Source: Gammaproteobacteria bacterium (GTDB lineage Bacteria; Pseudomonadota; Gammaproteobacteria; Eutrophobiales; Eutrophobiaceae). Taken from it: 64,000 bases of DNA. The notes below the pieces were generated by a model. It worked only from the letters and a program-made list of their open reading frames with translations, did not search any database and was not told the origin of the DNA. Position numbers and translations under genes: made by a program. The DNA is taken from contig CAXMWX010000005.1 of NCBI GenBank assembly GCA_963422205.2, positions 672,001 through 736,000 on the forward strand. Direction: 5' to 3'. Positions 1 to 64,000 of this stretch are shown here, piece after piece (positions within the stretch are counted from its first letter, which is position 1; the number at the start of each line of letters is the position of its first letter).

Positions 1-34
1 TCAACGGGCCTGCATGTGTTTGCATGGCTCATTC

Positions 35-1450
35 TCAATTAACTGCCGTCCCGTATTGCTGATAGAGATGCGGGCCTAACTGACCAATGTCGCCAGCACC
101 GAGTATGAGTAACATGTCTCCCTCGTTGATGACATGGGCAATCATGGCGGCCACATCATCCTGTGCTGTTACATATATCGGATGAACGCCACCCTTCACA
201 CCGATAGCACGGCACAAGGTGCGGCTGTCCACGCCGGTGATGGGTTGCTCGCCTGCCGGATAGATATCCAACACAAGTAACACCTCAACCACGGCCAGCA
301 CCTGACAGAATTCCTCAAACAGATCTCTGGTGCGGGTATATCGGTGCGGCTGGAATACAACCACGATGCGCTTAGCTGGCCAGCCCGCAGCAACCGCCTG
401 ATAGACAGCACGAATTTCAGTCGGGTGATGGGCATAGTCATCTATCACCTGCACGGTTTTACCCGACAAACAGACACTGCCCAGCAGGCTTGAACGCCGG
501 TCAATGCCGGCAAATCGGGCCAGCCCGGCGGTAATGTGCTCAAGGCTTACCCCCAGCTCGGCGGCCACAGCACAGGCTGCTAGGGCATTCGACACATTAT
601 GTCGACCGGGCATATTCAAACGCATGTCCATTGCCTGCCTGATCTTGTTGCCCGCCAGTTCAAACCGGGTTTCTGATGCGCTGAACTGCATATTTCTGGC
701 GATATAATCTGCCTGCGAATCGATGCCGTAAGTGACAACCGGTTTATGAATGTCGGCCAGGATGTCCTGCACACCCGCATCATCCAGACAGACAACAGCC
801 AGGCCATAAAAAGGCAGCCGATAGAGAAACTCGGTAAAGCCTTGCTTTAAGTTATCGTAACTCGCCTGATAGTTTTCCAGATGATCTGCATCAATGTTGG
901 TGATGACCGCATACACAGGGCAGAGATGCAGAAAAGAGCCATCGCTTTCATCTGCCTCTGCCACCAGATAACGGCCAGCACCCAGCCGGGCATTGCTGCC
1001 CGTGCTATTGAGCCGCCCGCCGATAACATAGGTTGGATCCAGCCCGCCCTCTGCCAACAGGCTGGCGATTAAACTGGTCGTTGTCGTCTTGCCATGCGTG
1101 CCGGCGATGGCGATGCCCTGCCTGAAACGCATCAGCTCAGAGAGCATTTCTGCCCGTGGCACAACCGGTATTTTTTTATTGCGGGCGGCGAGTATTTCAG
1201 TATTATCCTCAGCAACAGCCGCCGAATAGACAACAACATCACTGCCATTGACGTGTGCCTCGCTATGCCTGTGATGAATGCGTATGCCCATAGCGTCAAG
1301 GTGTTGCGTGATGGCAGTTATTTTCAGATCCGTGCCGGACACCTCATAACCCAGGTTATGCAATACTTCGGCAATGCCACACATGCCCGCACCACCGATC
1401 CCCACAAAATGGATATGATTAACACGCTGCATATCATTAGTCGCCCTCAT
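35..1450 (-). CDS. murC: UDP-N-acetylmuramate--L-alanine ligase
   Basis: Motifs HIHFVGIGGAGMCGIAEVL, GTHGKTTTT, VAEADESD and DDYAHHPTE. Start placed at the ATG overlapping the murG stop (ATGA, 1447-1450); the ORF track extends to 1468. Confidence 0.97.
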   Translation of the reverse strand: MRATNDMQRVNHIHFVGIGGAGMCGIAEVLHNLGYEVSGTDLKITAITQHLDAMGIRIHHRHSEAHVNGSDVVVYSAAVAEDNTEILAARNKKIPVVPRAEMLSELMRFRQGIAIAGTHGKTTTTSLIASLLAEGGLDPTYVIGGRLNSTGSNARLGAGRYLVAEADESDGSFLHLCPVYAVITNIDADHLENYQASYDNLKQGFTEFLYRLPFYGLAVVCLDDAGVQDILADIHKPVVTYGIDSQADYIARNMQFSASETRFELAGNKIRQAMDMRLNMPGRHNVSNALAACAVAAELGVSLEHITAGLARFAGIDRRSSLLGSVCLSGKTVQVIDDYAHHPTEIRAVYQAVAAGWPAKRIVVVFQPHRYTRTRDLFEEFCQVLAVVEVLLVLDIYPAGEQPITGVDSRTLCRAIGVKGGVHPIYVTAQDDVAAMIAHVINEGDMLLILGAGDIGQLGPHLYQQYGTAVN

Positions 1451-2535
1451 CTGCATAAATCCATGCAATACTCAGCAATCACACGGGCAGCATTCGGGCG
1501 GGCCAGGGCGCGGCTGTTCCTGGCCATGGTGAGCAGGCGCCGTCTGTCGCAACACAAATCCAACAAGATGGCTTGCAGTCTCTTAGCATCAAGCTCGGTT
1601 TCCTGACATATAACAGCGGCACCCGCTGCACACAGATAACGCGCATTGCAGGTTTGATGATCATCAACGGCATGGGGATAGGGGATCAGGATTGCCCCCA
1701 GACCGGCGGCGCATAACTCAGCGATGGTAAGCGCCCCGGCCCGACAAATGACCACATCCGCCCAGGCATAGGCGCTCGACATCTCTTCAATAAAGCCACT
1801 CAAACGCACATCAGCCAGGCTTAATCTGGCATACACCTGCCGGGTGTCTTCATATTTTGCCATACCACACTGATGCCATATCGAGACCGGATAACTGTGA
1901 TTAACTGCCATCAGTGCCGCTGGCACAATACGGTTCAGGCTGGCAGCGCCCTGACTGCCGCCCAGTATCAGCAGCTTGATACGATCATCATGGTCGCTTA
2001 TGCGCTGCTCAGGGGCAGGCAGATCAGCAATGCTGGTGCGTACCGGATTACCACAGGTGATGGCCCTGATCCTTGCTCTGGCTGGAAAGCTGTCAGGAAA
2101 CCCCTGAAATCTAACCCGTGCCAACGGTGCCAGCAGTCTATTCGTCAGCCCGGCGATGCTGTTTTGCTCATGAATACATAAGGGGATGCGTAGCAGCCAG
2201 GCAGCCACACCGCCCGGCCCGCTGACAAACCCACCCATGCCTAACACAACGGCGGGTTTAAGCTGCAAAAAAATACGCAGCGCCTGATAGACAGAGATAA
2301 GAATTTTTATCGGCGCATACAGCAAACGCACCGCGCCCTTGCCCCTGATACCGGCAATGCTCAAGGTAAATAATGTGATCCCCTGCTCTGGAACAACACG
2401 GGCTTCAAGACCACGCTGTGTACCAAGCCAGTACAGCGGGATTTTATTGGCACGGATGATATCGGCAATGGCCAGGGCCGGATAAATATGCCCGCCAGTA
2501 CCACCGGCCATAATCATGACAGGTTTATGCGGCAT
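1447..2535 (-). CDS. murG: Undecaprenyl-PP-MurNAc-pentapeptide N-acetylglucosamine transferase
   Basis: Motifs AGGTGGHIYPALA, HEQNSIAGLTN, GGSQGA, RAGALT and DDHQ; dcw position. Confidence 0.97.
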   Translation of the reverse strand: MPHKPVMIMAGGTGGHIYPALAIADIIRANKIPLYWLGTQRGLEARVVPEQGITLFTLSIAGIRGKGAVRLLYAPIKILISVYQALRIFLQLKPAVVLGMGGFVSGPGGVAAWLLRIPLCIHEQNSIAGLTNRLLAPLARVRFQGFPDSFPARARIRAITCGNPVRTSIADLPAPEQRISDHDDRIKLLILGGSQGAASLNRIVPAALMAVNHSYPVSIWHQCGMAKYEDTRQVYARLSLADVRLSGFIEEMSSAYAWADVVICRAGALTIAELCAAGLGAILIPYPHAVDDHQTCNARYLCAAGAAVICQETELDAKRLQAILLDLCCDRRRLLTMARNSRALARPNAARVIAEYCMDLCR

Positions 2536-3721
2536 AGTGTGTCACCGCATCAGGGGGCTGTGCCTTTATGTGATGATGCGTCTCATAGCCAATGCGTAAC
2601 AACAGGGCAATAAACAGACAGCTGACGATAATACTGTTACTGCCATAGCTGAGCAGAGGCAGGGTTAGCCCCTTGGTCGGCAACAGACCGGTGTTGACCC
2701 CCATGTTCACAAATGCCTGTATGCCCAGAATGAGACCGGTGCCATAGGCCATATAAGCGGAAAATCTCCTCCCGGCATCATAGGCGGTATGGCCGATGAC
2801 AAAGGCGCGCCAGGCAATGGTAAAAAATGCCATGATCACGGCAAGACAAAATAACAAACCCATCTCCTCTGCAAGCACGGCAAAGAGAAAGTCCGTGTGT
2901 GCCTCTGGCAGGTAAAATAATTTTTGTACGCCGCTGCCAAGCCCGACCCCGAACCACTCTCCCCGACCGAAGGCTATCAGGGCTTGAGTGAGTTGGAAGC
3001 CCGAATGAAACGGGTCCTGCCAGGGATCGATAAATGCGGTCAGCCTCTGCATACGATAAGGTGATACAATAGCCAGGCAGACAAGCGCAAGCGTTGCCGT
3101 CAATACCCAGACGATGAATCGACTTAACGGCACACCGGCCATAAACAACATGCCTAAAATTGTGGTAAACAACACCACCATTGAACCATAATCAGGCTCC
3201 AGCAATAGCAGTGCTGAAATTATCGTTACGATGATAATTGGCTTGATAAAACCCGAAAAAGTCTGCCGCACCTGTGCATTATGTCTGACCAGATAAGCCG
3301 CGATATAGGTGATCACAAAAAGTTTAACCGGCTCTGAGCTTTGAAAATTTACCGGTCCGATCGGGATCCAGCGCAGACTGCCATTGATCTCCTTGCCCAC
3401 CCCCGGAAGCAGCACAAGTATTAATAAAAATAACGCCAGGAAAAGCAGGGCGGTGCTCATGCGCTGCCAGATTCTTAGCGGCATATTTAAGACCACCAAG
3501 GCGCAGAGCAATCCGATGACTATGGCGAATCCCTGTCGCCATAAAAAATAATACGGATTGTGATATAACCTCTCGGCCATGGTTATGGATGATGAGAGAA
3601 CCATGATGATGCCGGTGGATAACAGAAATAAGACAGCACAGATCAGCACCGCATCATACTTGAACAATGGTTCTGCTGGCTTGTCGCCGGAATCGATCCT
3701 GATGGCCTGTGCCCGGCTCAT
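2525..3721 (-). CDS. ftsW: Peptidoglycan glycosyltransferase FtsW (SEDS family)
   Basis: Polytopic membrane protein with RWI, EPDYG, LPEAHTDF and PTKGLTLPLLSYG; lies between murD and murG. Confidence 0.96.
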   Translation of the reverse strand: MSRAQAIRIDSGDKPAEPLFKYDAVLICAVLFLLSTGIIMVLSSSITMAERLYHNPYYFLWRQGFAIVIGLLCALVVLNMPLRIWQRMSTALLFLALFLLILVLLPGVGKEINGSLRWIPIGPVNFQSSEPVKLFVITYIAAYLVRHNAQVRQTFSGFIKPIIIVTIISALLLLEPDYGSMVVLFTTILGMLFMAGVPLSRFIVWVLTATLALVCLAIVSPYRMQRLTAFIDPWQDPFHSGFQLTQALIAFGRGEWFGVGLGSGVQKLFYLPEAHTDFLFAVLAEEMGLLFCLAVIMAFFTIAWRAFVIGHTAYDAGRRFSAYMAYGTGLILGIQAFVNMGVNTGLLPTKGLTLPLLSYGSNSIIVSCLFIALLLRIGYETHHHIKAQPPDAVTHYAA

Positions 3722-5115
3722 GTAACCCCCTCATGATTGGCTGACAATGCCAGCACGGCTGTACAAAAACTCGCCCCGCGCGCTTCAAAGTTTGCAAACA
3801 TATCCAGACTTGAACAGGCCGGTGATAACAAGACGATATCCCCGGCTGTGGCCCTGCTTGCAGCCATCATCACCGCTGCTGGCATATCCTTAACAAAACA
3901 ACAGGCGTTTTTATCCGTATGGATGTTTGCCAATTGTTCGGCATCTTTGCCCAGCAGCACCGAGTATTTTACATGGCGTACAACAGGTGTACGCAGCACA
4001 CTGAAATCCGCCTCCTTGCCATCACCACCAGCGATAAGAATGATATTTGCCGGCACCTCTCCGAGACCATTAATCGCCGCTACAGTCGCCCCCGGATTGG
4101 TGGCCTTGGAATCGTTAATCCAGCGCACCTGATTGATCTCTGCAACAGTCTCACAGCGATGAGCCAGCCCGGTGAATTTTATGGCAGCGCTCGCCATCGC
4201 CTTAAAATCAAGCTCAAGCGCCTTGCCCAAGGCAAAGCAAGCCAGCAGATTGGCAAGATTATGCCTGCCTTGCAAAGCCACCTCATCAACGGCCAGCAGT
4301 TTCTGCCCCCGGCAGGTGAAATAATCACGCTGTGCTACCCTCTGGATACAGAAATCGCCCGCCTTCTTATCTGATAATGAATAACTGATCACCTTGCTAT
4401 CGGAACGGGCCATGGCATGGCAATAAGCATCGTCAAAATTAATCACCATCACCTCAGAGCCAGCATAGATTTTCTCTTTGGTCTTTGCATAAGCGGCCAG
4501 ACTTTCATAGCGATCCATGTGGTCTTGCGAAATATTCAACACCACGGCGGCCTTTGCATTTAAGTTAGCTATTCTCTCAAGCTGAAAACTGGACAGTTCC
4601 AGTAAATAATAATCAGGCACGGCACCTGCCAGTAATGTAAGCGCAGGCGTGCCAGTATTGCCGCCCACCGCCACCGACCTGCCTGCCGCCTTTAGCATCT
4701 CGGCAAATAAACTGACCACCGTGGTTTTGCCATTGGCACCGGTCACAGCAATAATTGGTTGAGTACAATGCTGGATAAAAAGCTGGATATCGCCGGTCAA
4801 TTTATCGGCCATATCAGCCGCTGACTCATACAAGCTGCGCTCAAGTTTTATCCCGGGGCTGACGATAATATGCGCTGCACGATTAAACAAAGCCGCATTG
4901 AACTCACCGAATATCACGGGTATATCGGGATAGTGCTGCTGCAATTTTTTCAGATATGGGGGGTTGCGGTGCATATCAGCGACAACGATACGCTCTGTCC
5001 TGGCGGATAGAAACTCAACACAGGAATAGCCCGTCCTGCCAAGCCCCAGTATCAGATACGCTATGTCGGCATTATCCTCAGACATGATCGCATCGTTTGC
5101 CAAAGCGGTAAGCAC
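3718..5115 (-). CDS. murD: UDP-N-acetylmuramoyl-L-alanine--D-glutamate ligase
   Basis: Motifs GLGRTG, TGANGKTT, ELSSFQL, NDSKATN and LLSPACSSLD. Start may instead be the ATG at 5085. Confidence 0.96.
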   Translation of the reverse strand: MLTALANDAIMSEDNADIAYLILGLGRTGYSCVEFLSARTERIVVADMHRNPPYLKKLQQHYPDIPVIFGEFNAALFNRAAHIIVSPGIKLERSLYESAADMADKLTGDIQLFIQHCTQPIIAVTGANGKTTVVSLFAEMLKAAGRSVAVGGNTGTPALTLLAGAVPDYYLLELSSFQLERIANLNAKAAVVLNISQDHMDRYESLAAYAKTKEKIYAGSEVMVINFDDAYCHAMARSDSKVISYSLSDKKAGDFCIQRVAQRDYFTCRGQKLLAVDEVALQGRHNLANLLACFALGKALELDFKAMASAAIKFTGLAHRCETVAEINQVRWINDSKATNPGATVAAINGLGEVPANIILIAGGDGKEADFSVLRTPVVRHVKYSVLLGKDAEQLANIHTDKNACCFVKDMPAAVMMAASRATAGDIVLLSPACSSLDMFANFEARGASFCTAVLALSANHEGVT

Positions 5116-5121
5116 CCGTTA

Positions 5122-6204
5122 TCACCTTACCTTAAGACTGGCCAGGCCAATCAACACAAGAATGACAGTAATTATCCAGAAGCGGACGATAACCCTGGGC
5201 TCAGGCCAACCCTTCAATTCATAATGATGATGTAACGGGGCCATACGAAAAATGCGTTTGCCGGTAAGTTTGTAAGAGGCCACCTGTAAAATAACCGAGA
5301 CGGTTTCGATCACAAACACCCCTCCCATGATGCCCAAGATCAACTCTTGCCTGACAACGACGGCGATAACACCCAATGCCGCCCCCAAAGCAAGCGCACC
5401 AATATCCCCCATAAAAACCTGTGCCGGGTAGGTGTTGAACCATAAAAATCCCAGCCCTGAACCGGCAATCGCACCGCAGATAATGCACACCTCTCCAACA
5501 CCCGGAACATAGGGAATAGCAAGATATTCTGCAAAGCGAACATGCCCTGCCGCATAGGCAAAAACTGCCAGCGCAGCGACCACCAGCACAGTAGGCATGA
5601 TCGCCAGGCCATCCAGCCCATCTGTCAGGTTGACCGCATTACTCGAACCAACGATAACAAAATAAGCAAACACCACGTAAAACCAGCCCATGTTAAAACT
5701 GACATCCTTGATATAGGGCAGGATAAGCTGTGTCTCGGCCGGCAGGGTCGCCGTAGTAAACAAAAACCCGGCGGCAAGAAAACCAATGACAGACTGCCAG
5801 AGGTATTTCCAGCGGGGCCTGAGACCCACCGGATCAGACTTGACGATCTTCTTGTAATCATCAATGAAGCCGACCAGCGCAAAGCCGAGTATGACGAAAA
5901 AGACAACCCATACATAGCGGTTATTAAGGTCTCCCCAGCACAAGACACTGAATGCGATGGATAAGATGATCAGCATCCCGCCCATGGTCGGGGTACCGGC
6001 TTTGGTGAAGTGTGTCCTGGGGCCATCATCTCTGACAGCTTGCCCAATCTGATATTGATTTAACCAGCGGATTAACGATGGCCCGGCAATCAGGGCAATA
6101 AACAATGCCGTCAATGCGCCCAGTATGGTACGCATGGTAATGTACTGGAAAACATTAAACCCACTGTGGAACTGAGTTAAGTAGTCGGTCAGCCAGAGCA
6201 ACAT
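5122..6204 (-). CDS. mraY: Phospho-N-acetylmuramoyl-pentapeptide transferase
   Basis: Motifs [26 protein letters not shown] and MAPLHHHYE; 360 aa. Confidence 0.98.
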
Positions 6205-6207
6205 GAC

Positions 6208-7575
6208 TTAATGTCCCTCACAGATTGCACTGATGATGGTATCCATTGCCATAGAGCGGGAGCCTTTGATCAGCACATTGCAATCCGGCTTCAGCAAGGA
6301 GATAAGTACAGCAATCAGTTCCTCTCTCTCCCGGTAGAATACGGCGCCTTCACCAAACCCCCTCACCGCTTCAGTTGCCAGCTCGCCGGTCGCAATAAGC
6401 CGGCTGAAGCCTAACTCTCTTGCCTGCTGACCTGCTGTAAAATGAAACTCCTCGGCCTGCTGGCCTAACTCAGCCATGTCACCTAACACCAGATATTTCT
6501 CTCCCGAGTAGTGCCTGACCGCCTGCATCGCTGCGGCCAGTGAAACCGGATTGGCATTATAGGTATCGTTAAATATCCTCGACTGCTGCCTGCCCATCAG
6601 TATCTGCATTCGGCCAGCCACAGCCTGCACCGACTGTAACCCAGTCTTTATTTGCGCTAATGAAGTCCCGACAGCCAGAGAACACGCCGCTGCGGCAAGG
6701 GCGTTACGAATATTGTGCTTTCCGGGCAGAGGCAGGCTGACAGCGATCTGCCCGGCCATGCTGTGCAGGGTAAAATGTGAGCCATTTATCTGCTGATCAA
6801 AACAGACATCATGTGCTGATACCGAGGCTGGCTTATCGATACCAAAGGTTATCTGTGTTATATCACCAAGCTGTGCCCGCCAGTACGCATAAAAATCATC
6901 ATCGGCGTTAATGATGGCCGTATTGCCCTCATCATTACCTTCGGTCAGCCCGGCATAGACCTCGGCCTTGGCACGGGCAACGCCGGCAACCGAGCCAAAA
7001 CCATCGAGATGAGCAGGCGCACACAGCGTGATAACAGCAACTGTAGGTTGAGCAATCGCACACAAACCGGTGATCTCGCCGGGGTGATTCGCCCCCATTT
7101 CGATCACAGCATAGTCATGTTTTTTATCCATGCGAAACAAGGTCAATGGCACACCCAGTTCATTATTCAAATTCGCCTCGGTGGCCAATACCTCACTTCT
7201 GAGAGAGAGGATGGTGTTGACCATCTCCTTCACGGTTGTTTTGCCGTTACTGCCGGTTATCGCAATGACTGGCAGAGAAAAATGGCGGCGCCACTCGGCG
7301 GCCAGGTTGGCAAGCCGAATCCGGGTATCATCAACCTGTATCCGGGTTGCCTTAACTTGCCTGTTTTTGCTATCAACCAATGCGGCAACCGCACCCCGGG
7401 CAATCGCCGACTGAATGAAGTCATGGCCATCAAACCGATCACCCTGAATGGCTATAAACAACTCGCCCGGTGCAATCGTTCTGCTGTCGATGCCACACCC
7501 CTGAAAGCAATCGTCCTGCCCCAGCAAAGTGCCTTGCATGATCTTGGCAGCTTCAGATAACCGCATCGCTATCAT
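6208..7575 (-). CDS. murF: UDP-N-acetylmuramoyl-tripeptide--D-alanyl-D-alanine ligase
   Basis: Motifs IDSR, TGSNGKTTVKE, NNELGVPLTL, NDTYNANP and KGSR; ATGA overlap with the murE stop. Confidence 0.96.
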   Translation of the reverse strand: MIAMRLSEAAKIMQGTLLGQDDCFQGCGIDSRTIAPGELFIAIQGDRFDGHDFIQSAIARGAVAALVDSKNRQVKATRIQVDDTRIRLANLAAEWRRHFSLPVIAITGSNGKTTVKEMVNTILSLRSEVLATEANLNNELGVPLTLFRMDKKHDYAVIEMGANHPGEITGLCAIAQPTVAVITLCAPAHLDGFGSVAGVARAKAEVYAGLTEGNDEGNTAIINADDDFYAYWRAQLGDITQITFGIDKPASVSAHDVCFDQQINGSHFTLHSMAGQIAVSLPLPGKHNIRNALAAAACSLAVGTSLAQIKTGLQSVQAVAGRMQILMGRQQSRIFNDTYNANPVSLAAAMQAVRHYSGEKYLVLGDMAELGQQAEEFHFTAGQQARELGFSRLIATGELATEAVRGFGEGAVFYREREELIAVLISLLKPDCNVLIKGSRSMAMDTIISAICEGH

Positions 7576-9086
7576 TGCCGCCCCTCGATACAATTACGTA
7601 CCTGCTGTCGATCACTGAAGGGGTAGCGCTTGTTTTTTATTTCCTGCCAGGTCTCATGCCCTTTACCGGCGATCAAAACAATATCGTTGCCGGTGGCCAT
7701 GGCGATAGCCTGTGTGATCGCCTTCGAACGATTATGCTCAATAACGACAGCATCAGGCAGCGGTATGCCCGATAAAATATCCTGTACGATTTTCTCAGGC
7801 GGCTCATGACGGGGATTATCATCCGTGATAATAATCTCATCAGCCAGTTGCGATACCACAGCGCCCATTTTTGGCCGCTTGCTGTTATCCCGGTCGCCAC
7901 CACAGCCAAACACACAGATCAACCTGCCTTTGCAACGCCGTTTCAGCGTTGACAGAACCTGTCCCAGGGCATCGGGCGTGTGGGCATAATCCACATACAC
8001 TTTTGCACCGGCATCTGTAGTAAACTCTTCAAGGCGACCAGGCACGGCCTGCAAACCTTCAAGCGCAGGAACGATATCGACCAAGCGAAAACCCAAACGC
8101 AGCAGGACAGCTGTCACGGCCAACAGATTGGATATGTTGAATGTGCCTTTGATCTTTGTCATGAAGTCGATCTTGCCAAATGCACCGGAGAGCCACACGT
8201 GATAAAAATCATCATTGATGCTTTCAATTCGTGCCTGTAGATGCTGCTCTGCCGCCTTCACGGTGGCAGCAGCGGGGCTTGCAGCATAGGTAATCATGTC
8301 AAGTTCAGCGGCAAGCATCTCGGCAAATAACCGTCCCGTTGCATCATCGAGATTAATAACAGCACACCTCATCCCTTCATGCCTGAACAGGCTGGCCTTA
8401 CTCTCCCGATAAGATTCCAGATCACCGTGATAATCCAGATGTTCATGGGACAGATTGGTAAACACACCGGTATCAATTTTAAGACCGGCTGTCCGGCCCT
8501 GTACCAGGGCATGGGATGAGGCTTCCATAAAGGCGGCCTTGACATTCTCAGCGGCAAACTGCGCTAAGTATTTATGCAGGGTAATGGCATCTGGTGTGGT
8601 GTGGGCAGTGATATCCAGATCAGGAAATTTACCGGCGCCCAATGTACCGATCAAACCACATGGCTGGGCACTTAGCCTGGCATAAAGTTGTGCCAGCCAC
8701 CAGCTGACCGAGGTTTTACCATTGGTACCGGTAATGGCGATCAACGACAATGCCTTTGAGGGATGTTGATAAAAACGGCTGGCAATGATGCCGACTTTTC
8801 TGGCCAGGCAAGGCACAATATAAACAGGTACGTTGATTTTATCCGGGCAGATAAGCCCCTGTTCAATAGCAACAGCACAGGCACCGGCCTCTATGGCGTC
8901 ATTGATATAATCGACACCATGTGAACGCATGCCTTTGCACGCCATGAATAAATCGCCCAGCTCGGTCATCCGGCTGTCCGTGCTGATGCCGTTCACGCTT
9001 AAATCTGTATTGATATTCTCATCAGTCAAGCCCGCTAACAGTTGCTGTAACGGGATCCCGGTTGATTGTTCGTGTAGGGCCATCAT
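7572..9086 (-). CDS. murE: UDP-N-acetylmuramoyl-L-alanyl-D-glutamate--2,6-diaminopimelate ligase
   Basis: Motifs TGTNGKTS, EASSHAL, VDYAHTPDAL, DNPR (meso-DAP-specific) and AGKGHE. Confidence 0.97.
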   Translation of the reverse strand: MMALHEQSTGIPLQQLLAGLTDENINTDLSVNGISTDSRMTELGDLFMACKGMRSHGVDYINDAIEAGACAVAIEQGLICPDKINVPVYIVPCLARKVGIIASRFYQHPSKALSLIAITGTNGKTSVSWWLAQLYARLSAQPCGLIGTLGAGKFPDLDITAHTTPDAITLHKYLAQFAAENVKAAFMEASSHALVQGRTAGLKIDTGVFTNLSHEHLDYHGDLESYRESKASLFRHEGMRCAVINLDDATGRLFAEMLAAELDMITYAASPAAATVKAAEQHLQARIESINDDFYHVWLSGAFGKIDFMTKIKGTFNISNLLAVTAVLLRLGFRLVDIVPALEGLQAVPGRLEEFTTDAGAKVYVDYAHTPDALGQVLSTLKRRCKGRLICVFGCGGDRDNSKRPKMGAVVSQLADEIIITDDNPRHEPPEKIVQDILSGIPLPDAVVIEHNRSKAITQAIAMATGNDIVLIAGKGHETWQEIKNKRYPFSDRQQVRNCIEGRQ

Positions 9087-10819
9087 GGGTTACTTTGCGC
9101 CATGGTTTGTCCCGGGTTTAAGTGATGCTTGTTTAATTGCTCACGATTATCGGGCGGAATATTCAAAATACGTAACGCTGCTTTCATGACAGAGGCAAAC
9201 ACCGGGGCGGCCACCTGGCCACCAAAATACTGCCCGGCCTGTGGCTCATCGATCACCACGACCATCACCAGTCGTGGTCGGCTGGCAGGTGCTATACCGG
9301 CAAACAAAGATAAATATTTATCTCCCTCATAGCCTGTGGCAGCGAGTTTATGCACTGTGCCAGTCTTGCCGGCGATGTGGTAGCCAGGCACGGCAGCACG
9401 TGAGCCGGAGCCGTCATCATCTACCACGGCCTGCATCATCTGCCGTATCTGCCTCACCATGCCCGCTGGCAATATGCGCTCGGCAGACGGCAGGCGAGGC
9501 TGCTCCAGCTTGACAAAGCTGACCGGTCTTAACAGCCCGTCAGCAGCGAGCAGGCTATACGCCTGTGCCAGTTGCAAGGTGGTGACAGACAAACCATAAC
9601 CAAAGGAAATGGTCGCCAATTCCAACTCCGACCACTGCCTGAAGTCATTTAATAAACCGCTCACCTCGCCCGGATAGCCGCTGCCCGTCTGCTTGCCAAA
9701 ACCGATAGCACTGTGTACCTGCCATAATATTTCAGGCCCCAACTCAAGTGCGATCCGGCTGGTGCCCACATTACTGGATTTTTTGATGATATTTTTCATA
9801 TCCAGCACACCGTAATTATTGATATCTTTAATGGTATGCTGGCCTATGGTAAAAAAACCGGGCGCAGTCGATATCCTGCTATCGCTGGTGAACACCCCTG
9901 AATGCAAGGCAGCAGCGATCGTAAAGGGTTTTATGGTTGAACCTGGCTCAAAGACATCAGTAACCACACGGTTGCGGTAATGATCGCTTCGCAGATTTCG
10001 GCGGTTGTTGGGGTTAAACGAGGGTTGCCCGGCAAGCGCCAGCACTTCACCAGTCGCTGCATCCAGCAGTAACAACATGCCGGCCCTGGCCTGATGGTGT
10101 TTCACCGCCGCCTTCAACTCACGATAAGCCAGATACTGCAAACGCTTGTCAATACTGAGCGTTAATGTCTTGCCTGGTCTGGCGGGTTCTATACTTTCAA
10201 TATTTTTAATAATATGCCCCAGCCGATCTTTCAGCACACGCTTGGCACCATCTGTGCCTTTTAACCAATGATCAAAAGCCAATTCCAGCCCTTCCTGACC
10301 GGCATCATCGACATTCGTAAAACCCAGCAGGTGGGCAGTTACCTCTCCGATGGGATAATAGCGTTTATACTCACGCTGCATATTGACCCCGGGAACTTTA
10401 AGCGCCAGGATTTGCTGTGCCAGTGCTGGCTCAACATGACGTTTCAAATAAACAAACTTGCGCTTGCGCCTTTGCTGTAGAAGCGAGATGAGCGCATCGC
10501 TGTCCATGGCAAGCAGCCTGGCCAGAGGCTCAAGCGCCTGGCCGGAAGCCAGGACATCATCTGGCCTTACCCATATTGATGCCACCGGTGTGCTGACAGC
10601 CAGCGGCTCGCCATGGGCATCGGTGATAAGCCCCCGGTGTGCGGGTGTTGCAATGACCCTGACGGCGCGTGCATCGCCATGATTGATGAGAAAGTCTTTG
10701 CTGAATATCTGCAAATGGATCACCCGCCAGCCCAGGATGAGCGTAGCAAGCACGAGCAGACCTGAAAGAATATGTCTTCGGCCCTTGCCGGCCTGATGAT
10801 GCGTGCTATTGCTATTCAT
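9083..10819 (-). CDS. ftsI: Penicillin-binding protein 3 (septal transpeptidase)
   Basis: N-terminal TM segment; STIK (SxxK), SSN and KTG catalytic motifs. Confidence 0.96.
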   Translation of the reverse strand: MNSNSTHHQAGKGRRHILSGLLVLATLILGWRVIHLQIFSKDFLINHGDARAVRVIATPAHRGLITDAHGEPLAVSTPVASIWVRPDDVLASGQALEPLARLLAMDSDALISLLQQRRKRKFVYLKRHVEPALAQQILALKVPGVNMQREYKRYYPIGEVTAHLLGFTNVDDAGQEGLELAFDHWLKGTDGAKRVLKDRLGHIIKNIESIEPARPGKTLTLSIDKRLQYLAYRELKAAVKHHQARAGMLLLLDAATGEVLALAGQPSFNPNNRRNLRSDHYRNRVVTDVFEPGSTIKPFTIAAALHSGVFTSDSRISTAPGFFTIGQHTIKDINNYGVLDMKNIIKKSSNVGTSRIALELGPEILWQVHSAIGFGKQTGSGYPGEVSGLLNDFRQWSELELATISFGYGLSVTTLQLAQAYSLLAADGLLRPVSFVKLEQPRLPSAERILPAGMVRQIRQMMQAVVDDDGSGSRAAVPGYHIAGKTGTVHKLAATGYEGDKYLSLFAGIAPASRPRLVMVVVIDEPQAGQYFGGQVAAPVFASVMKAALRILNIPPDNREQLNKHHLNPGQTMAQSNP

Positions 10820-10828
10820 GACATAAGA

Positions 10829-11092
10829 TCATGGCATAAGAAAAATTTGCGCCGCCTGCCCTGGTTCATACATGCCCAGTTCCTGTCTTGCCAGATTTTC
10901 AATCCGATCACTGATAGCCCAGGTACTCTGCTCAAGCTGTAGTCTCCCCCACTCCTCATCCAGCTGATCACGGGTGTTCTCCAGCACCTGTAATTCGATA
11001 AAATGATTCCGGGCGTTATGTTGTACTATCACCACTTCAATAGCCGATCCGATCACCCCGGCCAGTAACGTCAGCATCAGCAGATACCTCAT
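10829..11092 (-). CDS. ftsL: Cell division protein FtsL
   Basis: 87 aa with TM plus coiled coil (EWGRLQLEQSTW..RIE..AR..LGM), between rsmH and ftsI. Confidence 0.93.
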   Translation of the reverse strand: MRYLLMLTLLAGVIGSAIEVVIVQHNARNHFIELQVLENTRDQLDEEWGRLQLEQSTWAISDRIENLARQELGMYEPGQAAQIFLMP

Positions 11093-12039
11093 GCAGCAGC
11101 CCTCTCAGCAATCCGTAATACCGCACTTCTGGCACGGATATTAATTGCAACTTCCGCCGCACTTGCCTTCACCGCCCGGCCTATACGCAACAGCCCTGGC
11201 TTGATCTGTGCTGCTGTTACCGGCAGGCCATCTGGATACGGGTCGGCTCTTTCCTGTTCACGCATAAAACGTTTCACCAGGCGATCTTCCAGTGAATGGA
11301 AACTGATAATGACCAGCCGGCCCTTAACGGCTAACACATGACGTGTTTGCGGTAATACGTCCTCCAGCTCCTCAAGCTCCCGGTTGATTACAATACGAAT
11401 CGCCTGAAATACCCGGGTTGCCGGATGTTTTTTTCTCTTGCGCCCAGCCATGTTATGCGGCGGCACGCTGGCACAGATGACATCTGCCAACTGCCTTGTG
11501 GTCTCGATCACACCCTGCTGGCGCTGGTGTGCAATCGCACGGGCTATCCGGCGAGCAAACTTCTCTTCGCCGTATTGCTTAAATACCTTAGCCATTTCCT
11601 GTACCGGCGTTGCGTTAATCCACTCCCTGGCTGTGATACCCGTCATCGTATTCATTCTCATATCAAGCTCGCCTTCCTGCTGAAAGCTGAACCCTCTTTG
11701 TGGCGTATCCAACTGTAGCGAGGAGACGCCAAGGTCAAGCAGGATGCCATCAACCCTGCCGACAGACACAAAGCGCTCGATAACCGACTGTAATTGTGTG
11801 AACGAGCCGTGTATGACGCTGACTCTGGCATCATCGCCATACAGGCGGTCAGCCAGTTCAATCGCTTGCTTGTCTTTATCGAACACAAACAGGCGACCGG
11901 ATGCGCCCAGGTGTTGCAATATCGCCTGGCTATGGCCGCCGCCGCCAAATGTGCAATCGACATAACATCCATCCGGTCGTATCGTAAGACCATCTATCAC
12001 CTCTTGCAGCAGTACGGGCTTGTGCCTTTGTTCAGTCAA
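11089..12039 (-). CDS. rsmH: 16S rRNA m4C1402 methyltransferase (MraW)
   Basis: Motifs HKPVLL, DCTFGGGGHS, DLGVSS, HPATRVFQAIRI and SFHSLEDR. Confidence 0.97.
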   Translation of the reverse strand: MTEQRHKPVLLQEVIDGLTIRPDGCYVDCTFGGGGHSQAILQHLGASGRLFVFDKDKQAIELADRLYGDDARVSVIHGSFTQLQSVIERFVSVGRVDGILLDLGVSSLQLDTPQRGFSFQQEGELDMRMNTMTGITAREWINATPVQEMAKVFKQYGEEKFARRIARAIAHQRQQGVIETTRQLADVICASVPPHNMAGRKRKKHPATRVFQAIRIVINRELEELEDVLPQTRHVLAVKGRLVIISFHSLEDRLVKRFMREQERADPYPDGLPVTAAQIKPGLLRIGRAVKASAAEVAINIRARSAVLRIAERAAA

Positions 12040-12144
12040 TGCAGTTATCAGAGCCTGAAATCTCTGCTGCCTGCCCGTACCCGGTCAGGCAGTCAAAGCA
12101 TTGCCGATGGTAAGCCAGCCCCCACCGACAAGACGCATTGATGC

Positions 12145-12603
12145 TCACAACGACAAAGACTGTAAAGTCTCTGATGGCGCCTGTTCTGCGTTCACTAACG
12201 CATCCAACCAGAGATCACGCTGTTCCTGCCATAATGTTTTATCCCAGATTTCAAATTTATTCCCCTGCCCCAGGATGACGATCTGTTTGCCCAGTTGTGC
12301 ATAATCACGCAGCTCGGTCGGGATCAGGATGCGCCCCTGTGAATCGAGCTGACAATCGGTGGCGTAACCTCGCATCATCTGCTTGGCACGACGGCTTTGC
12401 TTGTCAAAATCAGACAAGGCCGCCAGCTTGGATTCGATCGATTCCCACTCAGGTAACGGATACAGCCACAAGGAGCGATCCAGGGGACTCAACGTCTGCA
12501 CCAGACAGCCCGCCGCAATACCACTCAAGCGGTCACGAAACCGGCTTGGAACAGCCACTCGGCCCTTGTTGTCTACACTGACTTCACTTAATCCTCGAAA
12601 CAC
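12145..12603 (-). CDS. mraZ: Division/cell wall cluster transcriptional repressor MraZ
   Basis: Two DxKGR/DxQGR repeats. GTG start at 12603 is preceded by an AGGAG Shine-Dalgarno; the ORF-track extension to 12657 lies in the promoter region. Confidence 0.95.
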   Translation of the reverse strand: MFRGLSEVSVDNKGRVAVPSRFRDRLSGIAAGCLVQTLSPLDRSLWLYPLPEWESIESKLAALSDFDKQSRRAKQMMRGYATDCQLDSQGRILIPTELRDYAQLGKQIVILGQGNKFEIWDKTLWQEQRDLWLDALVNAEQAPSETLQSLSL

Positions 12604-12641
12604 ACGAAGCTCCTGTTTTACAGGGAAATTTACAGCAAAAA

Positions 12642-12703
12642 CCACTTTAACCCACAATTCCCCACGAACTAGAACTATAGGAAGTTTGAATCTGGTGTGT
12701 CAA
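12642..12703 (-). promoter_or_regulatory. dcw (Pmra) sigma70 promoter plus MraZ-binding repeats
   Basis: Minus strand TTGACA (12703-12698), N18, TATAGT (12679-12674), then GTGGG-N5-GTGGG-N5-GTGG at 10-bp period (12665-12642), matching the known MraZ operator architecture. Confidence 0.85.
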
Positions 12704-12908
12704 GAGAATCTTGTAAATTCCCGGCAAAAATCTATCGTTCTAACAGTGACTTAGCAGATAAAAGTTAGAAACTGCCGTGACTTCAGAAAAAATGAAATAT
12801 ATAAATCTTTTCAGATCATTAAGTTATAGAGGGAACTTAAACCAAGAAAAGAAGATAGGGGTGATGGCATCCGGCCAGGCGGGAATGCGGCCTGTTTGCA
12901 ACCAAAGT

Positions 12909-13270
12909 GGGGAGCCAGCCGATAAGCCGGGTTCTGTCGAGGACAATCATCCATCTTAGGATGTATGTCACCATACACCTCCAGCAGCCTACCCGGGGAC
13001 AATGCAGGCGGCATTATCGTCCCTCTATTTGGCCTTGCTCCGGATGGGGTTTACCTTGCCAATACTGTTACCAGTGTTGCGGTGCGCTCTTACCGCACCT
13101 TTTCACCCTTACCCGCCATCCCTGCCGATAAGTCGGGAGATGATGGCGGGCGGTCTGTTTTCTGTGGCACTGGCCGTCGGCTCACGCCGCCCAGGCGTTA
13201 CCTGGCACCCTGCCTTGTGGAGCCCGGACTTTCCTCTGTATCACTACAGCGATTGCCTGGCTGGCTCCCC
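12909..13270 (-). ncRNA. rnpB: RNase P RNA, bacterial type A
   Basis: Minus strand has GAGGAAAGTCCGGGCTC near the 5' end and ACAGAACCCGGCTTAT near the 3' end, with complementary termini (GGGGAGCCAGCC / GGCTGGCTCCCC). Canonical position between rsmI and mraZ. Confidence 0.96.
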
Positions 13271-13321
13271 GCTTTGGTCACACTTGCCAGCTTACAAACA
13301 AAACCCCCTCATGGCTACGGC

Positions 13322-14170
13322 TCAAGGCGCCCTGCTGCGTATGGTCAGGGCAAGCGCATAGACCTGATTTTTGTTTGCACCGGTGATCTCACAAGTCAAT
13401 TCTACCACATCACGCAGAGACAACGACTCCGGCAGCAAGGTAATGATGCGTATCAACTCATCCGTATCCGTCCTGGTAACAGCCGCCCCGGCCACGATCA
13501 CCACAAATTCCCCGCGCTGGTGATCCGGGTTTGAAGCCAGCCAGATCATGAGCTCGGCCAGATCGGCCTTTCTCACCTGTTCGAATTTTTTTGTCAACTC
13601 CCGCCCCAGCATGGCCTTGCGGTCTGGCCCGAACACCGCCTTAGCCGCCGCCAGAAAATCAGCGATTCGGTGGGGGGCTTCGTAAAAAACCAGGGTTCGG
13701 GTTTCATGCTGCAATGCCTGCAAGGCCCTTAGCCCTGGGGCCTTGCGTGGTGGCAGAAAACCGGCAAAAACAAAGCTGCTGGCCGCCATCCCGGAAATCG
13801 ACAAGGCAGCCACCAGGGCACAGGGGCCCGGGATGACATGCACGGTCAGCGCATGGTCATGGGCCTGGCTGATAAGGAAGCTGCCGGGATCGCTAACCAG
13901 CGGCGTGCCCGCATCACACACCAGTGCCACATCCTGCCCGGAGCGCAGGCTGTTGATGATGCTGGCCGTTTTTGTACGCTCATTATGCTCATGGAAGGAG
14001 CGCATCGGCGTAGTCACGCCCAACTGCTGCATCAGCCTGCCCGTGTGTCTGGTATCCTCGGCCAAAATAAACCCCACCCGCCTCAAGGTGGCAATCGCCC
14101 GGGCACTGATATCATCGAGATTGCCGATGGGTGTGGCGATGACATACAGTGTTCCACTGTCAGCAGGCAT
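13322..14170 (-). CDS. rsmI: 16S rRNA C1402 2'-O-methyltransferase
   Basis: Motifs LYVIATPIGNLDDIS, AEDTR, DAGTPLVSDPG, YEAPHR and RELTKKFE. Confidence 0.97.
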   Translation of the reverse strand: MPADSGTLYVIATPIGNLDDISARAIATLRRVGFILAEDTRHTGRLMQQLGVTTPMRSFHEHNERTKTASIINSLRSGQDVALVCDAGTPLVSDPGSFLISQAHDHALTVHVIPGPCALVAALSISGMAASSFVFAGFLPPRKAPGLRALQALQHETRTLVFYEAPHRIADFLAAAKAVFGPDRKAMLGRELTKKFEQVRKADLAELMIWLASNPDHQRGEFVVIVAGAAVTRTDTDELIRIITLLPESLSLRDVVELTCEITGANKNQVYALALTIRSRAP

Positions 14171-14228
14171 AGTTAAAACTCGCGCAAAAATAACTTATCA
14201 TATACCGATTACACCAGAGATAAGGATT

Positions 14229-16093
14229 ATGCGTTATATCGTCATGATACTCATTGCCGGGGCCTTGTCAGGCGGCTGCAACACACAAACCACCAAGACG
14301 GGTGCGGTGGTTGAGCCAGCGGCAACGGCAAAACAACTCATGGCCAATGATGACTATGCCGCCGCTGCACAGGCGTACCTCAAGCTCGCCAAGAGAGATA
14401 AAAAAAATGCCGGATACTATCAACTGCGTGCCGCCGATTGCCTGGTTGTCAGCCAATGAAAATCAGCCGTGCTGAGGAGATTATCGATTGCGGTTCACAC
14501 CGAAAACAAGATGATGTTTCGGACGGCCCTACCTGAAAACGCCTGCTACAGGGAAAAAGCGGCGCTGTAATCAGAAATCAGCCCAAAACACGCCTTGAAA
14601 ACTGTTTGGCCACAGGAAAACCGCCGGGGCGAGGTTTGCGCTGGATATTGCCGCACAAAACCTATCTGCTGAGGGGCGCAGTCCTATGCGCTGCTGGCAG
14701 AGTATCTGGCAAACAGTCCAGGGAGCGATTTGCAGTAATCAAGGCTACCTCCATCAACCGGAGGCAATCAGACAAAATGCCGCTGCCATCTGGTCGGCAT
14801 TGAATCAGCTGGATACGGCGACATTGCAGGGGTTAAGAGCTAACAGCCCAACCGGGTTGAAAAGCTGGATCGAACTCGCCTTGATTCACAAGACGCTGAT
14901 CAGCAATCCGGCGGTGTTAAGGAAAAGCCTGTTATCCTGGCAGCAGGCCCACCCTGAACATGCCGCCAGTCCACAGATCATCGACAAGTTATTACAACTC
15001 AGTCGGCAATCTGCCCGGCAACCGCAGCAGCTCGCCCTGTTATTACCGCTCACCGGGCAATACCGCAAAGCGGCCGAGGCCATCAGGGGACGGCTTCCTG
15101 GCGGCCTGGTACCATAGCAAGACCTATCGACCCGCCATCAGGATCTACAGCGCTGATGCGATTAACATCAGGGATGTGTATAACAACGCCGTCATGGAAG
15201 GGGCGGATTTTATTATCGGCCCCCTGGAAAAAAACAGGCGGTTGTCCAGCTGATAGAATCGGGGCAGCCTGCCAATTACCACGCAGACCTTAAACCAAGT
15301 AGACCTGGTAGCCGAAGATAATACGGGCCTGCTGCCTAACCTGATTCAGTTCGGGCTGGCACCAGAGGATGAGGCCAGGCAGGCGGCCGAGCGATCTTTT
15401 TTTGATGGGCATAACAAAGCCCTGGTGCTGACACCGCAAAACGGCTGGGGGAGGCGCATGGCGGCAGCATTCAAACACGCCTGGCAGGAAACCGGCGGAC
15501 ACGTGCTGGAGGAGATTCACTTTCCGATAAACAACGGTGACTTCGCCAACCCGGTAAAACGACTGTTAAATATTGACAGCAGCGAACGCCGGGCAAAAAA
15601 ATTACAACAGATAATAAACCGCAGAATACAACGTGAAGCACGCTTACGGCAGGATGCAGACATGATCTTCCTAGCCGCCCCGCCGCTGTATGCACGACAA
15701 CTGTTGCCACAGTTCAGGTTTCACAAGGCCGACTCCCTGCCGGTGTATTCGACTTCGCATATCTTCTCCGGCATTGTAAACCCTGAAATCGATGCTGACA
15801 TGGACGGCATCAGATTCACCGATATCCCCTGGGTATTATCTGAAGATACGGATGTTTTGAAAGACAAGATCAACCGCAACTGGCGGGCAGAAAAATCACC
15901 TTACCGACGGCTGTATGCGCTGGGCATAGACAGCTTCAACCTGATCCCTCACCTGTCCAGACTGGCGCTTGAACCTGCCGCCACCTATGCCGGGCAAACA
16001 GGCATCTTATCCATGACCGATGATGGCCTGATACAAAGACGGCTGTTGTGGGGCAGAATTAAAGCCGGCAGGCCGCATTTGCTGGCCGATTAA
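14229..16093 (+). pseudogene. lpoA: Penicillin-binding protein activator LpoA lipoprotein, broken by several frameshifts (probable sequencing errors)
   Basis: Signal peptide and lipobox MRYIVMILIAGALSGGC. LpoA-like blocks fall in different frames: WQQAHPEHAA, LALLLPLTG, DGFLAA, IIGPLEK, FGLAPEDEARQAA and RLYALGIDSF. Divergent from rsmI and upstream of yraN. Confidence 0.85.
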
Positions 16094-16110
16094 GACCGCA
16101 TACCAGGGCG

Positions 16111-16477
16111 ATGCACAACAGCAAAAACCGGGGCGATGCCGCCGAAGCACTCGCCCTGGATTTTTTGCACAGGCAAAAACTCACGCTGATTTGCAGAAAT
16201 TTTTATTGCCGTTTCGGTGAAATTGATCTGATCATGGATGACGGGCGTTATATTATTTTCATAGAAGTGCGCTACCGAAAAGATGCCGTCATATCAGACC
16301 CGGCGGAAACGGTTGATCGCTGCAAACAAAAAAAAAATTATTCTTACCAGCCAGCATTTTCTCCAACAACACCAATCACACTATCCAGAGCATGACTATC
16401 GCTTTGATGTCATCACGGTCACCGGCGAGGCGGGCAATGATAAAATCAACTGGATTCAAAACGCATTTAGTGCATAA
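16111..16477 (+). pseudogene. yraN: YraN (UPF0102) family protein with a +1 frameshift in an A10 run
   Basis: RNFYCRFGEIDLIM..FIEVRYR in one frame and YRFDVI...INWIQNAF in the next. Removing one A at 16328-16337 restores the frame. Confidence 0.88.
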
Positions 16478-17076
<599 letters not shown>

Positions 17077-17077
<1 letters not shown>

Positions 17078-17661
17078 TGCACCAGATAAAAACCATCGGC
17101 ATGATCAGCATCTTTGCCTGCCTGCCTGCCATTCTGCAAGGCTGTGCAGCGGTAGCGGTCGGCGGGGCAGCCGCCGGCGCCTCGGTGGCGACAGATGCGC
17201 GCACGGCTGGTACCTATGTTGAAGACCAGGCCATTGAATTGAAGGCCAAGCGTGCGCTGTTAAAAAATAAAGCACTTAACAAGCAGGTGCATATTAACTT
17301 CACCAGCTATAACACCAACGTGCTGGTCAGCGGCGAAGCGCCCACCGAGGCACTGCGGCAACAGGTGATTGATATCGTCAAGAACATCGAAAAAGTGGGC
17401 CGTGTATATAATGAAGTTATCCTTGCTGCACCGAGTTCGCTTTGGACCCGCAGTGGGGATACCACATTAACGGCGAGGGTGAAGACCAAGCTGCTGGCTG
17501 AGAAATATCTGGATGGTATCAATATCAAAATCGTGACAGAGAACGGCACGGTGTTTTTGATGGGCATCATCACGCGGGCGGATGCTGACAGGGCAACGGA
17601 GATCGCCAGGACGACGGGCGGTGTGGAGAGAGTCGTGAAACTGTTCGAGTACACTGACTGA
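17077..17661 (+). CDS. dolP: Dual-BON-domain lipoprotein (YraP/DolP)
   Basis: Lipobox LQGC; two BON-like repeats (VLVSGEAP, ENGTVFLMG, GGVERVVKLFEY). Confidence 0.9.
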
Positions 17662-17860
17662 CTGCTCACGGCAGATCATATCTTCTGTTTTTCTATGCGC
17701 TCATCCGCTCCCAGGGACCGCATAGTCAAACTGAATTATCCTCATCCACACAGCCCTGTCCATCAGGCCATCGGGCAGCGATTCATTGGCGGCATCGGCA
17801 ATCGCTGACAGGGGTCAGCTTCGTGTTATTGCCCTGAATAAGCCTCGGTATAAGTAAAAA

Positions 17861-18241
17861 CTACTTAACCACTTTAAGGTGGGGGCGGGTTGTCTCCTGC
17901 ACGGTCGCTGCGGGTTCGTGTTCCACAGCCGCATCTTCGGTTGTAAACACCATGTTTTGACCATTCTCCCGGGCATAGATAGCCTGTACTGCTGGCATCG
18001 GCACGGCGACATTCATTGCCTGACCGTTGAAACGGGCATTGAATTGAACCCACTCATTACTGATCACCAACTCCCTGATGGCATCAGGTGAGATGTTCAA
18101 TACAATGCTGTCTTCCCTGACATATTCAGTCGGTACCTGTACGCCAGAAACCGAGGCATCGACCAGAATATACGGGGTTAAGCCATTGTCCAAAATCCAT
18201 TCATGCAGCGCACGCAGTAAATACGGCCGGTTTGATGTCAT
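17861..18241 (-). CDS. sspB: ClpXP adaptor, stringent starvation protein B
   Basis: N-terminal RPYLLRALHEWILDN, IVLNIS, IYARENGQ and C-terminal ClpX-binding tail RPHLKVVK. Confidence 0.96.
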   Translation of the reverse strand: MTSNRPYLLRALHEWILDNGLTPYILVDASVSGVQVPTEYVREDSIVLNISPDAIRELVISNEWVQFNARFNGQAMNVAVPMPAVQAIYARENGQNMVFTTEDAAVEHEPAATVQETTRPHLKVVK

Positions 18242-18894
18242 CAGCTATTGACCTGCATAACCCGGTTGACCAGCCTCAATTCACGCTCCTGCTCTGACAT
18301 GCTGATCTTAAATGCCGACCGCTCAAATAGCCGCTCGGCATAATTATCCAGCGCCCTCGCAGGTGCGGGTAATTTGATTCCATAACTATCAAGCCGCCAT
18401 AACAGTGGCGCCAGACAACAATCAGTCAAGGTATATTCTTCCGACATAAAATAAGGCAGTTGTGAGAAAACAGGCGCTATCGCCGTTAAATGATCACGAA
18501 TATTTTTTTTCGCATTCGCTGCCGCTATCTCATTGACTCCGGTTAAATCATCCAGCAGGGAATATAAATCCCGCATCACCCGATAACGCAGTTGCCGGTT
18601 GCTTGCCCGGGAGACCGGATCAACAGGCATCAGCGGCGGGTGCGGAAACCTTTCATCCAGGTACTCCATGATAATCTGTGCATCGTATAAAACCAGGTCT
18701 CTGTCAATCAAGGTCAACACGGTGTTATAGGGATTAAGCTCGGAGACATCTTCCGGTCGACTATCCGCATTGATGTAATTCACTTCGGCATGTATATCTT
18801 TTTCAGCAAGCACGATACGCACACAATGACCAATCGGGCTGATGGCATCAGAATACAACACCATCACCGAGCGTCTGTTAGCGACTATGGCCAT
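18241..18894 (-). CDS. sspA: Stringent starvation protein A (GST-like)
   Basis: Motifs RIVLAEK, DRDLVLY, IIMEYLDERFPHPPLMPV and DCCLAPLLWRL. Confidence 0.96.
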   Translation of the reverse strand: MAIVANRRSVMVLYSDAISPIGHCVRIVLAEKDIHAEVNYINADSRPEDVSELNPYNTVLTLIDRDLVLYDAQIIMEYLDERFPHPPLMPVDPVSRASNRQLRYRVMRDLYSLLDDLTGVNEIAAANAKKNIRDHLTAIAPVFSQLPYFMSEEYTLTDCCLAPLLWRLDSYGIKLPAPARALDNYAERLFERSAFKISMSEQERELRLVNRVMQVNS

Positions 18895-18942
18895 AACAGG
18901 TAATCAATCCTTAGGGTAAATTCTTAATTTTGCGGGAGATGC

Positions 18943-19707
18943 TCAGTGTACGTCTTTCCAGTATTCACGTTTAAGCAGGTAGACGATGAGTAAAAAGACC
19001 AGTAGATAGGCGATGACCCACATGCCGATCTTATGGCGCTTTAAGCGTATCGGCTCGCCCATATAGACCATGAAGTTGACCAGGTCTGCGACTGTTTGTT
19101 CATACGTCTCATCGGCATAGGCGACGGGCTTTGATGCAGGCGGCGTTTGTAATTCCAGATGCGAGACGACCTGGCTGACTGTCCCATCTTCTGCCGTATA
19201 CTCCTCATACACCGGTCTTTGCCACCCCTGCAATTCCCACAATACATGCGGCATACCGGTATCTTTGAAGATCAGATTGTTCGCCCCCGTGGGACGGCCA
19301 GGATCATAATAGAAAGTCATCAGGTAGGAATACAGCCAGTCTGCACCACGAGAACGCGCAGTCACAGAAAGATCCGGCGGTCCGACCCCAAAATACACCT
19401 CCGCCTCGCGCTTTTGCAGGGCGATCGTCATCGTCTCACCCGGCTTGTCGGTACCGAACATCAGATTTTCTTTCAGCACGTCTTCAGTAATGCCCAGATC
19501 GGTGGCGATACGGTTGTAACGCATATAGGCAGCAGAATGGCAACCAAGGCAATAATTCACAAAGGTACGCACACCTCTTTGCAAGGATTGCTTGTTGGAC
19601 AAGTCCACCTCAAAATGCTGCATGTGCCTGCCATCACCAACCGCCCAAGTAACCAAGGCGGCATTCAGCATAAGCAGGAAGACAAAGAATTGCAGTAATC
19701 GCTTCAT
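18943..19707 (-). CDS. petC: Cytochrome c1 (bc1 complex)
   Basis: Signal peptide from ATG 19707 (MKRLLQF), heme motif CLGCH, PPDLS, MPHVL and C-terminal TM plus EYWKDVH. Confidence 0.95.
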   Translation of the reverse strand: MKRLLQFFVFLLMLNAALVTWAVGDGRHMQHFEVDLSNKQSLQRGVRTFVNYCLGCHSAAYMRYNRIATDLGITEDVLKENLMFGTDKPGETMTIALQKREAEVYFGVGPPDLSVTARSRGADWLYSYLMTFYYDPGRPTGANNLIFKDTGMPHVLWELQGWQRPVYEEYTAEDGTVSQVVSHLELQTPPASKPVAYADETYEQTVADLVNFMVYMGEPIRLKRHKIGMWVIAYLLVFLLIVYLLKREYWKDVH

Positions 19708-19708
19708 A

Positions 19709-21112
19709 TCAGCGCACCCTTGCCGGCACCGGCTTGTCACGATCAGTAAGATAAAACTTGCTGTATTCCATGCCGACAACCAGCAGCAGGATGGCGGCGG
19801 CAAAATAATTCGATACCACATCGCCATCGCTTGCCGCCATGGCGACTGCAAGTACGGCGATAAACCAGAACAATCCCCTCACCAGCCATCTGTATACGGT
19901 AATGACCGGGCCAGCACCTCTGGTCGAATAACAGGGCAGCAACAAAAAGAAGGCAAAGTAGATGATGGATAAAAACCGTGCCGCCCAGGTATAGGTCGGC
20001 GTGGCAACCTGTATGCCGAGATAACCTAATATCAGAAAGCTGACAGTAAAACCGGCCAGGGCCGTCTTGTGCTTCCAGCCGCGATAGCGTATCGACTTCA
20101 CCGAACTGCGATCAATCCACGGCAAGGCCATGAACGCCATCGTTGCCGCTCCCATGGCGATGATCCCGCCGAGCTTGTCCGGCACGGCCCGCAGGATGGC
20201 GTAGAACGGCGTGAAATACCATACCGGGGCAATATGCTCAGGCGTCTTTAAGGGATCGGCCGGGACAAAATTGGCATGTTCCAAAAAGTAGCCGCCCATC
20301 TCCGGCGCAAAAAACACCACCGAGCAGAAAATAATCAGGAACACCACCGCACCGACAATATCCTTGACCGTGTAGTATGGATGAAAAGCGATCCCATCAA
20401 CCGGAACTCCGGCAGCGTTTTTGTTCTGTTTGATCTCCACGCCATCGGGATTATTCGAGCCAACCTCATGCAAGGCCAGGATATGCGCCCCCACCAGGGC
20501 GCATAAAATCAGCGGCAGGGCAATCACATGCAAAGAAAAGAAGCGATTGAGCGTCACATCAGAGACCACAAAGTCGCCCCTGATCAGCAAGGCCAGATCA
20601 TCGCCGATGAAGGGAATAGCACCAAACAGGGAGATAATCACCTGCGCCCCCCAGAATGACATCTGCCCCCAGGGCAGCAGATAACCAAAAAAAGCCTCGG
20701 CCATCAGCGTGAAGTAAATCAACATGCCGAAGATCCATAGCAACTCCCGCGGCCTCTTGTAAGAACCATACAGCAAGGCACGGTACATGTGCAGATACAC
20801 CACGACAAAAAATGCAGAGGCACCGGTAGAATGCAGATAGCGAATCCACCAGCCCCACTCCACATCCCGCATAATATACTCCACCGAAGCAAAGGCCAGA
20901 TCGGCGGCGGGCTTGTAATTCATGGTCAGCCAGATTCCGGTAACCAGCTGGATGATAAGTACCAGCAAGGCCAGCGAGCCAAAGAAATACCAGAAATTAA
21001 AGTTCTTTGGCGCATAGTATTCAGCAACATGCTCATTCCATTGTTTGGTTAAGGGGAAACGGGTATCAATCCAGTCCCGGCAGGCTGTCAAGGCATTGAT
21101 TACCCCGCTCAT
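19709..21112 (-). CDS. petB: Cytochrome b (bc1 complex)
   Basis: Motifs RYLHSTGASAFF, GYLLPWGQMSFWGAQVI, RFFSLHV and Qo motif PVWY; extended C-terminus. Confidence 0.97.
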   Translation of the reverse strand: MSGVINALTACRDWIDTRFPLTKQWNEHVAEYYAPKNFNFWYFFGSLALLVLIIQLVTGIWLTMNYKPAADLAFASVEYIMRDVEWGWWIRYLHSTGASAFFVVVYLHMYRALLYGSYKRPRELLWIFGMLIYFTLMAEAFFGYLLPWGQMSFWGAQVIISLFGAIPFIGDDLALLIRGDFVVSDVTLNRFFSLHVIALPLILCALVGAHILALHEVGSNNPDGVEIKQNKNAAGVPVDGIAFHPYYTVKDIVGAVVFLIIFCSVVFFAPEMGGYFLEHANFVPADPLKTPEHIAPVWYFTPFYAILRAVPDKLGGIIAMGAATMAFMALPWIDRSSVKSIRYRGWKHKTALAGFTVSFLILGYLGIQVATPTYTWAARFLSIIYFAFFLLLPCYSTRGAGPVITVYRWLVRGLFWFIAVLAVAMAASDGDVVSNYFAAAILLLVVGMEYSKFYLTDRDKPVPARVR

Positions 21113-21708
21113 GATGCCACCCCGGAATCATCGCCGATCAGCACCCGGGTATCGCTTAGGAATTGATACGGCGGCACCATCAGGTTAATCGGTGCAGGCA
21201 CACCTTTGTAGACCCGGCCGGCGAGATCAAAGCGGCTGCCATGACAGGGACAGAAAAAACCACCGGGCCAGCCATCACCCAAATCATATTCCACATCACC
21301 GCTTCTAACATAGCTGGGGGAACAACCCAGATGCGTACACAGACCGATGACGATGAGAAATTCCGGCCTGACCGAGCGATATTCGTTTTTCGCATAATCC
21401 GGCTGTTGTGCATCGTCTGAGGCCGGGTCACGCACCTTGTCTGTCAGATCAGACAGATGAGACAGCGATTCTTTGTCTCTTTTCAATATCCACACGGGCT
21501 TACCCTGCCAAAGCTCCACCTTCAGATCGCCGGGCTGCATATCACCGATATCCACCTCCACGGGCGCACCCACGGCCCTGGCCTTGGCGCTGGGGATAAA
21601 GGTCTTGACAAAAGGCACCGCCGTGGCAACCGCCCCGGCACCCCCTACCACGGTCGCCGCAGCGGTCAGCAATAACCTTCTGTCTTTATCGATCGTCTCA
21701 TCGCTCAT
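21109..21708 (-). CDS. petA: Rieske iron-sulfur subunit of ubiquinol-cytochrome c reductase
   Basis: Tat motif RRLLL; Rieske boxes CTHLGC and CPCHGS. Confidence 0.97.
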   Translation of the reverse strand: MSDETIDKDRRLLLTAAATVVGGAGAVATAVPFVKTFIPSAKARAVGAPVEVDIGDMQPGDLKVELWQGKPVWILKRDKESLSHLSDLTDKVRDPASDDAQQPDYAKNEYRSVRPEFLIVIGLCTHLGCSPSYVRSGDVEYDLGDGWPGGFFCPCHGSRFDLAGRVYKGVPAPINLMVPPYQFLSDTRVLIGDDSGVAS

Positions 21709-22070
21709 GTCCGATGCCTCCAGGAAGATCTATTCTGTATCATAGCTCTCCTGTCAGTATACCATGCAAAGACAACTGCCAGCGTAATTTGCTCAATTCT
21801 CATCATGCAAAGACAAGATGCCCCTGCTGCATGTCAACATAATCAACAGCATCTGCCAGCCTGATTGCCCGGCCTGTTGCTGATTTTCCCTTGCAATTCA
21901 ACTAAATAAAACCCCCCAATTCAATTAAATAAAGCCCCGGCAAGGCGTACAGAAACAGCGGGGGCGAAGTTTACGCCACCCCGCCCAGCACCTTCAAGCT
22001 GGCATTAGGCAGTCGATTACGTAAAGATAAGCACCTGACAAACACCAGGGCATAATGCACACAGCAGCAG

Positions 22071-23213
22071 ATGAGTAACAGCCAACTTATACAGATGTTG
22101 CGGTTTTTGCTGCGCTCGGTTGTGGCCGGGCTGGCGATTGCCTTTTTGCTGCTGTATGTCTTTCCAGGGATCCTGCCGGAGAGAAATGATAATCGCAAGC
22201 TGCTGGACTTCGTGCAGGATCAGGTGCACGGCCCTGCCTCTTACCGTGCGGCGGTTGATGCCATCTCCCCCGCCGTGGTGAATATTTATGCCACCAGAAT
22301 AGAGCGACAGCGGCTGCATCCTTTATTTCAGGACCCCTTGTTTCAGCGTTTCTTTGATCTTCCTGTACCTGCGGAGCGCCGCAATAACACCTTAGGCTCC
22401 GGTGTCATCATGAGCACTGAGGGCTATTTGCTGACCAATGCCCACGTGATCAGCCAGGCCGATGAGATTACCGTCACCTTGAATGATGGCCGCCGCACCC
22501 AGGCCACGATCGTCGGCATTGATGCCGAGACCGATCTGGCAGTGCTGAAAATCCTGATGCAGAACATCATGGCGGCCACCGTGGCAGATTCAGCCCGGGT
22601 GCGGGCGGGTGATGTCGTGCTGGCTATCGGCAATCCCTACGATTTGGGGCACACGGTCAGCCAGGGGATTGTCAGCGCCACCGGCAGGAAACGGCTGGGG
22701 ATCACCACGTTTGAAGACTTTATTCAAACCGATGCGTTTATCAATCCGGGGAACTCCGGCGGCGCCCTGGTCAACGCCGAGGGCAGGCTCATCGGCATCA
22801 ATACAGCCATCGCCCGCACCGCCGAACAAACCCAGGGGATCGGTTTTGCCATCCCCATCAACCTGGCACGCAACATCATGCAGCAGTTGATTACCCAGGG
22901 CTATGTGATACGTGGCTGGCTAGGTATTGAAGCCCAGGTGTTGCCAAAAGACATTGCCGATGCGGCCGACATCATGGCAGGTGGCGTACTGGTTGCCGGC
23001 GTGCTGACCGGCGGCCCGGCGGCTAAGGCGGGCATCAAGCCGGGCGATATCCTCATCAGCATTAACGGCGAGAAATTGCGTCACCCACAACATGCAATTA
23101 CCCTGATTACCGGTTTCAGACCCGATATGGCGATCACGATCGAGATGATGCGTGGCTGGGAGAGAATGACGCTGGATGCCGTGGTTGCCCAGCGGCCCGG
23201 GTTTGCGAATTAA
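22071..23213 (+). CDS. degS: HtrA-family serine protease DegS/AlgW
   Basis: N-terminal TM; TNAHV, DLAV and INPGNSGG catalytic triad; single PDZ domain. Confidence 0.88.
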   Translation: MSNSQLIQMLRFLLRSVVAGLAIAFLLLYVFPGILPERNDNRKLLDFVQDQVHGPASYRAAVDAISPAVVNIYATRIERQRLHPLFQDPLFQRFFDLPVPAERRNNTLGSGVIMSTEGYLLTNAHVISQADEITVTLNDGRRTQATIVGIDAETDLAVLKILMQNIMAATVADSARVRAGDVVLAIGNPYDLGHTVSQGIVSATGRKRLGITTFEDFIQTDAFINPGNSGGALVNAEGRLIGINTAIARTAEQTQGIGFAIPINLARNIMQQLITQGYVIRGWLGIEAQVLPKDIADAADIMAGGVLVAGVLTGGPAAKAGIKPGDILISINGEKLRHPQHAITLITGFRPDMAITIEMMRGWERMTLDAVVAQRPGFAN

Positions 23214-23216
23214 ATC

Positions 23217-24274
23217 ATGAGCAGGCTCTGGAGTCCGGCAGTGAGGAGGCTGACACCCTATACAGCCGGCGAACAACCGCAGGATGATGGCGGTATTAAA
23301 TTAAACAGCAACGAAAACCCGTGGCCACCCTCGCCGCTGGTGATTGCACGCCTGAAACAGGCGATGGATACAGGTTTGCAGCGTTACCCTGATCCAGACA
23401 GCAGGGCGTTACGGGAGAAGCTGGCCGCCTACCATGATCTCTCGCCTGAGAATATCTTTGTCGGCAACGGCTCAGATGAGGTGCTGGCACATGCGTTCAA
23501 GGCATTTTTTCAACAGCCGCTGCCTATCTATTTCCCGGACATAAGTTACAGTTTCTATCCGGTATTCTGCCAGTATTTTGCGATCAATTACCGGACACTG
23601 GCGGTGAATGCGGCGTTGCAAATCGAACCAGAGGCGTACCCGGAAAAAAACGGCGGGGTGATTTTCCCCAACCCGAACGCCCCTACCGGACACTATCTTG
23701 ACACCGAGAGGCTGGTGGGGTTACTGGAGCGCAACACAGATTCTGTCATCATTATTGATGAGGCGTATATCGACTTTGCCCCACAATCCGCACTGCCCTT
23801 GTGCAGGCAATTTAACAATCTGCTGATCACGCAAACGCTGTCAAAATCCCGCTCCCTGGCAGGTATGCGTATCGGTTTTGCCGCGGGCGATCGAAAGCTC
23901 ATCACCGCACTACAGCGGGTGAAAAATTCTTTTAACTCCTATCCGCTGGACCGGCTGGCGAGCATCGCCGCCATAGCGGCTTATGAGGATGAGGCGTATT
24001 TTCGCCAGCGTTGCCATCACATTATTCAGACCCGGGACTGGACAATGACACAATTAACACAACTGGGTTTTAACGTTCGCCCGTCACACGCCAACTTCAT
24101 CCTTGCCCAGCCGCGGGCTTGAGCGCAAAGGATTACTACCTGGCACTGAAAGCGCTGGGGATCCTGGTACGTTATTTTGACAACGAGCGCATCAACAACT
24201 ATGTGCGGATAACCATCGGCACACCCGAGCAGATGCAGACACTGATTACCGCCAGCCAGCAGGTGCTAAGTTAA
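23217..24274 (+). pseudogene. hisC: Histidinol-phosphate aminotransferase with one frameshift near 24115
   Basis: Motifs KLNSNENP, GNGSDE, NPNAPTG, IDEAYIDF and TLSKSRSLAGMRIG. The C-terminus continues in another frame: LSAKDYYLALKALGILVRYFDNERINNYVRITIGTPEQMQTLITASQQVLS* (stop at 24274). Confidence 0.9.
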
Positions 24275-24374
24275 GCCCGCGCAACCTTGCACAAAATCGC
24301 TATCTGCCACAAACAGACGAATGCCCTGCAAGCCGCCTTGACTGCCCCTTTTAAGTTGACAGGCGATACCCGGC

Positions 24375-25676
24375 TCAGTCTTTGGTGATTCTCAATGCCG
24401 CCGCACCCGCATGGGCAAATAACCCCTCGGCCCTGGCTACCAGCACCGCCGTACCGGCAAGCCGGGATGCAGAACTCTTGCTGCATTTTATGAGTGAGGT
24501 GCGCTTCTGAAAATCATATACCCCCAGCGGCGATGAGAAACGGGCGGTCCTGCCCGTGGGCAAGACATGATTCGGGCCGGCGCAGTAATCACCCAGAACC
24601 TCAGCAGCATAATGCCCCAGAAACATCGCCCCGGCATGGCGTATGTTCCCTGCCAGCCTGTCAGGGTCGGCAACCGCCAACTGCAAATGCTCCGGGGCGA
24701 TCTGATTGGCCACCTGTGCCGCCATCTCCAGGTCGGCCACCTGAATCAAGGCGCCGTTATTCTCAAGTGAGGCCACAATCACAGCCCGCCGGGGCATGGT
24801 CACTAACCGCTGGTCAATGCACTGCTGCACGTTATCAATGATAGCGGCATCCGTGCTGATCAGAATCGCTCTGGCGTCCTCATCGTGCTCGGCCTGGGCA
24901 AGCAAATCCATCGCCAGCCAGTCCGGATCAGCACTGGCATCCGCAATGATGACCACCTCTGATGGCCCGGCGATCATATCAATCCCCACCATGCCAAATA
25001 CCAGCCGCTTCGCTGTCGCCACATAATGATTCCCGGGGCCGACGATCTTGTCAACCGCCGGCACTGTGGCAGTACCAAACGCCAGTGCCGCCACCGCCTG
25101 TGCGCCGCCGATGGAGAAACCATAATCCACGCCAGCAATATGTGCCGCCGCCAGTACTACGGGATTCAACTCCCCTTGCCGTGCCGGCACCACCATCACG
25201 ACCTCATCCACACCAGCCACCCTGGCCGGTACGGTATTCATGATGACCGAGGAGGGATAGGCCGCTTTACCACCAGGGACATAGATACCGACTTTGTCCA
25301 TAGCCATCATCTGCTGACCTAACACCGAGCCATCGGCATCCTCATAGCGCCAGGATTGCTGTCGCTGATGCTCATGGTAGGCAGATACCCGGTCATTGGC
25401 TTGTTGCAGAGCGGCGCGCAATTCTGCCGGTATCTTATCAGCAGCCTCAGCCATCGCCTCTGCCGAGATCCGAATATCGTCAATCGTCACCTTGCGTTGA
25501 TCAAGGCGCCGGGTATAATCCAGCAAGGCCACATCGCCCCTCTCCTGCACATCCTTGAGAATCGTGGTCACCGTTTTAGTTATCTCCGGGTCAAGCCACT
25601 GATTGCAGGCAAACAGCCCCTGTAACTGCTGATCGAAATCAGCATCGGTGTGCGTCAGTCGTTGCAACGCCAGCAT
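24375..25676 (-). CDS. hisD: Histidinol dehydrogenase
   Basis: Motifs GIYVPGGKAAYPSSV, IDMIAGPSEV, QAEHD, APEHL and GPNHVLPT; TGATG overlap with hisG. Confidence 0.97.
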   Translation of the reverse strand: MLALQRLTHTDADFDQQLQGLFACNQWLDPEITKTVTTILKDVQERGDVALLDYTRRLDQRKVTIDDIRISAEAMAEAADKIPAELRAALQQANDRVSAYHEHQRQQSWRYEDADGSVLGQQMMAMDKVGIYVPGGKAAYPSSVIMNTVPARVAGVDEVVMVVPARQGELNPVVLAAAHIAGVDYGFSIGGAQAVAALAFGTATVPAVDKIVGPGNHYVATAKRLVFGMVGIDMIAGPSEVVIIADASADPDWLAMDLLAQAEHDEDARAILISTDAAIIDNVQQCIDQRLVTMPRRAVIVASLENNGALIQVADLEMAAQVANQIAPEHLQLAVADPDRLAGNIRHAGAMFLGHYAAEVLGDYCAGPNHVLPTGRTARFSSPLGVYDFQKRTSLIKCSKSSASRLAGTAVLVARAEGLFAHAGAAALRITKD

Positions 25677-26305
25677 CAATCAATCACCTCCTCTAACGCC
25701 TTTAGCAAAGGAGCAATCGCATCATGCTTCATCTTCATGGCGGCTTTGTTGACGATCAACCGGGAGCTGATTGCAGCGATCGTGGCCAGCGGCACCAGAT
25801 CATTCGCCGCCAGGGTATTGCCGGTATCGACCAGATCGACAATCTGATCGGCCAGGCCCAGCAAGGGTGCCAACTCCATGGCGCCATACAGCTTAATGAT
25901 CTCTACCTGCCTGCCCTGCCGGGCAAAATATTTTCTCGTCGTTGTTACATATTTGGTCGCTATCTTCAAGCGGCCGTTAGTGACAGACCTGTCCTTCGGG
26001 CCAGCCAGCACCAGCCGACATTGGGCAATCTTCAGATCAACCGGCTCATAGACATGTTCACTCGGATTCTCCAGTAACACATCCCGGCCGGCGATGCCGA
26101 GATCAGCACCGCCTTTTTCAACATAGGTCGGGACATCGGCGGCACGCACAATCACCAGGGTGATATCTGGCCGGTTGGTTGCCAAAATCAGCCGTCGCGG
26201 CGCCCCTGGATCGTCCACCGGGCGAATGGCAATCCTCTCCAGCAAGGGCAGGGAGTCTTCCAGTATGCGCCCTTTGGAAATGGCGATGGTGATAGGTTGT
26301 GTCAT
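25676..26305 (-). CDS. hisG: ATP phosphoribosyltransferase, short (HisZ-dependent) form
   Basis: Motifs IAISKGRI, DVPTYVE, ATKY and LYGAMELAP..GLAD.IVDLVDTGNTL; 209 aa. Confidence 0.96.
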   Translation of the reverse strand: MTQPITIAISKGRILEDSLPLLERIAIRPVDDPGAPRRLILATNRPDITLVIVRAADVPTYVEKGGADLGIAGRDVLLENPSEHVYEPVDLKIAQCRLVLAGPKDRSVTNGRLKIATKYVTTTRKYFARQGRQVEIIKLYGAMELAPLLGLADQIVDLVDTGNTLAANDLVPLATIAAISSRLIVNKAAMKMKHDAIAPLLKALEEVID

Positions 26306-26332
26306 GGCTTTACTCAGGCGGGGCAGGCTGTT

Positions 26333-27604
<1,272 letters not shown>

Positions 27605-27859
27605 CTAGCCTAATCGCAGGGATTTTTTCTCCTCCCACTGCCGAGGGGTAAAGGTCTGCATGGACAAGGCATGTATCTCCTGACCCATTTTATCGCCCAA
27701 GGCGGCATAGACGATCTGGTGTTGCTGCACCCTGGACTTGCCGGCAAATTGCTCGCTGACAATCACGGCATCGAAATGGGTCCCATCATCACTCTGCACG
27801 TCAGCCACACAGCCGGGAATGGCGGCCACGAGCATTGCTTCAATGTCATTGGTCTGCAT
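27605..27859 (-). CDS. ibaG: BolA/IbaG family protein
   Basis: HF..IVS..F.GK.RVQQHQIVY.AL...IHALS motif, directly upstream of murA. Confidence 0.88.
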   Translation of the reverse strand: MQTNDIEAMLVAAIPGCVADVQSDDGTHFDAVIVSEQFAGKSRVQQHQIVYAALGDKMGQEIHALSMQTFTPRQWEEKKSLRLG

Positions 27860-27992
27860 GTGTATTCACCTTAGGAAATGGATGGGAAAGTCAGCCCCCC
27901 AGGATAGCGCATCGGATAGCACATCATCATCCCAATCCCCAGGCGGTTAGCGGGAGATGATGCCGGAATTGCGAAGAGAAATTTCAGTAAAA

Positions 27993-28637
27993 CTAATCGA
28001 GCACGGTCTTGGCCAGATTTGCGTTTTTCTCGACCAGCTTCTGGATTAACGAATCAATGCCGTTATTGTTTACCTCCGAGGCGAATGACTGCCGATAGGT
28101 CTTGACCAGATTCACGCCCTGAAATGCCACATTGATCACCCGCCAGTTGCCCGCACTTGGATGCAGCCAGTAATCCACCGGGGTTGCCAGGCCACCGTTA
28201 GCCGAGATGATCTCGGTCTTCACCTTGACGATGCTGGAATTCGGGTTGGAGATGGTTTCGACATAGTTAATGGTCTCATCTGAGTAACCCAGCAGGGCCT
28301 TGGCATAGGTACGCACCAACAGGCTGGTGAACTGACTGGTAAAATCGGCATGTTGTTGGGCCGAGCTGTTTTTCCAAGTGTTTTTACCTAACACGGCCTT
28401 CGACATAAACTCAAAATCAAAGTTGGGCAGGATCAACTCATCAATAACATCATAGATCTTCTCAGGCTGGGCAGCCAGCAGGCCCTGCTCCCGCTTCACA
28501 CGCTCAATAACCCCCTGCACCGTCCCGGTAACGACTTCATGAGGTTCTCTGGCATGCGGCTCTTCGACGGCCGCCAGGGGCGCAGCCGCTATTAAGGATA
28601 TGGACAACAGGGTCACTATCACGGCCCGAACATTCAT
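27993..28637 (-). CDS. mlaC: MlaC/Ttg2D-family periplasmic lipid-binding protein
   Basis: Signal peptide; FDFEFMSKAVLG, LLVRTYA, WRVINV..QGVNLVKTYRQSF and GIDSLIQKL. Confidence 0.9.
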   Translation of the reverse strand: MNVRAVIVTLLSISLIAAAPLAAVEEPHAREPHEVVTGTVQGVIERVKREQGLLAAQPEKIYDVIDELILPNFDFEFMSKAVLGKNTWKNSSAQQHADFTSQFTSLLVRTYAKALLGYSDETINYVETISNPNSSIVKVKTEIISANGGLATPVDYWLHPSAGNWRVINVAFQGVNLVKTYRQSFASEVNNNGIDSLIQKLVEKNANLAKTVLD

Positions 28638-28809
28638 AGTCTATACTCTCCTTGGGGTTAAAAACGCCAATGCCACGGCTAACGGGTGGGCATTTTACCG
28701 ATAGACATGGCATCAAGACAAGCGTTTCCGGCATAAAAGTTCCGCCCAAAGCGCACCATGCCGACTGCATCTATAACCATCATCAGCAGATACTTTGCAA
28801 ACCTCAGGA

Positions 28810-31305
28810 TCAAAATGGCCGCCAAAGCAGGAGCAGCCGGGGTAACAGGGTCAGGGCGGCCAGCAAGGCAATAAACATGGCCAGGGCGGTCAGCAGGCCG
28901 AAGTAAATCGTCGGAATAAAGTTCGACATCACCAGGATAGAGAAACCGATAATGATGGTAATAGCGGTGTAGAAAACCGCCCGACCGATATTGGCATGGC
29001 AGTAGTACATGGTTTTGACATAGTCCTGCCGCTTGCCGTATTCCTCTCTGAAACGATAGATATAATGGATGCTGTTATCAACGGCGATGCCGATGGTGAT
29101 GGCGGCAATGGTGATTGTCATCATATCCAGCGGGATATTAAGCAGGCCCATCAGCCCAAGGATGATCGCCGCCGCCAGCATGTTCGGAATGATACCGATG
29201 ATCGCCAGGGAGATGGAGCGGAACAAGATAACCAGCATCAAGGCGATACCCGCCATGACCAGGCCTAAGGTTTCGATTTGTGATGAGAACAGGCTCTGCA
29301 ACATGTTATTGTACAACACCATCATGCCACTGATTTGAAACTCATCCGGCCCCAAGCCAAGTTCATGTTCAAGATCATAACGTATCTGCTCCAGCAGTTG
29401 TTTACGCCTGAGATCAGGCAGGGAATCCAGTATACGCAGGCTGATCCGTGCTTCATTATTCTCAATGGAGATATAGGGCGTAATGGTGCTGGCCTTGATC
29501 TCATCCGGCATCTTTTTATTGATGACACCTAACTCAAAGGCATCAAAGGCCACGCCTTCGTTTAACTCTTCGGCCAATCGCAACACATTCGCCAGCGACT
29601 GCACCTTGCCCACCGCTTCAAGCCCGTCAAGGTAATCATGCACGGACTTAATGCGATCGATCTTAAATTCCGTAAACCAGGCATCGGCCGGGTCTTCAGG
29701 CTCCTCATCGAACGTGCCAAACAAATCATCTATATCGGAGAACTCATCATCACCACCCTCTGCTGGCTGTGCATCGACAACAGCAGGCCGATGCTCTGAG
29801 TCAAAGTTGATGATGATATCCAGCGGTGTCGTACCGCCCAGCTTCTCATCGATAATTTTCAGGCCCTGGTAGATTTCCGTATCCTTGCTGAAATAATTAA
29901 TAAAACTGTTCTCCACGATCAAACGGCTTATCCCGTAAGCACTGACAACAGCCAGCAGCAGGGCGGCCACCAGCACTTTATTGCCGTGTCTCTCGGTCAG
30001 ACCTGCCAGCACCGCGGTGAACGGCACGGTTTCACTCTCATGCACTTTGGTCTGTTTATCAAACAGGGCCAGCACCGCGGGAAAAACAATAAACGAGGTC
30101 AGGAAGATAACCGCCAGCCCAAGGGTCATCATCCAGCCAAAATCAATCACCGGTTTGATATCGCTGACCACCAGGGAGCCAAAACCTATCATGGTGGTCA
30201 ATGCGGTATACAGGCAAGGCAGGGCCATTTTCTGCGTGGTGTTCAAGACCAGCTGATGTTGCGACATGTCGGGAAAATCACGGCACAACTGGCGGTAACG
30301 CACGATCAGATGCACATTCATGGACATGGTCAAGATCAGCATCAACGAAATAAAATTCGATGAGATGACCGTCACCGGCCGGCCAGCCAGCCCCAGAATA
30401 CCCAGCATGACAGTCACAGCGAACAGGCAGCTTAACAGCGGCAGCAAGACAAATCGGGGCTGGCGAAACACGATCGACAACATGAACACCAAAAAGACAA
30501 ACACACCGGCACCAAACATCGCCAGATCATTTTTAATGAAGGTGATCATGTCATCGGCGATCATCGGTACGCCGCCAAGATAAAGCTCGCCAGAACTTTG
30601 ATAGCGCGCAATGATCGCCCTTATCTGCTCAATATTGCTGTGATTCTCCTTGTCCGCCTGTTGTTTTAATTCATTGTATTGCAGCAGGATATCCGGCAAC
30701 TCGCTGTGCTCTGCCGCCGTCAAACCGTCAAGATTGCGCTTGATCAGCAAGCTGTTTTTCTTTTTCTGTAATTCTGCGAACTCCTCTCTCGGCCGCAGAT
30801 TGATCAACAAGGCGGTGGCATCGCCAGCAGCACTGATGATCAGATCCTTAAAGATCGGGCTGGTGATTAATTCCTCTCTGGCCTTGCCCCTGTCAACAGT
30901 CGGGTCATCCAGCGTGCGGTAGTTCTCAACAATCTCAGACAAGCTGCCACCGACTATCTTCACCAGCGGCACATCCAGCAGGGAGACCACGGACTCGACA
31001 TGGTCCAGCTGGCTTAACTCCTCTCTCAAGCTGGCGATGACATGCAGCGATTCTGGCGAGAACAGATCCGCATCCGGCACAAAGACCACAAACAAAAATT
31101 CCCGGGTGTCATAACGCTCGTTCAAATCTCGAAAAACCCGCAGATCATCATCGCTTTCCAGGATCAGCGAATCTGCCGAGGCATCCAGCCGAAAGTGCTG
31201 GCCGAAATAGGCCATGCTGGCAAATAGCAACACCACCACAAACAAGGTGAGCGTCGGCCTGATGAGAATAATGCGGGCGTAAATTTCAGCAAGGCGGGTC
31301 GGCAT
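28810..31305 (-). CDS. MMPL/RND-family inner-membrane transporter
   Basis: 831 aa with a duplicated architecture (TM, periplasmic loop, 5 TM); GIAVDNSIH proton-relay-type motif and TTMIGFGSL. Confidence 0.88.
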   Translation of the reverse strand: MPTRLAEIYARIILIRPTLTLFVVVLLFASMAYFGQHFRLDASADSLILESDDDLRVFRDLNERYDTREFLFVVFVPDADLFSPESLHVIASLREELSQLDHVESVVSLLDVPLVKIVGGSLSEIVENYRTLDDPTVDRGKAREELITSPIFKDLIISAAGDATALLINLRPREEFAELQKKKNSLLIKRNLDGLTAAEHSELPDILLQYNELKQQADKENHSNIEQIRAIIARYQSSGELYLGGVPMIADDMITFIKNDLAMFGAGVFVFLVFMLSIVFRQPRFVLLPLLSCLFAVTVMLGILGLAGRPVTVISSNFISLMLILTMSMNVHLIVRYRQLCRDFPDMSQHQLVLNTTQKMALPCLYTALTTMIGFGSLVVSDIKPVIDFGWMMTLGLAVIFLTSFIVFPAVLALFDKQTKVHESETVPFTAVLAGLTERHGNKVLVAALLLAVVSAYGISRLIVENSFINYFSKDTEIYQGLKIIDEKLGGTTPLDIIINFDSEHRPAVVDAQPAEGGDDEFSDIDDLFGTFDEEPEDPADAWFTEFKIDRIKSVHDYLDGLEAVGKVQSLANVLRLAEELNEGVAFDAFELGVINKKMPDEIKASTITPYISIENNEARISLRILDSLPDLRRKQLLEQIRYDLEHELGLGPDEFQISGMMVLYNNMLQSLFSSQIETLGLVMAGIALMLVILFRSISLAIIGIIPNMLAAAIILGLMGLLNIPLDMMTITIAAITIGIAVDNSIHYIYRFREEYGKRQDYVKTMYYCHANIGRAVFYTAITIIIGFSILVMSNFIPTIYFGLLTALAMFIALLAALTLLPRLLLLWRPF

Positions 31306-31461
31306 AATGGCTGTCTCTAACTATCATCAGCGACATCGGGGGAACGTGCCTGACAGTTTTTGTTTCTCAAAGTACAGTTATTTTTCTTAACATGGCGCTT
31401 GTATGATAAACTTTATCGTGAAAAAATTAAATTTAACATTAAGCTCAAGATCAAGTCACTG

Positions 31462-31905
31462 ATGATATATCACACGCTGCTCCGTGTTGCCCTGCTGCTG
31501 CTCTTGCCCGCCAGCCTGACAAATAGCCTGGCAGATAGCACGGCAGGAGCGGGGCGTCCGGCCCCGGCAGAGGCAGCCGTGTATTTTATCTCGCCTGTGG
31601 ATGGTGCCATCGTAACCAGTCCGGTACTTATCCAGTTCGGACTGAAAAACATGGGCATCGCCCCGGCCGGCATACAGATGCCGGAGACCGGGCATCACCA
31701 CCTGCTGATCAACACCCCCCTGCCTGCACTCAACCAACCGATACCCAGCGATGATAAACACCGTCACTTTGGCAAGGGTCAGACGGAGGCTGGCATCGAA
31801 CTGCCCCCCGGTGAACACCGGCTACAGCTCCTGTTGGGCGATTTCGCCCACATACCGCACACCCCGCCGGTCATGTCCGAGGTGATCACTATTACGGTGG
31901 AATAA
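31462..31905 (+). CDS. DUF4399-family periplasmic protein
   Basis: Signal peptide from ATG 31462; VYFISP.DG, GHHHLLI, HFGKGQTE and L.PGEHRLQLLLGD..H.PH. Confidence 0.8.
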   Translation: MIYHTLLRVALLLLLPASLTNSLADSTAGAGRPAPAEAAVYFISPVDGAIVTSPVLIQFGLKNMGIAPAGIQMPETGHHHLLINTPLPALNQPIPSDDKHRHFGKGQTEAGIELPPGEHRLQLLLGDFAHIPHTPPVMSEVITITVE

Positions 31906-31916
31906 GTACACTGTAC

Positions 31917-32516
31917 TTAATCAACAGGCAGGACAATCTCGCCCGCAACAATCCCGGCCACCGTGCTGACATACAAGCGGTGTTCCTGCCGCTGCACCCG
32001 GGCGGCCAGATGCTTGATGGTATCCCCCGGCCTGATCTTGACCCGGCACTGGGCCAGCACCGGCCCGGTATCATAATCCTTATCCACCAGATGCACAGTC
32101 GCCCCGGTCTCCCGCTCCCCTGCTGCCAGCACCGCCTGATGGACTTTTTTGCCATACATCCCCCGCCCACCATAGGCTGGCAACAATGACGGATGGATAT
32201 TCACTATCCTGTGCTGATAAGTACGCACCAGGCCGGGCCCGAGTTTTCTCATAAACCCGGCCAGGATGACCAGATCAACGCCATGTTCATCCAACACTCG
32301 CAAGCTGGCCTGTTCCAACGCGGCGGCCTCTGGGTGCGTAACACGGCTGAGGTGGTAAGCGGGAATACCGCTCTCCCTGGCATATTGCAGGGCGCCCGAT
32401 TCGGGGTTGTTACTGATCACAAGCACCGGTTCGGCGGCGATCCTGTGCGCTCGGCAGGCGGCGATGATCGCCTGCATGTTCGAGCCGTTATGCGATGCAA
32501 AAAATCCCAGCTTCAT
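31917..32516 (-). CDS. purN: Phosphoribosylglycinamide formyltransferase
   Basis: Motifs SHNGSNMQAI, LAGFMR, NIHPSLLP and TGATVHLV...YDTGP. Confidence 0.93.
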   Translation of the reverse strand: MKLGFFASHNGSNMQAIIAACRAHRIAAEPVLVISNNPESGALQYARESGIPAYHLSRVTHPEAAALEQASLRVLDEHGVDLVILAGFMRKLGPGLVRTYQHRIVNIHPSLLPAYGGRGMYGKKVHQAVLAAGERETGATVHLVDKDYDTGPVLAQCRVKIRPGDTIKHLAARVQRQEHRLYVSTVAGIVAGEIVLPVD

Positions 32517-33664
32517 ATTATGCTAACCTGAAAGCCCAGGGCACACAGCGTATCCTGCAAGCGATCAGCCTCGCCTGACAACGCCACCTGCCGGTGTGCA
32601 AAACCGTAACGGGGCGGGTAGTTCGCCCGCAGCGCATCAAACAAATCACCGGGGGATGGTGCTGGCAATTCAATCAGACGATGCAAGGCAGCGCTGTCGA
32701 CACGCACATCATAGCTGCTTAACACGGCCTTTTTGATCAGCGTCAGGTCGGTCTTGGCCGTATCAGCGGCCAGCTTTACCTCTGCCAGCGCCGGGATTGG
32801 CAACTCAGGCAAGCGAGGCGGCCTTGGCCGCCCCATACATGCCAGCAACTGATCATATACCATGCAGGTGGCTCGCCGCCGGGCATCCAGGCTGTAGCCG
32901 GCGATATGCGGGGTCGCAATACTCGCCCGCTCAAGCAGGGCGGTATTGATATGCGGTTCATTCGTCCAGACATCCAGCACCACCTGCATCCGGGGCCTTT
33001 GTGCCAGAGAATCCATCAGCGCCTGCTCGTCTATCACCTCGCCGCGGGCGGTGTTAATCAGGATCACAGCGTCTTTCAGCTGCTGCAAAAATGCCGCATC
33101 AACCAGGTGGCGCGTCGGGTAGGGGCCGGTATCTGTCAAGGGGACATGGAGGCTGATAACATCAGAGCGCATTATCTCTTCTATCTCCCGAAATGGATAA
33201 CCACCGGCAGCATCCAGGATAAAAGGATCGTACACATGAACCGATAAGCCCAAGGCCCGTAACTGCCCTGCCAGCGATGAGCCGACATGCCCGTAACCGA
33301 TGATGCCAATCTGCCAGCCGTTCATATCCAGGGCAGCCTGCTCATCAAGACCAAAAAGACTGCTGAGTACATATTCACACACTGCTGGTGCATTGCAGCC
33401 CGGGGCATGGAAAAAACGGATATCCGAGTCTTGCAAATACGCCAGATCAACATGATCAACACCGCTGCTGGTGCTGGCCACATAGCGCACCGGGGTGCCG
33501 GTCAGCAAGGCACGATCCACAGTCGTCACCGTCCTGACCAGCAACACCTCGGCATCGTGCAACACAGACGGCGTTATCTCCCGGCCGGGGACAAGCTCAA
33601 TCTCACCCAGATCAGCAAACACCGCCAAGACATGGGGAATAGCCGCATCGGCGATGATCTTCAT
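32513..33664 (-). CDS. pdxB: 4-phosphoerythronate dehydrogenase
   Basis: Motifs MKIIAD, APGCNA..V.EYV, GIIGYGHVG, SLHVPL, INTARG and ATPHIAGYS. Confidence 0.93.
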   Translation of the reverse strand: MKIIADAAIPHVLAVFADLGEIELVPGREITPSVLHDAEVLLVRTVTTVDRALLTGTPVRYVASTSSGVDHVDLAYLQDSDIRFFHAPGCNAPAVCEYVLSSLFGLDEQAALDMNGWQIGIIGYGHVGSSLAGQLRALGLSVHVYDPFILDAAGGYPFREIEEIMRSDVISLHVPLTDTGPYPTRHLVDAAFLQQLKDAVILINTARGEVIDEQALMDSLAQRPRMQVVLDVWTNEPHINTALLERASIATPHIAGYSLDARRRATCMVYDQLLACMGRPRPPRLPELPIPALAEVKLAADTAKTDLTLIKKAVLSSYDVRVDSAALHRLIELPAPSPGDLFDALRANYPPRYGFAHRQVALSGEADRLQDTLCALGFQVSII

Positions 33665-33774
33665 GCATCAAGATGAAGTAAAAACCCCGACCGTATGCCC
33701 GCATTGCATGGCTGTCGATAAGGATGATGCGGCAAAAGACAAACCGTTCGATATAATGATCACACCGGCGCTGT

Positions 33775-34731
33775 TCAGCGGGCGGCTTCCCGTCCCAGCC
33801 CTTCTTTCTCTACTGGCATCAAATCCTGCTTGCTGATCCCTAAGGCCAGCGTGATTGGGCTGGCAACATAAATGGAAGAGTACGTGCCAATAATCACGCC
33901 GACGATAAGCGCAATGGAGAAAGAATGAATGACCTCGCCGCCATAGAAGAACAGAGCCGACAAAACCAGCAAAGTAGTCAGCGAGGTGATCAAGGTGCGG
34001 CTGAGTGTCTGGTTGAGCGATGTATTGATGATATCGGTGGCAGTACCGGTTCGCATGCGCCTGAAATTCTCCCGGATGCGATCAAACACGACAATGGTAT
34101 CGTTCAGCGAATACCCAATCACGGCCAGGAGGGCGGCCAGCACCGACAGATCAAAATCAAGCTGTGTTAAGGAGAAAAATCCCAGCGTGATCAACACATC
34201 ATGCACCAAGGCGGCAATCGCACCGAGCGAGAACAAACGCTGGAAACGCAAGGCGACATAGATAAAAATACCAAACAGCGCAAAGATCATGGCCAAGCCA
34301 CCATCATTGGTCAACTCATCCCCCACCTGCGGCCCGACAAACTCCACCCGCCGCACCACCACCTCAGGATCCGTGGTACGCAACAGATTGATGATATCCT
34401 CGCTGATATCAGCGGTATTTTTCTGCTCCCTGGGCGCCAATCTGATCAACACATCCCGGGTGGTGCCGAAATACTGGACGATGGCATCGCCGTATTCAGA
34501 ACCGGCCAGCGTCGTTCGGATGGCATCCAGCTCGGCCGTTGCACCATAACCGACTTCAACCAGCGTGCCGCCGGTGAAATCGATCCCCAGATTCAACTGA
34601 CGCAGGGTCAATGATGAGATCGCTACCAGCAACAAGAGGGCTGAAAAGACGGCGGCCAGCTTGCGCCCGGCCATGAAGTCAAAGCGTATTCGAACAGCGG
34701 GTTCTTGCAGTGTATTCATCCGGGTGTTCAT
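33775..34731 (-). CDS. secF: Protein translocase subunit SecF
   Basis: Motifs GIDFTGG, VEFVGPQVG, HDVLI and GYSLNDTIVVFDRIRE. Confidence 0.97.
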   Translation of the reverse strand: MNTRMNTLQEPAVRIRFDFMAGRKLAAVFSALLLLVAISSLTLRQLNLGIDFTGGTLVEVGYGATAELDAIRTTLAGSEYGDAIVQYFGTTRDVLIRLAPREQKNTADISEDIINLLRTTDPEVVVRRVEFVGPQVGDELTNDGGLAMIFALFGIFIYVALRFQRLFSLGAIAALVHDVLITLGFFSLTQLDFDLSVLAALLAVIGYSLNDTIVVFDRIRENFRRMRTGTATDIINTSLNQTLSRTLITSLTTLLVLSALFFYGGEVIHSFSIALIVGVIIGTYSSIYVASPITLALGISKQDLMPVEKEGLGREAAR

Positions 34732-34740
34732 CTAACCTGG

Positions 34741-36117
34741 CTAGATCGACAGCCGGTCAAGTTTTCTGCCGCCATAGATGAGGTTGATGATCGCCCGGGT
34801 CACCATGATGGCGGTGAACATGGAGCAGACAATGCCGAGAGACAAGGTCACGGCAAAGCCCTTGATCGGGCCGGTGCCGAGGCCGAACAACACCAGGGCA
34901 GCGATCAAGGTGGTAATGTTGGCATCGGCAATGGTCGACAGCGCCTTCTCATAGCCAGCATGGATACTGGCCTGGGGCGAGTTGCCGTTGTTGATCTCCT
35001 CACGAATTCGCTGAAAGATCAGCACATTGGCATCCACCGCCATGCCGACTGTCAAGACAATGCCAGCGATGCCGGGCAATGTCAGGGTGGTGGGCAGTAT
35101 TGAGAGCAGCGCCACGATGAACACCAGATTCAAGCTCAGCGCCAGGTTGGCCGCCAGGCCGAAGACCCTGTACCAGAGCAGCATGAAGATCAACACCAGG
35201 ATAAAACCAATCTGCACTGACAGCTTGCCCTTGTTGATATTGTCCTGCCCCAGGCTGGGGCCGACAGTGCGCTCCTCAATGATATAAACCGGTGCCTTCA
35301 GGGCGCCGGCGCGAAGCAACAAGGCGAGATTATTGGCCTCTTGCGAGGAGTCCAAGCCGGTTATCTGGAAGCGGGCGCCGAGTTGCTCCCGGATCGTTGC
35401 CTGATTGATCACCTCTTCAGTGACGACTTTACGCTGCACCAGCTCGCCATCCTGCTCAATCATCTCCAGCTTGTTCTCAATAAAGACCACGGCCATGAGT
35501 TTGCCCACCTCATCAATGGTCTTGTCGGCAAATATTTTTGCCCCCTTGCCATCGAGACTGATGCTCACATTGGGGCTGCCGGATGCCTGATCAAACCCGG
35601 CCCCGGCCTGGGTGATATAATCGCCGGTCAACATGATCTCTTTTTTCAGCAGCACGGGATTGCCCAGCCGGTCCCGGTACAACCTGGCACCGGCCGGCAG
35701 CCGGCCGTCCACCGCATCTGCCGGGTCATGTTCCTGATCGGTCATGCGAAATTCCAGTGTGGCTGTTGCCCCCAGAATGACCTTCGCCCGTGCGGTGTCC
35801 TGCACACCGGGCAACTGCACAACGATACGATCCGTCCCCTGCTGCTGAATGATCGGCTCGGCAACACCAAGCTCATTGACGCGCTTTTTCAAGACCACAA
35901 TATTCTGTTTTAATGCCTCACGCTGTATCTCGTTCAGCGACTGCTCCCTGATCTCTACCTGCAACTGATGTTCATCAGCGGCGGCATCCAACTCGGTCAA
36001 TACCAGTTCGGGATAATCATCTTGTATCTTCTCGATACCGGCGCGCAAATGCCCATCATCACGAAAGCGTATCAACAGGCCGCCATCCCGGTTGCGGGTG
36101 ACTGTGCGGTAACGAAT
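34741..36117 (-). pseudogene. secD: Protein translocase subunit SecD, 5'-truncated at the junction
   Basis: Motifs RVNELGVAEP, RIVVQLPGVQD, EERTVGPSLG and GMAVDANVLI. The frame stays open to IRYRTVTRNRDGG at 36117, then hits TAG (36118-36120) and AT-rich DNA. The N-terminal TM1 region is absent. Confidence 0.93.
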
Positions 36118-36120
36118 CTA
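36118..36120. other. Bacterial / animal DNA junction
   Basis: Abrupt change from coding-dense, moderate-GC sequence to AT-rich, transposon-rich, intron-containing sequence; no N gap. Confidence 0.9.
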
Positions 36121-37203
36121 TTTTTAGTTGGTTGTCAGCAGTTTAATGATCTCAACTGCTTGAACTCTTTTCGTTATTGATGACGGTTTCTACAGAATGA
36201 TTTATTTTTGGCATTAACGCCACAGCACCTCACACAATGCAGTAATTTCGACCTGTTTAAGGAGTGACGACTTGATCTTTCTTTTGTTTGTTTTTGCTTT
36301 TTTTTCACTAATTGGATTTTATAACATTGAGTGTCTACTAGAAGAGGAAAGAGGAAGAAAGTAAGCTACAAATAACCTAAAAAGACACTCTCCTCATACA
36401 AAGGAAAATTAGGAGAATAAACTGCGAAAGAAGGACGATAAAATTACCCAGTATGATTTACTTCAGGTGCCGAATTTGTTGCTGTGGAATGTGATTTGAA
36501 TAGATTGGGTTCCTTTCTCAACGACTCATGCGTAAAACAAAATGCGGTAAATAACGCACAATTACGACGGCGTTAAATTCTTTAATTACTACAATATTTT
36601 TGTTTCATCGATCAACTCACATGGGTCTATACCAAGCCTACAAACCAGTTTATGTGATTGAATCGTTTTTGTCATTACATTTGCGCACACTTGGGAATGC
36701 ATCTGTATTTTAAATGTCCGTAATCACGGGATTATTGAAATACTGGACTAGTGTAATATGTTTCAATAATTTTACGTTTGGAGTTACAAAATATGCAATA
36801 GTATATCGACATAAAAAATTATACGATGTTGAAATCACTGAATATTCAAAAGCAAAATTAGCAACACGTAGAAGCTCCATTTGATTATTTCTTTGCTGAA
36901 CGTAATGTTAAGTTCTCACAAAATAGGATGAGTCTGTGTGTAGGCCTAGGCGTCTAGTCTAGTAGTGCAAAGATATAAAACAACCCAGAACCGAAAATGA
37001 ACGCAATAGTTGAGGTATAACTCCCAATGAAACCCAAATACCTAAAATTTAGGCTGGAATGGAAGAAATTCTTCAAATTTAACCTTCCAACTCAAGAAAA
37101 CTCTTGAAACCGCCTAAAATGAAAAACGCGATTGAATCTATTAGAAAAGCCAAGTGAGACCTACCGCTTTGAATCACTGCACAACATCCAGTCATAGCGA
37201 AAT

Positions 37204-37772
37204 CAGGGTTGCCAGGCCAGTTGCGCAAAAAATGCCAAACAGCGTATAAAAATATGCCAAACGGAACCAAAATATGCCAAACAACCTTCAACAAGCGCAA
37301 ATCCTCTGATAACCTAACGCAATACTTTTTACACAAAAGGCCACATATGAAAAAATGGGTCGCACAGATTGGAAGAGCAAAAGAAAGGGTCTTCACATCC
37401 GCAGATGTCCTATTTTTTCCACTAAAAATCGGTGAAGAGCAAAAAAAGAAAAAGTCTACGGCTTGATTCACAACTGGAGTTTATATTTCTGTAAGTGCCC
37501 GCGAGCCGCATAAAATGGTTTCGCGGGCTGCAATTTTCCCACCACTGACCTAAGCAAAGACGGGTCATCCTATTTTTAGGATTTTGCGGACGCAGTTGCC
37601 AAATACAAAAAAAATGCCAAGCACTGTTGAAAAAAATGTCAAATTCATAAAAAATGCCAAAAATATGCCAAACTATGACCAATATGCCAAACAAAAATTT
37701 TCGTGCCAAACCACTTTAAAAAATGCCAAATTTTTGGAATTTGGCATAAAAAATGCCAAACTGGCAACTGTG
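37204..37772. mobile_element. Non-autonomous hAT-type element (MITE)
   Basis: TIR CAGGGTTGCCAG / CTGGCAACTGTG; exact 8-bp TSD AGCGAAAT (37196-37203, 37773-37780); many subterminal ATGCCAAA repeats. Confidence 0.88.
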
Positions 37773-38458
37773 AGCGAAATAACAAGGCTTCTTAATACAG
37801 TAGGGGAGAACCTCCGACATTGGGACAATTTTTCTATGGGACGCTTTGTACTAGGTCTACACGCTTCACTGATCACGCGAGAATTGATTGCGTAATTTCT
37901 GTTCCTTCGCCTTACTGTTTCAGTGAATTACACGAAGTTATAGGGTCTTGTGAGCAGAAATGGCTGATTTAGCAAGGAAAGTTTATTTTTGGGGGATCAA
38001 AGTAAATATTTTATCGTATTTTGTTTTAAAATAGTCTTCAGCGATATTGATTCACAAGGCTGGCACGATGTCAGGTAACAGCAGGGAACTTGAAGCTAGA
38101 ATCGAGATAAAAAGCGAGTGCCTACTGTGCACTCAGGTGAAATCAGCAGCGATTTTTTAAAAATGACGGTCATATCAAACATTGGGACAAATGCATGTCT
38201 TCATCAATAGGGCGCTGTCCCATTGTTGGAGTGCATGTATATAGGTGCAACTTTTGTTTACATTCTTACTTTTCACGCTAAACTGTCACTGTTGTTATTT
38301 CCATGATTTTGCTTGTTGATTTCAATGGAATCTGAACTTCAACCAACATTCTCCCGAGGCTCGCGTGAAAAGGGGAAAACTGATCCCACTACCATGAGAG
38401 CAGCAATTGAAAAAGCATTGCTAACGGGGAAGATCAGGCCAATAATTGCAAGAGAGTA

Positions 38459-39647
38459 GGGGAGAGTGGGGTTGGTTGAATCGGGGGTTGGTTGAATTAG
38501 TAAACCCTATTCCGAGACTGAAGTCACAAGTCCTGACCTGTCTACATATTTTTGCTTTGCCAGAAGTAGTCTTCGTGCATACTGAATGAAGGATGGATTG
38601 AGCAAGGCTACGTATGCCTTTTTTCGGTAGGTGCGTAAAAACATCTAAAAGTAACTTTTGATATTTCCGCAATTTTTCATTTTCTGCTTGTAAAGTCAAA
38701 ATAATTCTTGCAACTAAGGATTTTATTTACAGAACATAACGTAGGCTACTAACAGGACCAATATGGTTTTAACTTGATAAAAACTTTCTTAGGCTAGATT
38801 TTAGCTAAAATATTAAAGCATGGCGCCTTGGGGTTGGTAGCATCAGATGATTCAACCAACCCCAATAGGGAACTTTGCTAACAGCTTGACTAAGCAACAA
38901 GTTTTAATACTGCAACTAGAACTTTTCAAAAGGCTTACTGGTAGTTGAACTATAACGGGTGTTTATGAAAGATTAGTTGAATAAGATAATCATGGTGAGA
39001 AATTGGAAAGCCAAGACAAATCAAAGGAAGGATGCGGATGTAGTTAAGCGGGCTGCGCGTGAGGTTCTGGAGAATAAAATGCCAGTTCGTGGGGCAGCAA
39101 AGTTTTGGAGTTTCCTGCTACGCAATGAACCGATTCATACATGGCATTAAAGCTCGAAGATTGGTTAAAAAGTGCAATAGTTGGGCCCATGAATTATGCA
39201 CCGACAGAGGCTAATTTATCTGCACCTCTTAAATGGTCATAAGCGCCAACTTAGAGTAGAATGTTTATCATGTAGTGTGCGCTACAAACACTGACTTTTC
39301 GTTGTGTGCGCTATTTATCGTGTTCGTTGCTGTTAGTTAATGTGTTGAGCATAATACAATGAACTAAAAAATAAAACAAATATTTGGTAATTGAAAGAAA
39401 TTGCAAATCGAAAGTGATTTAACCAACCCCATCGTACGATTCAACCAACCCCGTGTGGGCAAAAAATACCACCTCTAGGAAAATGCGTTTGAATCACTCA
39501 ATAAAAACTAATAACCACCAAAAAAGTATTTCATATTAAAGAGAGACGCCCTGATTTGATTTGATTAATTTTTACTGATAACGGATCTTCGCAGCAGCCG
39601 CAAGTGAAGAAAAACTGCAAGTTGAGTCAACCAACCCCACTCTCCCC
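38459..39647 (+). mobile_element. Internally deleted pogo-like element nested in the 37798-41183 element
   Basis: Perfect 21-bp TIR GGGGAGAGTGGGGTTGGTTGA / TCAACCAACCCCACTCTCCCC with TA TSD; residual HTH ORF from 38992 (MVRNWKAKT...KRAAREVLENKMPVRGAAK). Confidence 0.88.
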
Positions 39648-39689
39648 TATAATGTTGCTAGACAAACTTTGAAAAACTGGATAGATACT

Positions 39690-39889
39690 ATTATAACTGG
39701 ATGTTGTAGACTCTTTCATTGGGTATCGTTGTTTGGGGCCAGTCGCCTGCTAAAAATAGGGCACAACCTAGAAAAGAGATGAAGTCGAGATGTCCAGGTA
39801 AAGCAATGCAAAAAAGAGTCTTTACAGTCTGGAATGAGTTTAGCCTGGATTGGCCGTGCGTAGCAAGGCTGATGAGACTTTCGTTATAG
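39690..39889 (-). mobile_element. 200-bp insertion, probably the 3' end of a 5'-truncated non-LTR retroelement
   Basis: Flanked by the 12-bp direct repeat TGGATAGATACT (39678-39689, 39890-39901); no TIRs. Strand is inferred. Confidence 0.55.
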
Positions 39890-40200
39890 TGGATAGATAC
39901 TGTTGTGACAAAAAGGCACAGGCACATGGAACCCAAGACAACCTACTGAACGAACCAAATTATGCAGTTCGTGTTTTGTTTGCCAGCGCTGTTCTGTCAA
40001 GAACTTTTAAGAAATGAACTCTCTAAATTACATTCAATGTTTTGGGCTATATTAACTTTGCTTTAATGCTGATGCTAATTCTTTTCTGTTGTTTTTCAAC
40101 TTTGTTTTTAAAACACTACACGACATGCAGTAGCCTAATATCTCGTTATAGCTATGGTGATCTGGCGCGTCCGTAAATTTTTTGATTTGCAACCGTAAAA

Positions 40201-40400
40201 AAATTTTATCTTCATTATACTTGCGGTAATACGCCGAAGCGTCTAACGAGTGGCGGGGCCCATTTCCACGGCTTCGCGCCTGGGCAACATAGCTCCGAAG
40301 AAACGTCGCAACAGTGGCGAGCCGTTGGCGACACTGTGCTGATTTGACCGGCCCGGGAATCGAACTTCATACCTTCCGAACCGATAGCGTACGCTTTGCA
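40201..40400 (-). mobile_element. tRNA-derived SINE, family A
   Basis: B-box GTTCGATTC on the minus strand, followed by a body shared with copies at 48961-49325 and 60894-61325. Confidence 0.85.
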
Positions 40401-40439
40401 TCCGCAGCTTGGTATAATCATTATACCAGTAGCTCTAAG

Positions 40440-40607
40440 CAGGGGCGTCGCCAGCTCATCGGGATCGAGGAAGAGGGAAAAGTCAACTGTAGAGGGGCCA
40501 GGGACCTTGTTTCAGTCTATTTTTTTTTAATTCCTTTTTCGATCAGGGGGGAAAGCTGCCAATTTGGAGACCGAGCCCCCTTGGCCTTCCCGCTGACAAC
40601 GTGCCTG
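40440..40607. mobile_element. Small degenerate hAT-type MITE
   Basis: CAGGGGCGTCGCCAG / CTGACAACGTGCCTG ends; diverged 8-bp TSD GCTCTAAG/ACTCTAAA. Confidence 0.55.
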
Positions 40608-43600
40608 ACTCTAAAGTGTTGCAAACGTTACGTAATACATTGAAACGTTAAAAGGAAGTTCAACTGAAGACTGTGGTGTTTTAATTTTGATAATCGATGT
40701 TCAAAGTTTTCTATTTCGTTATATTGTTAATTGAATTTCATTTTATGTCTGACTCTTTCAAGTACAAGACAGATCGTTAGCCGGTGGGGGCATGACACTA
40801 CAGTAAGCATCTCTGTCTGCGTCACCAATTGCTTTAAATACCTAGTTATCTTGTTTGATGGCGAAAAAGACCTTTACAATACGCCAAAGGTTTGTTTCGA
40901 TCTACATTGCCTGTTTGTGCCGTTCCAAACTTCATGTCCCATTAATAAAACTGCATTGTCCCGTTGCATGAACCACTTCCACCAGTGGGACAATTTTAAA
41001 CCTCTCAGAAAAATGATCACCTGTTTTAACTCAGCGTAGATAGAGAAATCCAACCAAGTGCTATTTGAAGAGTACATCAATGACCATGGTTGCATCTAAA
41101 AAAAACGCTGACTTGCCGTAATCTTCACTCACAAATGACCAAAATGTAAAAATTGTCCCAATGATGGAGGTTCTCTTCTACAGTATTTGAAATGAAATAT
41201 GATGTAGCTTCACGGAGCAACGGCGATTTAGCTTTTTGGAACAAATTGGCGTAGGAAACTTTTTCAAAAATAAAAAAGTTTTTCATTACCATAGTAGGCC
41301 TACTAGGTATTATTAAAAAAAAGTTTTCAGTAAAGACTATTTATTGCCGAGATTTATGAAGTCCAACGAAGATTGAGTTCATCGAGGGTGATGGTGGTGT
41401 GGTCTTTTCGAATGTAAGTTGTTTTGATGAAAATTATAGCCGTTGCTTTCGGGCTTGTTTTTTGTGGCTGAATACTGAGGTAAACCTTCGTTCAGAAATG
41501 TGACTTGAACTGGTAGAGCTGACTGTCTGCAACGAAACAACATCCATTTGAAGCTGCGGTAATTTCAATATGTCTGTGAGCAAAAGCCGTGAACAAGCCT
41601 ATTGCACGCAAATAACTTGAGATGCTGTAGGCCTTGCCTCAATTTATTGTTTCTAAGGGAAAAGAAGGCCGTACAATGATACTGTGCGTTAGTTTCTGCC
41701 CAAAGTAAATGCAAGAAGTGACTCGCCATCGCCGCAGCGTTCTTATACAATGGTGTTGTTTCGCGGAGGTGGACAATTGGGCACCGCTTATTGCTCGTCT
41801 CAGGGTAAAACAAAACCATAAAGAAAATGAAAGAATGAATATTTTAATCAGAAAAAACTTCAAATTTTTGCATAAAAAAACATTTATAGCCCTATCGTTC
41901 AGATCAACTTTTAATATAAAATTTTAAAAAACCTCCACAGCCTGTTTCTCGCTAAGCGCGGTCCTCAGGAGGTATCTTATTCAAATAGAATTGAGCTCTC
42001 TGCTGTTCGTACCACAGATCGCCGATACAGTTTATAACACTAGATATTCACCATTCAGTTCAAGCTTTACGGTATATCAATAGCTTACATAATCGACTTA
42101 GAATACTCACTCACCGGCAAGCGCATCCCATTCTGGTATTTTCAATTTTAGTACAGGTAATACCAGCTCTTCTGTCATTTCTGACTATTGCTCGCCCAAG
42201 CGTGTTCCCTTGTAATTCTGGAGGAGCAGCTGCATTTGCAAGAAAAAATTTTGTACCACGAGTGCCATTTTTGAAATTATTTTTGCAAGTAGCCTAAACC
42301 TAATTGCTTCATGTCGTTGACGTATTGCAAACTTCACCAGTTCCTCAATAGCATTATTTTCATAACACGGCTGCCACGTTATTAATAAAGTGACAAGTGA
42401 TATATTTTGAGTTTACAATCCTATGATGAAACCGTCTTAGTTCTGCACTTATGATCATTTGGTGTGTGAATTTATTGCAACACGTGACGAGAGATATTTA
42501 GAATATGCAGAACTTTCGTTGTTTATCGCAGGTTTTGATTAGAATTGTTTGATATGCTGAAACCATTCTCGAACTTTCTAGAACAGTGGTTCTTAAACCG
42601 GGTTTGATCGAACCCCCGGGGTTCGATGAGTCGGTTCCAGGGGGTCGGCGGACATAAAAAAACTGAAGGCTCCTACCATTACGTAGAAAAACGCAGCGTG
42701 ATCTGATTTTTTTATTTTGCAAAAAACTAATGTGTAGTCTTTGGTGATTATTGATTTGTAACATCAATTAACACAAGTAAGTTTTTCATAACTTGGCAAA
42801 TTCTGCGTTTTACACAACCTTGGGTGTGCACTGCGCAACTACAAAATAAGTACTATTATTACGTAACTTGATTGAAGAAACAATGAATGTGAATTTATCC
42901 AAGGAGCGGCAAGCAGTCCTAGCACTCTGTGTTGGGTATTGTGTTAGTAATGTCGGAGCACATTCTCTACTTTTTATGTTTGGAGGTTATGCAGTAGTTT
43001 GTCGTTCGCGTCAGTTGAAGTTCAGAACAAGAGCGCGCACTTTATCGAGATAAATTAATCATAAATAAGGCTAATAGCCTAGTACTGTTTATATTTTACT
43101 TGAACTGTAACCCTTTTGTTAAGAGACTGCAGTTGGTAGATTTTAATTAGAAAACTTTAGGTAAGCAACCGCAACAGGGGCGGATTAAGAGATTGCGGGG
43201 CCCGGGGCAGATAAGAGTGCGAGGCCCCTAATTATGAACGGCGAAACCAACTAATGTCCTTTTGGATATTAAAGTTTATTGACATCACAATCAACCAGCA
43301 ATTTTATTAAGTTTATCAAACTCAGGTTTGGGTCGTGCTAAAAATATATTAATGTTGACAACAAATTTTCATTTTGACTATGAATGTAGATCAAAGAGGT
43401 TGAGTCCAATTTGCTGCATTGACATATTAAAAAAAGTTAAATGTTTTAATTTTGTTAAAAATTCACTTTCAAAAAAGGCCAAGCATGGAACAAAATTTTC
43501 GCACTGTTTCAAAGGCGAAGATATACAACACCAAAAAACAAAATAATAAACAACATAGAGAGTGCTATACGCTAAGGCTAGTTGCTGTGCTGGCTTCTTC

Positions 43601-43930
43601 GGTTTGATTATCATAGCTCAAAGATTGAATGGATGTAGAATCAGCTAACTGCTCGTTTGCATTGGAAAAGAGGCGACTTATTGCCTTCAACTTGCCTTCA
43701 ACTTCTCTTAATTTTACCTCTCTTTCCTCTGTTTTTACGTGTTTGACTTCCACTCTCATACTTTTGACCCAAGTCACGAATTCTTCCAGTCGTGAGCACT
43801 TTTATAAGAAACACTCTGCAGTGGTCACGGAAGCTCAACTATCTTAATTTTCAAATAGGCCTATTGCTATAATTATGAGTACCGATAAGTTTCTGTAATT
43901 CCAAAATTTGCCTAACTTTGGGCTAAGTTT

Positions 43931-44241
43931 AACAGCTCAGATGGCCAAGTGGTTAGAGCGTTTGCCTCGGGAGCTGTAGCTTTGGGTTCGATTCCAATTC
44001 GGGTCAAACCAATGACTTTAAACTTTAAAATTGGTATTCACAGCTTCTCTGCTTGACGCTCAGCATGAAAGGGACAGTGTGGAAAACAGGTTGGCAAGTT
44101 TACTTGTTGTGCCGTTGGGAAGGGCACTTAGCGGGATTCCCCCATCTTAGTGTGGTAGGCAGAGGCTGGCAACTCCTAAGCGAGCTCGTTATTGCGCATT
44201 GATCGCTTTCGCGTGATAGGAGGATGAATATGCAACTAAAT
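43931..44241 (+). mobile_element. tRNA-derived SINE, family B (near full length)
   Basis: A-box TGGCCAAGTGG and B-box GGTTCGATTCC. Body is shared with copies at 44924-45056, 46405-46500, 50300-50590, 51638-51768 and 60114-60222. Confidence 0.85.
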
Positions 44242-44707
44242 TCGAAGTACAAAAGTGCGAAGATCCGACACCCCGAAGCCTTTAAAGTTATTACGTTGTG
44301 ATAAAAGTATTTTACTTACGGCTTTAAGGCATTAACGTCGTGACTTCAAAAAAACTTACGACTTCAATGCATTTTCGTTGTACTAATACGTAAAAGTGCA
44401 ACTATGAACCGGCCTTAATTTTCTGGTATCATGCATTATCGCCTGCTATAGCTCATTAAGTTTCCAGCGAATTGAGATACAGCTTGTAATGAAATAGGCA
44501 AATAGCTTATAAATTTATTGAATATTTTTGAACAACTTGTAAATTTAAGCAAATTTAAATTTGTCTGCAATCTGCACGCTTCTAAATATAGGCCAGAAGG
44601 CCAAAGCGTTTTTAAAAATTTGACGGTCGATTGCAGCCTTTAATGTAAATGCAATTATACCAGTCACTTTGTACTGTGACATTACAGTTACCTTGCAATA
44701 TTGCGAG

Positions 44708-45313
44708 CAAGGGTGGAAACTCAAATCTAAACCTCAAAACCGGGTTTTAAAGAAACCAAAACTGAAACTGACTCCTACTTGGCCAAATTTTTGAAAACCT
44801 AAACTTGAACTTAAACCGTTTTTTCTCGAAACGTCAAAACCGAAACTGAAACTAAAATTTGTTCAAAAATTTCTAAGGTTTTGGGTTTTAAAAGTTGTCA
44901 CCACCATCATTACCAGTAGAGTTCCTTTAATGCTAAGCGTCAAATAGAGAAGCTGTGCATACCAATTTTTGAGTCTTTGGTTTCACCGGACTCGGAGGTA
45001 CACCCAAGTCAACAATTTCTGAAGCACTTGCTCTCCTCACTCGGCCATCTGAGCTGCCACTTATCATCGCAATAAAACAAAAACGCCAAGAAGTAGCGCA
45101 TTTAAATAACCCGTATTCAAAATAAAATAGATTTATTGGATGAAACTTAGACCGAAACTGAAACCCAGAAACCGAAGCTGTGCGTATGCAAAACTGAAAC
45201 CTAATTTTTAGCAGTCGTGAAACCAAACCAAAACTGAAACTGGACATATGGGCTTTAACACATCGACACTGAAACTGACACCCTAACGCCAAGTAGCTAG
45301 GTTTCCACCCTTG
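44708..45313. mobile_element. hAT-type MITE nested in 43175-45553, itself containing a SINE B fragment
   Basis: TIR CAAGGGTGGAAAC / GTTTCCACCCTTG; TSD ATTGCGAG/ATTGCAAG; internal AAACTGAAAC repeats. Confidence 0.82.
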
Positions 45314-45768
45314 ATTGCAAGCCTGTTCTAATTTTTTTTTTTTTTTTATTCCAATTATTGCCGTATCGGTAGGTAAATATTTTGATTTTTTAGTTCAAAG
45401 TTTGCTAGTAATGCAGATTATAAGGTTGTAAAATCTTATACCTTAGTTTAATGCAATTGCTAATAGAGCTAGAAATTAGTAAATGCGCGGGCTACCCCAA
45501 AGTGCGGGACCCGGGGCAACTGCCTAGTTTGCCCATTGCTTAATCCGGCCCTGAACCGCTATTACAGGCGCTAATGTACAATTTTCTTCGTTTGATTTAG
45601 ATTTAATTTATTTTAGATATTAATCATTTCTACAGCATTTTCATTCTTTCGTACTAGGCTACTATCTACTGTATGTCGAGCAAAAGAAGAAAGTGGTCAG
45701 AAGAATATGTACAATTTGGATTAACGTATTTCACGGACCATGATTGGAGTCAGCGTTATCAGTGCATG

Positions 45769-47474
45769 CAGTGGCGCCGCCGGGAAAAAACATTGGGGGG
45801 CGAAATGACGTCATAATTTGTGATTTTTGCAGAGCTACACGAAAACATGAATAAGACGATAAGACGCATTAGCTTTCCGTAGGTGCAGTTTAATCGGCAT
45901 TCTTAAAGTAGGCTATTGCACTTCTTACTGTAATTTTTTTTATTCCGAAATTTTTCATCAAACCAACGTACTAACTTTTGCAACCTTTGTGACAAAAGTG
46001 ACCAAAATTGCAAAAACTGCTAGATTTCCTGATACCTGAAGTATGCAAAGCTCTATTATGATGTCACAGTTAGGCTAAATTTTCTCGAATTTTAACAGAA
46101 ATTTAGGGCAAATAACAGCGAAACATCAAAATAGAATTACAGTAGCTAGCTTACCCTAAGATCAGTACAAATTTTAAAAAAGGAGGGGCATAATTTCCAC
46201 ATTTTTTCAGGCGTATTTTTTTCGGCGTAACAATTTAAAGTTGATTGAGAAACAAAAAAAGCTTTAAGGTTGTCCGGGGAATGTTCCCCTGGAAGAATTC
46301 GGAAAATTTGCATGCTGCGAATGGCTGTTTTAGCGCTTTTCGAATAATTTTCGGGCAAATTTTATTTGAATTTTTGACCCTAATCTGAGTGCTTCGCAAA
46401 TTACTATTCTAAGCGAGCTCGTACTTTCTTAAGCAAGCTCGTACAGCGCATTGATCGCTTTCTCGTGATAGGAAGATAAATAATATGCAACTAAATACAA
46501 TTACATTCGATACAACAGCTGGAAAAAATACACGGTGTCCATAAAGTCTTGTTGCAATTTAAAAGAAATTTCTCTTTGTTTTGAATGCCAGAGCAGAGTT
46601 CGTGGACTGTTCTCTTTTTTTTTTTTTGAAAAATATAGCAAAACATTTTTGCAATTTGACTCACAAAAAACATCGTCAAGCACAATGAAAACTCACCGCA
46701 ACATTTATTGAAAAAAATTATTGGCGATGATTTATCGATCACCGATATCGCTCAAAAAAATTGACATTTATCGATTATCGGCATCGCTTAAGGTTTTTTG
46801 AAATTATCAATTATCGTTATCGCTTTACTACAGAAAGGTTTATCATGCCCATCACTGATAGTGGTTGTGGGTCTGCAATCTGCATGCTTCAACGGTTAAA
46901 TATTTTGTTGCGCCTTCCTTTTTCTGTAAGCCTACCAGCTTTTCATCCTTTGCTTACGTCTGAGTATGTTCTGCGCAGAAATAAACAACAACAAAAATAT
47001 TGCTGAAGCGCAGTAAATTACATTCTGCTTTGGATTGCCAATCAATCTATGTATAATGAATACTTGCTAAAACTTAAAAGATTTCTGATTCTGAAAAGCC
47101 TTCACTTGCCCGCTGCTGCTTTAAATATCTCAAAACGTTACACTAGCTTCGTGAAATTACAGTACGTCAAGCCAGGTATGACTTCACAAAGTATTGAAAT
47201 ATCTAAGGTGGCTTTTATGATACAACAGCTGGTCATTGATATGAATTGCAACCATTGTCTTTTACAGTAAGCAGCGATTGCTTCTGTTACATGCGTTTGC
47301 AAATTGCGAAATTAGGAATGTCGACGAATATTAGAACACGAGATGGAGCAAAACAGCTCCCCATATCCCTTGAAAAAGAAACTGTGCGGTTCTAGACGAT
47401 TTGGAAAAATGGTCAAAAAACCATTGAAGGGGTGGTCGCCCCCTCTCGTCCCCCCCTCCGTGGCGGCGCCCCTG
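45769..47474. mobile_element. Non-autonomous hAT element interrupting the BED-finger codons
   Basis: TIR CAGTGGCGCCGCC / GGCGGCGCCCCTG; exact TSD AGTGCATG (45761-45768, 47475-47482). Confidence 0.88.
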
Positions 47475-48960
47475 AGTGCATGGTTTGCCAAGCCAGATTA
47501 AACAGCTCTAGCTTAGCACCGGCAAAACTCAAAGAACACATGCTAAAGATGCATGGGAATGGAAAATACAAGAACACAGCGCTAGCTGAATTTATAACAA
47601 AGATAGCCAAATTTCATGAAAAACCTACAGTACTCTGCCTGCTTGCGGTTTTGTACCCATTGACAAGCCGATTCTCACAGCATCGTACGAAGTGGCGTAC
47701 CTGATTGCGAAGCAGGGTAAACCACACACTATTGTGTGTGAGATCCACATTTCACTTTGTGCTCTACTCGTTACAAAACATTTTTTTAATTTTAATTTTA
47801 GCAGGGCTTCGGTGAGCACCTGCATGAAGCTTGAGGGGTTGGGTAGCTTAAAAAGTTTAAGAACCACTGTTCTAAAAACTTTGTACCTTGAGCATTTTTT
47901 CATCTTGTCTATGCGTTATAATAGACGTTTTGCAATCTATGGTGTTATTTATTATTACAGAAACGTCTACTATTGTGTCGTAATTACGTAACAATGTGGT
48001 ACTATCTGGAATTTTTTGGAATCGTAAATTTTCTATAAATAGGAGCGGAAATTCGTGATTGTATTCAGAAGAGTTTTAGACGTGTTTGGAATAAGTCTGT
48101 GTTGCTGCTTTTCGTATAGTAATTTTGAGTGAGTGTTAGCGGAGATTCCAGATTGATTTGCATTGCTCTGGGAGGAATACTTTTTGAGTCACTTAATATA
48201 TAATTTCGTTATACGTTAAGGGTGGTTTGTTTCTTTTTTTGAAAGTGGTAGATGCAAGGTTTCCAAAGAACATTGGATATAATACTGATACTCTCACGTC
48301 GTTCTCTGGGATAGATAACGTTTCCGTTCTCAGAGTTAAAGGTTGAATCTTTAGCCAAGTTTCAATATTGCGACAATGGCCTTATAATTCAATCGTGCTG
48401 AAGCACTGTCGGAAAAATTGCGAAAATTGCGAAATGAGCTTAAGCTCTTCATTGCAACAACCACCAAAAATATGCAGCCCAAATAGATGAACCACCAACA
48501 ATATGATAGCCTAAATATGTGCCAATGCGATGGGCTGCTGCCATGAATCGAACACATACCGCACGACTTTTAACGCGCGGCATTGCTGGCTCGTTTCAGT
48601 GTAGCATCCACCTGACACAATATTTAGAACGTAGAAAAGCTACAGTAATAGCGATAGACTGCTCGGCAGTAGAACGCTGGTTCTGTAATTAACGGACGTG
48701 GAAATCAACCGTTAATGTCCTGCAAAATATGCATTCAAGTACAGAATTAAACATACTTTAATGAGCAGTGAGAAGTGTACAAGTCTCTGTACTAACTGGT
48801 ATGGACTATAAAATTTTAGAAACACATCAGCGAAATACGTGATTTTTGATTCATAAATCTCACAATAGCAGCATTTTGAGATGATTTGTTACGATTTGTT
48901 AACACTTCTTCATATTGGGTCTACTATGTTTTTCATTTTGTCAATACATGCTTGCCCTCA

Positions 48961-49325
48961 AATCAAAAATCAAATCTTCATTATACTCTCGTTGATACGC
49001 CGAAGCGTGTTACGAGTGGCGGGGCCCATCTTCGCGACTAAGCGCCTGGGCTACACAGCTCCGAAGAAACGTTGCAGCGGTGGCGAGCTGTTGGCGACAC
49101 TGTGCCAATTTGATGGACCCGGTAATCAAACCCCAGGCCTCTCGCACCGCTAGCGTGTGCGCTTGGCAATTGAGCTAATCGACACAGTGTCCTCAACAGC
49201 TCCCCACCGCGTTGCGACGTTTCTTCGGAGCTGTGTTGTCCAGGCGCTAAGCCGCGGAAATGGGCCCCGCCACTCGATACACTCTTTGGCGCAATACCGC
49301 GAGTATACTGAAGATTTGATTTTGA
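48961..49325. mobile_element. Inverted pair of family A SINEs
   Basis: A minus-strand copy with head (48961-49180) abuts a headless plus-strand copy (49181-49325). Confidence 0.82.
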
Positions 49326-49331
49326 TGCTTA

Positions 49332-49497
49332 CCCTGTCCACATGCCCAATTTTAGCGGGCAAAAAGCATAGGCTTCTGCATCATAATCAAGGTTTTTAAG
49401 TCATACATGAAAAAAGGGATTATGACATCAAAAATTTAATTATGACGCAGAAAGCCCCTGGGCTTTTGCTCCGCCAACATTTGACATGTGGACAGGG
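49332..49497. mobile_element. Short palindromic MITE
   Basis: TIR CCCTGTCCACATG / CATGTGGACAGGG flanked by TA; imperfect inverted similarity continues inward. Confidence 0.7.
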
Positions 49498-50299
49498 TAA
49501 ATAACAACCCACTTTTATGCCTATGAAGGCCTACCTGTTTCTTTATCTTTTTTGCAGCACATTTTTCCCTGATTGCAACATCCGATAACACAAAACAGCA
49601 TAATGAGTCCTCCGATTGAAAGAACAATTGGAATAACAGTTGCATCTAAAATAGTAAAAAGTGAAAATAATGTTTTTTTAATACCTGAAAACGTTGTTTG
49701 AGCAAGCTTTTTTTGCAAATTAGACAACTGCTGCTTTACAAAACTGCTTTTTTAGAATCGCGTAAGTATCCGAAAAATTAATTTTGGCACATCGTGGGCT
49801 TGGCGCATGATCTTTTTTACTGTGTGCATATAATTATCTCGATTGAGCTTAATTTTTTCTTATCATTTCCGTAATTTTCCATATTTTTGGTGGTTTCAAA
49901 TCCTAGTCTTGATCTTTCGAGTTTGCAACCTTAACCTTTGTGCTTCCTCGCTCGTAATGTTAAATTCTTTGTGTCAGCAGCCTCATGTTGCTTAAGTTGT
50001 TATTTTTATTTTGCTGTGAGTTACGTAAACATCATTTCAGTTTATAAGTTTGAAACAGGCAGCTATTTGAACTTCAAATTTAGCGTTTCGCCATGCCAGA
50101 AAAAAGAATACGCAGCGCAATTTTGCCTCCCCTCCAAAAAAATGCGTGACTGCTAGCACGAATTGGACGATTATTATTGCAATTATTATTAAGAAATTTT
50201 ACGGCGCTTTATAACTGAGGATGTTTTTTATAAAGAAAATTAATTTTTAACGCAACAAGAGGGATAGCAATCACAATTAGGTATAATTCTGGAGGAACT

Positions 50300-50590
50300 G
50301 AGCGTTCGCCTTTCGAGCTGTAGACGTGGGTTTGATGTCGGATCAAACCAGTGACTTTAAAATTGGTATTTACAGCTTCCCTGCTTGACGTTCAGCATTA
50401 AAGGGGCAATGTGGAGAACAAACCGACAACTTTACTTGTAGTGCCGTAAGGAAAGGCGCTTAGCGGAATTACACCATCTTGGTGTGGCAAGCATGCGGGT
50501 GGCCGGCAACTCCTATATGCGAGCTCGTTATACTGCTTTGATTGCTTTCTGGTCATGGGAAAACGAACACGCAACCAAATAGGCCTACAA
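50300..50590 (+). mobile_element. SINE family B, diverged copy
   Basis: Aligns by eye to 43931-44241 (GACTTTAAAATTGGTATT.ACAGCTTC.CTGCTTGACG.TCAGCAT; GGCAACTCCTA..GCGAGCTCGTTAT). Confidence 0.8.
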
Positions 50591-51569
50591 ATTCTTTATT
50601 TGTCTTTGTTGAATTTGTAGTGATAATACAGACAACTGCAGCCATTGCAATTGAGAAGATTACAACTGTTTCGAAAAATCTCATCAGTGCAGCACGACAG
50701 GAATCAAAAAGAGGGACGACCGATTAAAACTGTCTGCTTAATGCCACAAACTACGCTATGTTAACAAGGCAGCATTGAAGGCATGAAGTGATTTACATCA
50801 CCACACAAGATGACATCGTGGTCACAATAAGATATCTTGAATCTCTGAGAACCATAGAAACAACTTATTCTGGCTTGTGTTGAAGATATATGGTCTTCAA
50901 CTTCAAAATTTCGGAAAATCAGTTCGATCTAATGGCCGATGGTCAAACTTAGCGAAAATAAATTTCTCCACAGTGAAATAACAGCTTTACGCCATGAAAA
51001 CCCTTCTGACCCAACCTATAGCTATTCTCCCTACCAGTTTCTGCACTGTAGCTAACCCGTTTTGTTAAATTTATGTGTGTGGCGATTACGTGTTCGTTGT
51101 TCGTTACTGGACGTCGTGCAATCTATTTCCTATACGAAATCTGACTGATTCTCAACATGTTTCATAGATAGTGTAATTTTTTATCTTTTCCCCAATTCTT
51201 TCACACGTTTTCCATTATTTTTTTTATCATCTCCTCCTCCGTCCTGGAACGGGCAGGTTTTCGAAAATGGAAGGTGTGATTTCCAGCAATAATATTCAAC
51301 GTGGCCATGCTTGTATTTGCTTTTTTTGCACTCATTTAAATTCGCGTGCTTGCTAAAAATCTCTCTCTCTCTTCTGGCTCTTACATCGGTGTGCCACCTT
51401 GAGATCGAGACTGCAGTACCGTGCTGCAACAAAAAACATCCTGAACTCCAACATGTTCAAAGTTGTTTAAATGAGAATAAAAATGCGAATACTGTGTGCA
51501 ATGTCGCAAACAAAAAAATAAAGATAAATTGTGGTAACTATGTGTTTGTGTAAACTTCTTTTGATCGCA

Positions 51570-51768
51570 GCCGAACCCCTGCTACAGCCTCACCGAACCC
51601 CTATAGGGTTTGATCGAACATACTTTACAAACCACTGCTTTAATGCTTAATCTCAAGCAGGGAAGCTGTTGATACCAATTTTAAATCATTGGTTTGACTC
51701 GAGTTGGAATCAAATTAGAGTTTACTGCTTTCGACTTAGACTGTCTATCCATTCGGCCATGCGAGCTG
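51570..51768 (-). mobile_element. Solo hAT end (family of 42584) abutting a SINE B 5' fragment
   Basis: 51570-51637 is the reverse complement of a CAGTGGTT..AAA...GATC.AACCC...GGGGTTCG end. 51638-51768 matches the SINE B head on the minus strand. Confidence 0.6.
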
Positions 51769-53803
51769 CACATGAATGGCGAAGACTTCGAGGAAGTATA
51801 GCCGGTTCTGTATCAACAAAACGGTTTGGTATGAAGAAAGTTGATTATTCTAAGATAAAATCTGGTGGTAGTACACTTATTGTATAGTATTTTCCACTGA
51901 AGCAGTAGGCTGATAATTGAGCGCCCTTAGCAAAGCTTAATACGGGTATGTTGTGCTGCTTTTCGGCCTTGGTACCAGCGTTGGCATTGCTTTGTTTACG
52001 TGGCTGCTTTTTCATTCTTTTTTCTTTTCATTCCATCCTACAAGCTTTCGTTGAAATTAGAAAAGATGGCCCCGTAATTAAATTAGCCATGGCCCCACTC
52101 ACTGTTTGCTCGCTTTTGCTTGAACCTCGAACAGTTGACTTCTACAAACAAAACATTAAAAATGCAACAATAATTAGGCATTATCGTATACAACAGAAAA
52201 CAATTTTATTTTTACCATCTTTTTCCTCGTATTTATTTCCCAGGCAATGGGTTGCTGGAAGGATGGATGACAAAATGAAGAAGTTTATGCGTAAAAACAA
52301 TGAATACATAGCTTAGCGTTGATCCTGTGAATATTATTTTTTAACGTTCAAATGAAAGTATTGTACAACTTCAGTATAATACTGAAACTGAATGATCAAG
52401 CAGTCGAGGAGCCACTGGTTTCACGCTGCGTAAAACTATCATATTCAAACAGCAAATCCCTTTTTCAAATGAAATGATCGGCTGGCAAATATTTAAGTGC
52501 AAATAGCTTTGTAGGTCTTCAATAAATGGTTATTAAATTATCATTAGGTTTCCGGCGCTCTACAACTGAAAAAATACTTCATTAGGGTTTCCGACGGAGA
52601 GGAAATCTTGTTTGTACAGAGTAGCCTATAAATACTATACAACATAAGACCTCCGTAACTTAATTTATTGTGATGATAAGTTACCGAAAATTGTCTGTCT
52701 TCAGCCGTCAAGATTTTACATTGCACGCCCAAAGTCAATAAAGCTACCTTTGCACAATAATATTGTAACTTTTGACCACTACTCTGCGGAATTCATTGCG
52801 TGTCAAACCTCTCAACGCGACCGTTTGTGACACGATTTACGGGAAAGACGAAAATAATCGATGTTGCTATTCTCCAATTAGGTTTGAGTTTTCGTTATAT
52901 TACTCTATAAACTGCAAGTTGAAGCAAGGCTCAACCCCTATATTGAATAAGATAATCACCTGAGGAGCCGACAACGGTGAAACAGTGTGTAGTGTTTTTT
53001 TATGATTTTATGATTGAGTGGTTTTATAATTATTTCAAACTGCAATAAGTGCGTAATTTGAATCGAATGAGCAAGCCCTTGCATGTCTGCATTTACTACT
53101 GACTCATTTACAGTATTTCAAACGGAGTAGGATGCACGGTTGGAATCGCGCGCACAAACTCTTTCTGATCTCAAAAGAACAAAATTACCTAACATTGCAA
53201 TCACCACGCTGCACGGACATCTTTAAATTTTTATTACTGATATAGTGAAATGTATATAAATTTAAATCTGCACATGTGAATTGAATGCTTTTTGAATTCT
53301 GACAAACCCTTTTCTGTATTCGTAAAAATTCAATGCAAGACTTTTGCACAATGCCCAACAATTGCAAATTGTTGAAAGCTACGAACTGATTTCTCTGTAA
53401 AACTGATTTTATTGTTAACGCTTATTACTACAATTTCACAACTGCATTATTAACAGCATTGCTTTTCGACAAAGAGCTGTTTTCACAAGATGCTGTACGC
53501 AACCCTAAAAACGTTTCACTAAAATTGTTTTTCTCACTATACTTTGACCTACTAAACCTCTAATCCCTTGCGTGTCACTGGTGACCTGGCAAATTTCTTC
53601 CTTGCTCTAAGTCACGCCACACTTTCTGGGTCAAATATGATAAAGATATTTTTTAGTAGCAAGTGATGCCGTGAGGGATAAACTTACGTGTGCAAGGGCG
53701 AGTTTTATGACCATGTGTGACGTGTATACACAATGAAATGACGTAATTAACGTCCAGATTGTCTAGCTTCGACAGAAACTAGTTTACTGGTGAAATGATG
53801 AAT

Positions 53804-54125
53804 AAACTAAAATTAGAAAACATACTAAAAACGTATGCAATTGCTGTTTCTTTACATTAATTGAAAACATATAAACTAAAATTATAAACTAAAAACTAAA
53901 ATTAGAAAACATACTAAAAACGTATGCAATTGCTGTTTCTTTACATTAATTGAAAACATATAAACTAAAATTATAAACTAAAAACTAAAATTAGAAAACA
54001 TACTAAAAACGTATGCAATTGCTGTTTCTTTACATTAACTGAAAACATATAAACTAAAATTATAAACTAAAAACTAAAATTAGAAAACATACTAAAAACG
54101 TATGCAATTGCTGTTTCTTTACATT
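53804..54125. repeat. Tandem repeat, 89-bp unit, ~3.6 copies
   Basis: CATACTAAAAACGTATGCAATTGCTGTTTCTTTACATT recurs at 53821, 53910, 53999 and 54088. Confidence 0.92.
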
Positions 54126-54609
54126 TCTTGTCTGATTTTTCTACTAATTATTTTGTGTATGCAGGAGAAAGCAGTAATTTTAAAACTATTACTAAATATT
54201 TTGTGTATGCATGAGAAAGCAGTAATTTTAAGCCTATTGCTGCTGGATGTAGCAGGTTTTCGATACGGTAGGGGCTTATACACCTCATTTTCGTTGATTA
54301 AAATTTAGCCTATGTGAATTGCTACTGTTTCACTTCTTGCAACCCTTTGTATTATTAAAGGTCGTTCTCAAAAACTGGTAAAAATCAGTAACTTTAGAAC
54401 GATTAAAAAACCAATTAAGAAAAACCTTATTCAGCATTAATGTGTGCGTCGTGGTTGCAGTGTATGAGGTAACTGTGCGGTATAAGCTCTACCGAGGGAC
54501 AACTTTATGGTAATACTATAGCAGTCGCGAGAACGCTGCGCTAACAAGAACTTTAACATTGGGGTTACTCAATATCAAGGTTATCAGTACGCGTGCTTTT
54601 GCCATTGTA

Positions 54610-55182
54610 CAGTGGAATTCGGTTAATAAATCCACCTCGGGACAGCCGGTTTTGGATTTAATACGCGGCGGCTTTAATAAACGGCGTTTCCTAAAAATGC
54701 ATCTCACCATTGTGGATATCCCCCTGCAGCGGCAAAAATGCACAAAATGTACTATTTTTTCAATATTTATTCGACACAGAAAAATCTGCGCAATGAAGTT
54801 TGCTTCGGTGGAAATGTTTTCCTCAGATGGCCATTCACTTCTTCTTTCATATCACAAAGCATGTCCATCTTCTTAAACCCAGTACGCTCTAGCCCCAGGG
54901 CCAAGCGACGAAAACATTTCCGCATCTCTGCTGCTAGGACATGTACGTACTTGTCCATACGAAACTGATATTCCAATATTGTACGTAGGCCTACTTACTA
55001 GCACATAATGAAGAAAAATTTGACTGCATTAAGCACGTAAACTGGATGTATTAAGCGGCGCTTGGATTTATTAACCGAAGTTTTTATAACGGGAAAGGAT
55101 TGGGACCACTCCGTTCCAAGCAAATTGGATGTAATAAGCGGCTGGATTTATTAACCGTGGATTCATTAACCGAATTCCACTG
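54610..55182 (-). mobile_element. pogo/Tigger-like non-autonomous element
   Basis: 26-bp TIR CAGTGGAATTCGGTTAAT(A/G)AATCCAC with TA TSD; repeated GGATTTATTAACCG subterminal motifs; residual ORF ending KQTSLRRFF. Confidence 0.85.
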
Positions 55183-55613
55183 TATAGCAGCGCCACTGAT
55201 GGCTTTATCGAGATGAAACAGAACTTCCCTGGTCTCAGTTTCTCGAATCCAGTTATTTGAGCAAATAATTTTATAAACTCGAGTCCAGTTCTTAAAAGGA
55301 ATATCGCCATGTTTGCTTTCAATTATGCTGTAAAACGTTTATAACTTCATAGATTTTCAAAATATTTTAATGAAACCGAAGTTTTCTCTTCATTATCGCA
55401 GTTAGGTACTTGAATGTTACTCGTACAAGCTTTTACGTTACTGTTCAGCAGGTGGCAGTAGACTCGATGACCGCACGGTCTATTCGCTGTTACCTGGCCA
55501 AGTGAATACACCTACACTGAAAATTGCGTTATTACATTTTAATTTTGCTGTTACGTTCTGTATCACTTGGTGAATAAACAAACAGATTGATTGTTCTTCT
55601 CGAGCATTTAGAC

Positions 55614-55963
55614 CAGGGGTGGGCAATTATTTCACACGAAGGGCCAGAATTGGGAAAACTGTTGAAGCCGCAGGCCGCACGCTGATTGGAAAACAAGGTG
55701 AAGACCTTTTTTTTTTTTGGAGATCACGGTCCACGTACAAATGTGATCTCCAAAATAAGAGGTTTTCACCACGTTTTTTATTCCAATTTTGCACCGTTGA
55801 GCTTATTTTTTGAAAATCACTGCCATCCATGATCTCTAAAGGAAAAAAAAGGTCTTCCGCTAAGTTCACGGTGAGAACTTAAGTTTGTGTAAGTGCCGGC
55901 GGGCCAGAATAAAAGGACCGGCAGGCCGGACTTGGCCCGCGGGCCGTAGTTTGCCCATGTCTG
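55614..55963. mobile_element. hAT (Charlie-like) MITE
   Basis: CAGGGGTGGGCAA / TTGCCCATGTCTG ends; exact TSD ATTTAGAC; GGCCCGCGGGCC subterminal palindrome. Confidence 0.88.
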
Positions 55964-56438
55964 ATTTAGACCTTGCTAGAGCAGTACGGAAGTATAGTTG
56001 TTATAGCGGATATAGCATACTGATACGTTGATTAATCACCTTTTAATAAAACGCTATTGCCTCTAGGGTCAATATTTCTCACAACGGTGCTCATGAGGCT
56101 GATGTTTCATTTGCTAAAATACACTAACAGCCATTTTTAATCAACAACGATTCAGCAGTTTATTGCTTTTTGTTAAGAATGCGCTAAAGTGGTACTTCAT
56201 TGTGCAACAAAAAAATTCTTTGCGGCTAAGTCCAATGTAGGTTCACATGACCGTAAAGTCTATTTTTTAATTTTCATCTCTGTTTGTTTGAAGGAAACAA
56301 AAATTCTTTTCAGCTGTGTGATTGCTGGCAATTTGAAAATCAATCGTGAAGGAAATAGGCCAGCTTCATAAAGACCATCAGTTAGCCTAATACAATGTGC
56401 GAAAAGCGAAAATAGGCCGGTAAAGCGTACGTGGAATA

Positions 56439-57477
56439 CATCCTTGTGCAAAGTAATCTGGGCAGTTGAAAAAAAAAACGCATGAATTTAAGACATTTTG
56501 CTTTTATTTGAAATTTGGAGAAAGCACAGTTTATTTTTGTGGATATTGATAACTGAAATGTCCACCACTTGCTTTGAGGACTAGATCTACTCGTTTTTTC
56601 ATCGACAGCACCAACTTTTTGCAGATGTTTTTGATTTCATCATCGTGAAACCATATGTGTATTACAGACTAAATCAGCTTGGTTTTTGTAGTGCAGTCCT
56701 GCTTCCTCAAGCGATTTTTCACAATGAACCACAGGTGTTTTATAGGATTAAGGTCTGGAGCATTACCAGGCCATTCCATCACTTCCATTTTCACTTTTTG
56801 AAACAATTTGTAATAATCTTGGCCTTGCGACCTGGGGCAGAGTTTTGTTAAAAAATGACTTGAGGATGAAGGTTTGCCAATTTTCTTGATACTCTTTTTT
56901 TATTATTGGCAAATAAGTTTTGCTGTTCATCATCCCCTCAATAGGCTCGAGAGCTCCCGGGCCATTGACAGAAAAGCATCTCCAAGCCATCTTTTTGTCC
57001 AGATATTTAACGGATTAAACAAAGTGCTCTTCTCGAAGTGGCTAACCTTCATTCTCAAGTCATTTTTTAACAAAACTCCGCCCCAGGCCGCAAGGCCAAG
57101 ATTATTACAAATTGTTTCAAAAAGTGAAAATGGAAGTGATGGAATGGCCTGGTAATGCTCCAGACCTCAATCCTATAGAACACCTGTGGTTCATTGTGAA
57201 AAATCGCTTGAGGAAGCAGGACTGCACTACAAAAATCAAGCTGATTTAGTCTGTAATACACATATGGTTTCACGATGATGAAATCAAAAACATCTGCAAA
57301 AAGTTGGTGCTGTCGATGAAAAAACGAGTAGATCTAGTCCTCAAAGCAAGTGGTGAACATTTCAATTATCAATATCCACAAAAATAAACTGTGCTTTCTC
57401 CAAATTTCAAATAAAAGCAAAATGTCTTAAATTCATGCGTTTTTTTTCAACTGCCCAGATTACTTTGCACAAGAGTG
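56439..57477. mobile_element. Palindromic Tc1-derived element (two inverted copies of the 3' end)
   Basis: ~440-bp inverted arms (56439-56879, 57038-57477) encode the Tc1 motif region (WPGNAPDLNPIEHLW in the right arm). The spacer encodes WRCFSVNGPGALEPIEGMMNSKTY. Confidence 0.92.
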
Positions 57478-58001
57478 AATGTGCTACCATGATAGTAAGA
57501 AGTCTCCGTATGTTACCATCATAGACGCACGGTAAAGCGTACGTGGAATATGTGCTACCATCATAATGAGAAGTCTCCGTGTGTTTCCACCATGCCCCTC
57601 CCCAACCCCTTGGCACTGGCGTTGTTGTAGATTATAGAACACACTAGCACCTCATCCAATCAAATGCTGTGACCATCGTCAAACCACGGTCAAACATCAT
57701 TACCCAGGTCCCAAGATAAACTATTTGGTCAAGAATTTTACGTAATATTGTGGCAAGCAAAAGCGCGAATGACCTAGTAGTGCGGGCAATTATATTCCAA
57801 TCTTTCTGACCTCATAAAGACTTGAGAATATCATAGCTACCAAAATGTAAATGCAGTAACGTTCACAAAGCGTAACTCTTAACCATACTCCAACATTTTC
57901 TTTTACCTAAATAAGAATATATTTCAACATTCGATTAAAACAGCAGCGGTAATTTATATCTAGAGCAGAACACCTAGAGCAGAGGTGACGAACACCTAGA
58001 G

Positions 58002-58972
58002 CAGAGGCGATGAACATGCGGCCCGCAAAAGAATTTCCTGCAGCCCGCGAACATTTTGGCAAGACCACACTACTCTTGAACTTTCTTTTTCCAACTATCC
58101 TTGCAGTTACTGTAGTAGCTAGTAGGGAATAGGGATTATGTAAGTTTGCAGAAATGAATTGGCGAGCTTGTAAGACCATATACGCAAATTTAACTGCTTT
58201 TTTAAGATACTTGTTATTCTGTTTTTCAATCAATATTCAATTAGCCTTTTCTTTCAATGTCTTCAGCAAACAAACGAAAGATCGTAAAATGGGTTTTTAT
58301 GGTAGGCCTATTGTTTTCGGTTGTTCGTTACTGGTGATCAACATTTTTTCGTTATTAACGGGTCTCATAATAGGTCTATGACTAAAAAATTATGCGGCCC
58401 GCTTACTCATTGGTAAGTGACAAAGTTGCCCGCGGTAGCCAGAGATGGACATTTATCGAGATACAGTAATTTATTGGCGATAGTTATCGGCGATAATTTA
58501 TTACCAATTATCGTTATTGCTCCTAATAATGTGGATTTATCGATTACCGATATCGCTTTTGTAATACATTTTGTCATCACCAATAAATTATCGCGATAAA
58601 TCATCGCCGATAAATGATTCTTTATGTACACATTGTTCAAAGTGGGTGAGTTGGCGCTGTAAATAAAATACACAGTGTCCATAAAGTCTTGTTGCAATTA
58701 AAAAAAATCTCTTTGTTCTATTTAATGCCAGGGCAGAGTTCGTGAACTGCTTTCTTTTCTAAAAAATGTAAAAAAAACCTTACCGCAACGTTTATCGGAA
58801 AAATTTATCGGCGATAATTTATAGATTATCGATATCGCTTTAAGAAATTGAGATTTATCGATTATCAGTATCGCCCAGGGTTTTTTGAAATTATCGATTA
58901 TCGTTATCCATTTAGTACAGAAAGGTTTATCGTGCCCATCACTGGCGGTAGCAAATAGGTTCGTCACCCCTG
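58002..58972. mobile_element. hAT MITE with nested insertion
   Basis: TIR CAGAGGCGATGAAC / GTTCGTCACCCCTG; TSD ACCTAGAG; ATGCGGCCCGC subterminal motifs. Confidence 0.82.
58440..58944. mobile_element. hAT-type MITE with TTATCG repeats; a partial second copy lies at ~46520-46857
   Basis: CAGAGATGGACA / TGCCCATCACTG ends; exact TSD GCGGTAGC; the right half is shared with 46520-46857. Confidence 0.85.
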
Positions 58973-59393
58973 ACCTAGAGTTTCTTAGACCAACTTAAAA
59001 ACGGTACCGGTAGGGTTAAAATGATTTAAATGAACATCGTAGAAGAGTAGTGTAGGGATATTTGTTTACAACCACAACGATTGAAGAGAAAAACAAAGTT
59101 ATTGCAGGCTGACCTAAACCGAATTATTAGAATTAACTGAACTAATTCTAAAATTTTCTTTAATCTAGAGTAGACCCAATTTCCAAAGAATTTATTTTAA
59201 CATTCGATAAAAAGAGCAGTTTTATTTCATATTCGCAAACTTCCGGTAATTTATATCGGCAAACTTCTGTTTTAGCGAGTCTGCGTAAATTTAGTTGATT
59301 ACCAGTACCTCGAAAACAGAACCATCGTTTGTCATTGGTGGTGGGTAAAGTAAATTACTACGATGGTGCTCTTTTATTACTGGATTTGTCATG

Positions 59394-61744
59394 TAGAGGC
59401 GTGCGCAGAATTTTTCAATGGGGGGGTTCACTGACGTCACATCGTGATGACGTAAGGACTCTGCAATTACAGTAGCTCAGAGATATTTAAGTGCATCGGG
59501 TTGTAATGTTTCTAGTCTATTATTGCGCAATTGCAGTAAACCATGCCATAACGAAGCAAGCAACCAAAGATATTTCATTCACACTTTTGCTTGATTCTTT
59601 GCGCTTCGTTTAAAAAGAGAAAAGGTTTCACGGAAATTTAAGCTGTCAAGCTGTGATTAAAAAGTTTTTGTTGACTAGATTAAAAAATTTTACTGAAAAA
59701 ATTTTAGCTGATCCCATTTTTGGGCCATTGGAAGGTTAGCACACGAAAGTAGGCTAGCTTTCACAACGTCACAAACAGGATGCAGCCAGAGGGTAAAACA
59801 GTCAATTGCTTTTGTCACACCTAACGCTTTCACACTTTCACGCCAAACGCTTTCACACTTTAAGTGCAAATCTGGCTTTAATCGGCCACAAAACACTAAC
59901 ACTCTTAAAACAATTCACATTGTAGTTTATACGGTACTAACCAAGTGTACTTTAACATCAGCAGTGACTGCTTTAACAGCTTACATTATACTGAGCTGTT
60001 GTGTGGTTTTATGGCGCTTTATAACTACTAAGGTCCTTTAGCGCCAGGACTAAATTTTGTCCAGAATTCACTGACGTATTTTTAATCTCTGTTCATTTCA
60101 TCCTCCGCGCTACACTTAATTGCTGAGCGTTTAGCAAGTGTAACAGTAGATACCAGTTTTAAAGTCTTTGGTTTGACCCGACTGAGAATAGAACCCAGTC
60201 TACCAGCTTCCCAGGCGAACGCTGGCAAGCACAAAACACTCTGCAAAGCGCAGTTATAGAGTGACGTGCAAACGCATTGTAAATATAGGTCACAGGAAAA
60301 ACAATTTGTGGATTGATGATTAGTTCATTTTGTAGCCCTGAGTTCGATTACACAAGAAACAGTTTATCACAGCTTCCCTTCAAAAAATCTTTTTTGAAAA
60401 ACCAACATTGATACAAACAACGCATATAAACCTTGATATAAACATTTAATATGCACTCATTATGAAGGGGGCAGTTTCTCCCATAACTGTCTGGAAAAGC
60501 GAAGATGGTGGAGCATGAAAAATACAGCCCTCTCTCTCAAAACATTTTTAACTAAAATAAATTACGAGCGCGAGAGGAATCTCTAATCATGCGATTAAAG
60601 TCAAAAACAGCGTCGGTATTATTTAAATATTTTTCACCTAAATCACAGGGTCGATTTTATCATCAGATAATCTCAAAGACATAATCGAGGTGTCTGGGAA
60701 ACGAAGCACTCCAGCTCCTGAGACAGTTACGATGCGTAAAAACAATTTTGCCTACCCCCCCGCCCCCCGTTCCACCACTGAACCTCTTTAAATCTTTCGT
60801 TGGTCTGGTCTTCCTTGGCAGTATTTTTATTTTATTTTTAACACTTAGGGCAGTGCCAATTTAGTGTTATATATTTTAATATTTTTTCGACAAACCGGCC
60901 GGTTATAGCGCAGTGTTAAGGATGTCGCTATCGATGCGGAAGATCTGAGGTTCAATTTCCAGGTCGATCAAATCGGACACGATCAAATCACTGTGTAGCC
61001 AAAGGCTGCGACGTTTCTTTGGAGCTGCGTTGCCCAGGCGTAAAAGCCGCGGGTTCGGACCCCGCCACTTGTTATCCACGGTTAGGTGCTACAGTGGGTT
61101 CAATAAAGCGAGTAGGCCTACAGTGAAGATTTACTTTGATTTAAAAAAAATTTGTGTGCAGCCGCTGGCGACGCTGTGCCGATTTGACCGGCTCGGTAAT
61201 CGAACCCCAGACCTTTCGTACCGATAACCTATGCGCTTAACAACTGAGCTAACGGCCCAGAAACCTAACCCAAAACCTCCCGCGCCGATAGCGATGTGTC
61301 TGACCACTACGCCAACTGGCCGGTTCGGTCAACTCAAAATTATGACTTTGCAAGCGAAACATCTGCCTGCGTTGCAACCATTCTCTTCCAAGAATGCCTT
61401 CTGTGCTGAAACGTTGTCTTGTCCAACCATAGCCGTTGAGAACAATCGCTTTATGACATAACAACGCGACTCCAGCTTTAACAGCGCCCATTGACTTTGT
61501 CTAGGGCCGGCGTGATTTTGAGTTAGTCTTTGGTTCAAGCGCATCGCACCAGAAAAGTTTGACTGCCGGTATTATTGCATCACAATGAAAGTTTTTCAAA
61601 ATTATAATGAGGAAGATGAATAGCACAGAAAAACATGATAGCAATTTCGGCAATCTTTGTATCAAAAGAGGCGGATCGTTTCAAAAAGAGATGTTTTCAT
61701 TTTTTTCCATTCCCCCCCCCCCCCCCCCCGTGCGCACGCCACTG
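59394..61744. mobile_element. Non-autonomous hAT-type element containing several SINEs
   Basis: TAGAGGCGTGCGCA / TGCGCACGCCACTG ends with G/C tracts; TSD TTGTCATG/GTGTCATG. Confidence 0.72.
60894..61325. mobile_element. Cluster of family A SINE copies (one plus-strand copy, two minus-strand head fragments)
   Basis: Body motifs GCGACGTTTCTT.GGAGCTG.GTTGCCCAGGCG and GATTTGACCGG..CGG.AATCGAACC. Confidence 0.75.
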
Positions 61745-63112
61745 GTGTCATGTTACTGTTTCAATATCCAACAATGCTTTACATGCCTTTTGTTTGCAGA
61801 AAACGTGGAAACGTACCTATCTCTGAAAGTGCTCTTTCAAATAATGGCGACTCTTCCTTGTTACCACAGCCGCAAACGAGCGTTCTTAAAGTGCGCTAAA
61901 ATACTTGAAAACGTATCTTCGTTCTACCATGAAGGAAATTGGATCAATTGGACTTGCATTGCTATGTCCACCGTGATATCAGCTTGCATTTGAACAAAGT
62001 ATTTGACGAAATCCCCGCAAAAATCGAAGACTAAATTTTAACTGAATTTTATGTGTAATTTAGTTCCACGCTTTGTAAACAACTTTTCATTTCTGTCCTA
62101 CTTCTGGGCCCCAGAAATTCAGCCCTAAGCCGCTAGTGCCCAGCGGTCAATTTTTTTTTTTAATTTATGTAAAAAGCATCGCCAAGCGGTCACCTTTTCT
62201 AATTAAAATAAGTTCGAAAATGAGTGTTTTTCATGCAAAAAACAGTAAAAATCCGTTGGCGTTTGAGGTTTCGCCCCAGAACCCCCAGTTGTGTCCCCCC
62301 TCTGCCAAATCTAGGGTGCGACACTGGCTACCCTAAATAAGTTTAGGCAGAAAAAAGCTGGCTTTGATGGGTTGAGTGATGAGATTGACCTAGCTGTGTA
62401 GTGCAACACTTTAAAAATGCAGAACAGCTCGTAGGGGTTACGCATTACAGCAGGCCTGGCTGTTGGCTACCGCACACCGGTCGATTTTGTACATTTATAC
62501 AAACCTTAGGCCTGCCTGCAATTATTCATGCTAAACCGCTATGTTTCGGGGTTTGATAAAAAAAAATACTCTCAACAAACAATTTGCATTTTAATTGTTT
62601 GAGCTAAATTGCCAATGCTTTATCGCAGTCTAAAAACAATATAGGTCTAATAAAGCTCTAACAAAAACTTCACAAATGTTTCTACACAGAGCTATACCAT
62701 CAAAAACATCGCAATTAACCACGCAAATAGGCAACACAAAAACTTTTCACGTGTAAAACAAAATAGTGATTTTTGCTCCTTGCAACTAACGATACTCATT
62801 GGAATACTAAATTAAATATATAGCTTATGAAGTATCAACAAAAATAGATCAAAAATTTAAACAGCTTCGAGCGAAATTTGTTTTCATAGCGGTAACTCAA
62901 TTGACTAGGTCTGTGTAGCCAATGTCGCGAAAATTCAATGCTTGTTTAACACTTTAGCCCCTGCATACAAAATAAAATACTTCAAGAAGGGATGTAAACT
63001 TTAGCAATAAAATGTTATTCTATCCGGTATCTTGTAGTAGACGAAATTCTAATCAGAAAAGAAACAGACTTCTGTGTAACTTAAAGCATTATGAAACAAA
63101 TACAAAAAAAAA

Positions 63113-63291
63113 CTACACTTGAATTTCGTTTTCTTCAATTGATTCAACGTCGTTGCGAATTTCGTCCAAGAGCCAATATGTTGTCAGGGTCCCCTTTCCT
63201 TTAATAGGAATTTCTCCCCGTAATTGAAGTTGAAAGTTTTCATAATCATCCAACAGCTCTTTGGTCGATTCCGAAACGTGGATGGACAACG
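63113..63291 (-). CDS. Guanylate cyclase, last coding exon
   Basis: Acceptor TTTTGTAG at 63292-63299; encodes (P)LSIHVSESTKELL...RGEIPIKGKGTLTTYWLL...*; joins the upstream exon in frame (phase 1). Confidence 0.92.
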
Positions 63292-63452
63292 CTACAAAAA
63301 ACATAAAAACAAATCAGTTGACAAAAAAATGAGCAGGCTCTACAGCAAAAAGAGTTGGCACTATTCTTTGATTGGATTGATGGTTTTGTCAGATCGTGTT
63401 TACAATGAAAACAAAAATTTGAAATATCAAGTTTTGTTATTAGTCAACTTAC

Positions 63453-63551
63453 GTAGTCCTGTTGATTCCATCCTGGATGCTGTATTCACGGTATCACCGA
63501 AGAGACAGTATCGAGGCATCTTCAGTCCAACTACACCAGCACAACATGATC
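63453..63551 (-). CDS. Guanylate cyclase catalytic-domain exon (99 bp)
   Basis: AG acceptor at 63553-63552 and GTAAGT donor at 63452-63447; encodes [32 protein letters not shown], the animal guanylate cyclase signature. Confidence 0.95.
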
Positions 63552-64000
63552 CTTGAAAAAATACAACAGCAATGCTTTCATTATAGCCTATAATTTTATC
63601 AATCAAGGTTTTAACTGTGTTTTTTCAGGCGAAATACGAGCACAAATTTGACCTTAGCCATAAAATTAATGTTCTATGTGACGCCAGAACCGAACGAAGT
63701 TTATTTCACGGTACGTTCACGATACGCAATTTAAAATATCAGTGTAGTCTATTCCGCAAAAAAAAACACAAAAACATGCAAGAAAATTTGAGTTAAAATC
63801 GTTTCAAAGATTTTAATGAAATCCTGAATTAGCCGATGTGAAATATTATGGCGGCGACTGAATCCCATGACCAATGCATCACTTTTGTAAAATTCTTTGA
63901 AAAAACGCTGAATTCTTTATGAAAAGTCATAGCTGCTTAATAAACCCAGCGTGGTGGAATGAAACGTTTTATGGTGCATTTAATTTATGACCAATACACT

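What the first reader, a model, noticed from the sequence alone, without database searches (positions are those of the whole stretch)
36060..36300. Gap-free fusion of a gammaproteobacterial chromosome segment to animal nuclear DNA, inside secD
Seen: the secD frame runs upstream to IRYRTV (36117) and is then replaced by TAG and AT-rich sequence. To the left are operons with overlapping starts and stops. To the right are TIR/TSD transposons, SINEs and GT-AG spliced exons. Inference: this is either a chimeric contig joining host and symbiont (or contaminant) DNA, or a very recent bacterial insertion of at least 36 kb into an animal chromosome. I favour the artefact. None of the dense host transposons has entered the bacterial half, and the lesions I can resolve there are indels of the kind long-read errors produce. 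A real insertion of this size would be an important result.
Basis: partly seen in the sequence, partly recalled or inferred. Interest (0 to 1): 0.9.

Follow-up and report, generated by a model that had tools for sequence, protein, structure and literature searches.

The report
False join of symbiont and host DNA
A bacterial chromosome piece and sea-squirt-like animal DNA sit end to end in one contig, but independent assemblies of the same material carry each side straight past the joint, so it is an assembly artefact and not a gene transfer.

Summary
At window 36118/36119 a dense, 54% GC gammaproteobacterial segment stops in the middle of secD, whose first ~165 codons are missing. It continues without a gap into 38% GC, ORF-poor, repeat-rich eukaryotic DNA.

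The window is C7:672001-736000 of a 2.99 Mb, 14-contig bacterial assembly. C7 holds 708 kb of bacterium followed by a 128 kb eukaryotic tail. The tail carries a full-length IFT80 gene (closest named hits are ascidians) and reverse-transcriptase fragments.

The joint is false. Contigs from two public runs were laid on the window.
- The bacterial contig stops matching at 36119 and runs on for 32,715 further bases.
- The host contig stops matching at 36119 and runs on for 961-963 further bases.
- No listed piece bridges the joint.
- The bacterium:host depth ratio is 0.38 in one run and 13 in the other.

The secD 5' end and yajC are absent from the whole assembly, and their expected neighbour sits at the end of contig C12. 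A second contig, C11, starts with ~3 kb of host-like DNA fused inside pstS.

Biological interest is low. The practical value is that about 131 kb of animal DNA sits in a "bacterial" genome scored 0.12% contaminated.

The parts
1..36119 (.). Gammaproteobacterial chromosome segment, the right end of 708 kb of bacterial DNA in contig C7. Genes in order: murC-murG-ftsW-murD-mraY-murF-murE-ftsI (cell-wall cluster), rsmH, mraZ, rsmI, a broken lpoA-like gene, gmhA/diaA-type isomerase, dolP-like, sspB, sspA, cytochrome bc1 genes, degS/htrA-type protease, hisC (frameshifted), hisD, hisG, murA, mlaC/hpnM-like, HAE3 RND transporter, purN, pdxB, secF, secD'.
   Evidence: NCBIfam hits. ftsW, murD, mraY and murF are named from their position in the cluster, not scanned. 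GC. Contigs of X1 (depth 8.42) and X2 (depth 538) match 26118-36119 with 0 differences.
34741..36117 (-). secD 3' fragment: 458 codons, lacking about 165 N-terminal codons including the first transmembrane segment.
   Evidence: TIGR01129 452 bits; NF009545 positions 172-596 of 604. Alignment to relatives starts at IRYRTV. PF13721 SecD-TM1 has no match anywhere in the assembly.
33775..34731 (-). secF, intact.
   Evidence: TIGR00966 316 bits, profile positions 1-278 of 279.
36118..36119 (.). The false joint. Bacterial contigs match through 36119 and host contigs match from 36119, so one base is shared and no filler or adapter lies between.
   Evidence: table 8, records 1, 2, 9 and 10.
36120..64000 (.). 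Eukaryotic (ascidian-like) nuclear DNA, the start of a 128,198-base tail that runs to the end of C7.
   Evidence: GC 0.34-0.43. No ORF over 130 aa in 37000-64000. No Pfam hit for the five longest window ORFs tried. IFT80 and RVT_1 lie further along the same tail. Host-depth contigs in X1 and X2.
38448..39658 (.). Candidate DNA transposon with 35-nt terminal inverted repeats (86% complementary, 1141 nt apart).
   Evidence: pair I3. In X2, two contigs skip 38456-39648 (1191 bases, depth 137), table 5.
39458..40791 (.). Very high-copy interspersed repeat of the host.
   Evidence: Summed word depth 1.3-3.4 x 10^5 in both runs, against 22-54 for most single-copy host pieces (tables 2 and 8). Intra-tail copies. 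A diverged copy lies at C11:1181-1289.
43460..45460 (.). Second block of very high-copy host repeats.
   Evidence: Summed word depth 0.7-2.9 x 10^5; up to 10 intra-tail copies; inverted pair I1.
14229..16084 (+). lpoA-like gene broken into at least three reading frames with in-frame stops; relatives have one open frame of 629-678 aa.
23217..24300 (+). hisC with one frameshift near 24110. The ORF stops at profile position 296 of 349 and the C-terminal motif continues in another frame.

Best explanation
The joint at 36118/36119 is a false join made when mixed long-read data from an animal host and its bacterial associate were assembled. The whole contig was then binned as bacterial because 85% of it is bacterial.

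In the living material the bacterial chromosome continues from this point into the rest of secD and yajC, and most probably on to the genes now at the end of contig C12. The host chromosome continues into other host DNA.

Shown: both sides continue independently in two runs; no listed piece bridges the joint; and the depths of the two sides are uncoupled.

Inferred: how the false join arose. The most likely cause is one or a few chimeric reads, formed by fragment-to-fragment ligation or template switching during library preparation, that the assembler used at a place where the bacterial path was already broken. The join has no filler and shares one base. A second contig end, C11, carries about 3 kb of host-like DNA, which is shorter than a typical long read (read length is from general knowledge). 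I could not establish which sequencing platform or assembler was used.
For: 1. Independent assemblies (window 26118-46117, runs X1 and X2: two samples, one study).
- The bacterial contig in X2 is record 9: 86,498 b, depth 538, + strand. Its positions 43782-53783 match window 26118-36119 with 0 differences, and the record has 32,715 further bases that do not match the window.
- The bacterial contig in X1 is record 1: 52,042 b, depth 8.42. It matches the same stretch and also has 32,715 bases beyond it.
- The host contig in X2 is record 10: 2,097 b, depth 41.1. It matches 36119-37254 with its positions 962-2097, leaving 961 bases to the left that are unlike the window.
- The host contig in X1 is record 2: 2,099 b, depth 22. 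It leaves 963 such bases.
- No listed piece has letters on both sides of 36119.

2. Depth. Bacterium:host is 8.42:22 in X1 and 538:41.1 in X2, a 34-fold change in ratio. In X1 the bacterial side is shallower than the host side, which a germline insertion cannot give.

3. Missing continuation. The assembly has one secD, no SecD-TM1 and no yajC, although it is 97.97% complete.

4. Synteny. In all 4 relatives examined, yajC lies directly upstream of secD. In the same-genus relative G001 the next gene is 85% identical to the 515-aa gene at C12:37955-39499, which lies 1.5 kb from the end of C12 and points outward.

5. Single copy. Contamination is 0.12%, so there is no second copy of the 708 kb segment.

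6. A second case in the same assembly. C11:1 to ~3064 is 29-48% GC. It shares repeats with the C7 tail at 78-92% identity and is fused inside pstS, whose last ~70 codons occur nowhere in the assembly.

7. No host repeat occurs in bacterial DNA.
Against: Contigs show presence, not absence. A junction carried by a small share of molecules would be dropped from them, so a rare somatic or low-frequency integration is not excluded (limits stated in the output).

I could not see the letters of the continuations, so it is inferred, not shown, that the 32,715 bases begin with the secD 5' end.

Both runs belong to one study, and one of them may be the sample the assembly came from, so they are not fully independent of it.

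Two host-bacterium junctions (C7 and C11) are also what the two ends of a single very large insertion would look like. The test I could make of that is only weak. The host contig runs 961-963 b left of the joint. The C11 host piece has 31-mers that recur in the held host-like DNA (C11:1-3100 and the C7 tail) at 2505-2535, 2390-2429, 2190-2274 and 2109-2175, which should have stopped such a contig earlier.

One row table 5c (X2, 40336 to 34576, depth 55.4) links a high-copy host repeat to a place in secF. Its side length is not shown. I read it as a short chance match among more than 27,000 repeat contigs, and one search found no explanation for it.

The protein database holds no full-length SecD of this organism.
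Confidence: 0.93

Rival explanations
1. A real but rare or private integration: symbiont DNA joined to this host locus in only some cells, or only in the one individual from which the assembly was made. The two public runs would then show the empty host site and the free bacterial chromosome.
For: Contigs cannot exclude minor variants (notes). The joint has no filler and one shared base, as end-joining would give. The assembly has two host-bacterium junctions, as the two ends of one insertion would. The bacterial side is identical to the free bacterium, as a very recent event would be.
Against: Both runs carry both sides straight through the site, and no listed piece ends in a branch there. 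In X1 the host piece is identical to the window (0 differences over 1,136 b), yet the bacterial depth is only 8.42 against 22. There is no second copy of bacterial markers. The two host flanks do not appear to be adjacent. At several hundred-fold bacterial depth, chimeric library molecules are, from general knowledge, far commoner than megabase-scale insertions.
Confidence: 0.04
2. A fixed germline lateral transfer of at least 708 kb of bacterial DNA into the animal's chromosome, comparable to the large Wolbachia insertions in insects.
For: Only the gap-free contig itself.
Against: The uninterrupted host locus is present at host depth in both runs, and the bacterial side is shallower than the host side in X1. 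No decay relative to the free bacterium over 10 kb. No host transposon in 708 kb. The segment supplies single-copy markers of a 98% complete genome with 0.12% contamination.
Confidence: 0.005
3. The low-GC part is bacterial after all: a large genomic island, prophage or plasmid integrated in secD.
For: Low-GC islands of 2-4 kb occur elsewhere in the bacterial contigs.
Against: The tail holds a complete IFT80 gene, 70% identical to that of an ascidian, found only in eukaryotes. It also holds RVT_1 retroelement ORFs, has five-fold fewer long ORFs, carries repeats with summed word depth 10^5, and has host-like rather than bacterial depth in both runs.
Confidence: 0.002

Closest known systems
Chimeric contigs and non-target DNA in metagenome-assembled genomes, the problem addressed by GUNC (bioRxiv 10.1101/2020.12.16.422776 / PMC8201837; I saw only the search listing and the start of the abstract)
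   Same: One contig combines DNA of two unrelated lineages, and marker-gene contamination scores miss it (0.12% here).
   Different: Here the foreign part is eukaryotic host DNA, which carries no bacterial marker genes. It is attached at contig ends (C7 and C11) rather than being mis-binned as whole contigs. I did not run GUNC.
The tardigrade 'extensive HGT' claim, later explained as contamination (bioRxiv 10.1101/033464 and PMC4824900; listings and starts of abstracts only)
   Same: Bacterial and animal DNA in one assembly invites a transfer claim. The test that settles it is the same: coverage on each side and independent data across the junctions.
   Different: That case concerned bacterial contigs inside an animal assembly. 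This is animal DNA inside a bacterial assembly, physically joined in one contig.
Genuine large bacterial insertions in animal chromosomes (Wolbachia in insects and nematodes; recalled from general knowledge, no paper consulted here)
   Same: A long stretch of bacterial chromosome lies next to host DNA with a breakpoint inside a bacterial gene.
   Different: Real insertions are supported by spanning reads at host depth and are inherited. Here the junction is absent from two runs' contigs and the depths are uncoupled.
Chimeric reads and misassemblies in long-read metagenome assembly (PMC10984382, PMC11392814, 10.1101/2025.09.05.674543; listings and starts of abstracts only)
   Same: This is the proposed cause: a chimeric molecule or graph misjoin in a host-plus-microbe long-read data set.
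   Different: The platform and assembler of this assembly are unknown to me, so the mechanism is inferred.

Membership tests
Assembly chimera (false join) | Each side continues into different sequence in independent assemblies of the same kind of material | tested here: met
   table 8. Bacterial records run 32,715 b past 36119 in both runs. Host records run 961 and 963 b past it on the other side.
Assembly chimera (false join) | No independent read or contig bridges the joint | tested here: met
   no listed piece has letters on both sides of 36119, and no joint at 36119 appears in the rows shown (71 joint rows and 799 loose-end rows were not shown). Only contigs were available, not raw reads.
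Assembly chimera (false join) | Depth of the two sides is uncoupled | tested here: met
   8.42 against 22 in X1; 538 against 41.1 in X2.
Assembly chimera (false join) | Support by only one or a few chimeric reads in the source data | not testable with these tools
   The raw reads of the source assembly were not available, and read laying is capped at one call (used).
Bacterium-to-animal lateral gene transfer (nuclear insertion) | Junction present in independent data at about host depth | tested here: not met
Bacterium-to-animal lateral gene transfer (nuclear insertion) | Depth of the inserted DNA is at least that of the host locus | tested here: not met
   X1: bacterial 8.42 against host 22, with other single-copy host pieces at 27-32.
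Bacterium-to-animal lateral gene transfer (nuclear insertion) | Signs of residence in the host genome: decay relative to the donor, host transposons, introns | tested here: not met
   0 differences from the free bacterium over 26118-36119. No host repeat in bacterial DNA. The broken lpoA-like and hisC genes lie outside the stretch laid, so their state in the free bacterium is unknown.
Bacterium-to-animal lateral gene transfer (nuclear insertion) | The two host flanks are adjacent in the empty site | tested here: inconclusive
   recurring 31-mers in the C11 host piece argue against adjacency with the C7 flank, but I could not read the letters of the empty-site contig.
SecD (protein translocase subunit, TIGR01129) | Match above the curated cut-off | tested here: met
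   452 bits against a cut-off of 244.4.
SecD (protein translocase subunit, TIGR01129) | Full length, with the N-terminal transmembrane segment (PF13721) | tested here: not met
   The window copy covers positions 172-596 of 604. PF13721 has no match in the assembly. The best hits in the protein database carry it.
IFT80 (marker that the tail is eukaryotic) | IFT80 second beta-propeller and the TPR domain, both complete | tested here: met
   PF23335 positions 1-287 of 287, 353.6 bits; PF23387 positions 1-141 of 147, 202.2 bits. Best named hit Clavelina lepadiformis, 70%.

The most novel reading that the evidence does not exclude
The joint records a real, very recent end-joining of symbiont chromosomal DNA to an ascidian chromosome. 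It would be present in a minority of cells, or in one individual only, and therefore invisible in the consensus contigs of the two runs examined. The second junction, at C11, would be the other end of the same event.
Probability: 0.03. Interest if true: 0.85.

Novelty: not a real feature. Interest (0 to 1): 0.1.

Why it matters
There is no biological discovery here. The junction is not a lateral gene transfer, and the truncated secD is not a real gene state.

The finding matters for data hygiene. An assembly that the genome search holds as its genome for this species, scored 97.97% complete and 0.12% contaminated, carries about 131 kb of animal DNA: 128 kb at the end of C7 and about 3 kb at the start of C11. 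That DNA includes a full-length IFT80 gene and retroelement reverse transcriptases. Automated surveys could read these as "eukaryote-like genes in a bacterium", or as transfer between host and symbiont. They could also report secD, yajC and pstS as truncated or lost.

The case also shows that marker-gene contamination scores do not see host DNA. Laying independent run contigs across a suspect joint settles the question quickly.

Tried and rejected
1. A full-length SecD of this organism in the 5.8-billion-protein collection. Only the window's own truncated 444-aa call is 100% identical; the next best is 76%. So the direct proof of "reads continue into full-length secD" was not obtained this way.

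2. The continuation on C12. queA and tgt are there, but yajC and the secD 5' end are not. The C12 end holds chemotaxis-receptor/PAS-like ORFs (named by eye from the translations) instead. The link between C12 and C7 therefore rests on synteny with G001.

3. Predicting the gap size from the 32,715-b continuation. If C12 is the continuation, the first recurring 31-mer (C12:9569-9612) would put the gap at about 1.3 kb, which would fit secD 5' plus yajC plus a short remainder. But the left end of the X2 contig (C7:654337) lies at no recurring 31-mer, so contig ends are not predictable. I give this no weight.

4. An empty host site in public metagenome contigs: an exact 38-nt host-flank pattern gave 0 hits.

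5. Explaining the odd 5c row (40336 to 34576) by shared short words: only 17-nt or shorter chance-level matches. It remains unexplained.

6. Rfam at gathering thresholds on 30000-64000 gave 0 matches, and ARAGORN on the window gave 0 genes.

7. Pfam on five window host-side ORFs gave 0 families.

8. A fold-back artefact at the C7 end. The last 689 b are an inverted copy of 834636-835324 with a 303-b spacer. The spacer argues against a simple missed-adapter palindrome, and the ORFs there had no Pfam hit. Left open.

9. My first translation was out of frame and is not used.

11. Papers: I saw only search listings and the starts of abstracts. I read no paper and no supplement.
Full report
WHERE THE WINDOW LIES. 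The window is C7:672001-736000 of an assembly of 2,988,056 bases in 14 contigs, scored 97.97% complete and 0.12% contaminated. Thirteen contigs have 52-56% GC throughout. C7 (836,315 b) has 50-59% GC for its first 708 kb and 35-40% for its last 128 kb. The finding sits at that step.

THE OBSERVATION.
- The + strand reads ...ggtaacgaat ct attttt... at 36110-36125.
- The minus-strand frame 34741-36117 is open for 458 codons and is SecD. TIGR01129 scores 452 bits against a cut-off of 244.4, and the match covers positions 172-596 of the 604-position full-length model.
- The next codon upstream is TAG.
- In a MAFFT alignment with the SecD of three relatives, similarity starts exactly at IRYRTV and there is none upstream.
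- In 19 of the 20 relatives the best SecD match lies in an open frame of 569-697 aa; the 20th (G018, 62% complete) gave only a weak E 6.6e-6 match in a 1047-aa frame.
- GC falls from 0.50-0.57 to 0.34-0.43.
- Long stop-to-stop ORFs fall from 247 to 45 per 128 kb.

THE LEFT SIDE. It is an ordinary gammaproteobacterial chromosome. It holds the cell-wall/division cluster (murC, murG, murE, ftsI, rsmH and mraZ were scanned; ftsW, murD, mraY and murF are named by position), rsmI, a gmhA/diaA-type isomerase, dolP-like, sspB, sspA, Rieske and cytochrome b genes, a DegS/HtrA-type protease, hisC, hisD, hisG, murA, an MlaC/HpnM-like protein, an HAE3 RND transporter, purN, pdxB, secF and secD. The closest SecD proteins are 75-78% identical and come from uncultured Gammaproteobacteria MAGs.

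Two genes are damaged. hisC has one frameshift near 24110. An lpoA-like gene at 14229-16084 is split over three frames with in-frame stops, where relatives have one open frame of 629-678 aa.

THE RIGHT SIDE. It is eukaryotic.
- The tail has a 774-codon uninterrupted ORF at C7:783226-785547 with complete IFT80 domains. Its protein-atlas score is 1.00 to IFT80 clusters that are 100% eukaryotic.
- The best named relatives of this ORF are ascidians: Clavelina lepadiformis 70%, Ciona intestinalis 65%, Ciona savignyi 62%.
- Two tail ORFs carry RVT_1 reverse-transcriptase domains.
- 21% of the tail is repeated within itself.
- In the window, 39458-40791 and 43460-45460 belong to families whose summed contig word depth is 10^5, against roughly 20-50 for the single-copy host pieces.
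- There are inverted-repeat pairs of the kind that bound DNA transposons. One of them (38448-38482 with 39624-39658) coincides with contigs in X2 that skip the 1191 bases between.
Rfam and ARAGORN found nothing.

IS THE JOINT REAL? A 10-kb query centred on the joint found two public runs, X1 and X2 (two samples, one study, one organism label), holding 0.76 and 0.73 of its sampled words. Their contigs were laid on window 26118-46117.

On the bacterial side:
- X2 record 9 (86,498 b, depth 538) matches 26118-36119 without a difference at its positions 43782-53783, then has 32,715 more bases that do not match the window.
- X1 record 1 (52,042 b, depth 8.42) does the same, with the same 32,715 bases beyond.

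On the host side:
- X2 record 10 (2,097 b, depth 41.1) matches 36119-37254 with its positions 962-2097, leaving 961 bases to the left that are not the window's bacterial DNA.
- X1 record 2 (2,099 b, depth 22) leaves 963.

No listed piece lies on both sides. So in both runs the bacterial chromosome and the host chromosome each pass through the point where the window joins them.

The depth ratio of bacterium to host is 0.38 in X1 and 13 in X2. In X1 the bacterial side is shallower than the host side, which rules out a germline insertion in that sample, even a heterozygous one.

THE MISSING CONTINUATION. The assembly has one secD, no SecD first-transmembrane domain and no yajC. In all four relatives I examined, yajC lies directly upstream of secD. 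In the same-genus relative G001, the gene upstream of yajC is 85% identical, over 208 residues, to the C-terminal part of the 515-aa gene at C12:37955-39499. That gene follows queA and tgt, points towards the end of C12, and ends 1.5 kb from it. The true neighbour of the secD fragment is therefore most probably the end of C12. The secD 5' end and yajC would lie in an unassembled or discarded gap of roughly a kilobase. I could not read the 32,715-b continuation to prove this. A search for a full-length SecD of this organism found none.

A SECOND JUNCTION.
- BLAST of the 128-kb tail against the whole assembly hits nothing in bacterial DNA, but it does hit C11:1181-2542 at 78-92% identity.
- C11:1-3000 has 29-48% GC, and bacterial genes (pstS, phoR, phoB) begin after it.
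- pstS, on the minus strand from 3799, matches relatives up to ...SGVRAV at about 3065 and then diverges. It covers profile positions 3-231 of 295, where relatives have frames of 326-391 aa.
- The rest of pstS is nowhere in the assembly.
So a second contig end carries host-like DNA fused inside a bacterial gene. This piece is only about 3 kb, shorter than a typical long read (from general knowledge), which fits a chimeric read overhanging a contig end.

Two junctions could also be the two ends of one huge insertion. In that case the two host flanks would be adjacent in the empty site. The only test open to me argues weakly against adjacency. The empty-site contig runs 961-963 b to the left. 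The C11 host piece contains 31-mers that recur in the held host-like DNA (C11:1-3100 and the C7 tail), starting 530 b from its junction, and these should have ended such a contig sooner.

MECHANISM. What is shown is that the join does not exist in the bulk of the molecules of two samples. What is inferred is how it arose. The most likely cause is a chimeric library molecule or a graph misjoin in a mixed host-plus-microbe long-read assembly. The false path was kept because the true bacterial path was already broken nearby, and the contig stayed in the bacterial bin because 85% of it is bacterial. The join has no filler letters and one shared base, so there is no adapter remnant. I could not establish the platform or the assembler.

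WHAT REMAINS OPEN.
- Contigs drop rare variants, so a low-frequency somatic or private integration is not excluded. I put it at about 3-4%.
- One unexplained row (table 5c, X2, 40336 to 34576, depth 55.4) links a high-copy host repeat to a place in secF. Its side length is not given, and one search found nothing that explains it. Among more than 27,000 repeat contigs I take it to be a short chance match.
- Both runs are from one study, and one of them may be the source of the assembly.

COMPARISON WITH KNOWN CASES. This is the familiar class of chimeric contigs and non-target DNA in genome bins (GUNC, listing only). It is the mirror image of the tardigrade case, where bacterial DNA in an animal assembly was first read as transfer (listings only). 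It resembles genuine Wolbachia-type insertions only in appearance (recalled). The defining tests for a real insertion were made and not met: spanning support, depth at least that of the host, and signs of residence.

VERDICT.

Noticed in passing
G000 C11:1-3064 (locus L103): A second host-like piece, about 3 kb at 29-48% GC, sharing repeats with the C7 tail at 78-92% identity. It is fused without a gap inside pstS, whose last ~70 codons are missing from the whole assembly. phoR and phoB follow intact.
   Followed up: yes
G000 C7:783226-785547 (+), locus L097:727-3048: A full-length IFT80 gene as one uninterrupted 774-codon frame. The three closest database proteins (83%, 79% and 74% identical; 757-760 aa; unnamed ENA contigs of 0.67-2.2 Mb) have about the same length. 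This suggests an intron-less IFT80 in this group of ascidians.
   Followed up: partly
window 14229-16084 (+): An lpoA-like gene broken into at least three frames with in-frame stops, while its neighbours are intact. Relatives have a single frame of 629-678 aa. It is either a real pseudogene of a host-associated bacterium or a local assembly problem. No read data were laid there.
   Followed up: partly
window 24100-24125 (+): A single frameshift in hisC. The ORF ends at profile position 296 of 349, and the conserved C-terminus continues in another frame.
   Followed up: partly
G000 C12:37955-41005: The end of contig C12 (queA, tgt, a 515-aa membrane protein, then chemotaxis-receptor/PAS-like ORFs, named by eye from the translations, running off the end) is the expected chromosomal neighbour of the truncated secD, judging by synteny with the same-genus relative.
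   Followed up: yes
G000 C7:834636-836315: The last 689 bases of C7 are a 99.7% inverted copy of 834636-835324, with a 303-base spacer, and run exactly to the contig end. This is either a natural inverted duplication of a host element or a read-level fold-back. The ORFs there have no Pfam match.
   Followed up: partly
G000 contig ends C6/C9, C3/C5, C2, C13: Several bacterial contig ends overlap one another: C6 end with C9 end, 290 b at 100%, inverted; C3 start with C5 end, through an array of ~560-b tandem units. The bacterial assembly could probably be joined further.
   Followed up: no
window 38448-39658: A candidate 1.2-kb DNA transposon with 35-nt terminal inverted repeats. Two contigs of run X2 skip exactly this stretch. 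They may be an empty allele or other copies of the flanks.
   Followed up: partly
window 40336 and 34576 (table 5c, run X2): One contig row links a very high-copy host repeat to a place in secF, with 17 other letters between, at depth 55.4. The side length is not shown. It is unexplained and probably a short chance match.
   Followed up: partly
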